Origin: Pseudogymnoascus verrucosus
Taxonomy: Eukaryota
Length of the DNA stretch: 64,000 bases
Direction: 5' to 3' (one strand)
Assembly (NCBI GenBank): GCA_001662655.1
Contig: KV460245.1
Below the pieces are notes generated by a model. The model searched no databases. It was not told the DNA's origin and saw only the letters and a list, made by a program, of their open reading frames with translations. The translations under genes and the position numbers were made by a program. This document shows, piece after piece, positions 1-64,000 of this stretch. Each line of letters starts with the position of its first letter. Positions within the stretch are counted from its first letter, which is position 1.

Positions 1-1724
1 GCATATTTCATGAGATTCGGGTAAGCCTTCGGAATGTTAGCCTCCGTCTGATGATGTGTAAATGTGAGTACTTACGGATTCTGGATCGAGCCTGCAGATA
101 TACTTCAAGGCCTCGCTATACTTCTTCGAATCCTCAATCAATATATCCACGACAATCTCATGCTCCCCATGCTTCGTAGCCAGGTATGCGGCTTGGTCAT
201 AATACCCGCCTTGGCGGCACATCGAGATCGCCGTGTCGAGATCAAACTTGAGATCCCCCGGCGACTTGATGAATTTCTCCAGCTTATCAATATCCTTCAG
301 CTTAGCGTAGCAATTCAACAACAACGTCGTATGATCCGCTGTAGCTTTATGATGCTCATGCAGCTCCTCCAGGTACTCAATCAGATTATGTATCCGCTGC
401 GAATCCAAGTACTTCCTAATGACCTGCGACGGCTCCGTGCTGTCAATAGCCTTAAGATACTGTTGCATCGCGCCATCATAATCCCCCTTCTGGTACAAAT
501 GCTCTCCATACTTCCTGAAGATAACATTCTGCTGCTGCGCATCCATCCCCGATTTCTGCGCCAGATTGATAGCGTAAATAAACAAATTCCGCTGATAAAA
601 GATCTCCAGCCTCTGCTCAAGCGTCTTCTCATGATACCTCAAAATCTTCCCCTCCAGCGTGAGCGCATACAGGTCGCCCCACAGATTCAACAGCGTCTGG
701 ATCTGACTAACCATACTCTCCGAATGCGCCACAATCTGCAGCTCCGTATCCAGCACCGTGAACGTACTCGTATTAAACAGCTCCTCCGCCTGACTCCCCC
801 CAAACCTTCTCAGCGTGCTCGATTTCGCATTCGATGTCGTGACTGGGGGGGTTATGATAGCCAAGTACTCCTCGTGGCACTGCACCAGGCTCTTGGGGCC
901 GTCATACGCAAAGCACGGCCCGCGCCCGTCAATGCCGTAGTAGTAAATCGCATCATCCCTCACCACAACCACGTCCCCATTTCTCTCATCCACCGTCATA
1001 CATCCCACCCCACACCCCGCATCCTCAATGGTCCTCGCCGGTTGCCCTTGTCCCTGCCCAGATATCACAAGTTTCAGCAACCGCGCAGTCGTACTAACAT
1101 ACAACGTCGTCAACCTCGCCACATCCCTGAATTCCACCCCCGTAACCGGCTCCTCGCTCTCAAAAACAGTCTTCTGCCTCGTCCCGCGATCATGTATCAA
1201 ATCCCCCCTCACCACCGTCACCGCCCCATTCGCAAACCCGACCGCGAGCTGACTTAAATCCCCCAGCGCCGCAAACGCACTGATCGGGAACGGCTTCCTT
1301 CCATTCTGGATACTGAGCGAGCTCGTGCACGTCGGGAACCCCGTCTTCTTCACCAGCTTGTCCAGTGCCCAGACTTTGAGAATTGGTTCTCGGGGCAGGT
1401 CCTCGGCGATCGTGACGAGCAGTGACGTCCCCTCAATCTGCCGCATATGCGTAATCACCCCGACATCATGCGCGCGCCAGGTCTTCTGGACGCGGAACCC
1501 GCGCGATAGGATCCGAACATCTCCATCGGGGGAGGCGAGGAAGAGGGAGTCGGAACCGGAGGTTATGGCGCTTATGGCGGATGCGGCGAAGATGGGGGTT
1601 TCGGGGTCGGGGGGGGTGAGCTGGGTGGCTTCGAAGAAGTCGAAGGTTTTCCACTGCCATGGGGGGTTAGATGGGGGGTGGGTGATTGGGGGGGGGAGGG
1701 AGGGCGTACGGAGGTTAAGGCCAT
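1..1724 (-). CDS. VPS11: Vacuolar protein sorting protein Vps11/Pep5 (CORVET/HOPS core), 5' part; runs off the window start
   Basis: ATG at 1724 (MALTS). Intron 1654-1709 (GTACGC..CTAAC..CAG), then WKTFDFF... Beta-propeller N-terminus followed by a clathrin-repeat-like region (YGEHLYQKGDYDGAMQQY, HTTLLLNCYAKLKD). Intron 27-75. Confidence 0.93.
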
Positions 1725-1961
1725 GGTGTTGGCATGTTGGGGGGGGGAGGTTGGAGTGGTGGTGGTGAGGTCGGAGCTATCAAGGTGGTGATAAGGGTGG
1801 CTGTGAGGCGAGGTTGAGCTATGGGGCGCTAGGCTGGATGGGGGAATATGCTAGGGACCAACCCCGCCGGGTTATCAAGTTGGAAACTGACGGTAAGACA
1901 AAGTAAACGTGATGACTATGCAGCTCAAAAGTTACGAGAGTGACTGTAAATACTAGTAATC

Positions 1962-2067
1962 TTCATAGTGACTATAATTAAAATACGGGCTTTCAATCAC
2001 TCAGTTACAATACATCTGAGCAGTGTTCATAGCGACTATAATGACAATACGAGCGTCCAGTCACTCA
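1962..2067. repeat. Imperfect direct repeat, about 42-bp core, period 64 bp
   Basis: TTCATAGTGACTATAATTAAAATACGGGCTTTCAATCACTCA (1962-2003) versus TTCATAGCGACTATAATGACAATACGAGCGTCCAGTCACTCA (2026-2067). Confidence 0.75.
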
Positions 2068-2268
2068 AAGTAAACGATACAGCTAATTTCGATGTTATCA
2101 ACATTATAAAACTATAAACCTATTCTGTCCAAGGGAAGCAACAAGCAAAACGATAGTGGATATCCCCCCCAAACCCCCGCAAACCGTCTATAAAAACCCA
2201 GCTCTCAACAAATGAAAAAAGGCAGACAGGCAGTAATACTGTACAAAAGAAACCCTCACATCACCCCC

Positions 2269-4063
2269 CTACTTCGCAGCAACAGTAACAACTTGTCCCT
2301 TCCCCGCACCATTCACCACCACACTCTCCGCTGCCGCTGGCCCCGCCTTCCCCCCAAGCCTCCCAACCTGCCACTCCGGCAGCTCAACCCCCGTCTGCTC
2401 CTTAATCGTCGTCATCAGCGGCGGCAGCATCTGGTACACATTCCTAATACTCGCTCCCGCATCCGCGCCTCCCTCTCCGCCCTCACCGGTGCCAGCTTGG
2501 TTACCCGTGTTCCAGACTGTGACCTTGGGGTTGAGGTTCTGGACAGCTTGCGCGTTGGCGCGTGCCAGCTCGCCGTAGACGCCCTTCTCGAGCATGAGGT
2601 ATTGGACGAGGCCGGCGGGTCCACCGAAGGCGTCGCTCATGGCGGCGTAGGCGCCGGCCATGGCAGTCAAACCCTCTGCCTCAGCCACACGGGCAATCTT
2701 ACCCGCCTCAGCAGCGCGAGTAGCTTTGATGTAAGCTGCCTCCGCGGCGACCTTGACGCGGTAGGCCTCGGCATCTGCCTTCTTCGCCTCAGCCAAGAAG
2801 CTCGACTCAGCGATGACCTTGAGCTTGTATGCCTCCGCCTCCGCCTTCTTGGAATCAGCAACGTATGTCGCCTCCGCGGCGCGGGTGACGCGGAATTTAT
2901 CAGCGTCGGCCTTAGCTTGCGTCTCGAATGCCTTTGCCTGGGCAGTCTGCTTCTCGCGGTCGGCGTCCGCGGTGGTCTTCGTCTGCGTCTCGTATGCGCG
3001 CGCCTCAGCCGCCTTTTGCGCGAGGAAGAAATCCGCAGAAGCTTTAGTTTGAGTCTCGTACGCGCGCGCGTCTGAAGCTTGCTGCTGGGATTCTCTCAGG
3101 ATAGTAGCTTTCACGACATCCGAAGCACGGAGACGTTCAATCTCAGTCGCGGCGCGGAGGGACTCGACGTCCTTGCGGAGCTGCTCGTCCTTTACCTCGA
3201 CAGCACGACTGGCTTCGATCTTGGCGATGTTTACGTCGCGATCAAACGCCGCTTTGCGGGTAGCGAGGAGCGCCTCAGCTTGCGATTTCTCAGTGTCTCG
3301 CTCGGTCTTCTGGACCGCAGTCTCGGCGTGAATCTTTGCAATCTCGCGGTTCTGGCGACCTTGCCTCTCGGCCTCTCCTACGTTACCGTGCCATTGCGCC
3401 TCAGCGACGTCGACACGAGCTTGGTTGGATGCGCCTTCATGTGCTTTGCGGGAGAGGGAGGCGAAGTAGTTGGAGTTGGGAGCATCGGTAAGCTCCTTGA
3501 CGTTGGCGTTGTAGATCTTCAGTCCGAATTGATCGAGCTCAGATTGAATGTTGTGGTAAATGCGTTTCTTGAATTGCTCGCGCTCGGTGAAGATTTCTTC
3601 CATGGTCATGGAACTGACGAGGACACGGGTCTCGCCCTCGATGATGCCCTTGACGATACTCTCGATGTGGGCATGGCCACCGGTGGTGGCGGCGCCCGCG
3701 AGGAGCATGGAGTACTTCATTAGGGCATCGCCGCGGTCCTCGCGGTCCTCGGCGCTGGCTTCGCCGTGAACGATGGCGTTGTCGCCGCGCTGGTTGAGGT
3801 CCGGGCCGACGGTGAAGACGACGGGGAGCTCGAATTGGAGCTTCTCTTTGGTCATGGCGCGGAGGTTCATAGGGTAATCCCTAGGCTGGATGGTGAAGCG
3901 CATGCACTGTGAAATGTTAGAATGTGATAGTTTTGAGGGTTGTGGTGAGACTCACTTTCTGCATAGGCCAGATGAAGCCCTTCTTGGCGATCTTGACGGT
4001 GCGGACACCCGCACCGGTGATGGCCAGGTACTCATCTGGCTGGGCAATGGTGTAGAAAACCAT
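2269..4063 (-). CDS. Flotillin-like SPFH-domain protein
   Basis: ATG at 4063 (MVFYTIAQPDEYLAITGAG), intron 3907-3955. SPFH motifs (LPVVFTVGP, GIIEGETRVL, GLKIYNANVKEL), an Ala/Glu-rich coiled coil and a flotillin C-terminus (PKVTVWNTG, LPPLMTTI). Confidence 0.92.
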
Positions 4064-6649
4064 CGTTGCGATTGTGATAGATCGATGTGAGAGTGATGTG
4101 GGATTGATGTGGTGTTAGAGGTTTAGTTAGTATAGTATCAGGGAGTCGAGTGATAAACGTATGAGCAGTTGAGCGACAAGAGTGTGTCGACGAGTTTAAA
4201 CACAGGAATCGAATAGAATCGAATGAAGCCTGGAGAATAAAGAAAAAGAAGAATGGGTAGGAGGTGAATGGTCCCTTTATATATACATATACTGGAATGA
4301 ATGTGACGTGAAGAGGGGGTATGAATGAATGGGCAGCCATAGGATGGGCTTGCATGGACTCACACTACTTGGCAACCACCATCTCGACAGCCGATACCGA
4401 CAAATGCAGCCCTCCAGCACAGCCAACAAGGTTGCAACATAACGGTACTCCTCTCAGTCCAGTCCGCCGGCCTGCTACTCCTAATTCGGTATCGTTCGTA
4501 GTACTCCAGTTTGAGAGAATTAGTTAGGAGAGTTAGTTAATTAGCCTTGGCTCTTGGTACGTACAGCACTAGAGTACAGCGCTAGAAGCAGCTGAGTGCC
4601 TTCTAGCGGATATGGGGGAATTATGGGGCCATGGGGGCCATGGGGCAATGAGGCAATGGGGGATAGTACGGCGGGATTGATGGTACGGGAATGGGCACGG
4701 TGAGAAAGGGAGGTGAGACGTGGAGACGTGGGAGCCGGTGATTGATTGAGTGGGAGCAAGCAGGAGATGTGCATGCAATAACAAACTGTGTGGAGACGAT
4801 CGGAGGGCAGATCTGAGGGGAGGAAGGAAGGAGCCATTGAGATGGCGAGACACAAGGCTACCTCGTTAGGCTCCAAGCTCAGCCTCAGCCTCATTCGGGA
4901 AGTCAAACAGTAAACAGTAACAGTCAAACAAACGGTGAGACTGAGACTGACACTGGCAGTGTTTGACGCCAATATCATACTGTATGGCCTGTCAAACGGT
5001 AAATATGTCCTGATGCAGGAGTTTCGTATTATCGCATCCCATGGTATCAAGTAGTAGCAAGTAGCAGAGAGAGTAAATAGCAGAGTAAGGAGTAGAGTAA
5101 ATAGCACAGTACTAGCAGAGTAAGTACCCTCCCATACCCAACGACAGCGATAATACCTCCCCCTACCATTTGAGCATCTATCTGAGGCCTTTGATCCCCC
5201 TTTGTTGGCCATTGTTAGCTAAGTCGGCAAAGTCGGCATGATTCCAAGCACTCCAAGCCAAAATCTGACATTCAATCCCACCCCACAAGTGACCCCATAA
5301 CATTGCTAACATTGGGCTGCCATCCCCTTCACCCAATCACACTCCCGCATCACTAGACGTTGACAAGCCCCCCCCCACATTATCGGCCAGCCTAACATCC
5401 ACTTCCGCACTAGCTCCCTCCAGGCTGCCATTTACTGTACCAACTAACTAACACAGCACCGCCTCCCCGTGCTCCGCCTCAGCCTCGTCGCTGCAACGAC
5501 CCTCATACGATACGAGCGGGCACATCATCGCGCTACTGAAGAGTGGTCGTGAGGCTTTTTGGCCGGCTCTGAGGCTTTTACAGTACACTTACTCGTTGTA
5601 CGTTCGTGGGAGATGGAAATATCAGCATCAATAAAGGGGTTTCTCCAATCCAGCCATATGCATGCCAATTAAACCTCCAAAATCCCTCTACACGTGCATC
5701 ACATCGCATCCATCCCTCCTAGCAACTCGGTTCAGACGGAACGTTAGACACTCACCTTACCTGACCACTCGCTGAGCCTCCAAGGAACGCCTAGCCCGTA
5801 ACCTTCTCGTCCTGTCTCTGGACCCCACGCACCACTCTTCCTTCTCCTCTCCTACTCACTACCCACCACCCATCGCTTCGCCTTGGCTTGCCGCTCACCC
5901 CTCCGCTTCTGCCCGCTGATCGCCGCCTCGCCTAGGCGCTTATAGGATTCCCCTGCTGTTGCTGTGCCGCTGCTCGCTGTGCTGTGCCGCCTTTCCGTGC
6001 CAGCCTGACCACCATCTGTCTTCCTCCCTCCACTCCCCATTCCCCGCTTAGAGATAACAGTTCTCCGCGGCTGGTCTGGTCGTTCTATCAACCACCCATC
6101 GTGCGTTTGTTCTCCGCGACAAGTGGTGCCATCGATTGAAAGAGAGCCTTGTGTCCGACGCTAGTTAGCGGGTATTGAATCTCATCGCCTCAGAGAGGGT
6201 GCATGTGATCAGTGTACGTCAGGACGAGATAAAGTTGGAGTAAGACGCTAAGCGCGGTGCACTTTTGGCACGTTGAAACGAGATATCATTCTTGAGGTCT
6301 AAAGACCGAAGACCGAAGACTGAGGGGCTGTGAGTTTTTAGGCCGACGTTGGGGGATTCACTGACGCTAGAGATTGATTCTCACCTTTCTTGCAACTCTG
6401 GTTCAGTCCGGCCATCAGACGCATCATCATCGTCGTTAAACATCATAACCCATTACTTCTCAGAATCTCTGAGTCACATCTCTATTCACTAGACCTCAGA
6501 TCACCCTCCATTACCACAGAACCTCAGAATCTCAAACCACCTCTCCATTACCACAGAACCTCACATCACCTCACATCACCTCACCGTCACCTCTATCATC
6601 CATCACCCGCCCATCCACCACCACCACCACCACCACCACCACCCAAAAA

Positions 6650-7270
6650 ATGAGCGACTCCAAATCCCTTCCCCCAGATTTCCCCACCGACCCCTCCTCC
6701 CCCTCCGACCTCCCCCCCCCCGCCTACACCTCCATCTACGACTCCTCCCCTCCTCCCTCCGACACCAAACAATCCCCCTCTAACCCGCTCACCAACCTCC
6801 GCACCCGCATCGCCGCCAACCGCGCCTCCTCCTCCGATCCTGCTGCAGTCTTGCACCGACGGCTGGTCACGCACATGGCCTCGCGGACTGAGATGTTTTT
6901 GGCCGATTACGGGAGTACGGGGTTTACGGCTGCGAAGCTGAGTTTCTGCGCAAACGGCCACGTCTCACCTACCTCCTCCGAAGTTTTGACAGGCACAGCT
7001 GCGGAGGATGCAGAGAAGGAGTTTATTGAATTCGACGTCCTGGAAAGTGACCACTTCTGGGACGACCAGGACGCAGCGAATGGGCTGGCAAAGGGGTTAG
7101 AGAGGGCGTTGGAGGAGAAATTGGGATTGAAGGGGATGAGAGGGGAGGGGGTGGATGTGAGTGTGAAGGAGGAGCAGGGGGGGTGGAGGAGGGAGAATGT
7201 GTTTGGGGTTTGGGAGACGGGGACGGGGTGGGGGGTTGTGGTTAGGGTGAGGGTTGATGTTGGGGAGTAA
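6650..7270 (+). CDS. Hypothetical protein, 206 aa, N-terminal PPAY (PPxY) motif
   Basis: Intronless ORF with AAAATG start context and a coding-like C-rich to G-rich gradient. C-terminal WRRENVFGVWET beta-rich segment. No family recognised. Confidence 0.65.
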   Translation: MSDSKSLPPDFPTDPSSPSDLPPPAYTSIYDSSPPPSDTKQSPSNPLTNLRTRIAANRASSSDPAAVLHRRLVTHMASRTEMFLADYGSTGFTAAKLSFCANGHVSPTSSEVLTGTAAEDAEKEFIEFDVLESDHFWDDQDAANGLAKGLERALEEKLGLKGMRGEGVDVSVKEEQGGWRRENVFGVWETGTGWGVVVRVRVDVGE

Positions 7271-7439
7271 ATAGGGTGAAGTGCTAGGTTTTGTCTCTTT
7301 GCTAGGTGTTGTTGGTTGCGGAGAGTTGGTAGTTGGGATTTTCTTGCACATAATGAATTAAAGACATGTTATAAACTCCCCATAGTGTAAACTTTAATCT
7401 CGTACTCTCGAAAACCAATCCCCCCATCTCCCAATCCCC

Positions 7440-7918
7440 TCATCTGGAGCGGACACACACCATCCCTCCTTCTCCCCCCCCCACCAACACACATCCCAAC
7501 CTATATCTCAACGCCCTACACCTCGCCTCACTCTCCCAATACCCAGCCACAAGCTCCCAATACTCCGCAGCGACCTTCCAGCTGGTGTTCGTCCCGAGCT
7601 GGGATTCGAGCTTCGAATGAAAGACCTTGAGCTTCAAATAGGCGGCCTCGACTCGCGAGTATGCTTCTAGGAGGGAGGGAGGCGCCGTGGGTCCGAGAGC
7701 GGCGAGGGCGGGGGATAAGGGGGATAAGGGGTCCGCGGTGGGTGTGGCTGGGAGGGTGGAGAGTTGGAGGGCGAGGGCGGCAGATGTGGGGTCTGCTGTG
7801 GGTGCGGCTGGGAGGCCGGGGGGCGCTGGGGGTGGGGGTGGTCGGAGGGGGAGGGCGGGGTGGGAGGTTGTTGGTTTTGCGTGGTTGGGGGGAGGGGGGG
7901 GCTGGTGATGTTGGTCAT
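7440..7918 (-). pseudogene. Array member 1: polyproline/helical protein interrupted by a 1-nt frameshift in a G8 run (or an assembly error)
   Basis: ATG 7918 in the same ACCAGCACCAATGACC context as the paralogues. Adding one base in the run at 7894-7901 gives MTNITSPPPPPNHAK...TADPTSAALAL...LLEAYSRVEAAYLKLKVFHSKLESQL..., open to the stop at 7440. Confidence 0.6.
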
Positions 7919-8088
7919 TGGTGCTGGTGGTGCTGGTGGTGGTGTTGATGTTGATGTTTGATATTGATATTGATATTGATATTGAGGAGGCGTATATTAG
8001 ATCTGGTACTGTGATGTTCGGGAAACTTGTGTTGGGAGATTTTGGGGGGTTGGCGGCTCTTTTTTTATAATCCGGGGGGGGGAGGGAG

Positions 8089-8102
8089 TCGTATGGTTAT
8101 TT
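8089..8102 (-). promoter_or_regulatory. Array upstream element copy 1 (AAATAACCATACGA on minus strand)
   Basis: One mismatch to the consensus AAATAAACRTACGA; TATA-like TTATAAAA about 20 bp downstream at ~8063-8070. Confidence 0.6.
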
Positions 8103-8449
8103 AGGGGGTGGGAATGGGGTGAGTGTGAGTGTGGTTCTTCATCTTGTGCGCTATACTTATTAGTAGTATGGAGGGGGACAGGTGATATATCTATCATCAA
8201 TCAGCCCATGAATTTATTTAGTTTTGAAAAATTAGTGATGTATAGTAGTATCACTTATCCTTCTTCCGACTATGGCATCGACATATTGTTAGCTAGCTTT
8301 CTTACATACAATTCAATAAATGCACATTCTAAACTCCTAAATCCAAACTAAATCCAAACTCCCACATCCAACTTCCCAACCGCAACCACCCATTCACCAC
8401 CGCATCCTCTACCCCGTCCCCTCATATCCACCAGCTTATTCACCAGCCG

Positions 8450-9097
8450 TTATGTCGCGATTCTTTCGTCGCAGTAGAGGAGGTTTGACATTTGGCACAG
8501 CTCGAGCCTTGGCATCCAGCCCCTAGTTTCTGAAACCCAGACTCTCATTTCCAGGCTTTGATCACCGTCGTCAATCGTCGAGTACTGTGATTCGAGCATC
8601 GTCCGTTTCCGCTCAAGCCGCAGGTCTTTCCTACAAAGCCTCAGATATTTTTTCTCACGCTTGACGTCTTTTTTACTAATTTTGAAGGCCCTTTTATCAA
8701 GCTTCAAATACCCCTTATTAAGCTGCATGTATTCCTTCTCGCGATTTAGGTACACTTCTAACAGCTTTAAGTATTCGTCTTTGAGATGAAGGTATTCGTC
8801 TCTGTGCTGCGAATGCGCTTCCAGGAGCTGTAGGTATTGCTCTGTGCGCTGTTGATAGAGTTCGTCGCTCTGGGAGTGCAGTCCCCCCTCCATCATCTGC
8901 GAGCGGAGCGACGTAAGCCCTAAGCGGAGCGATGAGAGATGCTGGTCTTTTTCCGAGATCTGCGAGTCTAGTTTCGAGAGCGAGTCTGAGAGTGAGGTGG
9001 GCGCTGGGGCTCTAGGGGCGGGGAGTGCCGGGGGTGCGGGTTGCGGGGGAGGAGGGGGGATGGTGGTCATGATGGTGAAGTTGATGTTGAGGCGCAT
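8450..9097 (-). CDS. Array member 2: polyproline N-terminus plus heptad coiled-coil protein (ATG 9097 or 9070)
   Basis: MTTIPPPPPQ start; heptads EQYLQLL/DEYLHLK/DEYLKLL/EVYLNRE/KEYMQLN/KGYLKLD. Confidence 0.7.
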   Translation of the reverse strand: MRLNINFTIMTTIPPPPPQPAPPALPAPRAPAPTSLSDSLSKLDSQISEKDQHLSSLRLGLTSLRSQMMEGGLHSQSDELYQQRTEQYLQLLEAHSQHRDEYLHLKDEYLKLLEVYLNREKEYMQLNKGYLKLDKRAFKISKKDVKREKKYLRLCRKDLRLERKRTMLESQYSTIDDGDQSLEMRVWVSETRGWMPRLELCQMSNLLYCDERIAT

Positions 9098-9185
9098 ATT
9101 GGCTGGTGTTTGTACTGATATTTGGGAGAGATTTGTGTATATTATGGGGGGGTTGGTCTTTATTTCTATAATGTGGGGAGGGGGG

Positions 9186-9199
9186 TCGTATGTTTATTT
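9186..9199 (-). promoter_or_regulatory. Array upstream element copy 2 (AAATAAACATACGA)
   Basis: Exact consensus, upstream of a TATA-like TTATAGAAA. Confidence 0.65.
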
Positions 9200-9375
9200 C
9201 AATGGGGTGATAATATGGTGTGTGGTGGTGCGGAGGGGTGTGATTGGTTTATCATCGGCTCATAGATTCATTTAGGTTTGAGAATAACGGTTGATAGTAT
9301 TATTACTTGGCCTTCTTCTTGGTATTGTTTTAAAAGCTGTGGCCTTGAAATAATTAGTTTCTTGTATAATATGGT

Positions 9376-9933
9376 TCAATCAATAGGAGCATTCTCGTTG
9401 CGTTGGTCATATTTCATCCTGCGCTGCTCTAATTGGATATTTCGTTGCTCGTACTTCACCCTGCTCTGATCATATGGCAACTTGCGTTGGCCATACAGCA
9501 CCTTACGCAGCTCGTAACTTTCCACCCGCTTCCGCTGTAGTTCGTGCATCCGCGCATGCACTTCCTTGAGCTGCGAATGCAGCCCCCGAAGCCGCTCGTT
9601 CTTAGCGTAGTCCGGTTCCTGAAAGCACGACCGCAGTGACTCGAGATGCGAGTAGAGGGAGTCGATATGCGTTTTTTGTTCTGATAGCTCGAGGCGCGTT
9701 TCCTCAAGCTGCCAGCATTGTTCGTTGATCTGTAGGCGGGTTTCGTCGAGCTGGAGGCGGGTTTCCTGGAGCTGGAAGCGGGTTTTCTCAATCTGGGCAT
9801 GTTCCTCCTGGAATAGTGAGCATTCTTCCGAGAGTGAGGTGGCCGCTGAGGTTTCGAAGGCGGGAGCGTTGGTGGGGTCAGGAGCGGCGGAGGTGGCTTC
9901 CCCGTATGGTGGAGGAGGTGTAGTGCTGGTCAT
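9376..9933 (-). CDS. Array member 3: PPxY plus coiled-coil protein, 185 aa
   Basis: MTSTTPPPPY start; 21-nt/7-aa repeats EKTRFQL QETRLQL DETRLQI NEQCWQL EETRLEL. Confidence 0.75.
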   Translation of the reverse strand: MTSTTPPPPYGEATSAAPDPTNAPAFETSAATSLSEECSLFQEEHAQIEKTRFQLQETRLQLDETRLQINEQCWQLEETRLELSEQKTHIDSLYSHLESLRSCFQEPDYAKNERLRGLHSQLKEVHARMHELQRKRVESYELRKVLYGQRKLPYDQSRVKYEQRNIQLEQRRMKYDQRNENAPID

Positions 9934-10026
9934 TGGTACTGGTATTGATACTGATATTCAAGAAACTTGTGTTATACTTTGTGGGGGAATTATCGCCTAC
10001 CTTTATAATCCGGGGGAAAACTTTAA

Positions 10027-10040
10027 TCGTATGTTTATTT
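10027..10040 (-). promoter_or_regulatory. Array upstream element copy 3 (AAATAAACATACGA)
   Basis: Exact consensus; TTATAAA at ~10002-10008. Confidence 0.65.
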
Positions 10041-10168
10041 AAAGGGGCGGATGATGGTACGTTTGGAGGCATGTGACAGATTTACTATTAGCTTTATAAA
10101 GCTATTTACTTTCTAAAAAATAGCGGCAAGCATTAGTATCACTTAGTTGGCCTTATTCCGGCATTATT

Positions 10169-10579
10169 TTAACCCCCAAGGCATAGACATATTATTAGCT
10201 GCTCAGACTTGAAATAGTCGGCTCCTCCTGCACATAATAAATAAAACCCCACCGCAAACACTATCACCCACCCCCCATTAAGAACCGACATCACCCCAAG
10301 CGCAATCAAGATACACACCACAACAGCCCACCACCTCACTCCCTCCGCCGCCTCCCTCGTCTCACCTACCAGCCCCTCCAGTTTCTTCCCCTGTGCTTGC
10401 ATTTTCTCCATCTGGTCTCCTAATCGCTTTTCCATACCGCTTAGTCGAGTAGTAGTCTGCCTATGCATCTCTGCTACTGCAACTGTGAGAGCTGATACCC
10501 GCTCTTCGAGAGTCCGTGGTACTGCAGGCAACTGAGCGGCTCTGTGAGCGTCGTAGGGTGGTGGAGGGGGGATAGCCAT
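10169..10579 (-). CDS. Array member 4: PPxY plus short coiled coil plus C-terminal transmembrane segment(s), 136 aa
   Basis: MAIPPPPPY start; RLSGMEKRLGDQMEKMQAQ coil; hydrophobic WWAVVVCILIALGVMSVL and WVIVFAVGFYLL. Confidence 0.7.
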   Translation of the reverse strand: MAIPPPPPYDAHRAAQLPAVPRTLEERVSALTVAVAEMHRQTTTRLSGMEKRLGDQMEKMQAQGKKLEGLVGETREAAEGVRWWAVVVCILIALGVMSVLNGGWVIVFAVGFYLLCAGGADYFKSEQLIICLCLGG

Positions 10580-10874
10580 GGGTTCTGGTGCTGTGTGTGG
10601 CGCGCCGCTGAGGCTGTTTGTGTTGGAGATGGCGAGGTGGTTTGGTAACTGGGAATGGGAATGTTAATGTGGGTTTAGATGTGTGCGTAGTATTTGAGGC
10701 CGTTTTTTGTGGTGATCGGGTAGTGGGAGAAAAAGCGTGGTTGTGAGTGGGAAGAGTAGGAGTGGGATTTGAGACCATTAGTGGTAGTGCTGATAACTGG
10801 TATTTCTAGAAATTTTTGGCCTATAGATCGTGGGTGGGGTGACTGTTCTTTGAAGATTCGGATGATTCGAGGAA

Positions 10875-10888
10875 TGATACGTTTATTT
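10875..10888 (-). promoter_or_regulatory. Array upstream element copy 4 (AAATAAACGTATCA)
   Basis: Core AAATAAACGTA conserved. The flank (GGGGTCCTCGT about 35-40 bp away) is shared with copy 6. Confidence 0.55.
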
Positions 10889-10960
10889 GAGGGAATGGGG
10901 ATATTTTTTTGTGAAGCCGTAGGGGTCCTCGTTTTCATTAGAATGAGAATGTGGTAAATT

Positions 10961-11110
10961 TTAGAACGAAACTAGCAGAATCGGAACACTCCCACTTTCG
11001 CCCCATCTCCTCCCTTCCCTGGCCACTCTCTTTCCCTCCTCTGCTGCGTCATGTATCCGTCGCCCGTGAGCTTTCATATCCTCCATCCCATATTTCCGAG
11101 CATTGTCCAT
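10961..11110 (-). pseudogene. Relic of an array member (C-terminal half resembling the 10169-10579 protein)
   Basis: *TEKLHTMDNARKYGMEDMKAHGRRIHDAAEEGKRVAREGRRW aligns by eye with TTRLSGMEKRLGDQMEKMQAQGKKLEGLVGETREAAEGVRW. In-frame stop just upstream; no PPxY start. Confidence 0.4.
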
Positions 11111-11231
11111 AGTATGTAGCTTCTCCGTTTACGAGAACAGATACTTGGTTTAGTCGACCTGGATACGCCATTTTTGCGACCAAGCGCTGCTATACACATC
11201 ATTGTTCTTCTTAATCACAGACCTTGAATTC

Positions 11232-11729
11232 TTACTGCCAGTCCTGTAAGAGCTGGAGTGAGAGCTGGAGCTCTAGCTTTGTGTGCTGGCAATCGAGCTG
11301 TGCCAGCTGTAACTTGTTCCGCGCGTACTGTAGCATGCGCTGATCGTATCTGTACTCGCGCTTCCAGCCGATATACTGGAGCTTAAAATAGTGCCTCTGG
11401 AGCTGCGGGTACTGGTCCGAGCCCTCTAGATGTAGTTCCTCGAGCCACAGGTATAGTTCCTCCAGCAGTGAGTTTTTTTCATCAATCTCTAAGCATTCTT
11501 CATTGAGCTGTAAGCGTTCTCTATCGAGCTGTAACTTTTTTTGATCGCGCTGCGAGCGTATTTCTTTGATCTGTGACATTTGCTCCTCGATTGAGGTAGG
11601 CTCTTTGGCTATGGAAGCGGGTGCAAGTGCGGGCTCATGTACAGGTGCGGGTGCGTCGGCCGGGACGGGGGCTGGGGCTGGGGACGCGGTTTCCGCGTAT
11701 GGTGGAGGAGGAGGTGCGGTGGTGGTCAT
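11232..11729 (-). CDS. Array member 5: PPxY plus coiled-coil protein, 165 aa; closest to 9376-9933
   Basis: MTTTAPPPPPYAET start; RLQLNEECLEI matches RLQINEQCWQL; RYDQRMLQY matches PYDQSRVKY. Confidence 0.75.
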   Translation of the reverse strand: MTTTAPPPPPYAETASPAPAPVPADAPAPVHEPALAPASIAKEPTSIEEQMSQIKEIRSQRDQKKLQLDRERLQLNEECLEIDEKNSLLEELYLWLEELHLEGSDQYPQLQRHYFKLQYIGWKREYRYDQRMLQYARNKLQLAQLDCQHTKLELQLSLQLLQDWQ

Positions 11730-11851
11730 TGGTGCTGGTGTTGATATTAATATTGACTGTTGTTAATATTGAGGCTGATATTTGAGAATCTTGTGTTAGA
11801 TATTGTGGGGGCGGGGGGTAGCGCCTCCTTTTATGGTTCAGGAGGCGGGGA

Positions 11852-11865
11852 TCGTACGTTTATTT
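11852..11865 (-). promoter_or_regulatory. Array upstream element copy 5 (AAATAAACGTACGA)
   Basis: Exact consensus; CATAAAA about 20 bp downstream. Confidence 0.65.
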
Positions 11866-12020
11866 AGAGGAGTACGAAAATTGTTTAATGGGACTATAGG
11901 CCTTATATGTTCACTTAGTGCTGTTAATAGCGAGGGCTTAAAATAGTTGGTTTCTTCCATATAATTAATAGAAACACGTTCCAAACTCCCCATCCAAACT
12001 CCCATCCTCAGCCCACCCCC

Positions 12021-12545
12021 TCACTCTCTCATCAAATAAAGAAACCCCATCATCACCATACAAATAAGAAGGAACGGCATCAGCTTCCTTACATCTTCAT
12101 CCATCACTTCCTTCCCCCTCCCCTCCTTTAACATCCGTTCCTGCGCCTCCACTCTAGCAACTAGCCGCCTCTCCATACCCCCTAACTCTTTCACCATCTG
12201 CCTCCGCATCTTGTCCACCACATCCTCTACTACGCGACGTTGTGTTGCAGCCGTTATATCGTAGAGGCTTGATGCTCTAGGTTCGGGCTCTGCAGGGGTG
12301 GTAGAAGCTTCTCCTGCAGGAGCTTTAGGATTTGCTGGGCCAGGCCTAGGAGCGGCGACGGCGGCGGCGGCGACAGTGTATGGTGGCGGGGTGGTCATTG
12401 GTGGTGCTGCTGATGATGGCGGGATTTGCGCACAGTGTGGTGTATCTAGTCGTGGAGATGAAGAAGGGGGTTGCGAGTGCAATAATGCCCTGCCTTCCAA
12501 ATCGTTGAGGAAATGGTTTGTCATGTCTATCATGCCGTAATCCAT
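12021..12545 (-). CDS. Array member 6: PPxY plus coiled coil plus C-terminal TM (tail-anchor-like); ATG 12545 or 12398
   Basis: MTTPPPY at 12398; ELGGMERRLVARVEAQ resembles RLSGMEKRL of member 4; terminal LMPFLLICMVMMGFLYL. Confidence 0.7.
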   Translation of the reverse strand: MDYGMIDMTNHFLNDLEGRALLHSQPPSSSPRLDTPHCAQIPPSSAAPPMTTPPPYTVAAAAVAAPRPGPANPKAPAGEASTTPAEPEPRASSLYDITAATQRRVVEDVVDKMRRQMVKELGGMERRLVARVEAQERMLKEGRGKEVMDEDVRKLMPFLLICMVMMGFLYLMRE

Positions 12546-12659
12546 GGGTGTCGGTGGTTGGCGATACTGGCGGTGATACTGGGGGTTTTGGGAAGTTTGG
12601 AATGGGGATGGGGAAAGGGTTGGCACGTTTTTTATATATTTTGGGGTGGCTTGACAGGA

Positions 12660-12673
12660 TCGTACGTTTATTT
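12660..12673 (-). promoter_or_regulatory. Array upstream element copy 6 (AAATAAACGTACGA)
   Basis: Exact consensus; TATATAAAA at ~12630-12638. Confidence 0.65.
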
Positions 12674-13525
12674 GAGTAGGTGGGACTGTATTTTTCCTTT
12701 ATGAGACCATCGGGGTCCTCGTCCATCGAAATATGATAAATCAGTTGATAATTTGATACAGTCCCCTAAGGAAATAATATACGGATGGGATTTAACCAGC
12801 CTTGAAATACTAAATATAAAAACCAAAGCCCATAATTGATGGAAGACAACCTAGGAGAGTTCCTTAAAAAATTTACCATATTTGCCAGTCGTGAATTCTC
12901 GCCTGAGAAGATGGCGACACGCTACTGTCATAGAGTCACTGAACTCAAAGCTAGTGGCACTAAGTTGCGCCGCTATGTACCTGCTGCCACCGAGCGTGTT
13001 TTCATCAGTGGGCAGTTTGCTGTCATTAGCGGTGTTCCTGTTGGTGGACGTTCTTGCTGTTGGTAGTGGTAGTTCCTGCTGTCTGACGTTCTTGCCTTCT
13101 CGCTGCCCCTCTAATTTGCACCCATGCGGCTGCACATAATAGGATAGGGTCCATAAATCGATATTAGATCCCAAGACGTTGCCATCCTGGCCTGCACAGC
13201 ATCTCCCGAACACACTAATGCCACATGATTGTCGCATTTGGCAATGAATAGCGCTTGATAGTACTGCAGGAAGAGTTAACAAGTGAAGAATACGATTTGA
13301 GTGACTGATCAACACATTCCCCCTAACAGACTCTCACGCCCCTCCACCCCCTATTAATTACTTGCTTTATTCTCCAAGGTTTATATTCTAGGATGAGGAA
13401 TACCGCAACCCGATCACTCACATGAGATGGTTTATAAATATGATCCACAATACACATCAATGACCTCAATTACTATACCAACAAACTATCCAATATGCAT
13501 CCCATCACACCCCTCCATTCATCTC

Positions 13526-14396
13526 TCAAACCTTCACCAACCTCCCCTGACAGCCCGTCCCCAACTCCCTCCCTCGTTTCCTCATCTTCCACAAGCCCCT
13601 CACTCGGCGCCTACCGCTCTTGAGTGGCACCTGAGCCACAAAACTCTCCTTCTTCTCTATATCCTTGCTGCCCTCTTCTTCCGACTGCGCTTCAACCGAC
13701 ATCTCAGCCTCCACCTCTAACAACCCCGTCTCCACAAATCTCGTCACCCTCCCCCTCGGCACCCCACGAGGCACATACGTCCCTTCAAGCGACCATGTAA
13801 TTCCCGGCTTCTTCTCCCTTCTCGCAATATCATCGCAAAGTTCAACTAGCTCATCCCTATCCGGCGCCGGCAGACCTAGGTTGAACGCTCTGGCAGCGGC
13901 GTAGCGCGTGGCGGTGCGGCCAAGTAGTGTGCTGTGGACGTCGAATAGTGTGGTGGGGGAGTCGTCGATGGTTTGGGTTTCTGCTGGTATTGGGGTAGTG
14001 GGGATGGGTCCCTTGATGTCTGCTGGTATCGAGATAGCCGGGACGGAAGCCTCGGTCTCTACTACGGGCTCTGATGAGCAGGCGCCGATGGCTTTAGGTC
14101 GGTCTTCAACACGCGTCTTTAGGAGGGGTGCCTTGGGGATCACCTGGGCATGTAGGTGTGAAGTTGCAAATGCTTCGGGAGAGGTACAGGTTTTCCTTGG
14201 GAGCTTGGAGGACGCAGCGAGGGAATGGAGACGGGCTTTCACTCGTTTGAGGGTTGACACGGCTAAAGGCATGTCCTTGGCGCTGTAGGGTTGGTTTGCG
14301 CAGCGCTGGGACGAGATAATAGCAAATGCGGATTGCGGCTGTTGGAGCTCGCTGGCTTGCTTGCCCGTGGCTGCTTGAGGCTCTGGAGCGGGCATG
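13526..14396 (-). CDS. Hypothetical protein, about 290 aa
   Basis: Long open frame from ATG (MPAPEPQ...), Pro/Thr-rich middle, no recognisable domain. Confidence 0.55.
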
Positions 14397-14970
14397 GTGT
14401 GTATGGCAATGCGTGGTATGGAAGGCAATTAATATAGGTGGGAATATTGTTCAAATGAGACTGAAATGTTGGGTTATGATATTTGAGGCAGTTGACCTGA
14501 CGACTGAGAGTTGTGCTGAGACGGTATATTTATTGTGCAGAAGAACGAAAGGAAGTAGACAAGAGAGAGAGAGATAAATAAAGCATGTTCCAACCAACCT
14601 GGCATCATTTTAAAATTGTCTGGCAGTACTCACATTTAGGCAGGTCTTTCGAGGGGCCGGACCGGGAGCTAAAGTTAGTTATCAAAAGTTGACACCACCC
14701 GAACACCATAGCTCCAAAGGCAGACCTTCAAACCCTAAATTAGCTCCACGCCGTCGACATCTCAAAGCATTCACGTGCAGCTTTTAGCTCTTGCAAAACC
14801 AAAGATGTAGCTTCTTTTTTCTGGTTGGATTCTCAACCTGTGTTAGAGCCCGGGTATCATTGTAAATCTAACCGTTCTTAGTCTCCAGCTCCAAAAACGC
14901 CGCCAATATGCAACCATCGCCGAACCATCTACCCCCCCATTCCTTGAGCGCCTCACCCCATATACCCAGT

Positions 14971-17900
14971 TCAACCCAAACTAATCATCGCCTCGTCGTT
15001 CAATGGCTTCGGAGTCTGCAGAGTAAGATCGTCTGGAACCACCTCTTCTCTTGTAGCTATACTTCTGGCTGGGGACGCAGATCTTACTTCTGCCGCCTGG
15101 AAGGCACTGTTTTTAAGCGCAGCCTGCCTCTCAGCCTTGCGGAGGTTATTCTTTGCTTCCCGCTGCCGTATAAGATCCTTCTCCGCCTCGATAGCTTTAT
15201 TGCGGCGGGACTCAACATCCTCCCTCCGTACCACCCTGCGTAGCCCCTCTGATGCATGAATCAAGCCGTCAATGCTGATAGCATGGTTGGTCATCTGGTG
15301 GTTGATGTACGTGTATATACCGGCCGGCGTCGGGCACTGCAGAAGCTGCTTCTCATTGAGCTTGAGTAGGGCCAGCGCGACCTGGAACAGAAAAGTGCTG
15401 CCATCGTTGATACAGAATACCACATCCCAGACGCGGAATAGCGCCTCGGCTGACAGGCAGTCTGTGAATACGCTCAGAAACCACTGGAAAGTTAGCGCCT
15501 CTAGCTCGATACCTAGCTCGTCGAGGTGCTTCGACAGTTTCGGCAGGAGCTCTGCTACAAAGTGGCGCAGAACTTGCTGGTCAGCACGTGATGCGAGGAG
15601 GCTATGGTCGTAATATCCTTGTGGTAGGATATTCTCGATAATGCTTGTAAGTAGCCAGAAGGCGTCCTCGGCTGTAGGCATAATCAAGAGAAGGCAAGCC
15701 GTAATCAAGTTCATGCCTTGGCAATATCCCACTTCCTTGTTCCTTCTAGAGTAGGCTAAAAGCACTTCCTCCAGCTTCGCGACGCCTGGGCCTCGCCTGA
15801 AGAAGATGTTGTCCGTCAGAGTGCGGTTTATATCCATGCTGATTTGTGAGACGATAATAGGATCATCGTTTCCATCGCGATTCGTAACAAGATCATCGTA
15901 ATAACCGGGGACTCGTAGAGTAGTAGCCCCCGAGCATTCCGCCCAAATCTTTGCACGGTATGACACTGGGATTCCAGATAACACCAGCTGCTTGAACTCT
16001 TGCCACTTTGCCCTCCCAGCTTTTCCTTTATTTCCAAGTCCTGAGACTCCGATGATCTCGCCGTCTGTTATGCTGACTTCGGGCATGACTGTCTTGGATC
16101 GTTGTGACTTCGAGTCCCCCGCAGCCGCTGTGGCAGCCTCGCTCTCACGCTTACGCTCAGCGCGTACTTTGCGAAGGAAATCATTCCATTTAACAGTTTT
16201 CTCGCGCTGCAGAGAATCATGCACCTCTCCAAGCTGCTTTAGAAGCAGCTTCACAGGCTCAATATCCTCTTCTGCCAATGGGACAGCGGACTTTGTAGAA
16301 ACTGACGTCGAAACGGTCGTGGATACAGTTGGTACGGCAACCGTGACATTTGTAGGTGGTACAAAGCCTCCATCAGATGCTTTCATCCCAACAAGCTTTG
16401 GCGCCTCCTCGCCTTCCATAACTTCCAGATTGGGTAAACTCATCGAGGGAGTGTGCGAAAGCAGCTCCGTCGGGAACGTCGCTATCTTCAGGTAGTCTTG
16501 CCACTTTTTGCCCGGTTTGCCATTCTCGACAGGCTCTTCTGTTGACAACGGCGTGTCTGGCCTTTCATCAACTTCAGCACTGGTATCTATAATAGTCTCC
16601 GGAGACGAGATGGTATCTCTAGCAGTGTTGATCATTTCCGTCCTGCTTCCGTGTCTTCCGTGCTTCGTGTTCTTCAGGGTATCAGTAGCATCCTTCTGCC
16701 TCTTCTTCCGTCTCTGGTCGTAAATGAAGCCAAATCGATCCGTTAGAAACTCCGGGTTATATTGATGGTTATTGACTTGAGTGACGGTAGGCGGCTGGTT
16801 CTCGAAAGGTAGAATTGTGTCCATCTCAACGGGTCCGTAGTTGGTCACATCCGTCGCCTTGTCTTGCTGGTCCGCGGCAATAGCTTGAAGTCCATTGCGG
16901 GTTGGACCGCCTGAAGAGGTTCCACTGATTGTCCTGCGATTACCCTGTAATACCCTACCAGTCTGGCGCGAAACAACTCTCGGTGTAGCAGCTGATGATT
17001 GAGACTTGGAAGACTGTCGCCCCGTAGCGTCATTAGACTGCCCTTGTACGGAAGACGCATCGCTATCCCGACTTGGTGTTGCAGCTCCACTAGCCCCGGC
17101 CACCAGCTTGAGGGCCATAGCTGCTAGAGACATTGAAGGCTTACGGGTCGTTTGTGAGTTAATATTGTGTAAGCTGGATGCTCTGCTCGCACGCGTAGGA
17201 GAATCCGCATCCGGCGGGTGAAACAGTCCATTTTGTAGCACACTGCGGCGATCTGCTTTTCGAGGTGGATTTGGGAGTCCTGTCGGTGCGTCCGGGTCAT
17301 CATGCTCCTCGCTGATACTGCTTGCTTGGCTGCTCTTTTTGCTGGTTCCGCCCCATATATAGTCTTTCCAGTTCCTCGTCGTCCCCTTGGATAGGTCGGG
17401 CGCCGGTGCTTGCTTCGGCTTGTCTAATGCTCGGATCGTAGCTTCGCCAGATAAGCCGTAGTCGTCGATTTCGGCGTCAATAATCATGGCGTCATTTATC
17501 ATCGTCTCCAAGCCACCAACCCCAGAGTCAGTTGCTATGCTCGCATCATCCGCATATTTCGATTCCTCGATCGCTCGGAGACGCCTCTCGAGGTCCAAGT
17601 TGGACAAGCCACATTCAAGAATGACCTTCCTCAGCGCTCTCTCCCTCTCCTCCGCCTTCTGTCGTAGCCGTGCAACCTGTGCATCCCTTTGAGCAAGGTC
17701 TGAAGAGATCTGACGGACAAGATTCACCGCCCCTTGTCGTGCTATCAAACGCTCGAGAAACTCGTCGCTGGCAAGATGTATCGCGCCAGGGACGTAGCTC
17801 GTGTTCATCGGCGCGTCATCGAACAGTGCTGATCGCGCTTCATTTGGCGGCGAGGACTGCGTCAGGCTCTCTACCATAGAGGGCGCATGGTTCGAAGTTC

Positions 17901-18348
17901 GTCTCGTCGGGAGAGCAGTCCTGTCATCGATAAGTGCCGCGTCAAAAGGACGGGGTTTCTGGAGCGACGGCGACTCGGGCGAGAATGAGGGGAATGATGT
18001 GAGTGACTTGTCGGAAGCAGCTATCGAGGACGCCGAGCTAGACGCGTATGATGGCGTCTTGCGTGATCGTACTCTCGTAGTCTGTGATCTCCGGCTCCTA
18101 GTCGAAATGTCGGAGTGCTGAGAGGAGCTCCTCTTCTGGATGTGTATGGGGTCGTCGGTCTCCATCGAGCCGTCAAGGGAAACCTCAAGGTGGCGGCAGT
18201 GCACGCATCGGTAAGCCTTTCTCAAAACGAAGCTCTCCAAACGATCAAGAGTGTTAGGGCTACTGAAACGCTGTAGTTGGTCGCAGGTTGGCGTTGTTGT
18301 GCGAGCGGTCTGAGGTGCGTTGTCAGTTAGAGGGGCCAAACTCGTCAT
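14971..18348 (-). CDS. TBC-domain Rab GTPase-activating protein with an N-terminal coiled coil (start may be ATG 18165)
   Basis: TBC signatures GIPVSYRAKIW, ISMDINRT (arginine finger), GYCQGMN (glutamine finger), AFWLL, WFLSVF, RVWD. Confidence 0.92.
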   Translation of the reverse strand: MTSLAPLTDNAPQTARTTTPTCDQLQRFSSPNTLDRLESFVLRKAYRCVHCRHLEVSLDGSMETDDPIHIQKRSSSQHSDISTRSRRSQTTRVRSRKTPSYASSSASSIAASDKSLTSFPSFSPESPSLQKPRPFDAALIDDRTALPTRRTSNHAPSMVESLTQSSPPNEARSALFDDAPMNTSYVPGAIHLASDEFLERLIARQGAVNLVRQISSDLAQRDAQVARLRQKAEERERALRKVILECGLSNLDLERRLRAIEESKYADDASIATDSGVGGLETMINDAMIIDAEIDDYGLSGEATIRALDKPKQAPAPDLSKGTTRNWKDYIWGGTSKKSSQASSISEEHDDPDAPTGLPNPPRKADRRSVLQNGLFHPPDADSPTRASRASSLHNINSQTTRKPSMSLAAMALKLVAGASGAATPSRDSDASSVQGQSNDATGRQSSKSQSSAATPRVVSRQTGRVLQGNRRTISGTSSGGPTRNGLQAIAADQQDKATDVTNYGPVEMDTILPFENQPPTVTQVNNHQYNPEFLTDRFGFIYDQRRKKRQKDATDTLKNTKHGRHGSRTEMINTARDTISSPETIIDTSAEVDERPDTPLSTEEPVENGKPGKKWQDYLKIATFPTELLSHTPSMSLPNLEVMEGEEAPKLVGMKASDGGFVPPTNVTVAVPTVSTTVSTSVSTKSAVPLAEEDIEPVKLLLKQLGEVHDSLQREKTVKWNDFLRKVRAERKRESEAATAAAGDSKSQRSKTVMPEVSITDGEIIGVSGLGNKGKAGRAKWQEFKQLVLSGIPVSYRAKIWAECSGATTLRVPGYYDDLVTNRDGNDDPIIVSQISMDINRTLTDNIFFRRGPGVAKLEEVLLAYSRRNKEVGYCQGMNLITACLLLIMPTAEDAFWLLTSIIENILPQGYYDHSLLASRADQQVLRHFVAELLPKLSKHLDELGIELEALTFQWFLSVFTDCLSAEALFRVWDVVFCINDGSTFLFQVALALLKLNEKQLLQCPTPAGIYTYINHQMTNHAISIDGLIHASEGLRRVVRREDVESRRNKAIEAEKDLIRQREAKNNLRKAERQAALKNSAFQAAEVRSASPARSIATREEVVPDDLTLQTPKPLNDEAMISLG

Positions 18349-18674
18349 TCCTCATGGAACGCACAGGCAGGGCCTAGGCACGCGATGCCTTAGCTGCTAC
18401 TTACCAGTGGCGATATAGAGCCTAAGCGGCTCTTGAAGAGAGATATTCTCCTCGTATACGACTGAGAACGGGTGTGACCAGGTAGTAGTAAGCTTGCAGT
18501 TGCTGTATAATGCAAGTCGAGAGAATGTGGGAAGTGAGTGGGAGCTTTACTCAGTGACGCCAATACCACACTGACGCACACAACAACAAGAATCAACAAA
18601 ATGTTCCAGGTTTCCGGTGCCCACGTTAACCACGATAAGCCAAAAGTGCAGTGTAGCCTTGCGAGGTGTTTTAG

Positions 18675-18682
18675 GTCACGTG
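18675..18682. promoter_or_regulatory. GTCACGTG E-box in a divergent promoter
   Basis: bHLH-type consensus between the divergent TBC and SDR genes; the same octamer occurs at 40571 and 44513. Confidence 0.35.
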
Positions 18683-18906
18683 TTGTACTTATCGCATCAG
18701 CCTCGGCGGCCTCGGCCTCGGCTCCCCCCCCAAGCTACTCCCCGCATTCTCCAATACGTACCCTGCAGCTAAGTTAGGAAGGCCCAGAATAATCAGTTCA
18801 ATGCTCTGGTAGTCTGCGCCTCCCCAGTATATATATACCCATTCCTTCACCCCCTAATAACCAATTCAACTCTCCTTCTCACTTCAACTTTCATATAATA
18901 TCCACC

Positions 18907-19918
18907 ATGTCCACCCGATCCTCCGCCGCCTCCGTCGCCAAGCGCCGCCTCTCAGCGCTCAGCGAGCAGCTCGTCTCTCCCATCCCCGACCAAGGCACCT
19001 TCGAGAACATCCCCAAGCTCAAGAAGGTCGCTGGTGCCTCCGCTGGCCCACGCGCAGCAGGGAAAGTCGTAATCATCACCGGTACGTCCAGCCCCCTCCC
19101 TCCCACCAATCCCCTCTAACACAAATGCAGGCACCAACAGCCCCATGGGCATCGGCCGCGCAACAGCTCACCAGTACGCTGAGAACGGCGCCCGCGCCAT
19201 CTACCTCTGCGACTTCGCCGACTCGCACCTCGCAACCCACAAGCGTGAGCTGGCCTCCCTCTTCCCCTCCGTCGACGTACACATCCGTCAATTCGACGCT
19301 GGTGAGGCATCAGGCGTCAAGGCGGTCGTCGATGACGCCCTAGCCACCTACGGCCGTCTCGACGTCTTCTTCGCCAACGCAGGTATCGTAGGCGTGCCTA
19401 AGATCTTCACCGAGATCGAGGCAGACGAGTTCCTCGCCACCTTGAAGACAAACACCGTCTCTGTCTTCCTGGCTGCCAAGTATGCCGCGCCAGCCATGCA
19501 GACCACCTCCCCCTCCAAGCCCTACCCCTCCGGCTCCATCATCGGTACTGCCTCCGTAGCTGGTCTGCGCTCCAATGCTGGCTCGACGGATTACTCGTGC
19601 AGCAAGTCGGGCGTCGTTTCCATTGCTCAGACTATTGCCTTCCAGCTCGCTGGGACGGGTGTGCGTATCAACGCGCTGTGCCCCGGTGTGATCGAGACGG
19701 GAATGACGGCGCCGATGTACGATGCGGCTAGGGAGCGCGGGACGCAGGCGAAGATTGGGCAGTTGAACCCGCTGAGGAGAGGTGCCCATGCGGATGAGGT
19801 CGCGAGGGTGGCGCTGTTTTTGGGGAGCGATGAGAGTAGTTATGTTAATGGACAGGCGTGGGCGGTTGATGGGGGGTTGAGTGCGGGACATCCGTTTGTG
19901 CAGGGGAAGCTGGCGTAG
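18907..19918 (+). CDS. Short-chain dehydrogenase/reductase with a putative PTS2
   Basis: Intron 19082-19130. Motifs TGTNSPMGIG, NAG, catalytic YSCSK, RINALCPG, SYVNGQ...DGG. Confidence 0.92.
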
Positions 19919-20451
19919 AGTAGCTAAGTGAGGGGAGTAGGTTGTATCTATAGATCATGCATGAATTGGAAATGTCTCCTATTTTTAAATTATGATTGTT
20001 GTGCATACGACCAGTGTTACTCGAATAACGATAATTACTATGTTTCACAGCATAGTAATTAAGTACGCTCTAAGACCGCGGATATTCAAAGCGTTTGCCG
20101 CGTTTGTACTGTTGCTTAACGTATCCTTTGCTTTCGTTTTGCATCCTAGCTTTAGTTAAGTTTTTACCTTGGTAGAAATAAACCTCTCGTTCGACAAAGC
20201 AGGGCGTCGGACATTATCTACTCGCTGGTTCCTGAAGGCTTTTGCCTCAATGCCTCCTTTTCTCCTGGTGAAAGGGCGTCAATGAATGGAGATCATATGG
20301 TGGTCATGAGCTCACAGAGCGCCTCTCCGCCGAGGTGAGATTAGCGTCCCCATCAGCAGTTTAACCAAGTTTGGGACTCCGGGAACAGAGATGACGGGGA
20401 GGAACTGAGTAAGACGAGGACCGGGATAAGGATTAGATTGATGAAGGGCAC

Positions 20452-20470
20452 ATATATATATATATATATA
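20452..20470. repeat. (AT)n microsatellite
   Basis: Run of alternating AT. Confidence 0.85.
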
Positions 20471-20767
20471 TCAGCGCACCGCAGTCTATCTTTGCAATCT
20501 ACTATGTCCGCTGATAATGCTAGTGTCTCAGACACGTCCGTCAGTCATAAGTATCCAACCCCACGTCTCCCACCAGTCAGTCTCCCAGCGCCGGAACCCA
20601 CCACTCAGTGTCTGTCATCAGCCAGAATGCAGTCAGGCGCTGTCTGCCCATCAACTGTGTATCATGAGATTGGGTAATGTACACGGGGCGAGGCCCCCAA
20701 TCCATCGCCTCCCCCCGTTTCAGCCTCTATCGTTCTATGTATGTCGTTGCCACTTGCGCCTTCGTCA

Positions 20768-22749
20768 TTACACGTACGGACTGTGCTCCCTCATTCCTAT
20801 GCCGAGCAGTTCGAAGATGATGGGGTTGATCTCAACTGCTAACCAACCGATTCCTATCTCCTGTCAGCTCCAGTTCCATCATATTCCGTTAAATAGCAGT
20901 CCGGGGGCTGTGAGGAGAACATACCTGTATAAACAACCAACTTCGTAACGACCTCCACATCATACCTAACTCTCGGCTTCTCCAACCTCGAAAACATCTC
21001 TCTCTCACCCAATTCATTCTCCGTCCCCACCATAAGGTCCCCCTCCGTCCCCCTATCCCCACGTAACTTCGTCGCATCCCAATCCTGCGGGACCCTCTCC
21101 TCAGTACTCGGCGTCGGCGGGCTAACAATAACATGTCCCTGCCCCATCATCTGCTCATAACCCCCCAACCTGCTCTGCAACGACGTAGGCACCCCATTCG
21201 GCAGAGAAATCTGCGACGAAAGCCCTCCCCCCTCGCCAGTGTCCAGCTTCAGTCCCTGTGCCTCCGACCCGACGGTTTGTACATGTGTGGCCTTGTTCGT
21301 CGAGCTACCCCGAGAGTGGCTCGGCGATGGCGTCCCCATGCTCTCGCGTCGGCGCTTGTCCCGGTACGCGAGCGTCTCGTATGCATCAGCTGCAGACTGC
21401 GGACCGATGGAGACGGCGCGTCCGCGACCAGGATGACGGATGGACGTCAGCAACGACGGCAGATCTGAGACACTGGGCATGACGTTATCGACACGCAGGC
21501 TTGCAGGGATCTTCTTGTACTCGCTAGCGGGCATGAAGAACTTCCTAGGCAGAATGAGGCCGAACTGCTCGATGAAGCGGAAGAGGTGGGGAAGCGACTT
21601 GAGCATGGCTGGCTTCATGACTTCGCGCCACATGAAGATAATGAGGACGCCGACGAGGATGCGCGTGATAGCCATGGGCCAACCCATGTGGTCGAGGGAG
21701 AAAGGCACGGTGGCTGGGACGGGGTGGGACCACGAGAATGACGAGTTGCTGTAGTGCCAGTCGCCGAGTTCACAACCTATCATGACGCCGGCGAAGGCGA
21801 CTGAGTCGTCGAAGCAGGGGCAGTCGTCTGCGGGTTCGGGGTGGATGCGAACCAGGATGATGATTACGACTGCGACGAGGAGCGGGGCGCGCCAGGACGA
21901 GTTGTGGAGGTAGTTGTCGATGTCGCCGCCGTAGACGCACTCGATGATGGAGATGGTGGCACCCATCAGAGACCCGATTATGACATCTAGAAAGCCGTGC
22001 ATGCCGCAGTACAGGCGCCCAAGAATAATGGAGAGGGCGTATGCATAGGAGAGACCTTCGAGAATGAGCTTCGTGGTTGGGGCGAGGGGGCAGTCCGGTG
22101 CGCGAAGAGTGAAGAGCGCATAGACTGCCACGGAGACGGCATTGGCGGAGTGGGTAGACGGGAAGCCATATTCGAGCGCCGCAGATCCAGACATAGTTAT
22201 GCGGTGGAGAGGGGGCGAGAGAGGCCGAGGAAGTGATAACATGTCCTTGAGGAAGCCTGTAAAGAAGACGCCGTTCGCGAGGATGTGTACCATTCCGCGG
22301 CCAAGTGAAGTATATCCGCACCAGAAGAGGATGGGCAGGACGACCATGAAGAAGGTATGGGTTCCGAGGTTGGCAGTGATGGCGAAGTAGGAGTCGAGTG
22401 CTGGTGAGCGCATTTTATCCTGCATCCAGGCCAAGTATGGAGTCTCCAGCCGTATAAGGGGCAGAAGGGACTGGCGCAACTTGTATCGCCATGGTGGGAG
22501 TTTACGTCTATCTGCGATGCCAAATAGTTAGCAATTGGTCAAGCAAATGCACGACAGTGGTGCTGGTATAGCGCATCCATTTGCGTTTCGTAACATACAG
22601 TGATCCAGACTCCTCATCCCCGCATCGTGATTGTTCGATGAGGCGGGGGGCGTGGGAGACGTGTCAATCGCTATCTCAGGGAGCACGGCATCGTCGAGGT
22701 CCGGGAACTTCTCGAGTTCGCCGTGGGATGCATTGGGCGAAGAATACAT
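20768..22749 (-). CDS. LCB3: Sphingoid long-chain base-1-phosphate phosphatase (PAP2 family, LCB3/YSR3-like)
   Basis: PAP2 motifs KDMLSLPRP, EYGFPSTH, GRLYCGMHGFLD; PADDCPCFDD. Introns 22512-22598 and 20854-20924; last exon GIGWLAVE... ends at the stop at 20768. Confidence 0.88.
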
Positions 22750-23363
22750 AGGTTCATTTGGCGCATCAAATGGCACGTAGGGGAGAAGGAAGAGAAGAGG
22801 AGAAGAGGTTCTAGGATTTGCGCATCGAAATGCACATTTGGTGAAGCGCAAGTGGCCCAAGATGGCTAATGCCAACCAAAGTCGGGAGGCCTGCCGCCGT
22901 CCCCCAAACCATGCACGTGAAGAAACACATGTCTTGGCCCAGTGGCTGTTGATTGAAGAGGAGAGAATAAAAAGGACGGAAGAATAAATCCTATATTTAT
23001 TATATCTATATTAATTTTTATAAACAATGAGGAAAATTAAGCCGAATTGTTTCGTTTATAATTGTATTGTTCCAGCGTCTTAAAAATTCATAGGTCATAT
23101 TTTTAGAGACCAAGGAAGGGTTTCATGGTTTCAGGATTGGTGGTTGCTTCGCCAACTCACTTTATGTTTACACCCAGACCAGGCTTTTTGGGGTCCAGCT
23201 TTTGGCCAGGTCGAATATAGGAACTGACCTGATCCCCAACAGAAACTGTAACCAGCATACAAAAAAATCAATTCCAGCTATTGAACTACACTTGCAGCCG
23301 TCACATTATCTCTAAAGATCCCACGATCAAAACAATCCCCAGTATCGCAGCCGACCCACAACG

Positions 23364-24336
23364 ATGTCGCGTATGGCTTATCAGCAAGATCGCTACTCTG
23401 ACAACAACCAAGACCCATCCCCCTCAACGACCGACTCCTACGACCAACCAACAAGGAAACCCACACGTCGAGACCAAAGCGCCCGATCAAGTGAAGGAAC
23501 CGTCAGCACGATGATGAGCGGGAACACAATGTCGACAGGACGAGAGTCGGCGGGCACGAACGTCACAGAGGGTCCAGCGTACTCGAAAAAGATTGTCGTC
23601 GTCGGCGATGGAGGGTGTGGAAAGACTTGCCTGCTTATCTCTTACAGCCAGGGATATTTCCCAGAGGTATGCTCGCTCGAGAACTAAACAGAGAGGCATG
23701 TGCTGACTGGCCCTGCAACAGAAATACGTTCCCACCGTCTTTGAAAATTACATCACATACCCCATCCACAAGAAGTCCGGCAAGGCAGTTGAGCTCGCTC
23801 TCTGGGATACCGCAGGGCAAGAAGAATACGACCGTCTGCGTCCGCTCTCCTACCCCGAGACCGACCTCCTCTTCGTCTGCTTCGCCATCGACTGCCCAAA
23901 CTCCCTCGAGAACGTAATGGACAAGGTACTTCTTCCCCCCCCCTTCCACACCTCCCCAACTCCACCAAACCCCCAATACTAACTAACCTCCCCCCCTCAG
24001 TGGTACCCCGAAGTCCTCCACTTCTGCCCCTACACCCCCCTCGTCCTCGTCGGACTCAAATCCGACCTCCGCACCAAGCGCACGTGCATCGACCTCCTCA
24101 AGACCCAAGGTCTCACCCCCGTCACGCAAGAGCAGGGCATGGCCGTGGCCCAGAAGATGGGCGCGCGCTACATGGAGTGCAGCAGCAAGGAGATGACGGG
24201 CGTCGACGAGATCTTCGAGCAAGCTATCGAGATTGTTGTTTCTGGTGATCGGAGGAATGCGGCGCAGACGCCGCAGGGAGGGACGGTGGGGGGGATGGTG
24301 GTGAAGAAGAAGAAGAGGAATTGCAGGTTTTTGTAA
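23364..24336 (+). CDS. RHO4: Rho-family GTPase, Rho4-type
   Basis: [35 protein letters not shown], polybasic tail plus CAAX ([10 protein letters not shown]), N-terminal extension. Introns 23667-23721 and 23926-24000. Confidence 0.88.
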
Positions 24337-24722
24337 GAAGGGAGTGCGGAAATGGGGGGAGAGGGGGGGTGATGTGTGTGTGTGATATTATGATTATGAC
24401 GGATTATGGAGTTTTGATTTTGATGGGCGGGAATTGGGAGGGGGTTGGGTTGCATTAGCATGCTGAGAAAGAATAAGCTGCAAGTCGCACTACTATGGCA
24501 TCTCTTTTTTCTTTTGTCGTTTAGCTCGTTGGGTGGTATTATAGATGTATAATACAATTCGCGTTCAACTGATCCGTCCGTCTCTGTCTCTTGTTCACCA
24601 ACAAAACAGCCTTTTATGCCCTCAGCGCATCCCATGATATCTCGTAAACAACCCCCCAAACGCCGTCATCCCATCCCATCCCATCTCCCCAGCCCCATCC
24701 ATTCCCCTCAACCCCCCCTCCC

Positions 24723-25174
24723 TCAAACCCTCGATTCATCCCCCTCTTCCTCCTCACCCCCCTCACTCCCCCCCTCCTCACTCTCCCCTTCCCCCGCATT
24801 CACAACAGGCTCATGCCCCATCACATTCTCAAACTGACTCCACAGCGCCTCCACAGACCCAAACTCATTCCCGACTGCTATCACACCCTCGAGGGAGCGA
24901 TTGAGTTTATTGATGTTCGCGAGGACGTGCTCGAGGCTCTGTTGGCGCGCGCGTTAGCTTTGAGTCCTCATTGCGGGGTCTCGTCGCGCGCGGGGTGCGT
25001 GGGGAAGGGGTGAGGAGGTGGCGCGCCGCGGGCGGGAGATAGGGGAGGGGGAGGGAGAGGACATACGACGCCGATTTCACCAAGAAGAGCAGCGCGCTGC
25101 GTCTCGAAGTATGTGCGTTCGCCGGGCGCGCTGTTGGCGCCGGCGCCGGTGGGGGGTTTGGTGGTGGTTGACAT
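24723..25174 (-). CDS. DAD1: DASH/Dam1 complex subunit Dad1
   Basis: [13 protein letters not shown] | [36 protein letters not shown]; intron 24939-25066. Confidence 0.92.
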
Positions 25175-25642
25175 TTTGTTTGGGGAGGTGGTGACGATGT
25201 GAAGTGGGAGGTGGATTGGCGGTGGGGGATGGGTGGACGCGATACGCGATTGATAAAGTGGTGGTAGGGACTATTTAGGCGGTGCCATATGGAGATAGCT
25301 TCTTGTGAGAACAGCTACGATAATACCAGTGGTTTCTTGGGAATAAGGACGGCATGGTAATATATTATTTACTTATGATCTATAAATCAATCAATAGATT
25401 AATCATAACACCCCGAAGCCCTAAAATTACTACTTAAACTGGATTTCAGACGGGAAGACATGCTCGCTCGGGGTCAATTTATCACTATGCGCAAAGAAAC
25501 GAGTTACTTCACTAAAACCTCTTGCCTATAATAAGGGATGGATGGCGGTTATCTCGGGTGTAGCGACTATGTTGGTTGCAGGGCGATTACTTACTCTTGT
25601 GGTGAAAGAAAGAGTGGTGATAGCGAGGTTGACGACGGCAGA

Positions 25643-25696
25643 ATATCAACGACAGCAATATCAGTATCAACGACAGCAGGTATCAACGACAGCAGA
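25643..25696. repeat. Short repeat TATCAACGACAGCA x3
   Basis: Three exact copies with short spacers. Confidence 0.75.
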
Positions 25697-26007
25697 TACC
25701 ATCTAAAAAAACCCCAAGGCGGCAGATATCAACTACAGTAACCTAGACAGCAAAGGGGTGCTCAAAAGCCGCCCCTTGGTGAGGTGAAATAACTGATATT
25801 CAACTTCTTCGTCAGCTACTCTCAACGATTGCAGTCTCCCAACCCCTCTTAAATACCCCCCTCACAGTGACTACCACTCCACATTCCCTCATCAGCGCTG
25901 CCTGAGATCATAACACCAAGGCAGCATCCAGACCAACCTTTACGATCCCCATAACCCCCCCTCCACGCCCACCCGTCCCCAGAACCTACAACACCCCCCC
26001 TTCCCCC

Positions 26008-26097
26008 CCTTCCACCGCTTCCCCCACTTCCACCGCTTCCCCCACTTCCACCGCTCCCCACATAGCCTCACACATAGCCTCACACATAGCCTCACAT
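26008..26097. repeat. Minisatellites (CTTCCACCGCTTCCCCCA)n and (ACATAGCCTCAC)x3
   Basis: Adjacent 18-bp and 12-bp tandem units. Confidence 0.75.
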
Positions 26098-26677
26098 CAC
26101 ACAAAAAACCCCACTAACAGTCATCAAACATTCATTCCATTCCATCCCCTCCCCTCCCCTCTACCACTCCCACTCCCAACGCCACAATCACAGCGCCTAG
26201 CTAAAAACGCGGGTATACTACAAGAGGCGCCCATCGGGCCTCTCATCCAAAAACACTCTTTGCCTCCCCCCTTTTCCCTCCAGAATCCCATACCAGCCAT
26301 TGCATGCACCCCTTCCCCTACCATTCCCATCCCCCATGAACCGGCCATTGCATGCGTGGACTCGTGCAGTCATTCGCCCAAAAGCAAAGCTCCACCCACC
26401 CAGACAATCAAGTATACACGCTATGCATTACATCGCTCGTCATTCATATCCGTCCGTCGCGCCGCTCGAATCCATCGGCAGCGCAGCGCAGCACATACGG
26501 CGTCACAGACGGCGTCAACGTCATTCCGGCGCTGCATCCGCATCCGCATCATCCGATCCAGGGTCCTCTCTCGCCCTCCCTAGCTCAGCGGCGGATAGGC
26601 GGTCCTCCCCTGGACTACCTCGGTATATAAGCAAGCCACGGTAAGGGTCTCAACAATCGTCCAACGACGTCACTTCC

Positions 26678-28061
26678 TCATTCAATCAGTATCTTCCTCT
26701 GGTTCCCCACCGACGTGAACCCCAGCGCCTTCAGGGCGTCGCGGTCCGTGGCTTTAATGACGGTGCGGGCGGGAAGCATGGGGTTATTCGCGTCGACGTG
26801 GGATGCGTCCTTGGCGGCCTGCTCGATGGATTCCATTTCCTCCTTGCACGCTTGCTGGTCGAAGGGGCAGACGATGATGGGTTGGCGGAGGACGATGTCG
26901 CGGGTGTTTGTCATGTGTGCCTGTTTTCGTCATTAGTAAGGTAAGGTAAATTATGTATGGCGCCATGGGGTCGGCGATCTGAGGGGGAGGGGAGGCGCAC
27001 CTTTATTATCAGGAAGAACTCGATCTTGTACAGGCTTCCTGTCGTGGTGAACGAGTTGACGCCGTACATGGGGAAATGCGGCTTGCCCCTCCTAATAATC
27101 CCCTCCGCATCCCTATTCTCCTTACTCGGAAACACGAGACCGAGGTTGGTGGTATAGCCCGTCCCGGGCATCCTGACCCCAATCGGCGTAGTCTGCTTCG
27201 CAATCCTATTCACCTTCTTCGTCGGCTCGTCGCCCTCGTGGTTAAACGTAATCTCCTCCTCGATCGCCATCGTGATCTTCTGAATCATCACCTTCGTCGC
27301 CTTCTTCATATGGTCCAGGTTCGGACTCAGCTTGATATACACGCTGACTGGATCGAGCGGCCCGTAGGACCATCGCGGTAGTGATATGCCCAGCGTGATG
27401 AGGTGGTCCGACACCATATCTGCCGACTCCGGGCGGTTGTACATGCCGAACGTCGACAACGTATCGTATCTCTGTATCGGCACCGGCGTCACGAACTTGC
27501 TCTGGTCCGCGCTCCCCTGCTGCACCGTAACTACCAGCTCATACCGCGTCTCTGCGGTCCGGCTCGGGAGCTGCAGACTGGCCGGTGGGATCCTCCGGTT
27601 CGTCTCCTGTCCTCCTCGCCCAAACGGTATGAACAGCACGAACGGTAGGTCCATCATGACCACATTCTCCGACACCCTCCCGATATCGCACTTCCATAAC
27701 AAGAGCTCCTTGCCCACTATATCCACCGTCTCGCGCCGGGGCGTTCCAAGGTGTTTCTTCACGATCAGCTCGGCGGCGGGGTGTATCGTTTCGCATCGCT
27801 GTAAACATATCGAGACGAGGGATATGGCAACCGGGGCCGAGACGCCCTCCTTCGGGCGGATTTCGACTTTGCCCTCTATGCGCGGCTGCGTGGAACACCA
27901 TTAGCTAGCTATCCCGCCGACGTCACCGCATATCGGAGCTCTCCCTCTCTCTCCCGCGTCGCAAGGGGGGGGGGGGGACTTACCAGAGTAGCAGAGATTC
28001 CAGGGTACCCGACCAAGAAGTTGCTATTTGGCGGCCCTAGAACCCGTACGAACGCCGCCAT
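26678..28061 (-). CDS. Arrestin-fold protein (probably Rgl1/Art1/Spo23-like family)
   Basis: ATG 28061 MAAFVRVLGPPNSNFLVGYPGISATL | PRIEGKVEIR. Introns 27886-27983 and 26921-27000. Arrestin-like beta strands (DLPFVLFIP, IPPASL, YELVVTV, SFTTTGSLYKIEF). Confidence 0.75.
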
Positions 28062-29643
28062 GAGTGGTGGGAGGGGGTGTGCGATCTCGTCACCCTCTCG
28101 CGTTTCTCGCGCTGTTGTTCGGGAATCGTGGGCGACGGCACTTGCGCGGTCTCGCGCTTACTCGCTCTATTTCGCCAGCAGTCTGGACCGGAGCTGCTGC
28201 CGTCGGGGCAGCGACCTGGAGTGGAGGGTAGAAGGACCTCGTCGTCAATGCGCACAATTGCTGGTTACAGCGCCCAAGCTGAGCGAGTATGTAGGTCCTG
28301 GTAATGGGGTGCTTGGTGGTTTGGATAGGTCTGGTTGTTTGTTGTAGAGTGCCAAGGCGTTTGTGTACCTTTGACGTCGTTCTTGTCGCAAGCGATAAGC
28401 ACAATCTAAGACAAAGGCTGCGTCGGGGAGGGGGGCTGAGGTTGGTGGAGGGAGATGTTTAGTTTGTTGACGTGGTGGTTCCAGGGCGCATGTGTTAACG
28501 AGTGTGGGGATGCTGGCGGTGGTTATAGTGTAGGTAGCTGGCCAGAGGTGAATGAGGTAGCTGCGATGTGGGGAAGAGGTGTGGTGTGCCGTTGTGAAGA
28601 GGAGGAGGAGGAGGAGTAGGAAGGAGCAGTCCAGTAGTCCAGTAGTCCAATAGTCGAGGAGAAACCACCCCGGGAAGTGAGGCTTTGGGTCTCTGGGGAT
28701 GTGCGGAGAGAGACAGAGAGAGGGAGGAAGGAAGGTATGGTATAAGGGAGGGAGAGATCCCAGAGCAAGAGGATGCAGAGGTAGTAGCCCCAGCGGTAGA
28801 CCAGGATAGCCAAAGAGGAGCTCTGTATCCGAGAAGACGTAAGGCGGCGGAATCAGGTTGGCGCTTACTCTTTCTCTCTCTCCTCTCTCATTTCAGCAGG
28901 ATGGGATTACGACGGTCCATTCCTTCCCACAGATTCCCACGGAGCAAGGTATAATACAGCTAATGCAGAGAGGGATGTCCACGAACAAGAACGCGCAACG
29001 AATGAAGCTCAGCCTCGTGGTGAATGCGCGGATAATGTGTTGATCTGTTGGGATTAAATAGAATTAAAGGATTAAAGGATCCCATAGGAATAAATAATGT
29101 AGTATTAGATAGAAGACGGCATGTCAAACTGGGAGATGTGTATAGATGTTTACAGCTGTATGTACTGTAGAGTAGAGGAGAGGAGAGGAGTAAATACAGT
29201 ACATACAACAACAGCTATGTGCACAAATAGGTTACTCTACTCTACACTACAGCAAGTTACTCTACAGCGCATGTACAAACATAAAATATAAAACATAAAA
29301 TACATACATAAAATAAATAACCTGCACTGCACTGTACTCCAAACATCATAAATCCGTATAAACCTAAAATCTCGGTACGGCCGTGCTTTTGGTCTTTCAG
29401 CCCTACGGATCCCCCGATAAATGGTTGGTCGCAGATAACCAGGCCCAAAAGACCACCGCCGCTGCAACTGAAAGCACTCAAATGACATAACACACCACCA
29501 CCACCACCGGCACCACGCACCTCCAATCGATCGACCTCGCACACACCGCTGCTGCTGCTGTACAGCTACCTATCTACCCTATCCTACCTCAACCCGCCGT
29601 AGAGGCAGCCGGGACAGACAATACAGACACACACCCATCCATC

Positions 29644-30193
29644 ATGTCCGTAACACTCCACACCACCCACGGCGACATGAAGATCGAAGTCTTCTGCGAG
29701 AGCGTTCCCAAGACCGCAGAGGTGGATAAATAGCCCCCATCCCCCCTATTTCCGCCCCCAGCTAACCCCTCTCCCCCCCCAGAACTTCCTCGCCCTCTGC
29801 GCCTCCTCCTACTACACCCCCACCCCCTTCCACCGTCTCATCCCCGGATTCATGATCCAAACCGGCGCCCCCCCCCTCACCCCCAAAGGCGGCACCTCCA
29901 TCTGGGGCACCGACTTCGAGGACGAGATCCGCCCTTCCCTCCGCCACAACGCCGCTGGGATCGTGAGTATGGCGAACAAGGGGCCTGATACGAATAACAG
30001 CCAGTTTTTTATCACCCTCGCGCCGGCGCCGCATTTGGATGGCGTGAATACGGTGTTTGGACATGTGGTGGGGGAAGAGGGGATGGAGACGCTGAGGAAG
30101 TTGGGGGGGGTGGAGGTGGGGAGGAAGAATAGGCCGGTGGAAGATATTAGGATTGAGAGGGTTACGGTGCATGCGAATCCGTTAGCGGGGTGA
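29644..30193 (+). CDS. CYP10: Cyclophilin-type peptidyl-prolyl isomerase, PPIL3/Cyp10-like
   Basis: MSVTLHTTHGDMKIEVFCESVPKTAE | NFLALCAS, FHRLIPGFMIQTG, SMANKGPDTNNSQFFIT, VHANPLA; intron 29722-29782. Confidence 0.9.
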
Positions 30194-31033
30194 GGGGAAG
30201 TGCTGGAAAGATAGATGGTTATTTGAAAGGAAGGGAAGGAGGGGTCGGAGAGAAAAGGGGGAGGATTCTAAGGGAGGGAGGGCCAAGAGAGGGGAAGGGA
30301 AAGGACAGCGGTTACCGAAAAGGCCGTGGGAAGATTGCCGGCCAGTATGATAACCTCTGGAATGGTGATAGAGGAGTGTCTGGTGCAGATATCTGGTCCA
30401 GTTATCTGGTCACAGTTATTCACCAGGCACCATAAGCACCCAGAGCCATATTCAGATCCAAGGAGGCCAGTGAGAGGATGCAGCATATACCCAAGCACCC
30501 ACACAAATCACCACAGATCACCCCACCAACAAATTTAGAATACCTCAATTAGCCTATCTCAAAGTAGCAAAAACCTAGCTAATACAACAACAACAACAAT
30601 AACGTTGACTTCTTCCGTGTGTATTGGATCAATCTGATTTTGAAGCCACAAAAAGCCCAGTATTATCATCTCCCTCAACCAACGCAAAGCAATAACTCAT
30701 CCCACCACTACTCCTTGTTGAAAATTCTTCCCTGAATGATCGGATACCTCGAAACCCATACCATAGATACCATAGCTCCTTTTTAAAATCCATCGCTCCC
30801 TTCAGTTAATCAGACATTTGTTTCTTCGCGGTCGTATTCCGGGGATTGGGTTTCTGTGGCCATCGCCGACCCAAAGTTGAACTCTGAGCTGAGCCGGTGA
30901 CAACAGAACAACCACCCCGCCTCCCCGATCCACTGAATAAACCCCTCTTCATCAAAACATCAAAAGACCTCCCCCCAAACGCCGAAAATCCACAACCTCC
31001 CCAAATCCCATAAACCTACACCCCCTTATCCAT

Positions 31034-34000
31034 CTAAAACGGCACCAGAACAACAAACTTCACCCAATCCTCCCCCCCCAACCTCGTAACCTTCCTCTCA
31101 ACCCCAACCCAATACCCCCCAAACACCCCCTCCCCCACCATCCTAAACACCTCTCCCCCCACCTTCTTCTCCTCCCCCCCCTTCGGCGGTCTCGGCGCCT
31201 TCTTCGCAACAAGCACAACCTGCCTCGTATACTCCTCGTCATCAACATCCACAAGCTCTCTATCAACACTAACCAGCAGATCCCCGAATTCGCTAGAAGG
31301 GTCCGAGGAGTATTTAATCCCGTCTTGGGCTTGCAGAATTAGCGGTGCGGGAGGTAGGGCGGGTGCGCGAACGGGTGGTGCGCTGGAGGGCGCTGCTGCG
31401 GCGGCGAAGGGAGGGGTGGGGTAAGGGGTGATGTAGGCGCGGGGAGGGGCGGACATGAAGCCCTGTGTGTTATCGGCAGGGACGCCGCGCGGGTTCTGCG
31501 GGGTGGAGAAGACCTGTTGGTGGTGGTGCAACTGGGATGGGAATTGGGGACGGGCGAATTGGTCGGTTTCGGGATGGGATGGGCGGGTTGATGGAGCGGC
31601 GGTGGGGTCGCGGGGGGGTTGGGTTAGGTAGGGCTTTGAATCGATGTGTGGGGCGTCGGCCATGGGGACGTCGGCTGAGGGGTGGGAGGGGCGAGAGGCG
31701 GCTTCCTGGGTTGCGGCGCGGGATGGCTGGTTGGCTGATGTGTTCTCCATGGGTGCTGGTTGAGTAGTCGCCATGCTTGACTTATCCTGAACTGCCGCGG
31801 TTTCAACAGTAGCCACCGGGGTAGCGCTATATTCAGCAGGCGGGGTAGAATTCGAAGGAAGCGGCTGCACTGGCGCTGTAGTCTCAACCGGAGCATCAAC
31901 CATCGCAACATCCACCGTATTCTCCACAGACTTCGGCTGAGGAGTCACCTCACTTTCAGATGGAATAGGCGTCATCGGTTCATTGAGTACAGATCGCAAT
32001 GACAAGCTTGTTCGGGTACTACCCACGCCTGGCCATTTATTAACAGCCGGAGACTCAGTACGTGCAGATCTCTGCACCGGAGCAGCTTCTGCAGCGGTTA
32101 GCATGGTTGCAAATCCCGGTCGGACGGCCGGTTCCTGCGTCGCCGTCGCTGGTGTCGACACCGCCCTCGTCATATCCGAGAGAGGAGAAGGCGCTGAAAC
32201 CGCACCACCACCTAGCTGAGCCGGGTAATCCCCAGTTCGAGAGCGCTTCTTAGGTCTCTTGGGCGTAGCAGCGCCAGTCTGTTTGGCGATCAACTGGTCG
32301 ATGTGTTTCTCGACGTGTCGTCTCTGGCCTTCTCTATCCAGGTTGTGGTATTGAGAGGTCACCTTCATCCTGCACCATTTTTCCATCTTCACCCTCTGCG
32401 TCTCTCGGTCTAGCAGGTGGAACTTGCTGCGGTCGGATTCAGGGGCGGCTACACTGCTGCCGGTGGATGTCGGCGTGTTGTTGCCCTGTCGGAGGTGGCT
32501 GTAGGCAGCGGTAAGGTCCTTGGCATGTCGAGTCCAAGACGCATCAGCCCCATTGCTCTTGGTCCCAGCCCCATTGCTCTTGGCCTCAGCCTCATTGCTC
32601 TTGTTGGTCTCAGCCCTATTGCTCTTGTTAACCTCCGCCGGTTTGGCAGGTGGGGCATTGGAATTCAGCATGGATTTTTTCCGAGCTTCTAGTGCTTCTT
32701 GCTCAGATGTACTACGGCGAATCGCCTCAGCCAAATCCGCATCTCCCTTTGAGTTCAGAGTTTCTCTCTCCTTGGCTTCTTTAGCCTCTATCCTGGCCTG
32801 CCTCACCATCTGGGCTCTAGCATCACTGGCGGCCTTGTCGGATCTTTTGGCAGTGTGCTTAACTTCGACCTTCTTCAAGGGGGTGACGACAACCTCGCCA
32901 TTCTTCCTCTGCTTCTCAACTTCTCTGGCAAGGGCGCCTTGCTCCAGTTGGTCGACTCTCTTGCGATTATATTCGATGATGTTCATCCCCTTCGCCGCCG
33001 CCTTCTCGGCCACGATTCTCTTCGCTTCCCTCACAGCTCTGTCGATACTTGGTCCCTGTTCCCTTTCGTTATAGTCTGGGTCCGCCACGCAGATTCGGCA
33101 ATACTCCTCTATCTCCGTGCGAATCAGGTCTTTGAGGTACTTTTCGAAGACGCAAGTATCGTAGTTGACCCAACACCCACCGGACAGCTTAGGATAGTTT
33201 CCATCTTTGAGATACCGACCGTCTCGGGTTTCCGGGACGACCTTCACGCGGAAGACGCCGTGGGCTTGGATAACACCGTACATCGCGTGCTTGTTGAAGA
33301 CTTCGGGCTCTGAAGAATCTTTCCAGTAGCCAATAAGGACATCTTTGCCCTTGATGACATACTTTGATCGCTCTCTTGGTGGAGTTTCCGAACGACTTGG
33401 AGAACCAGTAATGCTCCGAATTGCGTCTGGGATGGGCATTGGGAGAGGAGAAGCCTTTTGTGACTTTTTAGGAGGCTTCATGTCGAGAGGGCTGTCATTA
33501 CGCGCCGCTCTATTCGCTGAAGGTGTGTAAACCTGCTCTGGACCTTTCGTGGTCGAACTGTTTGGAGATGAAGAAGGCCCGTCGTAGGAACCCCCAGGCG
33601 TGCTCTTATCGGGCTTGCCTTCATTTGATTTGCGAGGCGTTTTCTTAGATTTCTTTGCGCTAGTGCCTTTGTTCTCGATCTTAACATTGGATTCAGAAGC
33701 GGCCGCAATTTCTTTTGCCTCTGCAACTGCACTCTGATCGAGGGCATCTCGCACCTCTGGCTTTTCTTCTCTGTTCCAAGTCTGAACTCTAATTCTGACG
33801 TACTCAGTTAACTCTTTCCTAGAGAGACCTTTAAGGTGAGGATCCAGCAGCCACTCATGCGACTTTGCCGCCCATGTGCCGGTGCCTGAAGGAAAGTTCC
33901 CAGTGTACTTTGATCCGTCCTTGCGCTCGGGATATTTGCGGCCATGCAATGCAAGTTTGGGATCTAGAAATCCGTAGAGTACATGCTTTCTCTCATCGAT

Positions 34001-34507
34001 CGGCTCATCTGACAAGCTCCATACTCCGATCGGCACCCCGTGCTTCACTTCATGGCCCTTCCATGTTGGGCCCTGAGTGCCTTTCCACGTCCATCCAGAC
34101 TTTTTCTCCGCTGGCTCGGTGGGCTCAGCTTTTCCTGCTAAGCCGGCGAGGTAGTCAACGTTAGTAGAGTTTCTCTTGCGCTTTCGCCCGAGAATGGGAG
34201 ATTCGTCGTCGGAATCATCGGGTTCATTGTGATTGACGAATATCGTAGAAGACCCTGTGCTTGGCTGGGCTGCGCTTGGTTGATCCGTGCTTGGCTGAGT
34301 AACAGAATCCATGGCCCCAGTCGTCTGTACAACCAGCTCTTCTGAAGTAGGAAGTGGCGTGCTCGAGACCGGCTGGATTATTCCAGTGTCCATTTCTGCG
34401 GTTGGAGGAGCTGCCACAGCAGCATCTGAGGTTGTGGAAACGACGTTCTCTTTGTTCATTTCACCTTCGCCAGGTGGAACTTTCTGGATGCTACTTGGAG
34501 CAAACAT
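31034..34507 (-). CDS. Uncharacterised 1157-aa protein with two pairs of internally duplicated domains
   Basis: Long intronless ORF, NLS-like GRKRKR and PKRPKKR; duplicated IGxW...KHxxYG...GNxP domain. Confidence 0.8.
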   Translation of the reverse strand: MFAPSSIQKVPPGEGEMNKENVVSTTSDAAVAAPPTAEMDTGIIQPVSSTPLPTSEELVVQTTGAMDSVTQPSTDQPSAAQPSTGSSTIFVNHNEPDDSDDESPILGRKRKRNSTNVDYLAGLAGKAEPTEPAEKKSGWTWKGTQGPTWKGHEVKHGVPIGVWSLSDEPIDERKHVLYGFLDPKLALHGRKYPERKDGSKYTGNFPSGTGTWAAKSHEWLLDPHLKGLSRKELTEYVRIRVQTWNREEKPEVRDALDQSAVAEAKEIAAASESNVKIENKGTSAKKSKKTPRKSNEGKPDKSTPGGSYDGPSSSPNSSTTKGPEQVYTPSANRAARNDSPLDMKPPKKSQKASPLPMPIPDAIRSITGSPSRSETPPRERSKYVIKGKDVLIGYWKDSSEPEVFNKHAMYGVIQAHGVFRVKVVPETRDGRYLKDGNYPKLSGGCWVNYDTCVFEKYLKDLIRTEIEEYCRICVADPDYNEREQGPSIDRAVREAKRIVAEKAAAKGMNIIEYNRKRVDQLEQGALAREVEKQRKNGEVVVTPLKKVEVKHTAKRSDKAASDARAQMVRQARIEAKEAKERETLNSKGDADLAEAIRRSTSEQEALEARKKSMLNSNAPPAKPAEVNKSNRAETNKSNEAEAKSNGAGTKSNGADASWTRHAKDLTAAYSHLRQGNNTPTSTGSSVAAPESDRSKFHLLDRETQRVKMEKWCRMKVTSQYHNLDREGQRRHVEKHIDQLIAKQTGAATPKRPKKRSRTGDYPAQLGGGAVSAPSPLSDMTRAVSTPATATQEPAVRPGFATMLTAAEAAPVQRSARTESPAVNKWPGVGSTRTSLSLRSVLNEPMTPIPSESEVTPQPKSVENTVDVAMVDAPVETTAPVQPLPSNSTPPAEYSATPVATVETAAVQDKSSMATTQPAPMENTSANQPSRAATQEAASRPSHPSADVPMADAPHIDSKPYLTQPPRDPTAAPSTRPSHPETDQFARPQFPSQLHHHQQVFSTPQNPRGVPADNTQGFMSAPPRAYITPYPTPPFAAAAAPSSAPPVRAPALPPAPLILQAQDGIKYSSDPSSEFGDLLVSVDRELVDVDDEEYTRQVVLVAKKAPRPPKGGEEKKVGGEVFRMVGEGVFGGYWVGVERKVTRLGGEDWVKFVVLVPF

Positions 34508-35554
34508 CGTTCCTCAATTGCTGACTTGGCTGTGATGTCCAGTCAGTAGCTGAAATAAGTTTTTATCGTTTGTTTTGCACAAAGGATGGTTGACATTGAT
34601 GAAGGTGATGTGTGGAGGTGCTAATAGGATTGATGCAGTCTAGCAAACTAGGGCGTAGATGATCGCATGAAAAAGCATCGTAGAAACACCCCCACGAATT
34701 TCGCCAAACTCAAACGAGTGGCTGCGACCTTAATGATCGAGAAAGAACCCTAATGATGATAAAATAGAATACTTACTTTGATGATTCCATCTATTGCGAG
34801 AAGTGAGTTGATGATGATGAAGAGGATGAAACAACTACCCGAGGAAGTGAAGTGATGGTGGGTGAATTTCTTTGTTAGGGAGATTAGGAGAGATTCGCTT
34901 TTGACAGACTGGCAGGTTCGTCGGCTAGGGCGGCCCTCAAACGGCGAAGGGTGAAAGGAGAGTAAGCGAGGCGAATAGGAATCAAACTAGGAGTACGAGT
35001 TGACAAAGAATGTTAAATGAATGCGCTAGCCACTGTGGCAGAAGCTGCGGGCGCCTAGGTAGTTGCGAGAGTCGGACCAGTCAGGGTAAGCGTCGTTAGG
35101 TTAAGGCAACCTCAAACAAATATTTGACGATCACCTGGGGAAAGGAGGAGGGCTGTGTTGTTGAGTTGGAACAGGATAATGTCTCGATGGTGTTGAGAAA
35201 TTGAAGTGAAGTAAGTAAAGTAACCTTAGAGAAACTATACTGTAGTAAGATTACCTCTGTCTATACAAGGGTACCTCGTAATGTAACAAATATGCTCTAT
35301 TCTACTAGAATATGAGTGTGTCAGTAGTTCTTACCCATTCCGTACGTACCATCTCACCTAACCGTCATCTTAGGAAGCGAGATCCGATAATCCCTCCCTA
35401 GTAGTTTTAGCCTAAGGCTCCACTCTACGCCTACACACTGCCAAGTTATTGTCACTTAACACACCTAATTTCACCAAACGATCACAACATAATTTGATAT
35501 TTGGCACCAAAGTGTTGTTGCTTTGTTTCTGGTTTCTTTATGGCACACAAACAG

Positions 35555-35592
35555 TGGTCATGGTCATCGTCATCGTCATCGTCATCGTCATG
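35555..35592. repeat. (GTCATC)n hexamer microsatellite
   Basis: About six tandem units. Confidence 0.8.
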
Positions 35593-35939
35593 ATCCATAT
35601 AGTGTGAGTCACAAACAACTCTATATTATTACCTAGAAGAGAGATACATCCATATACCAGCGCCAGTTGCTTAATCTAGCGCATGATACTATATGTACAG
35701 TACATATAGACATCCCATCCCTTAATGCAATAGCCCGAGTCATTTAGCTGCCTGTAGCCTGTATTACTTACTATATGTTGTGTACGTTGTCTATTAACAT
35801 ATCTACAGCAACTTATTCCTTAAGGCACCGACAGGGTTACTCAAACAAAGGTACTTCAGGCAGTAGTCGGTGCATTATAACGATGCAACCGGAACTTTCA
35901 TTGGGTCTTCGCTTATAGCTTACAACTGCTTACCGCCCG

Positions 35940-37346
35940 TCACCGCTTACCGCCCCGACCCCTCCCACGTCCCCTTCCCCTTCCACGCCCACCACCACCC
36001 CGTTTCCCTCCCCTAACCCCTCCTCCGCTTCTATCAAACCTCCCATAAAGACTCTCCTCCCCGAACGCCGCCTCGCTCATATTCAGGTAACTGATGATCC
36101 CCTGGTCCACCACCGCCAGTATCACATTCCGAAACCCGTGTTTCAGTCTCTGATAGCTCTTTGCATCCCCAGCCCACTCTTTCTTCGGCGGATCCCACGG
36201 CGTGCTCTCTAGAAGGCCTGCGATCTCCTCCAGCGTCGGCACACCGGTATCTCTGGCGGACACGACGGCAATCCGGAAATCAGGCTCCCCCGGATTCGAT
36301 TTTGCGAATGTGGGAATGCGGATCGGTTTCCAGATGTGAAAGGTAACCTCTAGCTTTGGTGTAGGGCGGACGGTGCTGGGAACAGGTGAGGGTTTGTGAA
36401 CGGGGATGATGGAGAGTTGTTTGTAGATCTGGGTATAACTCCTGTACAAGCCGGGTTGAACAAGAGGTCCGTAGGGGGCTGGAATTTTGGGTTCGGATGC
36501 GAATATTTTGCCAAATAGCCAGCTGAAAAGGCTGGATGACTCTTGTGGGTGGGGAGTCTCCTCGGATGTGGTCGCTGCTGGTGGTGCTCTGGAAACAACA
36601 TATCCCGTCCTCTTGAGATTCGCATAAACCTGGTATGTCTCCATGCTCACCAACCCTTCTCCCTCCCCGATAAACAGACTGTATGCGGCCTGCAAGCTTA
36701 ACGGGACACCATCCTCTGTTCCCTCCTCCAGGTCATAATTCCCCGTCTGGGACCGCACAGCCTGGAGCGGCCGTGACGGCCACCACAAGTCCAGATTGCC
36801 TCTCTCCACCAGATATAGAGTCTCTTCAGGCAGCAGCCACAGCTTCGCCGACTTAGTTCCCATAGGTGTCTTCCCCATAGTTCGGAAATGAGTTCCCTTG
36901 CTCGATTCCACCATGACCGTCATATCTCTGTCCAATCCCCTCCCTCTTATAGACGGATCGAGGATATCCACTGTCTCTTCGTCCTCCTCTTCCTTCCCTT
37001 CTTGTGTATCCTTATCCCTCCTCTTCTGTGACCTTGGCTCTTGAACTCCATCCCCAAAATACCACGCGCGCACCGAAGACTTCGGGCCATGCGATCTCGT
37101 ATAGTCGAGCGCATCATGCATCGCCTGCCTACTCGCATCCAAAATCGATTCCTGATGTTTCGTCCCATGCGGTTCAAAGTCCTTCTCTCCCCGTTTCGGG
37201 ATCGTGCCCTTCCCACCACTTGAGCTCATCGCCGCGATGAAGCGGTAATCCTGCACCTCATCGTCTGGGTCGAAGTTCTCGTCATGCTGAGGGCCCTTGG
37301 AGAGAGTCGTCAATGGCGCATCCTCATCCATCGTCGCTTCCGACAT
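35940..37346 (-). CDS. SEN54: tRNA-splicing endonuclease subunit Sen54
   Basis: IPKRGEKDFEP, GTHFRTMG, WLLPEETLYLVERG, PLSLQAAYS, YQVYANLKRTGY, F.KSNPGEPDFRI, LAVVDQG.ISYL; ATG 37346. Confidence 0.93.
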   Translation of the reverse strand: MSEATMDEDAPLTTLSKGPQHDENFDPDDEVQDYRFIAAMSSSGGKGTIPKRGEKDFEPHGTKHQESILDASRQAMHDALDYTRSHGPKSSVRAWYFGDGVQEPRSQKRRDKDTQEGKEEEDEETVDILDPSIRGRGLDRDMTVMVESSKGTHFRTMGKTPMGTKSAKLWLLPEETLYLVERGNLDLWWPSRPLQAVRSQTGNYDLEEGTEDGVPLSLQAAYSLFIGEGEGLVSMETYQVYANLKRTGYVVSRAPPAATTSEETPHPQESSSLFSWLFGKIFASEPKIPAPYGPLVQPGLYRSYTQIYKQLSIIPVHKPSPVPSTVRPTPKLEVTFHIWKPIRIPTFAKSNPGEPDFRIAVVSARDTGVPTLEEIAGLLESTPWDPPKKEWAGDAKSYQRLKHGFRNVILAVVDQGIISYLNMSEAAFGEESLYGRFDRSGGGVRGGKRGGGGRGRGRGRGRGRGGKR

Positions 37347-37595
37347 GGCGTGTTTCGTTACAGTTTCCGCCTTTGTGGAATGTTCGTGTGACTGTGACGG
37401 CGGATGGCTCAGGGCCGTCGATAAGGCTTTGGCGATAAATAAAATATCCGCGAGGCTGAGATTCACTTGCGTCGGCCTTGGACAAGCAAGGTGTGGGTGG
37501 GCGGGGTGTTGTGTTTTGTTTTTTGTACTTTTTGTACTTTTGTATTGTTTTCTTGCCTAGTGTACCTAAGTATGCCTGGAAAATCAATCTAGTCT

Positions 37596-37698
37596 GGGAG
37601 TCTGGCCGAGTGGTTAAGGCGCTGTGTTTAGGTCATCCGCAAGGAAACCTTGATTCCCGCAGTGGGAAACCGCGCAGGTTCGAATCCTGCGGCTCTCA
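37596..37698 (+). tRNA. tRNA-Leu(TAG) with a 24-nt intron (37633-37656)
   Basis: Acceptor GGGAGTC/GGCTCTC-A, A-box TGGCCGAGTGGTTAAGGC, anticodon stem CTGTG/CGCAG with TAG at 37629-37631, variable arm GG-GAAA-CC, B-box GGTTCGAATCC. Confidence 0.93.
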
Positions 37699-37699
37699 A

Positions 37700-37707
37700 T
37701 TTTTTTT
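37700..37707 (+). terminator. RNA polymerase III T-run terminator
   Basis: T8 immediately after the tRNA 3' end. Confidence 0.8.
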
Positions 37708-38022
37708 GATTCACTCAAGTTTTTATATTGGATGAAACATACATAATGCTATCGAGGGAAACACTAGGCATTTTTTTTACTAAAAAATATCACATACAAA
37801 TGAACAAAGCATGTTAAAATATTGGTTATCCGTTGAATGGTAGGTCTACCCCGGCTAGGGTTACTAATCGCAAATTATATGCGAGATATTATTAAATAAG
37901 AGGTTAAATATCAATTATCAATTGACATAATGTACATTAATTAAGTCTCGTGGAAAAATATTTACTAACTCAATAGTTATTCTAATTTGATTTATTTACT
38001 CTTTAGTATTCTACTTTACTTT

Positions 38023-39562
38023 CTATGCACTCTTGGCCTCCTCATCCTTTCTATCCTGCTCAGCCTTAACATCTGCGGCATGTCCCTCCTCATAACCCTC
38101 TGTCTTGATATCATTCAATCCCAAGTCCTCTTCCTCCTCCGCAGTCCTTTCGTACTCCTCCGAGGTAATCTGAGGATCATCATCGGGGCTGCAGAGATTC
38201 TGGACGTAGCTGCTTGCGAGAGGATCGCTCAGGATAACTGTGAACTTTACTTCGCCCTTGATTGCAGCGTCGATGCCATCAAAGAACTTAGTCCAGCTCT
38301 CTTGCTGGGTAGTTTGCAATGAATCCCCCCCAGCGTCGCCGACATCAAAGATCTGATTCTTAAGGTCGTCGCGGATCTGTGTCAGAAGGCCCTCAACCGT
38401 TGTGAATCGTCCTCCGAGCGTTCCGGGGTTGACGGATAACTTGAGCTCCGGGCATTCAAGGGCGCAAGACTCAGACTTCAGAATGTCTCTGGCCAGGTCA
38501 ATCTCGCTCTCAACCTTCAGCGTGATTTTCTTTCCCTTCTCTGGAACTTCACCGCCGGTCTTAACTTCGTTGGAGCGATAGCCGCATAGGTCGCAGACAG
38601 TCGACATGATAACAACTTGCTTGAAATGGGGAATTTCCACCATCTTCATGTGGGTAGTGCAATGCTTGGTGCACCCAGGACATGTTGCTGGGAAAGAGTA
38701 GACCTCGTTGGGGATAATATCATCATCTTCCATTGCGGCAGCTGCACCCCCGGCCGCATTATTCTCCTCATTGGAACCATCACCCAAACCAAGCGCCTCA
38801 TTCTGCTCTGGCGTTCTAGGATACTCTGTGCGTAGCAGTTTTCCAACACCATCTGTTTGATCTGGCTCAATCAATGAATTCCCGGAGGGGTCATCCAGAG
38901 AGACGCGGAAGGGGAATGCCACCCCGTCCAGCATCTTTCGTCCCTTGACAAGAATCGCCTCGACAGCGGTATAGACCTCTGGCTGTTGCTCTTTTCTTGC
39001 CTTCTGGCCAACCTCCAGATCTTCCAAAATCATGCTTAACAATCCCTCAACGTTGCTGAGTTGTCCGCGGCCGGCGGGTACCTCGACGTCCAACTCGATA
39101 AACTTCACCACGCACGTATCGCTCTTGACAACTTGACGGGCAAAGTCTGCCAGGGAAGTGAGTCGCAACTCGCAGTGGATACCCTTCTGTTGAATTTCGC
39201 CGGCGGACTGAATCTCGGAGTTTTTGAAACTGCAGTGCGGGCAGTTGAAGGACATAATGATGATTTCGCGGAAGAAAGGGATTCGAGTGAGGAGAAGTCG
39301 AGTGATACCCTATCGCAATAATATTAGAAATATTCATGACATTCAGCAATAAGAAGATACATACATTTGCGTGGCAGTTCATGCACAGACTCTCGATCTC
39401 GTCCACAACCTTCTGGTCCTCTTCCTCTTCCACGGCGGGAGTCGCATCTGTCGCATCCTTGGCCTTGGAGGAGTTTACTTGCTCAGCCTTCGACCCGATG
39501 CTGTCGAAGAAGTCATCGAAAGCCTTGCCATCCGGCTTGGGGTTACTCTCTGGAGAAGACAT
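38023..39562 (-). CDS. ZPR1: Zinc finger protein Zpr1 (eEF1A chaperone)
   Basis: Two C4 zinc fingers (CMNC..CPHC; CPGC..CDLC), IPFFREII, GGRFTTVEGLL; intron 39310-39364. Confidence 0.95.
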
Positions 39563-39830
39563 ATTGATGGTTTGTTGTTTTGAAAATTATATGATTGCTG
39601 ACGAAGAGAGAGCGTTTTGGCGGCGGGGTTCCACAAAATTTTCTGTGACGTTGTGGCGAGGCTGAGCCTTTTGGTTTGTTACCCCGCGCTAGGGCTCCAC
39701 CGACGTCCACCAATGTCCACCAACGTCCACCAACTGGACAGTGCCTGGCGCCAGGCCAAGCTGGGTGGTGAACTGAATCGGTGAAGTGCAATGGCTGGTA
39801 ACTGGCTTATAACGTAACATAAAGTGGCCC

Positions 39831-40454
39831 TTAACCATTGTTCATAAGATCCATAAGATCCAAACCAAAGCCACTGCTTGAGTTTTGTGAGGCTTCCTTG
39901 TTTTTGGCCAACAAGGCTTGCAGACCTCCCTGCTTCCGGCTCTTCGCTCTCTTTCTGCTGCTAGCATTCGCTGACGGCGTTGTCGGAGTTGCAGCTTGCG
40001 ATTCGGAGGCGCTGGTAAGGCGCTCTGGGGCTTCCCCTGAGGTTAGGTTTGACTGTTCTGCGCGACGAGAGGCTATCCGTGGGAGAGCTGTTGTAGTGAT
40101 AACTTGGCGAGTCTCACGTTTGCAACGGTCACAGGTGTAGACCATGGAACGCTCTGCTGCCTGGGTGATAGCACTTGCCTTCCTCTTGCGAGTTTGCCGA
40201 CTCCTAGGTGGGCGCTGCACCTCATTCTTGACCGTGCTGGTCCATCCTGGGGTCATTATGTTACCGCAACCACCGCATACATGCCTTCGGTGAGAGTCGG
40301 ACTGGTTGATATCGTTTGAGAACATTAATAGGTTACATCTCGACATGAGGTGCGATGAAGAGCCAGGTGCTGAAAATGCCATTAGATGAGCCGCGTCGGT
40401 CAAATATTTCAGCTGTGCTGACAAGGCTCCCGCAGCCCCCGGATCTTGAGCCAT
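39831..40454 (-). CDS. RNase P/MRP subunit, Rpr2/Rpp21/Snm1 family
   Basis: LKYLTDAAHL, RRHVCGGCGNIMTPG, YTCDRC zinc ribbon, basic C-terminus. Confidence 0.8.
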   Translation of the reverse strand: MAQDPGAAGALSAQLKYLTDAAHLMAFSAPGSSSHLMSRCNLLMFSNDINQSDSHRRHVCGGCGNIMTPGWTSTVKNEVQRPPRSRQTRKRKASAITQAAERSMVYTCDRCKRETRQVITTTALPRIASRRAEQSNLTSGEAPERLTSASESQAATPTTPSANASSRKRAKSRKQGGLQALLAKNKEASQNSSSGFGLDLMDLMNNG

Positions 40455-40827
40455 CTTCCTTTAAATCCTCGGCTTATGATGCGCGGTTTGAAGGTTTGTG
40501 CAGGGGCAGGATTGAAGTTTCGGTCAATCAAGCCAAGCTTTTATATTTCTTCAGCCTCGCAGGAACAATGGTCACGTGAACGTACGTGTCTCGGACGAAG
40601 GTTAATTGAAGCTACATAAACATGCATTTGGTTTGCTTGAAGAATTGTATAGATGAAAAATAGCTTCTCCAATATTGGTTAAGATAGGACCGAGCATAAT
40701 CTCGAAAATTAGGTCCACTTGAGTAAAAATTGGGTTTGTGACGTCTCGTGAAGTTTGGTCAGCCTTGCGCGAGCTTGAATCCTCATCCGCCGTTTTAATC
40801 CACCAGGCATTCCCAAGATACTTTGCT

Positions 40828-42626
40828 ATGGATAACTCTCTGCAAGATATACATGGCCTAAGGGTTGCCGTGGAAGGCTGTGTAAGCTTACAGAAACTCC
40901 AGCCTTTGCTAAAACTAACTTAATCGCAGGGCCATGGCACATTGAATGCCATCTACGCCGCAACAGAGAAGGCCTGCGAGGAGAGGGGCTGGCCAAATGT
41001 TGACTTGTTGATCATTGGGGGAGATTTCCAGGTTAATATTCCGATTTAGCTTATCTGTAATTGATCTGACAAGTCTAGGCTGTTCGAAATGTCCTCGACC
41101 TGACTGTCATGTCAGTCCCCGCTAGATTTCGGGAACTGGGCGACTTCCACGAATACTACAGCGGCATTCGCAAAGCCCCTTATCTGACAATATTCGTTGG
41201 AGGCAATCATGAAGCAAGTAGTCATTTGTGGGAACTTTACTATGGTGGCTGGGTGGCACCGAACATCTATTATATGGGAGCCGCCAACGTGATGCGACTC
41301 GGCCCTTTGCGCATATCAGGTATGTCTGGGATATGGAAGGGGTACAACTACAACAAGAGTCACCACGAGCGGTTGCCATATAACCAAGATGATATCAAGT
41401 CTATATATCATATCCGAGAGCTGGATGTTCGGAAACTATTGCAAGTACGGACACAAGTTGATATCGGTATCAGCCACGATTGGCCGAGAGCAATCGAGAA
41501 TCATGGCAATGCTAAAGCTCTATGGAGAATGAAACCAGATTTTGAGAAAGAATCTAGAGATGGGACGCTTGGTAGCCAGGCTGCTACATATGTTCTTGAC
41601 CGACTACGTCCCCCGTATTGGTTCGCGGCGCATATGCATTGCAAATTTGCTGCGACCAAGATCTACAAGGACGAGACTGCAGATTCTACGCCACAAACAA
41701 TCGCAACACCAGCAGCTGCGGCCACTGATAATATCGTCCCAACCGCAACAAAGAATGAAGAAGAGATAGACCTCGACATGGACGATGACGACGAGCCTCC
41801 TGCACCCGCACCAAAACCAGAAGTGGCCCCAGCTACCACAAAGCCTACCGACTCCATTTCCGACGACCTCCGTGCCCTCCTCCCTGCATCATTTTCCCGC
41901 CCTGCTCCCTCTTCTCGCTTGCCGCCTGGCCAACCAGTCCCCGAAACCATTTTCAATAGCACCGTCCGCTTCCTCGCTCTCGACAAATGCCTCCCAGGCC
42001 GCAAATTCCTCCAATTACTCGAAGTTTCGGCCTCCTCGCCTCCAGCGCCGAATTATCCCCCTCTATCCGCCGAGAGCGGCGCTGATGGATCTACCGGGGC
42101 GTCTGGCTGGCCTCGGTACCATTTATCGTACGACCCAGAGTGGCTCGCCATCACACGGGCCTTCTCACCGTCATTGGTCCTCGGTGATCGTGATGCTCGG
42201 CCGCCTTCTGATTTAGGCGAAGAAAAATACAGGGAGCTTATCAAGGCAGAAGAGGTGTGGGTTGAAGAGAACATCGTTAAGAAGGGGAAGCTACAGGTGC
42301 CCGAGAATTTCGTCATCACGGCGCCAGTGCAAGATGGTGTCCCTCCAACGCTTAATATCAGTGAGCAGCCGAAGGAATATAATAACCCCCAGATGGTGGC
42401 GTATTGTGAGTTGTTGGGAATCGAAAATAAGTTCTTTGCGACGGATGAGGAAAAGGAGGCGAGGGCCGCAAAAGGGCCGGCGCCTGCAGAAGTGAGGAGG
42501 GATGGGTTTGGTGGCGGGAGAGGTGGAGGCGGTGGACGTAGAGGTGGTCGAGGGAGAGGCGGTGGATTTGGTGGGAATAGAGGTAGAGGAGGTGATGGTG
42601 GCAGGGGGAGAGGGAGGGGCTATTGA
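40828..42626 (+). CDS. DBR1: RNA lariat debranching enzyme
   Basis: VAVEGC | GHG, IGGDFQ | AVRN, GGNHEAS, YGGWVAPNIYY, SHDWP, WFAAHMH, FLALDKCLP; introns 40882-40929 and 41032-41078. Confidence 0.95.
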
Positions 42627-43102
42627 GAAGAGAGATCATGGGTTTTTTGGAGGAGGAAATACAATGCCATCAAGGATGTAAGTGTATGGCAAAAGCACCA
42701 GCTTTACTTTACTGTAGCTAGCTTAGAATATACCCCAACTAATAAAGCCGAGGCTATTGCATAGCTACGACTTCAACTTTGCTTTGGGACGTATATGTTC
42801 TGCCATCAGCTATGCACATCCGACTCATGTAAGGCTCAGTGGGATGCAATGTTGTGATGGGTGTATGTACATTCTATATCCTCATCGTGCAACCTGGAAA
42901 TATATCTCCAACCCGTTGCAGCACAAGGTCTCTAAAACATATCTCGCCTATCTATCATTTGAAGTTGCCATAAATCTATTTGAATATAGCAAAGAAATAT
43001 ATCCCCAGCAAGAAAAGTCCAGGCCCCGTAGAAATCGTAGGGCCGGCCAGAAAAGAGGGACCGGATTTTATAATTTTTTATAATTATCCGTACTCAATGT
43101 AC

Positions 43103-43455
43103 CATCATCTTTAGACGTCAACCTCAAGGAGAGAGTTAGGAGAACGCATATGCTCAGATGGGATGTTTTGTGGACATAAGTCCAGCTTGGTTCGCCTCAT
43201 TCGGCGATAACAGACACATGATCGGGAGATGTGCGAATGGTTGTAAAGTATTGTTCATTGAATCTATTTGTAAGGTAGTAAAAAAGACAGAAATGGAAAG
43301 GAATGTATCCCCTGGAATAAGGTCCTTCTTCTATACTCGGCTTTCTGCAAGCCTGGAAGAGAACAGAATTAGAGGGAGTTATGTTTCTTCCATCATCTAT
43401 AGACGTTCATGCTCATGGAAGAGTGGAGAAGAACGCATATGCTCAAATGGATGTC
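43103..43455. repeat. Degenerate ~65-bp direct repeat pair, 288 bp apart
   Basis: CATCATCT(T/A)TAGACGT...AGAACGCATATGCTCA(G/A)ATGG at ~43103-43168 and ~43391-43455. Confidence 0.6.
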
Positions 43456-43671
43456 GAGCACCAAGCTCGTACACTTCATCTCACCCCGTAAAACATACCA
43501 GAATTTTGAAATTGTACTTGTATTAATAGTCGTCTGTAGTACAGTTGCGTCCTACTTCTCGGACGGTTTATGCGCCATGGCAACCTGTCGAACGCCAGCC
43601 TCCATCCCAGATGCTCCAGCCCGCCATCTATCGTATATCATTACATGAGGTCATTAGAAGTAATGGCTGGT

Positions 43672-44368
43672 TCAAGCTGCAACAACACGTTAGCTGATAA
43701 GATAATTCGAGGGGACATGAAGACTCACTGTCCAGATAATCCGCCGCCATCAGCAGCTCCAAACACAACTCTGGAGGAATATGCATATCCTTCACCCCAT
43801 CCCTATCCCGATTGACGTAGTTATAGTAAAAGTACTCTGCGACCTTCTCAAGGACTATGCCACTGTAGTAACCAACAACCGTCAGCATCTGCCTCTATCG
43901 ATCCCACAACCCACGCACTCGCACAAGGGCAGGTGGCAGAAAAGGCCTCAGATCAAGTGTAATGGCATCTCATCCAGCCCCCATAATCCTCATCCTCCGT
44001 GCGAGGCAGAAAGAGGGTCTGTAAGAGCTCAAATAGCTTCTTCATCACCGACCCGACAGTCTCCTCACCCACCTTACTCCAGCAGCACAAACGTAGGGTA
44101 TTTACCTGATTTCCTCAAACACGCATCTATTCTTCACGCTCTCCTCAAATCCACCTGCCCGCCGTCAGTCCGTTCCCAGTGTCTTGTATAGCAAAAAAAA
44201 GCAACGCAACGCGTGCGTGTGTGGTGGACTGGACCTACTCTTCGGATCCAGCATCCGGCGAATGGCGCCGCTGATGCAGGCAGCCTCGCGGAGAACGACG
44301 AACTCGAAGCCGTCGTAGCTCACCAGCGTCACCCATCTGCTCAGCTGCTTTTCGCTCGAGTCTGCCAT
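43672..44368 (-). CDS. ELC1: Elongin C
   Basis: VTLVSYDGFEFVV, SGAIRRML, VLEKVAEYFYY, IPPELCLELLMAADYL; introns 44155-44238, 43863-44105 and 43677-43728. Confidence 0.95.
43943..44055 (-). ncRNA. Intronic box C/D guide RNA, predicted to target U2 snRNA
   Basis: C box GTGATGA (44048-44042), D box CTGA (43951-43948), terminal stem GGGTC/GGCCT. Guide ATTACACTTGAT is complementary to U2 AUCAAGUGUAGU. Lies in the oversized ELC1 intron 2. Confidence 0.82.
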
Positions 44369-44635
44369 TTTTCTTGTCCTGTGGCTTTGGGGGGTTGGAG
44401 GTGCGAAGGGAGTGGAATTCTCTGCGTGTGGGAGCTTGGAGGTTGATGTGGGGATGTTCCAAGAGGCTTGGTATTAGGTTGGTGAGGAGCCTAGCGGCCG
44501 CGTTGATTTGATGTCACGTGAATGTTTCTGATATTGGGCCACAGCAACGACTTCCATCGGCCATCATATATATATCTTGAATTAAGGGACTATTATCCGG
44601 TCTTGATATCATTCTGAAGTTGAGAATTTATAATC

Positions 44636-45696
44636 ATGCCCCGCCCCGTCATCACCCGCCAAGGAACTAGGTTCTACCGGTCTCTGAGAAAGGCATTTTC
44701 ATCTGTGGGAACTGACAAAACCCCTATTAAGCATGTTATTATCACCGGAGCTTCGGGTGGAATTGGCAGAGCCATAGCATCACGTTTTGCATCAGAGGGC
44801 GCAAAATGCACTCTGATTGGGCGAACGGAGTCAAAGCTTCAAGCATCCCTCAGGGAGCTATCAACTCTGAGAGACCACCGGATTGTGGTTGGAGATGTGG
44901 GAAAAGAGGCATTTTGGAAAGATCTCGCAAAGAAAATGGTAAGTGACAAGGAATGAGCAGATGGAATATAGCGCTGATGCAATATAGAAGGAGGATAAGG
45001 ACCATTGCGATGTTCTGGTTAATGCAGCGGGAATAACGCACTATTCGCTGTTGGTCCGGACGCCGGCGGCGACAGTGGATGAGGTTATTGATACGAATCT
45101 GAGAGGCACCATTTTGGGATGCCAGCATATGATCAAGGACATGATGAGGAAGAAGACAGGCACGTTCAAGTCATGTGCTTCGCAGAGCCCCTCATACTAA
45201 CGGGATTATGTGACAGGCTGTATTATCAACATCGCATCTCTACTCGGAGTCAAGGGTGGCAGAGGAAGCTCTGTTTATGCTGCTTCAAAGGCAGGGGTTT
45301 TAGGTAAGTCACCACCCAGCGAATGTCATTGCCAAACTATTCTAACATTTCCAGGATTCACAAGAGCTCTAGCCGCAGAAGCAGGGCCATCAGGCGTCCG
45401 CGTAAACGCCGTTGTGCCCGGCTACATAGAAACCGAGATGACATCAGGTACGAGCAATTATTCTTCATTAATTCTTAAGTTATCCTCCTCCTACAGGCGG
45501 GGTATATCTGACTACCAGTGGCTAATATACATATCCAGGCATGGAGCCTGCCCTTTTTGAGTCCACTAAGAACGCCATACCCCTGCAACGTTTCGGTACC
45601 GCCGAAGAGGTTGCTGATGCCGCTTTCTTCCTAGCCGCTAACCAGTATGCCAATAACTGCACCCTCAACCTTGATGGAGGTCTGAGTGCGGTATGA
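44636..45696 (+). CDS. SDR, 3-oxoacyl-[ACP] reductase-like (probably mitochondrial, OAR1/CBR4-like)
   Basis: Arg-rich presequence, TGASGGIG, VNAAG, YAASK, RVNAVVPGYIET; introns 44939-44987, 45160-45216 (GC-AG), 45304-45354 and 45448-45538. Confidence 0.88.
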
Positions 45697-45767
45697 ATAA
45701 GCCAGGCTCGCCATGTGCTGGGAGATGCTGGAACACGTCTCAATAATCACCAATATTGACGTGTGGT

Positions 45768-47978
45768 TCAGTCATCATCAATGATGATGGCGCCGTCGTC
45801 CGCGCTGTCTAAAACGATAATATCATCCTCTGCCTCCTTGAGCTTCCCACGCTTGGCTTCAGGGCCGGCTTCTCCAAGCTCATCTGCCCCTCTCTTCGTC
45901 CCTGCCACCGGACCAGGAGAGGCTTTAGGCGCCTCACCGTTGGTGATGGCCTCTTTATTCCCGACATCACCATTCGTGGCTTCAGTTGGGGGTGGAACCA
46001 CCCGTGGCCGTCTGGGTATGGAAATCGGCTGCTCGCTATCGACGGCTGTGGGGAGTGCGCTAATTGGCTTTGCGTCAGTCGGCGTTGCAGTCCCCTGAAC
46101 GCTGAGAACAAGGTTGACTCTCGGGTCCTCTTCATCCTCGTCAATGACTGTGAGGAAGCTGTCCTCCTTGATTCCGAGCTCGCTCAGTTTCTTCTCGAGG
46201 TTTTCAGTCTCATCCACATCGTACAGCAAGCCTGCTTCATTGCTGACCACGAACTCTTCGCCATATCCGAGCTGGACGCGCAAGAAGTCCTCTACCAGAT
46301 CATTCAGCGTAGCCCTTGATAAGTCTACTAGGAGCCTGGTTTGCGCAACACTACAAACGGGACAGTCTGGATTTGGTTTCCGGGTCTTCTCATAGGCCAT
46401 GAGGCGCTCGGATGCGAAAGGTGATAGGAAGATTTCTTTTGTGCTCGAGTAATCGCCACGGAGGACTTTGAAGGATTGCAATACGCAGAGACCTGCGACA
46501 ATTGCATTTGTTGTGGCAATAGCCGGAATAATGTTGCCCGCCATTTGCTTGGTATCAAATCGAGACTTGGTCTCGATCCCGAAGATGATGGATCGGATAT
46601 TCGCGGTAGCGGTGACAAAGTCGAGGGTATCTTCGTCATCCTTGTCAAATATAATTGTTGGCTCTGCGGAGTTTCCATCGGACGCGGCCTTCAGCTCCTT
46701 CATGCGTTTACTTAGACGATTTAAACTATACATGTTAGTCTTGTAGATAGGACTGGTGTTGAATGTATACATACCTGTCTTTGAAGACAATCAAATTTTC
46801 TTCCAGAGACCAAGGCTTCTGATCATTTTTAAGAACCGCTTCTTTTGACTCCTCCAGAGGTGTGGCGGCAGCAGCCACAGTGTCATACTCCAGTGGATCT
46901 GGCTTCCTCCTTGTCGTCCACATCTCCTCCATCGACCTCAGCCGTGTGATATCCTCATTGAACACCTTATTGAAGAGTAGTTTTGGAAAGTCGTCAGTGC
47001 CCATAGAATCTCTAATATTTTTCAATGCCTGAGCCTCCTGTCGTAGCTTCTCGATCTCCTTCGCATTCTCCGAGTCCTGTGAATGGTCCATCTCCTCGGA
47101 GTCTATCTCCGTGGCTCCAAACACCTCACTCAACAGGTAGCTCTTGCCCCAAACAATACAGTGTATCGGCTGACTGGGTGTACTCCTGATTGTGCATACT
47201 GGGTAGCTCTTGGGTGTAACTTTCGCGGTGCAGTCGTAGCATGCAGTGATTCCCTTTTTGATGACCTGCACTTGACCATTGAAACCCGTGGTTCCACTCT
47301 CGATCAGCGGTACATCAGCCGCAAGGCACATTTTGTTAACATGGCGGCGGGCATCAAGGTTATCGAGCGCATTGAAGACGATAGTAAAGGTTTTGAACCA
47401 GTCGATGTTGAACTGGGCATCTTTGATATTGGCGTGGTATGATTCGAGTTTGACAGCTGGATTAAACCTTTGCGCAACCTCCTTCGCAACCTAGAGTCAC
47501 AGTTAGCAGTGCTTTTAAAACGGATAGACCAGAGGCGGGGGAGACGAACCAGAGCTTTGGACTTTTTGATGTGCTCATGACGGAAGAGGAACTGGCGGTT
47601 CAGGTTGCTGAGGTCGATGGTATCAAGGTCCACGATGTGTATTTCGCCATAACCGGTGAGGAGTAGGTTCTTGAGAAGCTCGCAGCCGATGCCTCCGGCT
47701 CCTACCATCAGGATTCGTGCCTATAGTTGGGATATCAGCCTGGTTCGTTGCAGGGTAACAGGAAGGGTCCATGATGGCTCAAGCAGGCGCATGTCGCATC
47801 ATTCGCAAAGATTGCGCAGTGAGAAGTACAGGCCAGAGGCTGCACTCACTCAATACACTCCCTAAAGGCCAAGACGACTCTGTTGGTCATGAAGAATAGA
47901 GAAGGCTCGGCTTACCTGCTTGACATCATTATTCAAGGGCTTACCCAGCGCCTGCTGGTTGTAATGGTCGCGGGCCAT
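45768..47978 (-). CDS. UBA2: SUMO-activating enzyme E1 subunit Uba2
   Basis: [24 protein letters not shown], catalytic [28 protein letters not shown]; introns 47721-47915, 47491-47549 and 46726-46774. Confidence 0.95.
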
Positions 47979-48876
47979 GTCTGCGTCAATTGACAAGAGA
48001 GTGAATATTGTACATCTGATATTAAAAAGGAAAGTCCAACGGAGAACCCAAAGGATAGAAATATAAAAGCGTGACGAAGCGAAGGGGTGAAGGGTAAAGA
48101 AACAAAATATTGACTTGTCGCAGGAACTGATGAGGTTCGTCGCAAAGCGCGGCTGGATGGAGACCGACGTCAAACCGATTAGTGTAAGTACCCACCACGC
48201 GTTTTTTTGGTGGTATGGTACTTGTGGTAAGTCTGGTACTTTACGCGACTGGGGCGCGTGGGCTAGTGGGATACGATTGAATCGTCCCCAATGTTTCTGG
48301 GGGACAATTCACCCGGTTCCATGCGAGTGGTGGCCAGATCCCACCGGATGCTACGACGTGCAGCCGGAAGTATCTTTGTACTGTTCTATACAGTGTTCTA
48401 CACAGTAATTTAGTTGGGAGCCGCCAGGTCAGGTACCTGGCCATGCATACACAGTACCTGTCGATGTTTCCTTTTGTCGCATGCAGTGAACTTCAAGGCT
48501 CCAAACTTCATTTTATTCCTATAAATTCCCTACTGTATGTATTTTGATGGCTGAAGCGTATCATCCCTTGCTTTCAACTCATAAGTATGCACATTCCAAG
48601 TACAGAACTATTCAAAACAACGAGTAAATTCCAATTAATATACCAGACTCCAAGCCTTTGTACTAAGGTTTGGCGCGTGCGCCAGATAAGTGGTTCCCTA
48701 CCAAACGTGCGGTGTGGCCGATAACAACCTCCAAAATTCTTTATCAGTATTATTTCTCAATCTACCCCTTGCAGCAGCTCAGAGAAGTAGCAAGCACACC
48801 TTACATCTTTCCTACAGAATCAAGCTGAAAAATCTGTTCACAATCCTTGTGCCTTTTCTAACAAAATTTTCTCATA

Positions 48877-50158
48877 ATGTCGGACGACGAAGCCGACCCA
48901 GAGCTCCTGGCGCTCCTCCGTCAACACCTCATGGGGGCGCAACCTGACCCCAGCGTGCCTGAGACACGTGTGCTCGATGGAGCAAAGTATGTCACCGATA
49001 ATTCCATAGATGTGGCCCTTGACATGCGGAGCACCAAGGCGGCCGCCGCCATGATCTACGAGCAGATGCAGAAGAAGAAGTACTGCACCTCGACCTGGTC
49101 CTCACATGAGCTGCATCCCAAGACCAAGGATGAAAAGACGGTGGCGTTTATTTTTACCATGGATTTACTCAATTTTTCTTTTTGGTCTGATAGGTGCTCC
49201 GAAGAGAGGTTTGCCATTGAATACAAGGGCAAGAAGTGGACGGGGTATTGGAGCTTGGTTGCCGCTATTAATCGTGCGCTCGATGAAGGTTGGCATCTTC
49301 CTCCCCCTTGCTTGATCTTGGGACCCGTGCTTATGAATGACCAGATATACCGATCACTAGTTCAGACTACTGGCAGAGTGAGGATGAGTTGACTGAGGAA
49401 AAGATGAAGTATATCTTCAGGTCTGCTACAGACGAGGAGATGCCCATGTTGAAGGAGCGTCTGGCGTGCCTCCGGGAGGCAGGGCAAGTGCTCTACGAGG
49501 TATGACACAATTGGAAATGAAATCGTAAATTCTGCTAACTTTATTCTCCAGAAATATAACTGCAGTTTCCTGAACTGCATAGAAGCGGCAGACCAGTCCG
49601 CAGCGGCTCTAGTCAACATCCTGGCCGATGATTTTAGGTGTTTCCGGGACGAAGTGCGGTTCGAGGGCCGCAAGACCGTCCGGATCCTCAAGCGCGCGCA
49701 GATCCTCGTGGCTGATCTATGGGCATGTTTTGACGGCCTCGACTACGGGGAATTTTACGATATAGACAAGATAACCATGTTTGCTGATTATAGGATTCCG
49801 CAAATATTGAACTCGTTAGGCTGTATGCAGTACAGTCCGTTATTAGAGACTACCCTGCGGAAGAAGAAGTTGATTGAGACGGGGCATTCGTGGGAGGTGC
49901 AGATCAGAGGTATGTTTGGAAAATATGTCGTTATGCCCGAGCTGTTGCTGATAGATTACAGGTTGCAGTATTTGGTGTGTAGAGCTCATCAGGAAAGAGA
50001 TTCTCAGGCGGCATCCAGACACGGAAATAAATGCCATATTAATAGACTTCTTCCTCTACGATACGGCGAAAGAGCAGGAGAAGATAGAGCTGGAGAGGGA
50101 GAAGGTAGACGACGAAGGCGCTTTACCCCATCACCGCACGCGCGCTATTTGGTACTGA
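48877..50158 (+). CDS. Queuosine salvage protein (DUF2419/QNG1, queuosine-nucleotide N-glycosylase)
   Basis: HELHP, DLLNFSFW, TGYWSL, FRDE, KRAQILVADLW, ITMFADYRIPQ, HHRTRAIWY; introns 49289-49344, 49500-49551 and 49910-49961. Confidence 0.92.
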
Positions 50159-50294
50159 GCCATATTTTCGAAATTCATCAGTTTTAGACCATTCGAACCA
50201 GAAGAGAAAAGTTTTTAGACTAAATTTAATTATTTTGCTGGTCCGTCGATGCCTTCTATACACGCCTAAATCAAACATGCTCCCCAATGTAATA

Positions 50295-52261
50295 TTAATT
50301 CGGCCAGGAACCCAAGCCCCTATACCTGACTTCATACTTCACCAGATTTTCGAAGTCCTGTGCAAGAATACCAAGGGTAGGAAGCCCTACAACCCGTTCA
50401 GTGCCATCCACCTCAGCCACAATCGCCGGTAACACATATCTGAATTTCGAGGCTTTCAGAGGCAGTAGCAGCTTTTCCCGCTGTTCCAGCTGCTCCATAA
50501 ATTTCGTTCCTTTAAGTTTATGCACATCCTCTGCCTGAAACGGCCGTAGAGATATGTTTGTGGACGTCAGATTCAAAATGCGGATCCAGAACCGGCCATC
50601 AAATAGCTTCCAGGAATCATTATCTCTCCAATATGCCTCTTCGTCTTTTCCCTGGAATGGTATAAAGTCTAGACGAGGCTCTTTGCCCCTCTTAAACGGC
50701 TGCGGCCTGATAATCCAGTGCCGGTTCGCTATCTGTTGATGGGCGAGCGTCGACCCTTCACTTGCCGTCGGGTTGGTATCTGTGTGGCTGGAAAGCAGAC
50801 GACTGTCATGCGTATGAGAAGGCGCAGGCTCGAACATTACGCCCGCCACAGTAAATGCTTTCCGAGGTGCTGAATCATGTCCTACTTGTGAACCAAGTTC
50901 CGGATATATTCGTTGCACCGCAGTACTCAATGTCCCAAGGGCAATATTCTCAACGGGAGAGATCAACTGGATAACAGCACGGAGCCACCAACTTGCATCC
51001 TCGAACTCGGTGCTGGAAATTCCGGCCGAGCCCTTGGCGTTATATTCCATATCCAAAGGCTCAAAATAAACCGAGCAATATGGCACACTGGGCTCAAACT
51101 TTAAGATCTGAACTTTCTGAGCAAAGGACTTGTTGCGCCTTTCCACGTCCCTGTCCCTGTTTTCCTGTAGCCTTTTGGCTAGTGCAAGAATAGAAGGCTT
51201 TTGAAGCGCCACGGGGAGCTTATTGTTCGCATAGATATGGCGGATTGCATTTCTCATGGTGAGCGTCGGATCTGCATTTGTGTTGTCCTCAAACCAAGAC
51301 ATGCCGTTGGCTTCACATGTATCCCTGAGCTCTTGTTTGGTAAAGCATAAGAGAGGGCGGTAGACTTTGATTCCGCCGGATTCTATCCGCATGTCTAAAG
51401 AGGACGTGGTATCGTCTGATGAGTCCAAAGAACGAGACTTGTTCAAGTCCATTCCACTACCAAACTTAATTTGGCTGGCGGGCGCCGAAGCATCAACTAC
51501 ACCACTCTGGTGTACGCCATAGATTCCACGACACTCTGGAATGTCACCAGACAATCGCATTCCGCAAAGACCATCCTTTCGGTGACCATTAATCATCCTC
51601 ATCAAGACGGTTTCAGCTTGATCATCGCGGTGATGGGCAAGAAAGAGGGATTGGATGCCATGGTCGCGGCATGCCTTCCCCAGAGCTTGAAAGCGGTACG
51701 TCCTGGCAAGAGACTCAAAATTTGACGCTTCTTTGGGATTCAGCCCTTCTGGCCATTCGATTTTGAGTACATCCGTGGGAATATCTAATACTGTCAATAA
51801 GAGCATTGGGAGCAAGACACAGCCCAACCCACCTTTCTCCCCCAGGATTTTAGCAACGGCATGAGCCTCATCGCCGCTTCCAGCGCGGACTTTATGGTCT
51901 ACGACGAAGGCACGGAATTTAAATCGATCCTTGCTTTGAATTCTAGAGCAGAGAGAGGCCAGGGCCATGGAATCCACGCCACCGCTGATTGCCAGACCTG
52001 AAACTTGTTAGACTTTGGTGATCAAGCATTTGAATAGCATGGAAGTGAGATACCAATTGTCAATGGCTTGCAAGGCTTTCCATTTGTATTCTCGGTGACT
52101 AGACTTTATTAGTTGTAAACTTTGTATTAATTCTTATTGAGTTTCATACGCTGATTCAGTCCCTTGTGGTTCAGCTGCTGCAAGCTCGCAATAAATCTAT
52201 CCAGGCTGATGGCAGCAGCCCCACGACCACTCCATCCTGTTCGATGTAGGACCCCCACCAT
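50295..52261 (-). CDS. PP-loop tRNA(Ile)-lysidine synthetase-like (TilS family)
   Basis: LAISGGVDSMAL, VVDHKVR, ESLARTYRF, LAHHRDDQAETVLMR, RPLL, WFEDNTN, RNAIR. Two short 5' introns (~52100-52149 and ~51998-52053) and a probable in-frame intron at ~51785-51832. Confidence 0.88.
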
Positions 52262-52548
52262 TCCAGCATTATCCCCTCAATTCTATCATAGCTCCACTTC
52301 GGTGTTCGCCATACTGCGGCGGGATGCGTGCATGCCTAAACACTGTCGCGTGCTGATGTCCGGGATATCGCGTTTGGCGGCTATCGATAACCCGGCATCC
52401 CCACAATCGTCATGGGCTCCCGAGATAAATTTACAGTGCACGCTCTCCCCCTTCCTCAACAACTCATGAGGGCTACGGCCTTCCTCCCCTTCACAATTCA
52501 ACCTAGTCACTCATTCCCCCTCCTCCCCCGCCCACCAAATCACCGAAA

Positions 52549-53454
52549 ATGTCGACCTCAACAAATACCTCCTTCACCTCCGCCCTCTTCTCCGGCGCCC
52601 TAGCAGGCACCACAGTCGACCTCTCCCTCTACCCCCTCGACACCCTTAAAACCCGTCTCCAATCCCCCCTCGGCTTCCGCGCCGCCGGCGGCTTCCACGG
52701 CATCTACGCCGGCGTCGGCTCCGCCATCGTCGGCTCCGCCCCCGGCGCATCCCTCTTCTTCGTAACCTACGAAAACACCAAATCCTTCCTCTCCTCGCGG
52801 CGCATCGCGCGCGACGCCCTCGACCCCGCCTCCCCCGCAGCACACGAATGGGAAGCCCCGATGGAACACATGATGGCCGCGTCGCTGGGCGAGATCGCCG
52901 CATGCGCAGTCCGCGTGCCGACGGAGGTGGTGAAGCAGCGCACGCAGGCGCGGCAGTTCCCGTCGTCGCTGGCGGCGCTGTCGTCGATTCTGAGCCAGCG
53001 CGCGGCCATTGGGGTGCCGGGTGTGTGGAGGGAGTTGTATCGCGGGTGGAGTATTACGATTTTCCGCGAGGTGCCGTTTACGGTTATCCAGTTCCCGTTG
53101 TGGGAGGCGATGAAGAAGTGGAGGTTGAGGACTACGGGGAGGGATGGGGGGAGGGGGAAGATTAGGGCGTGGGAGAGTGGGTTGGCGGGGAGTATGGCGG
53201 GGGCGACGGCGGCGGGGATTACGACGCCGTTGGATGTGCTGAAGACGAGGATGATGCTGGCGAAGGAGAAGACGGGGATGTTTGTCCTGGCGAGGCAGAT
53301 ATTGAGAGACGGTGGACCCATGGCCTTCTTTTCTGGGATCGGGCCAAGGGTTATGTGGATTAGCATTGGAGGCGCTATCTTCTTGGGAAGCTACCAGTGG
53401 GCATATAATGCGTTGGAAGGGAAGGCAGTACAAAAGCGAGAGGAGGCGATATGA
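52549..53454 (+). CDS. PET8: Mitochondrial S-adenosylmethionine carrier
   Basis: Three carrier repeats (PLDTLKTRLQ, PTEVVKQR, PLDVLKTR); GSAPGA and REVPFTVIQFP as in SAM carriers. Confidence 0.9.
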   Translation: MSTSTNTSFTSALFSGALAGTTVDLSLYPLDTLKTRLQSPLGFRAAGGFHGIYAGVGSAIVGSAPGASLFFVTYENTKSFLSSRRIARDALDPASPAAHEWEAPMEHMMAASLGEIAACAVRVPTEVVKQRTQARQFPSSLAALSSILSQRAAIGVPGVWRELYRGWSITIFREVPFTVIQFPLWEAMKKWRLRTTGRDGGRGKIRAWESGLAGSMAGATAAGITTPLDVLKTRMMLAKEKTGMFVLARQILRDGGPMAFFSGIGPRVMWISIGGAIFLGSYQWAYNALEGKAVQKREEAI

Positions 53455-53633
53455 GAATCAGGTGGGATATGTGTATAGTTGTATCATTATTGGGCGGGAA
53501 TGCATATAGATGGCGCAAGCAATGATAGGAATAGCATTGAGGTGATAGTCATTACACGTCCCGCGTCTTTGGCATATAGACATGATAAGTAGCTCTCCCC
53601 AAGATCAGGGAGCTAGAACAGGATACACGCCTC

Positions 53634-56600
53634 TCAAGGCTCTTCAGGTGCAGCGGGGGCCGGAGTTGCTTCAGGAACTGCCGGCGGCTCAGGGCCCTTG
53701 TCAAGTTTAAGCTCCTTCCGCCCATTGCTCTTGTAGTACAACATGACATCTGCGCCTCCTTTCCAAATACGCGCTCGAAGTGTGGCCAAAGTCATCGTTA
53801 CGGGAAGTTTCTATACAAACATTAGTTAAAATGCAAGGATTGCAGAGGGGCATTGTATATACCTGATCATAACAATATAGCTCGAGATATTCTTCTGGCT
53901 TCAGGGCATCCGGTTCGGCATTCTCAGGTAAAGCTTCGATGCGTTCAGCGACGTAAGCCAATATTTTCTTAACACGAAGCATTCTGTTTGCGTTCAATCT
54001 GCAATTTCTGTGGAGCTATTAGCTTGGATCGGTTTCAGGTGAAAGAGTGACATACCCATCTGGGCCAGCAATGCCAGGAAGTAAGTCCTGCCAGGGCTGA
54101 AGGATGAACGATAGCTTCACCGGCTCTTTGAACGGGATCCTATTCTTCAACAGAAGTTCTCCCAACCAGTTAGGCGCTCTTTCGATGATGGCGCTCGCGT
54201 CCTCCCCAACTGTGCCTACGGTACCCCGATACAAATCGGCACTTCCTCCAGAAGTCTCCTCCTGGATAATTACAGTAGTCATCGTGGGCGGCTTCAAGAC
54301 CGGCGCCTCGTTCGGCAAGCTTGGCGTGACTCCGCTTGCCAGTGGCTCATCGGGGAACTCGGTCAGCTGTTTCTCGTATTCGGCGTTTATCTTCTGGATA
54401 ATACCCGCAAAGCTGTCGTCAGTCTCCTTTTCAGCAGCGTCGGAAGCCTCGGATCCTTCAGATTTCTCGACTTCCACAACTGGTTTCTCCGCGGATGTAG
54501 ACGTAGAGCGGGCAACCTTCTTGCTACCGAAGGACATCTTGAATTTCTTGCCAAACTTTGATCCAGCCTCCTTCCCATTGGTTTGCTTCTCTGGGTCGGG
54601 AGTAGCTTTACCCGCTTCCTGCGTATCGTTTGGTGTCGCTGCGGGTTTAGTCTCGGACGATGCCAACGGGGCACTTGTAAAGTAATCGCCAGTTTTATCG
54701 GCCGAACTATGGCTTATTTGAGACTGCAGTTTCTCCAGTTTCGATCCGTCTTCAGACACTGCAGGTAGGCTATTCGGTGCCAGGAGAGGTGTTGCAACAA
54801 CGATTCCCAAGTTAGGGGTCCCCTGAACATGGTGGCCGTTTCCACGTGGCGTCGAGACGTCGCTATCCCCAGAAGAAAAGGGGTTACCGGTTGGGATCTG
54901 CAATCCCGTTGGTGGTGGGTCTCGCGGCCTGGATGCTTTGGCTTTTGCGGTCAGTTCTTTGCGGAGGTCTTCGTCCCTCCTTATAACTTCATCGATGAGC
55001 CTAGAAAATATATGCCTCAAAACCCATTTGCCCAGATTTATGCGTTGATCATCACGGTGGGAGATTGGTTCGTCCGTCTGTATCTCATCGGCGTACATCT
55101 CCGCATCAAAGCAATTGTACTCTTCCAGTACAACCGCCAACCGGCCCGTTCTAGTATCAATAGAGCACCAAGGTGCAATCGCTTCATTGGTGTTCACTTC
55201 AGGCTCTACATCTTCTAGATGTCTCTTCCCAAAAGATTGTATTGGGACGCATTGAAGAAGGTCCCATAGGAGTACATCTCCCGCGGTATCCAATGTTAGA
55301 ACTCTTCGCCTGTCGTTCATCAACTTGTGTTTCACCAACCCATGCTGGCCTTCGATCGTTTCGGCAGGTAATCCATGGATCGGCTCTATCAGAACAATAT
55401 CTGGGTCCAAGAGGTCTGCATCTTGCTTGAGGCTCGCAATGGATGTGGTCATAGCATCTCCATCTCTAGCAGCAGCAGCAGCAGGGAAACTTGCTGTGTT
55501 CGAAATTCGGAGTATCGATCTAACTGGGATCTCCTTTTTGTCCGTGGAAGTTGCGGTTGGTGGTGACGCAGGTTTCTGCCTTGACGCGGCGCTCGATGTC
55601 CGGCGGTGTTTGAATACTTCGGGCAACTGGATGCTATCCCCAGTATCCACATTGGCCCATCTATTGATAGATGAACTAGCAGTAGCAGTCCAGATGTGGT
55701 CTCCGTAAGCAATAACCTTGTTCACACCTTCAGTCTCCTGCGCTACAGCCAGCGAGATACCATCGTCCATCTCGCCGTTTGTGTTTCTCACGTCCGTCTT
55801 AACGATGAGGCCAGAACGATCAGCAGAATAAAAGGTTCCCAACTCGGGATCGTCGGAAAATAGCGTCCACACACTGTCATTGTGCATCGTGAGGGTATGC
55901 ATGCATCTGCCAGCAGTCACACTCCATACTTTCACTGTCTGATCCGAACTGGCGGTCATGATCGTGTCGCCGCTCTCGTTAATCAGGATTGACCGGACAT
56001 TGTCCGTGTGTCCCACGAATTTCGTTATTCGCTGCCCGCTTCTTGGATCCCAGAGGCGCACTATGCTTTCGGGCCCTCCGCTGGCAAGCATGCTGCGGCT
56101 GACACTGAGAGCATAGACGGAGCCTTTCTCGCTCTTCTCTTCGCCACTGATCTCAATCTCCAGCTTCTTTCCAGCTCCATTCAGGTCCCAGAGGCAGATC
56201 TTTCGATCCAATCCCCCAGACGCAACCCAATCGGCCTGGCTGTTCGGCGTCGCTAGACATTTAACATAGTCTGTGTGCTGTCCGATTGTCTGCGGAGCCT
56301 CCGAGTCGTTTGTCAATGGTCGCCATACCCGCACCGTAAGATCCGACGAGGCTGAAACCAACGCTGTGTTGTTTTGCGCGAGCACAATATCGTTCACCCA
56401 ATGCGTATGGGCCTGTGTCTGAGCTCGGAAAGTCGTCTTCGGCGTGCGTTTGGAGCTCTTGTCCTCCTTGGGATCCTCCGGGGATTCGAATGGGTCCTCA
56501 AGGCCGTTGCTGGGTTTGAGGTTGAGATCCAAGTCCCATGCGCAAATGGCTCCATCGCGACCTCCCGAGTATCTATGTTACATCAGCCAAAATGTCGAAG

Positions 56601-56862
56601 CGCGGTGGTCAAGCAGGCGAGAAGCAAAGTCTCTCAGGACGTACAGTATCGAGTTCTCGCCGTCAACAGCGAGTCCATTCACGCCTAGCCTATGACCGCC
56701 TGGCGAATTCGCAAGCGGTAAAACTAGAGAAAAGAATTAGCACTCATGCGCAACATCTAACGAGATATCTCCGGTCGCAAGACAAGTGGCATCGTTGCGT
56801 TTGCGGGGTTTTATGTAACCACACTCACCATAGCTAATCCGCTGGCGCACCTTCTTGGCCAT
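53634..56862 (-). CDS. WD40 deubiquitinase cofactor WDR48/UAF1 (Bun107/Duf1-like)
   Basis: [11 protein letters not shown] start, [38 protein letters not shown]-terminal ubiquitin-like [18 protein letters not shown]; several short introns. Confidence 0.9.
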
Positions 56863-57407
56863 CGGTGCTGCTATCAAACAACTATCATACGGCTGTACGC
56901 ATACACTCGCAACGACACTCTGGGCATATCAATAAGTGAAGTTGTAAGCTGTCACGGTCGGTAAGAATAAGGGTTTCTTGGTGCTTGAGGTTCCGTCATA
57001 CATTCCCAACAGAAGCTGAGGTTGGTTGTTCTCTTGTGGGTAAGACCCCAGAGTATGGACCCTCATGGTTCGTAATTAGCCCGCAGTCTAGGATCAGTCT
57101 AGGATGGGAAGGCAGGCCGCAGGCGTACAAAGTACATGGGTACGTGCGGACCTGTGCGGACCTGCGCACCTGCGCACCACGTTGACTTTGGAAATTAGCG
57201 CTTCAACCGACCAAACCCCGCCTTCCGCTTTTCGTAAGTACAGTGCATTGTAGTACTCTAGGGAAGTCGAGCCGCCGTTGATAACAGTGAAGCTCCACTC
57301 GGAGATAAGTATACCAAGTCATGGCGATCACTCTGTGGAGATTGCTCTATACAGCAATAGCGAGTAGCCCTATCTTATATAGCTAGACATAACTATGGTT
57401 ATGTATG

Positions 57408-57443
57408 GTCTGAGAGTACAGTCTGAGAGTACAGTCTGAGAGT
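57408..57443. repeat. 13-bp tandem repeat (GTCTGAGAGTACA) x about 3
   Basis: Direct tandem copies. Confidence 0.8.
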
Positions 57444-57664
57444 AATGCCTCCCTCGATACTTCTTGAATTTTGTTTCTCTAAATACCACCCAAAGATCCT
57501 TTTATACCAACCAATTTCCCCGCTTCCCTTTTCGCTGATATGCACGTCTCTATTCTTCCGCCGTGGAAATTTATAAACTCCCTGGTACTCCATGCCATCC
57601 TCCAAACTCCGTTACCAATAGCCTACTTTTCCAACCAATCTACTCTCAGACCCCCCTGGGCCAT

Positions 57665-60471
57665 TCACTTCTGTGTCTTCTGCGTCTTCTTCGCCGCCCT
57701 CATATTGGGCAACGTATTCAGCTTCCCCGGTTTTCGGCCTACTTCGGTAACCAGCATCCTGATGAAGTCCGGACTACTCCAGTACGAACTATGCGCACTT
57801 AGCATGTTCAAGTACTGGATCTCGAGCGGGCCGCCACCAGAGCTCAGGAAGTAATCGATCTGCCCGTTGTCGTTGAGCAGAAAGAACTTCTTCTCGGCAA
57901 TCTCTTCGCGCGTGAAGTCGTGGACTTCCATTTCCAGCTGCGACGGGAGCCGGGGGATAGCTGGCTTTGCAACTTGTCCGACGCCCAGGTCGGGTGCTGA
58001 AGTTGCGCCGGGCATGAGGCTCTTCATCGTATTGCCAATTGAACCAAAGAAACCGGCCGTGGCATAGGGGACTTGGGCGTTCTTGAGCGACAGGGCATAC
58101 GCTGGATCGATGGTGGCATTGAGGCGATATGCAATGGGATCATTGCAATGCTATCAGACATATTAGCAAAAGACTTTGGAGGAGAGCCCAAACTGTCAGA
58201 GACTGGTTATCTTACCATAACGTTATACAGGTTGTCCACAGCCAGACAACCATAATTGTCAGCATCGCTGGTAATGCTTTCGTCCTGGCCATCAGAGCCC
58301 GCTCCAGGCTTATTCCTTCCCTTCCTTGGTACAAGTTTCCCTCTCTCCAGCAGTAAAAAGAATCCAGCCGGGCTGCCTACAAAAAACAAGTTCTTGGTAT
58401 CAAAGTCAAAGTGTTTCGACACCGAGGGGCTATCACCTGGAATAACCGCCGGCGGAATGGTAGGTTGCCTCGATAACACATCCAATGCCATAGCACTACC
58501 CAGAGAATGGGCAATAATGTGAACACGGCCATTCTGGTGGAACCCCTCGTTGTTCTCACACCATAACCTGTACACGCGGTTGGCTTCGTAAACAAGCGCT
58601 TCGATCATCTTGGGCTTATGATGTGACATATAGAAAGGTATATCGAGCATGACATCTGAGATGAGGTTCCTTATTGTTGGTATAGTATCCGGAGTGATAT
58701 CCTTTAAGGAAAATTTGGTGTGAAGGGACTCTCTTCCTTTATCTGAAGCCTTCATAGGGCCACCTTCTTCAAATGAGAGATTGGAGCGCCAGTTGACAGG
58801 CAAAACCATGATTCCGCCGAGGCCGGGTCGGAGCACCGTCTGGACGCCTTCATTGGCCAGTTCTACGTTGATAGACCGTCTAAATGAGTTGATCGCGTGT
58901 GTGAAATGGAAACTCTCGACTCTCTCTGACAGCTTCTGACCAATTCCATGTATAACAAGAACAAGGTCCGTAACTGCTGGCCTCTCAAGCTGAGCTGCAC
59001 AAGCCTCACAGACAGCCCTTTGACTTATATTCGCGGTCTCAGAAGCCGGGGCTGCGTCTTCTGCCATCGAAGCTACAGCAGATTTATGGTTTGGGTGCAG
59101 CTTCTCCCATGATGGCCAATCAAATCCACGGACGACGTGTAGCCCAACGGTAATACCCTTCCTGATTTTAGAAAGCGGTTTTCGTCCGTAATAGGCGGAT
59201 GGTTGAAGGCTAGTCTTCAAAATATACGCATTTCGCGAATCCTTGTAAATAACATGCGAGTTTGGATAACGACGTGGGGCGATGGCTTTCGCAGGACTCT
59301 TTTCGTCGGATTCGATAAGATAGGCATCCCCTTCAGCGGCAACCTCTCCATTGAAGCACATTGCAGCACATCGAGGATTGTTTGGGGAAACACCGGAATG
59401 AGACTGAGTCTCGGAAGGCTCCTCCTCACTCGGCCATAATCGATGTGATATCTTTTCCTCGCCATCTGCGCCAAGAGCAAGCGCACTCGCGAGCTCGTCA
59501 CTCCATGTCCGAGACCACGGACGGAGTTCCCGATACCCCGTTTCTAATTGATTGGCAACGGCGCTTTCTACGGGGTACATAGTATCTCGATAAAACCAAG
59601 TTCCGCGGGTAACTGCAGCAACGTCGTGCACGGGCGACCAATATATAGGTTTCATTTGAAGGTTTGGCAGTTGTACGAGATGCAGTCGAGATATTCCAAC
59701 AGGTATGCTAGCAGTCTCTTTCGAGTACTCTTTTGCCTCGCAGCGAGAAGCATCGGTTGCCCCATTGCCCTCGGGCTGTGCATCGCTGCAGGGCGCAGTT
59801 GATTCCAGCTGTTCGGTTTCGCGGTGGCTATTGTCTTCTTCCATAGTCGTAAATGCGGGGGCGGGTGGAGATCGTGGCTCTGGAGACACTGCTGCAGCTA
59901 GTGGGCGGACGTTTTCTGAACGATCAGGCGCTCTTTGGAATGGAAACCCTGTAGTGCCAGCTTCAGAGAGCCCTAACGATGTCGCCCCAGTATCCGCGGT
60001 GCTTTGATCATCGGTTAAACTCGAAGAGCTCTCCTTTTTCGTGGCCGCTTTCCGGTCTTTGTGGTCTTTGTCGTCCGGCTGAGAACGACCTTCATTTCTG
60101 CCTTCATCCTCATATATATCTCCGCTTCCTTTATTTCCATTCGCTGCATTGGCGGTAACTTCGACCAGAGGGGGGTTCGAACTTATGGTGGAGGTTCGCT
60201 GTCTCGTTTTGAGTCGAGCCGGGCCAAAGGCAAGCCAGGCTTCTTCGAGGGCATTATTATCGTATGGTGAGAAGGGTCGCGGTGCATGTTTCGCTGATCT
60301 CGGGTCGCTGCTGGGGGTGGGAACAACTGATAGGGGATCATCGATTGGTAGAGCTGAGGCATAGAAGAACTGTGTCCGAACAGGTGGCTGACTATCGTCC
60401 CCCTTACTGCTGGAGTCGACACTCGGAGCGAGACGGCACGTAGGGCCGTAGGAATGGCTTGAGCGAGCCAT
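57665..60471 (-). CDS. DDHD-domain intracellular phospholipase A1 (Ddl1-like)
   Basis: PIYW..RGTWF, LVLVIHGIGQ, LPVNWR, DIPFY, lipase AHSLGS, GSPAGFF, AHSSYW; intron 58151-58215. Confidence 0.92.
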
Positions 60472-61316
60472 GGTGAACTGCGCCTGTCAGGCGGGGATTT
60501 AATAAGCTTGTCGGCATGATTTTACTCACATGGTAGGTCCAAGAGCTTTGGGGCTAAGAGACAATACTTTTCATCTCAAGTCGGAGGTGCCATATGCGAA
60601 AAATGGGCAAACACTAACAACCGTCGTTTTGGAATTGAAAGTTCGAGCCCACGGGGCTCTCAGTAGGCAGCTGAGTTGCTGATAGGTACAACGGCCTTCC
60701 CGCGTTCTTTCCTGCTATAACGCGTGTCGGTGTGCGATTGTCGGAGTTGATGCAGGTGATTCGGGTGCTACCTTGTTGTCCTTTATCTGCCTGGTGTGTT
60801 GTTCCTGTGGGCGTGACGTCAGCCCTCTTCTGGCATATTTTACCCTGTTCTGCCACGTGCAGGCGCCAATTTCGTCTCACCGCCTTCAGGAACTCCCAGT
60901 ACTGCCGCGGTTTAAACGGTTGGGATCTACGGAAGAGAGTGTATGAGAAATAGAAGTTCGATTATCATTCCTATATAATACATAATGAAGCAATTCCTAC
61001 ATGAAACATCATGTCCAGCCATTGGGCTGCGCTCAGGCAGTGTTGCGAACCCTGCAAATTAGGTAGGCTGTGAGCATCGCAGAAGATTTTCTACAGTCGT
61101 ACAGAGTTCAACCACCGAATATCCGTACAACGCACCCATCGTATTCTGCAGCCTAACAGTTGCTATACTGAAACTATTGAAGTAGAGGAATTAGAACTGT
61201 ATTATAATTGTACAGGCCATCGTATATGGTACAGGGTACTTTGTATTCGAGATTATTGAGTGTCGACAGGCCAGGTTCTTGAGCATAAACTTTGGAGCGA
61301 GTATACCAACAGCAGT

Positions 61317-63843
61317 TCAATCTTGTCTGTACAGGTGGGACAAATCTGGGGACTTTATTGATGCCATCGCCGGGGTCGGTGGCACAGGTGGCGGGTTCCA
61401 ATCATGTTCAATGCCAAGGGCATCATTGCGTGTCTTCGCGCCAGCAACCACATCATGAAACGAAATGTGAAGGCGGGACAGAGAGTCGTAGTCATCCCAG
61501 GTGCCGCCTAGTATCTCCAGAACCTTCCAGGAGTCATGCATATGCTTCTGGATAGCAGAATCCCCATTGCATCGAGTTAGCACAGACATTGAGTTGGCAT
61601 TTTTGAGCCACGTGTCGAGGGCCGCGTTCCTTACACGAGCCTCGTGGTCGCCGTAGAACTGAAGTGACTCGCGACATTCCCAGATTATCAACGCTTGGAA
61701 AGGTTGGCCACAGTTGAACTCAGTGAACTGCGCTCTACCTAGCTTAACCCACTTCTCTATGTATCGGGCGGCTGTGGCTGGAGTGATCCTGTTTTCAAAA
61801 TGCTCAAACAGGAGAAATTTGTTCGCAACTGTGCAGATTAAAAGATCAAGGCGTGCATATAGCGACGACTGAAATTCTTGATCACAAGATATCATGAAAT
61901 TGGAGGTCACCATTCCCAAGTTAGGATCCTGTGAGCGGAGAGAGAACATCTCTTTGAAGGCTGACATGTCCATCTTCGGTTTCTAGAACGAGCATTAGGG
62001 GAAGAACGTTATAAATGTCGAGGTAGCTTACGGTTATATGAACCTTCGCCTTTACAGAGCCCCACATAGACTTGAGAACTGGCTTCGTGTCGGCCTTGAG
62101 TTGATCAAAAGAGCCACCATCACCAAATATTTTCTTCAACGGTGAGTCTGCAAGTCCTTCCGATGCTGACGCATCTTGGTCGGTGGAGTCAACATCGTCC
62201 CCGCCAAGTGTGCTTGTGCTTCTGTCTCCGGGATAGCCGGTGCTAACGGTGCGCTGGCGAAAGTTTCGTGAACCGTTCTCCTCGGATTGATACCCGTTAG
62301 TATGAGCTGTCCCATGGTTGTTTTCGTCATTGCCGTAGGTTACTATGGCGATTTCTGGTCGGCGAATAGCTGGTTGGTGAGATATAGACGAACTTCTACC
62401 AGGATAACTTGCAGACTGGTATCTTGCGTTGTTTGGTATGCCAGTTAACTGATCGTCCGCAGGGTGCAGCTCCTCGGCGTTTATAACGGGACTCAATAGG
62501 ACGGGTGCCCGAGGCCGAGTGATTGCAACATGATGTGGCAGTCTATCCACCTGACTCGTACCATTGGCTGGGGCACTCTCTCGGAACATTTCAAGGCGAG
62601 TCTTTTGGCGTTCGCTCATTGGTGTGACATTCACTGGCAGCGAGTTGCTTCTATACAAGAAGTTACTGACCTTCTGCGTCGTGGCTGGCTTACACGACGT
62701 GCTTTCCTCGTGCGAGGTTTTGTTCCTCGGTTTCAGGTAGTGATTTTTCAGCTCTTTCAATAGTCCCTCATTAATCTGGTAATCTGGGTCCGAAATTTCC
62801 GGCGGGCTGCTGGAAGAATCTTCGGTCTCGTGAATCTGGCTTGTATGAGAGTGCGAAGGCGGCGAGTTAGGATAGCCATCAGCCGATTCGGCATAAGAAT
62901 CGGAGGCAGAGACATCCATGGAAAGGTCATCACGATTGTTAATTCCATGGCCATGCCTAGAAGATGGGGCATAAGAATCATCCGAATAGACGGAGCTAGC
63001 AACTCTTAAAATCTTCGATTCCTCGGACTTGCTTCGCTGATGAAGACCTTGAGAGAAGACGTCAGCAACTTCCAATCTATCAGTCATCCGAGTATGCATA
63101 ATAAATGAACTCTATATCTTTGAGTAAAGAATTTCTAGAGTACATTGTCGCTGAACGTAAGTGTCGGAGAAATTTGGTTCACATGTCGCGTACTGGGGGC
63201 TCAAACTTACTCAAAGGTGGCGTCTGAGGCAAAGCCTTATTGATGGACTGTTCCCAGCTTATGGCATCCTGTTGAAGCCAGTAATCTCTCTGGCACTCTT
63301 CCCACCCCTCTTTTTTCGCGAAGTAAGTTGCTCTGTTGCGGAGACCTTGCACATTGCGTCTCTTTGTGAAGCTCTCGGAATATGGATTCTTCCTCGGGCT
63401 AGCTTGGCCACGGATGGCCCTGACGATATCAGCTCTACGTGAGGCAATTCTGTGGAACCATTAGCACAGACAGTCATCTTCTGGGTTGTTTGGATGTAAT
63501 ACTTTCTGTTTTCTGCAGCCTCTATAACAGTTCGAATATTTGTGGATTCCTCGGTTTCAAGGTTGTGCAGGCTGTTCATGGACTGTCCTTCTCTATATTT
63601 GGCAAGTCTACAACATTGGTTTGAGCGCTCAATGCCTATATCATAGGTCTAAACATACCGAAAGTTGTTATAAGTAACAAGTTCTTCCATCGACACATAA
63701 TCGCTGTGAGCGATTGGGTCTTTCCTTGCCCATCCATGTGGCTCAGGATCGCACACCAGAAGTGGGTTGTTTTGAGGGAGATAACGGCTCGGAACCATGC
63801 TGTCTACGTCTTGACGCATTGATGAGTAAATAGAGGGTGCCAT
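61317..63843 (-). CDS. Uncharacterised protein, 5-exon model joining several ORF-track fragments
   Basis: ATG 63843. Introns 63608-63658, 63450-63502, 63048-63210 and 61983-62031 keep one frame open. Disordered N-terminus and helical C-terminal domain (LYARLDLLICTVANKFL..W..GRAQFTEF). Confidence 0.65.
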
Positions 63844-64000
63844 GGATCGCTTCGAGTATAGCTGCAGTAGAGACTTCTTATATCGGGTTCTCTTGTACAA
63901 CAGAGTGCTTGGGTGTGTTGTTCGTTGTTTTGTGCCTGCTGCGCCTATCGTTGACGTTTTGGTGAATATATGTAGGGGCAGTACTAAGCGCACATGATTT

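What the first reader, a model, noticed from the sequence alone, without database searches (positions are those of the whole stretch)
7440..12673. Tandem array of six divergent small PPxY/coiled-coil genes: candidate undescribed Rsp5-linked system
Seen: six co-oriented, intronless minus-strand genes at roughly 0.8-1.1 kb spacing plus one relic. All have an M-x(2-5)-polyproline segment at or near the start. Four keep PPPY (ATG 9933, 10579, 11729, 12398) and two have lost the Tyr (PPPPPQ, PPPPPN). Two classes alternate: long soluble coiled coils (8450, 9376, 11232) and short coils with a C-terminal TM (10169, 12021), which suggests a duplicated two-gene unit. Start contexts (CCAATGACC) and intergenic blocks (AGTATCACTTA..CCTT.TTCCG, ATCCAAACTCCC) recur while the proteins have diverged strongly. 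Known: PPxY recruits Rsp5/Nedd4 ligases; in fission-yeast wtf drivers, PY motifs distinguish antidote from poison. Inference: a fast-evolving, co-regulated module of ubiquitin-ligase adaptors or a poison/antidote-like conflict locus, with members heterodimerising through their coils. No homology to wtf is claimed.
Basis: partly seen in the sequence, partly recalled or inferred. Interest (0 to 1): 0.8.

Follow-up and report, generated by a model that had tools for sequence, protein, structure and literature searches.

The report
Tandem fungal PY-motif coiled-coil gene array
A 5.2-kb stretch of a Pseudogymnoascus-like fungal chromosome carries six head-to-tail copies of a small, almost unannotated gene unit encoding proline-tyrosine-motif coiled-coil proteins, some membrane-anchored; they may recruit a ubiquitin ligase, but this is untested.

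Summary
The array is real. Six minus-strand units (12673 to 7440) each carry the same upstream motif (6 of 6 window matches; 0.14 expected by chance). Five have intact ORFs whose codon usage is best in the called frame. The sixth (ATG 7918) is out of frame with its ORF, and no extra relic was found.

Gene order is TM, long, TM, long, long, frameshifted long.

- TM class (10169-10579, 12021-12545): a disordered N-terminus with a PY motif, a coil of about 60 residues and a C-terminal hydrophobic anchor. An exhaustive HMMER search gave 11 hits. All four named ones are Pseudogymnoascus hypothetical proteins, including one from P. destructans. [LP]PPY is kept in 6 of the 7 homologues that cover that region.
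- Long class (8450-9070, 9376-9933, 11232-11729): an N-terminal PY motif (Tyr lost in one copy) plus a predicted two-helix hairpin partly built from 21-nt repeats. No homologue was found.

The classes share only the promoter, leader and first codons. There is no match to Pfam, Rfam or solved structures.

Best reading: a genus-restricted, co-regulated family of PY-motif adaptors or substrates of the Nedd4-type ligase (Rsp5/HulA). That step is inference only. Expression, binding, pairing and any poison-antidote behaviour could not be tested here.

The parts
12660..12673 (-). Upstream motif AAATAAACGTACGA of unit 1, 128 nt before ATG 12545; a TATA-like run follows about 20-25 nt downstream
12021..12545 (-). 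TM-class gene, 174 aa. N-terminal extension, PPPY at residues 53-56, coil, C-terminal anchor at 154-172.
   Evidence: P0007 equals its residues 50-151 and sits on a contig of the same length as those of the flanking genes.
11852..11865 (-). Upstream motif of unit 2
11232..11729 (-). Long-class gene, 165 aa. MTTTAPPPPPY, then a Pro/Ala-rich linker, then a coil with 21-nt repeats (11490-11534).
10875..10888 (-). Upstream motif of unit 3 (AAATAAACGTATCA). The ATG at the usual distance (10778) is out of frame with the gene.
10169..10579 (-). TM-class gene, 136 aa. MAIPPPPPY, helix 24-101 running into hydrophobic 85-103, second hydrophobic helix 105-118.
10027..10040 (-). Upstream motif of unit 4
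9376..9933 (-). Long-class gene, 185 aa. MTSTTPPPPY, disordered 1-25, helices 26-103 and 109-180. 21-nt repeat arrays at 9721-9796 and 9398-9513.
9186..9199 (-). Upstream motif of unit 5
8450..9097 (-). Long-class gene, 206 aa from ATG 9070 (MTTIPPPPPQ, Tyr lost) or 215 aa from the in-frame ATG 9097. Heptad-rich over residues 25-179.
8089..8102 (-). Upstream motif of unit 6 (AAATAACCATACGA)
7440..7918 (-). Frameshifted sixth unit. ATG 7918 (CCAATGACC) opens an 83-codon Pro-rich frame ending at 7667. The coil-like ORF (7440..8096) lies in another frame and has no ATG.

Best explanation
This is a tandemly duplicated, co-regulated gene family restricted, as far as the databases show, to Pseudogymnoascus-type fungi.

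Each unit has its own promoter (conserved motif plus TATA-like box) and a short intronless ORF. The ORF starts with, or contains early on, a Pro-rich stretch ending in Tyr, which is a PY motif ([L/P]PxY).

Two body types are attached to this shared 5' module:
- a coil of about 60 residues that runs straight into a C-terminal membrane anchor (tail-anchored topology, with PY and coil facing the cytosol);
- a soluble antiparallel two-helix hairpin of about 150 residues, built partly from 7-codon repeats.

Most likely mechanism (inferred, not shown): the exposed PY motif binds the WW domains of the Nedd4-family ligase Rsp5/HulA. The anchored members would then act as small membrane-resident adaptors or self-sorting substrates of ubiquitin-dependent endosome/vacuole traffic. 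The soluble members would be PY-bearing partners, competitors or decoys. Copies that have lost the Tyr or the reading frame are decaying or have changed role.
For: Shown:
- Six units share one promoter motif, 6 of 6 window matches, plus aligned TATA-like and leader blocks.
- Codon usage is best in frame for 5 of 6 genes.
- The 9933 and 11729 proteins are paralogous at E about 1e-6 after composition correction.
- The TM class has homologues elsewhere. There are 11 proteins at E<=0.001 among 1.84 billion representatives. The four named ones are all Pseudogymnoascus: WSF 3629, VKM F-3775, and P. destructans with two gene models.
- [LP]PPY is present in 6 of the 7 homologues that cover the region N-terminal to the coil, while the rest of that region is barely alignable.
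- Hydrophobic anchors are predicted in both TM-class genes.
- The long-class PY segment is predicted disordered: pLDDT is below 50 for residues 10-27 and averages 53 for residues 1-10.

Established knowledge: PPxY/LPxY motifs bind the WW domains of Rsp5/Nedd4, and the small membrane proteins Bsd2 and Tre1/2 use them as adaptors (PMC8050425, passages; abstracts of PMC2171029, PMC2824488 and PMC8509885 in the listing).
Against: - No expression data could be obtained, and no binding test was possible.
- A run of five prolines can also serve profilin, SH3 or other WW proteins (recalled).
- The Tyr is absent in the 9070 gene and in homologue P0012.
- The sixth unit is frameshifted.
- The long class has no homologue in any search, so its conservation is unproven.
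- An out-of-frame ATG at 10778, in a good initiation context, precedes the 10579 start and could hamper its translation if it lies in the transcript.
- Neither P. destructans gene model (P0014, P0017) ends in a visibly hydrophobic segment (judged by eye). The anchor is therefore not universally kept, or those models are wrong.
- There is no homology to any known Rsp5 adaptor.
Confidence: 0.4

Rival explanations
1. Generic scaffold proteins. The coils are stage-specific structural or tethering proteins (for example of spores, septa or stress bodies). The N-terminal polyproline serves another ligand such as profilin, SH3 domains or a non-ligase WW protein, and the Tyr is incidental to Rsp5.
For: The proline runs are longer than a PY motif needs: PPPPP in 4 of 6 units. 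One intact copy lacks the Tyr. Structural neighbours are only generic helical hairpins, with 0 matches at E<=0.001.
Against: Across TM-class homologues the conserved element is [LP]PPY, not the proline run. P0009 and P0010 keep LPPY without a long proline run.
Confidence: 0.2
2. Largely non-functional DNA. The long-class ORFs are young or decaying duplicates (proto-genes or pseudogenes) kept open by chance and repeat structure. Only the TM class is a real gene family.
For: No long-class homologue was found in 5.8 billion proteins or in metagenome contigs. Of the 8 array ORF versions looked up, none is in the protein collection, although the collection does hold P0007, a 102-residue part of the 12021 gene. 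One unit is frameshifted. The 9070 protein is not significantly similar to the others.
Against: Three ORFs of 165-206 codons are each preceded by the intact promoter module. Their codon usage is as good as that of flanking housekeeping genes: 0.085-0.15 against 0.13-0.20. The 21-nt repeats stay in frame.
Confidence: 0.15
3. Divergent brevin-like SNAREs or SNARE mimics. The TM class would be a lineage-specific relative or mimic of synaptobrevin-type R-SNAREs (Pro-rich N-terminus, heptad motif of about 60 residues, tail anchor). The long class would be soluble coil partners or inhibitors.
For: The TM-class profile aligns over nearly its whole length to full-length VAMP2 (2kog_A), covering the Pro-rich part, the coil and the membrane segment, at E 0.3. 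The architecture is the same.
Against: E 0.3 is not significant, and the alignment needs a 6-residue insertion inside the motif. The Pfam synaptobrevin model is not among the matches of any of the 10 members scanned at E<=10. Foldseek gave no match.
Confidence: 0.08
4. Conflict locus. This would be a toxin-antidote or drive-like system in which PY-bearing copies are routed to the vacuole through Rsp5 and neutralise co-assembling PY-less copies, in the manner of wtf antidote and poison.
For: The array shows tandem amplification, fast divergence, loss of the Tyr or the reading frame in some copies, coding repeats and lineage restriction. wtf antidotes use N-terminal PY motifs and co-assembly (bioRxiv 10.1101/2024.08.27.609905, passages).
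Against: There is no multi-span toxic-looking protein and no evidence of alternative PY-less isoforms. The array sits among housekeeping genes. The TM class is conserved across species at 48-74% identity, so it is not hypervariable. There are no segregation or polymorphism data.
Confidence: 0.07

Closest known systems
Yeast small membrane PY-motif partners of Rsp5 (Bsd2, Tre1/2, Sna3)
   Same: They are small membrane proteins whose cytosolic PPxY motifs bind Rsp5 WW domains and drive ubiquitin-dependent sorting to the vacuole (PMC8050425, passages; PMC2171029, abstract in the listing).
   Different: There is no sequence or domain similarity. Here there is a single C-terminal anchor plus a coil and an early PY motif, together with soluble coil-only paralogues, all in one tandem array with a common promoter. 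Details of Sna3 topology are recalled, not checked.
Roseolovirus U24
   Same: It is a small, putatively tail-anchored membrane protein with a Pro-rich N-terminus and a PY motif that binds Nedd4 WW domains strongly (PMC5209733, abstract and passages). Its layout is the same as that of the TM class.
   Different: It is viral, shows no homology, has no coil of comparable length and is not a gene family. The resemblance is one of architecture only.
wtf antidote proteins of fission yeasts
   Same: They have an N-terminal PY-motif domain recognised by Rsp5/NEDD4. They also show coding-sequence repeats, rapid divergence, multi-copy families and function through co-assembly (bioRxiv 10.1101/2024.08.27.609905, passages).
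   Different: wtf proteins have several membrane spans, and one gene makes both poison and antidote from alternative starts. Here there are 0 or 1 anchors (possibly a hairpin in the 10169 gene) and separate genes. There is no homology and no drive evidence.
Synaptobrevin/VAMP R-SNAREs
   Same: They have a Pro-rich N-terminus, a heptad coil of about 60 residues abutting a C-terminal membrane segment, and a similar size. There is a weak whole-length profile match to VAMP2.
   Different: The match is not significant (E 0.3) and the Pfam family model is not matched. The conserved PY motif is, as far as I recall, not a feature of brevins.

Membership tests
PY-motif adaptors/substrates of Rsp5/Nedd4 ligases (functional class) | [L/P]PxY motif in an exposed cytosolic segment | tested here: met
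   PP.Y lies within 14 residues of the start in 4 array genes. [LP]PPY is present in 6 of 7 TM-class homologues. The long-class segment is predicted non-helical with low pLDDT. The TM-class N-terminus is non-helical, with pLDDT 76 and 65 for residues 1-20.
PY-motif adaptors/substrates of Rsp5/Nedd4 ligases (functional class) | Physical binding to WW domains of the ligase, dependent on the Tyr | not testable with these tools
PY-motif adaptors/substrates of Rsp5/Nedd4 ligases (functional class) | Homology to a described adaptor family (arrestin fold, Bsd2/Ndfip, Sna3, SPRY adaptors) | tested here: not met
   No Pfam family reaches its cut-off for any array protein or homologue.
wtf meiotic drivers | Multi-span membrane protein | tested here: not met
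   The long class has no hydrophobic segment. The TM class has one C-terminal anchor, or two adjacent hydrophobic helices in the 10169 gene.
wtf meiotic drivers | Poison and antidote made from one gene by alternative transcription starts; transmission distortion | not testable with these tools
   No RNA run was listed, and there are no crosses.
Synaptobrevin R-SNAREs (Pfam PF00957) | Match to the family model | tested here: not met
   PF00957 is not among the matches of any of the 10 members scanned at E<=10. The PDB profile match to VAMP2 is only E 0.3.
Synaptobrevin R-SNAREs (Pfam PF00957) | Continuous heptad SNARE motif with a central Arg layer directly before a tail anchor | tested here: inconclusive
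   A coil directly abuts the anchor. The only alignment to VAMP2 needs a 6-residue insertion within the motif, so the layers cannot be assigned.

The most novel reading that the evidence does not exclude
The array is a toxin-antidote-type conflict locus of a leotiomycete. It would have arisen independently of wtf but use the same logic. Copies with an intact PY motif are sent by Rsp5/HulA to the vacuole and carry along co-assembling coil partners. Copies that have lost the motif (the 9070 gene) or are made without it are harmful when left alone.
Probability: 0.07. Interest if true: 0.85.

Novelty: new variant of a known kind. Interest (0 to 1): 0.45.

Why it matters
If the PY motifs do engage Rsp5/HulA, this would be an undescribed, genus-restricted set of ligase adaptors or decoys. 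It has an unusual build: one shared promoter-plus-PY module fused to two unrelated bodies, a tail-anchored coil and a soluble hairpin. It would show how new ubiquitin-ligase clients arise by tandem duplication and module reuse.

The genus includes the bat white-nose pathogen P. destructans. Its copy of the TM-class gene looks altered at the C-terminus, so presence, absence and decay of the array across the genus may be informative.

The finding also shows that most of a 6-kb 'empty' interval in the public annotation holds plausible genes. It remains a sequence-only inference without expression or binding data.

Tried and rejected
- RNA evidence: the look-up of sequencing runs listed no RNA holder, so read laying could not be used.
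- Own genome: none is held. Copy number elsewhere in the genome and genome-wide use of the promoter motif could not be checked.
- Long class: two word-index searches, with the single 185-aa protein and with the 3-sequence alignment, gave no hit.
- Metagenome scans with the TM-class and long-class alignments found pattern matches (249 and 598 stretches) but no relative.
- ESM Atlas: the 185-aa protein is held letter for letter. Feature search gave nothing, and structure neighbours are generic bacterial helices. The 174-aa protein gave nothing.
- Other searches: Pfam gave only sub-threshold chance-level hits. Rfam gave none. PDB sequence profiles gave nothing significant. Foldseek gave 0 matches for the TM model and only E>=0.047 helical hairpins for the long model.
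- Candidate TM-class relic at 10961-11110: rejected, no alignment.
- Homology of the two classes beyond the PY module: hhalign aligned a single column.
- The first tblastn without composition correction was swamped by Pro-rich noise and its output was cut. I used the corrected run instead.
- Earlier scan findings: none.
- Literature: there were no papers for the four locus tags. None of the 10 listed papers mentions Pseudogymnoascus. Searches gave background only.


Full report
**What is there**

The window is a gene-dense ascomycete region with housekeeping genes: VPS11, an SPFH protein, a RabGAP, Sen54, ZPR1, DBR1 and others. The closest relatives of the array proteins are from Pseudogymnoascus species, so I infer a Pseudogymnoascus-like source.

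Between 12673 and 7440 the minus strand holds six head-to-tail units. Each is preceded by the motif AAATAAMCRTAYSA. This motif has 6 matches in 64 kb, all on the minus strand and one per unit, against 0.14 expected; 0 of 100 shuffles reach 6. A TATA-like run and a conserved leader block follow each motif.

The motif lies 102-136 nt before an ATG in five units and 184 nt before it in the sixth. There is a motif before the first gene and none after the last, so it belongs to the promoter of the downstream gene and not to the 3' end of the upstream one. The start context CCAATGACC occurs 4 times in the window, always at an array ATG.

**The genes**

Five ORFs are intact:
- 12021-12545: 174 aa, or 125 aa from the internal ATG 12398
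- 11232-11729: 165 aa
- 10169-10579: 136 aa
- 9376-9933: 185 aa
- 8450-9070: 206 aa, or 215 aa from ATG 9097

For all five, codon usage trained on ten large neighbouring ORFs scores highest in the called frame among the six frames. The scores are 0.013-0.15, against 0.13-0.20 for the four reference ORFs that were re-scored.

It is a pseudogene or an assembly error.

I found no further relic. A candidate at 10961-11110 does not align to the TM class. Composition-corrected tblastn finds no other member in the window.

**Two body types on one 5' module**

The order is TM, long, TM, long, long, long (frameshifted). Promoter-to-promoter spacings are 1785 nt (TM to TM) and 1825 nt (long to long) for the first four. 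This fits one duplication of a two-gene unit.

*TM class.* The 10169 and 12021 genes have C-terminal hydrophobic segments (Kyte-Doolittle 2.31 and 2.01). AlphaFold2 models the 136-aa protein as a helix from 24 to 101 that runs into the membrane segment, followed by a second hydrophobic helix at 105-118 (mean pLDDT 72).

*Long class.* These proteins have no hydrophobic segment. The 185-aa protein is modelled as a disordered N-terminus (1-25) followed by two long helices, 26-103 and 109-180 (pLDDT 79.5, pTM 0.57). Parts of the coils are 21-nt (seven-codon) tandem repeats at 9721-9796, 9398-9513 and 11490-11534.

*Relationships.*
- The 9933 and 11729 proteins are significantly similar (E about 1e-6). 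The 9070 protein is not significantly similar to the others.
- A profile-profile comparison of the two classes aligns one column only.
- DNA identity between the 11729 and 9933 units peaks at the ATG (0.78) and the promoter (0.67). It falls to 0.3-0.6 in the body.

What all six units share is therefore the promoter, the leader and the first dozen codons: Met, two to four small residues, then a proline run ending in Tyr. PP.Y within the first 14 residues is found in 4 of 258 Met-started frames of at least 100 aa in the window, all four in the array.

**Relatives elsewhere**

The long class gave nothing in two word-index searches or in a metagenome scan.

The TM class gave one word-index hit: a hypothetical protein of Pseudogymnoascus sp. 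WSF 3629, 74% identical. In an exhaustive HMMER search of 1.84 billion representatives it gave 11 proteins at E<=0.001, four of them at E<=1e-10.
- Four are named, all Pseudogymnoascus hypothetical proteins: WSF 3629, VKM F-3775, and P. destructans with two gene models.
- One (P0007) is part of the 12021 gene itself and lies on a contig of the same length as those of the flanking genes.
- One (P0011, 585 aa, six repeated stretches) looks to me like an unrelated repeat protein.
- The rest are unnamed.

The P. destructans protein shares the 49-residue N-terminal extension of the 12021 gene (42% identity over 168 columns after composition correction, E 1e-27). ATG 12545 also lies at the usual distance from the promoter motif. 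I therefore take 12545 as the start, with the PY motif internal at residues 53-56.

In the 9-sequence alignment, 7 sequences cover the region N-terminal to the coil. Six of these have [LP]PPY at the same place, and one (P0012) has LPPLP without Tyr. The rest of that region is barely alignable. This is the best evidence that the motif itself is under constraint.

In the 10169 gene the ATG at the usual promoter distance (10778) is out of frame. Its first residues weakly resemble the N-terminus of the VKM F-3775 protein (E 0.086 for one comparison). An ancestral extension may have been lost by a frameshift there; this is tentative.

**Annotation status**

The flanking genes (6650-7270 plus strand, 13526-14395 minus strand) are in the public protein collection as exact sequences. 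None of the eight array ORF versions I looked up is, and only the 102-residue fragment P0007 represents the array.

**Known families**

- No Pfam model reaches its cut-off for any member or homologue.
- Rfam gives nothing.
- Foldseek gives 0 matches for the TM model. For the long model it gives only non-significant helical hairpins such as the p85 iSH2 domain and YscO, best E 0.047.
- The TM-class profile aligns along its whole length with full-length VAMP2 at E 0.3. This reflects the brevin-like layout of a Pro-rich N-terminus, a coil and a tail anchor. The match is not significant, needs a 6-residue insertion in the motif, and the Pfam synaptobrevin model is not matched by any of the 10 members. 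I do not file the family there.

**How it most likely works**

Shown: the units, the shared promoter, the coding signal, the two architectures, and the conservation of the PY motif in the TM class.

Inferred: PPxY/LPxY motifs are the ligands of the WW domains of Rsp5/HulA and other Nedd4-family ligases. Small membrane proteins such as Bsd2 and Tre1/2 use them to recruit the ligase (PMC8050425, passages; abstracts). The putatively tail-anchored viral protein U24 has the same layout and binds Nedd4 WW domains (PMC5209733).

I therefore think it most likely (about 0.4) that the anchored members are membrane-resident PY adaptors or self-sorting substrates. The soluble members would be PY-bearing partners or competitors, and all would be switched on together by one transcription factor.

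Rivals:
- another proline ligand, with a purely structural role for the coils (0.2)
- largely non-functional long-class ORFs (0.15)
- SNARE-like function (0.08)
- a wtf-like conflict system (0.07)

For the conflict reading, the parallels are PY motifs, coding repeats, co-assembly and rapid divergence (bioRxiv 10.1101/2024.08.27.609905, passages). They are suggestive, but nothing specific was found for it.

**What stays open**

Expression is open because no RNA holder was listed. Distribution of the long class is open because no fungal genome DNA could be searched. Every biochemical step is also untested.

**Verdict**

This is a real, mostly unannotated, genus-restricted tandem family with a conserved PY motif and a neat modular build. 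The Rsp5 link is plausible but unproven, and the conflict-locus idea is unsupported. Interest is moderate.

Noticed in passing
window 6650-7270 (+): The annotated 206-aa hypothetical protein (P0003), convergent with the last array unit, also carries a PY motif (LPPPAY near residue 21-26) in a Pro/Ser-rich N-terminus. It has no Pfam match and no similarity to the array proteins.
   Followed up: partly
window 10461-10778 (-): A 105-codon ORF starts at ATG 10778, the position where the promoter motif predicts the start of the 10169 gene, but it is in another frame and overlaps ATG 10579. It could be an upstream ORF or the remnant of a frameshifted N-terminal extension (E 0.086).
   Followed up: partly
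P0014 and P0017 (P. destructans homologues of the 12021 gene): The two public gene models (163 and 211 aa) diverge after the coil, and neither ends in a visibly hydrophobic anchor. Either the anchor has decayed in the bat pathogen or the gene has been mis-modelled.
   Followed up: no
window 26911-27900 (-), 37-1776 (-), 14971-18351 (-): An ORF with an arrestin C-terminal domain (the classical PY-adaptor fold), VPS11 and a RabGAP-TBC gene lie within 15 kb of the array. This is probably coincidental, since the region is full of housekeeping genes.
   Followed up: no
window 31034-34513 (-): An 1159-codon open frame has no Pfam match at E<=1e-5.
   Followed up: no
window 7945-7985 and the leaders of the other units: The 5' leaders contain short ATCAAT/ATCAAC-type repeats (TTGATA x 6.7 on the plus strand at 7945-7985). 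In the 9070 unit a single base difference in this leader creates the in-frame ATG 9097.
   Followed up: partly

Follow-up and report, generated by a model that had tools for sequence, protein, structure and literature searches.

The second intron of the elongin C gene (ELC1) of Pseudogymnoascus verrucosus hosts a box C/D guide RNA that is very probably the local ortholog of Neurospora crassa CD29, a single-function guide with predicted methylation of A31 in U2 snRNA. The RNA pairs with the organism's own U2, orthologous ELC1 introns conserve it, and the methylation has been mapped in N. crassa, all of which supports its identity as an intronic box C/D guide for the equivalent of human U2 A30. 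The guide RNA is real but belongs to the published CD29 family, and in that respect it is largely ordinary. The window, i.e., the whole 64,000-nt stretch of contig KV460245.1 (assembly GCA_001662655.1) that was analyzed, contains the following features:

43670..44368, minus strand: ELC1 (elongin C) gene with four exons, from intron structure, RNA contigs and PDB matches
43863..44105, minus strand: 243-nt intron 2 of ELC1, which hosts the RNA and is skipped exactly in X1 and X4 RNA contigs
43946..44053, minus strand: box C/D snoRNA, very likely ortholog of N. crassa CD29, with approximate ends from the 13-homolog model and an adapter-flanked insert
44042..44048, minus strand: box C GTGATGA, fixed in homologs by the search pattern
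44026..44041, minus strand: D' guide region, in which the 5.8S-A43 guide of CD29 is lost, with no supported target
44022..44025, minus strand: probable box D' CTTA, placed by homology
44016..44021, minus strand: CAGACC, 5' arm of the internal D'/C' stem, pairing with 43980-43975
43970..43980, minus strand: internal-stem 3' arm at 43980-43975 followed by the box C' core GATGA at 43974-43970, conserved, outside the search pattern
43952..43963, minus strand: D guide, pairing with U2 over 12 bp and placing D+5 on U2 A31 (human A30)
43948..43951, minus strand: box D CTGA
43881..43886, minus strand: branch-point motif GCTGAC, 65 nt 3' of box D, compared with homologs

ELC1 contains introns of 84, 243 and 52 nt (introns 1, 2 and 3, respectively), and RNA contigs from the related runs X1 and X4 lack stretches of exactly these lengths (52, 243 and 84 nt) at this locus, evidence that covers 4 of the 24 listed runs; the length given for intron 2 in the initial annotation was thus reproduced to the nucleotide. 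The host had also been correctly recognized as elongin C, with exons 1 and 3 matching PDB elongin C chains (best E-values of 4e-4 and 2e-6, respectively). The RNA lies 57 nt from the 5' splice site and 65 nt from the branch point, and both distances resemble those in the homologs, in which a branch-point motif is positioned 55-84 nt past box D in 12 of 13 cases (those where one was found). Around ELC1, window positions 38026-47490 form a dense housekeeping run that comprises ZPR1, RPR2/Rpp21, DBR1, a short-chain dehydrogenase and a ThiF-family E1 subunit. DBR1 is the convergent neighbor of ELC1 (PF05011), as had been pointed out together with its role in releasing intronic snoRNAs. The enzyme works on lariats in trans, and a piece of its gene falls inside the 1.2-kb flank at 1 of the 15 ELC1 loci, the flanks being too short for the others. 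The neighborhood is real, but nothing in the data points to a functional tie with the RNA.

Boxes C and D sit near the ends of the RNA, as in the box C/D class, with 101 nt from C to D, and both boxes and the guide were found exactly where they had been proposed. The internal D'/C' motif of the class is present as a conserved stem and C' core; the candidate C' box GGATGA is in place at 43975-43970, its GATGA core being the conserved part. The proposed D' box needed revision. CAGA is present at 44021-44018 and is a plausible motif in the window sequence alone, but by homology it was set aside in favor of CTTA, probably the true D', four bases away, with CAGACC forming a stem arm. This choice follows from the ELC1-hosted homologs L078 and L098, in which a box at the same place puts D'+5 on 5.8S A43; the D' of CD29 directly precedes the same CAGACC element. 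The closing stem claimed initially does exist in the window RNA, but the flanks of the homologs do not show it consistently. RNA folding was no better than for shuffled sequences (z -0.82), a result that says little for a C/D RNA.

Three U2 matches were identified in the P. verrucosus genome with Rfam, all of which contain the target segment. The D guide forms 12 contiguous pairs, one of them G-U, with each of the three copies, which upheld the pairing predicted from a conserved U2 segment. For two copies the D+5 position is A31 of the Rfam match and for the third it is A32, and the expected equivalent of human A30 was thereby recovered. The third copy (L003:1501-1703, plus strand; G000:C3) differs in stem I and in the 3' half and keeps the target segment. 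The duplex can be extended past a 3-nt bulge to -18.3 kcal/mol, and the 12 bp with the organism's own U2 compare with the at least 10 bp of antisense at D or D', with the target at +5, that characterize the class. Across both strands of the window, 12 contiguous U2 pairs occur at only 1 of 478 CTGA sites; a C box lies 40-140 nt upstream at 7 of the 478, and the next best among these reaches 7 U2 pairs. With U6 as target, the guide RNA forms at most 5 bp, and U5 was not found in our search of the genome.

A search pattern consisting of the C box, 65-95 nt, the guide and the D box was matched in at least 113 metagenome stretches. ELC1 exons are present on 15 of the 113 matches listed. These represent 14 distinct sequences, and in all of them the RNA is in sense orientation and occupies one and the same place in the intron, so the conservation check suggested at the outset came out positive. 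Because this set was chosen by its boxes and guide, their invariance in the homologs is no evidence, and what follows concerns sequence outside the pattern. Base D-11 is a C, which pairs with U2, in 15 of 15 ELC1-hosted versus 18 of 65 unassigned sequences among the matches listed. In 12 of 14 rows the internal stem reaches 5-6 of its 6 pairs, and L078 and L098 (2 of 13 homologs) show compensatory changes; the script took the best-pairing 6-mer, failed on L005, returned 3 pairs for L013 and gave a doubtful stem for L023. In the relative X20, the 132 nt of intron flank show 12 substitutions and the 111 nt of the RNA at most 2 (Fisher p 0.024), counted among the rows listed. A model built on 13 ELC1-hosted homologs, with two near-duplicates of L058 dropped and the window left out, finds the window at 43946-44048 with 27.4 bits (E 1.8e-7), and gives at most 19.1 bits on Afu-191-type loci.

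CD29 of N. crassa (EU780953) is a 101-nt intronic RNA cloned from cDNA. The guide at its D box accounts for U2-Am31 and the one at D' for 5.8S-Am42; low-dNTP primer extension was used to map the two marks (Liu et al., 2009; PMC2780460). CD29 and the ELC1 family show the same order of D', CAGACC arm, loop, GGNCTG arm, degenerate C', short spacer and U2 guide, a comparison that was made by eye and is unscored. The window RNA shares with CD29 the intronic location, the length of about 100 nt and the D guide for U2-Am31, as well as, again by eye, the internal stem after D' and the degenerate C'. It differs in having lost the 5.8S-Am42 guide at D', where there is no contiguous pairing, and in the single G-U of its U2 duplex. 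The host is ELC1 for the window RNA, whereas the available text of PMC2780460 gives the location of CD29 as 'Intron' on chromosome II without a name for the host gene. Two of the 13 ELC1-hosted homologs (L078 and L098) carry a 14-bp guide with D'+5 on 5.8S A43 (proxy 5.8S from L132) in addition to the U2 guide, which ties the two functions of CD29 to the ELC1 intron. Among the papers listed in our literature searches, none names elongin C as the host gene.

The Rfam check recommended initially was negative for the window RNA: at gathering level, Rfam reports only a tRNA in the window, and the vertebrate family snoU2-30 (RF00493) scores 17.3 against a gathering threshold of 60 bits, a weak match over the boxes and guide. 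Nor did any of the three ELC1-hosted homologs tried match an Rfam family. The anticodon loop of the tRNA gene (37596-37698, plus strand) is interrupted by an insertion that is probably an intron. Human SCARNA9 (mgU2-19/30) has the same target, U2 Am30 (PMC7960923), but the window RNA stays below the gathering score of snoU2-30 and no G19 guide was seen in it. The available text of PMC5733568 does not mention A30.

At least three families among the 113 matches listed have this guide (15 ELC1-hosted, 23 of Afu-191 type and 10 of a third type), and the guide alone thus does not define orthology. It would be compatible with this, and with the available text of Canzler et al. (2018; PMC5824354), in which the double-guide snoStrip family CD_29 is given only for Glomerellales and Neurospora, that the U2-A31 guide in ELC1 belongs to a separate, unpublished family sharing nothing but the guide with CD29. 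We regard this as very unlikely, since L078 and L098, both hosted in ELC1, repeat the internal stem, the C' and the D' guide for 5.8S A43 that CD29 has, and cognates of CD29 in other filamentous fungi are described as retaining only the U2 guide (Liu et al., 2009; PMC2780460), which is the state of the window RNA. Nor does it seem credible that the element has decayed or fallen silent, or that its motif arose by chance. The guide has a G-U wobble where homologs show G-C, and the D' guide of the RNA is eroded, as might be expected of such an element, but the 12-pair U2 guide is unique in the window, the element is conserved at the orthologous ELC1 intron position with fewer changes than its flanks in the close relative X20, and an exact-pattern search of the genome found no other intact guide with a C box.

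A further alternative concerns the D' region, which might have switched to the 5' region of 25S rRNA and thereby kept the RNA a dual guide. The rRNA genes of P. verrucosus were searched for and are absent from its assembly, and for this reason we used proxy rDNA contigs from prokaryote assemblies (L129-L175; 47 contigs with eukaryotic 5.8S rDNA, evidently contamination). Against 12 of these 47, the best run of the D guide is 10 bp (L151), all others being 8 bp or less, and the D' region pairs over 6-9 bp with one exception of 12. The D' region forms 9 bp with a conserved 25S stretch and 12 bp with a variant found in 1 of the 22 proxy contigs that cover this stretch. A run of 9 bp measured on proxy rDNA is, however, short and near chance expectation, and the 25S pairing is absent from all 13 homologs; we consider such a switch highly improbable.

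The caution in the initial annotation that U2 guides might already be catalogued in other fungi was justified not only by CD29 but also by Aspergillus fumigatus Afu-191 (AM921920; RF01499; CD_35), whose listed targets are Gm75 in 5.8S and Am32 in U2 (PMC2377427). Afu-191 is a predicted guide for the same U2 adenosine, likewise from the D box, but it differs from the window RNA in locus, in flanking genes and in its D' guide for 5.8S Gm75. The window RNA has no Rfam match to Afu_191, and a model of 17 family members gives it 13.7 bits, confined to the 3' part. The Afu-191 type, with the 5.8S-G75 guide and the same U2 guide, accounts for 23 of the 113 matches listed, and one of four such loci tried passed the Rfam Afu_191 threshold (64.6 versus 60 bits). 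P. verrucosus has its own intronic Afu-191 ortholog (L120:1439-1536, minus strand; G000:C1), the best of 6 pattern matches by eye, whose flanking reading frames on both sides match those of Afu-191-type loci. It scores 24.5 bits in Rfam, below gathering, which is why annotation missed it, and 28.2 bits on the 17-member model. Its 5.8S-Gm75 guide is intact, and its U2 guide is mismatched at D-2 to D-4 (duplex of -7.3 kcal/mol).

Several other loci carry a guide for this U2 site. A third candidate box C/D family makes up 10 of the 113 matches listed (L009, L021, L022, L024, L035, L040, L080, L090, L095 and L106). Its members have a U2-A30 guide and a terminal stem, lie in no evident intron and share flanking genes that include a TPR protein, presumably SGT2-like. 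The conserved D' element of this family found no target in proxy rDNA (best 9 nt), and the two members tried had no Rfam match. Short C/D units arranged in tandem occur in L033, L075 and L115, and every unit terminates in a guide of the U2-A30 type; two of these loci were tried and had no gathering-level Rfam match. Within the P. verrucosus genome, a second exact match to guide and D box (C5, L118) has no C box upstream and was missed by both models. Since the U2 guide of L120 is eroded and this other exact match has no C box, P. verrucosus probably has no U2-A31 guide besides the ELC1 RNA, as judged by exact patterns and the Rfam family, which a more divergent guide could escape. We moderately favor a broader scheme in which the U2-A30/31 mark is kept and its guide is handed between families. 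These would be at least two intronic 5.8S-plus-U2 families (Afu-191 with G75 and CD29 with A43) and the third candidate, with the tasks split in P. verrucosus, so that L120 would serve only 5.8S and the ELC1 RNA only U2, the ELC1 intron being the sole source of U2-Am31 and possibly, via a METTL4-like enzyme, of m6Am. Such a split between CD29-type and Afu-191-type guides was not found in our literature searches.

Transcripts offer a hint on processing. One X1 record with adapter-like ends spans 43947-44087, starting 39 nt before box C and ending 1 nt past box D, as a single contig. In X3, one contig with intron 1 spliced enters intron 2 and stops at 43969, with no coverage beyond; as contigs cannot show RNA ends, nothing is inferred from this stop. 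For N. crassa, the RNA has been obtained as a cDNA clone and U2-Am31 methylation has been mapped, and by analogy the ELC1 pre-mRNA would carry the guide RNA when transcribed and would release it from intron 2 by splicing, debranching of the lariat and exonucleolytic trimming, followed by assembly with the C/D core proteins Snu13, Nop56, Nop58 and fibrillarin into a snoRNP, as expected from the family. The D guide would then pair with U2 just upstream of the branch-recognition sequence, and fibrillarin would 2'-O-methylate A31 at D+5, the RNA presumably acting as a single-function guide whose 5.8S guide at D' has decayed. The sole MT-A70 locus found in the genome (L178:1129-2619, minus strand; G000:C29) has an intact DPPW motif and is METTL4-like, being closest to PDB 7CV6, which we take to be Arabidopsis METTL4. 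On this basis, m6Am at the guided U2 adenosine through this putative METTL4-like enzyme is possible. Human Am30 is a prerequisite for METTL4-made m6Am30, a relationship reported to be conserved in S. pombe (PMC7960923).

What this analysis adds is the host gene, ELC1, for a published family for which Rfam yielded no match, together with the apparent split of tasks with Afu-191. Deleting ELC1 in these fungi would probably take a guide for U2 modification with it. Should the split of tasks be true, a single intron deletion would abolish U2-Am31 and leave 5.8S untouched, and would thus provide a clean fungal test of the Am30-type mark, a prerequisite of m6Am30 whose direct role in splicing is unsettled (PMC7960923).
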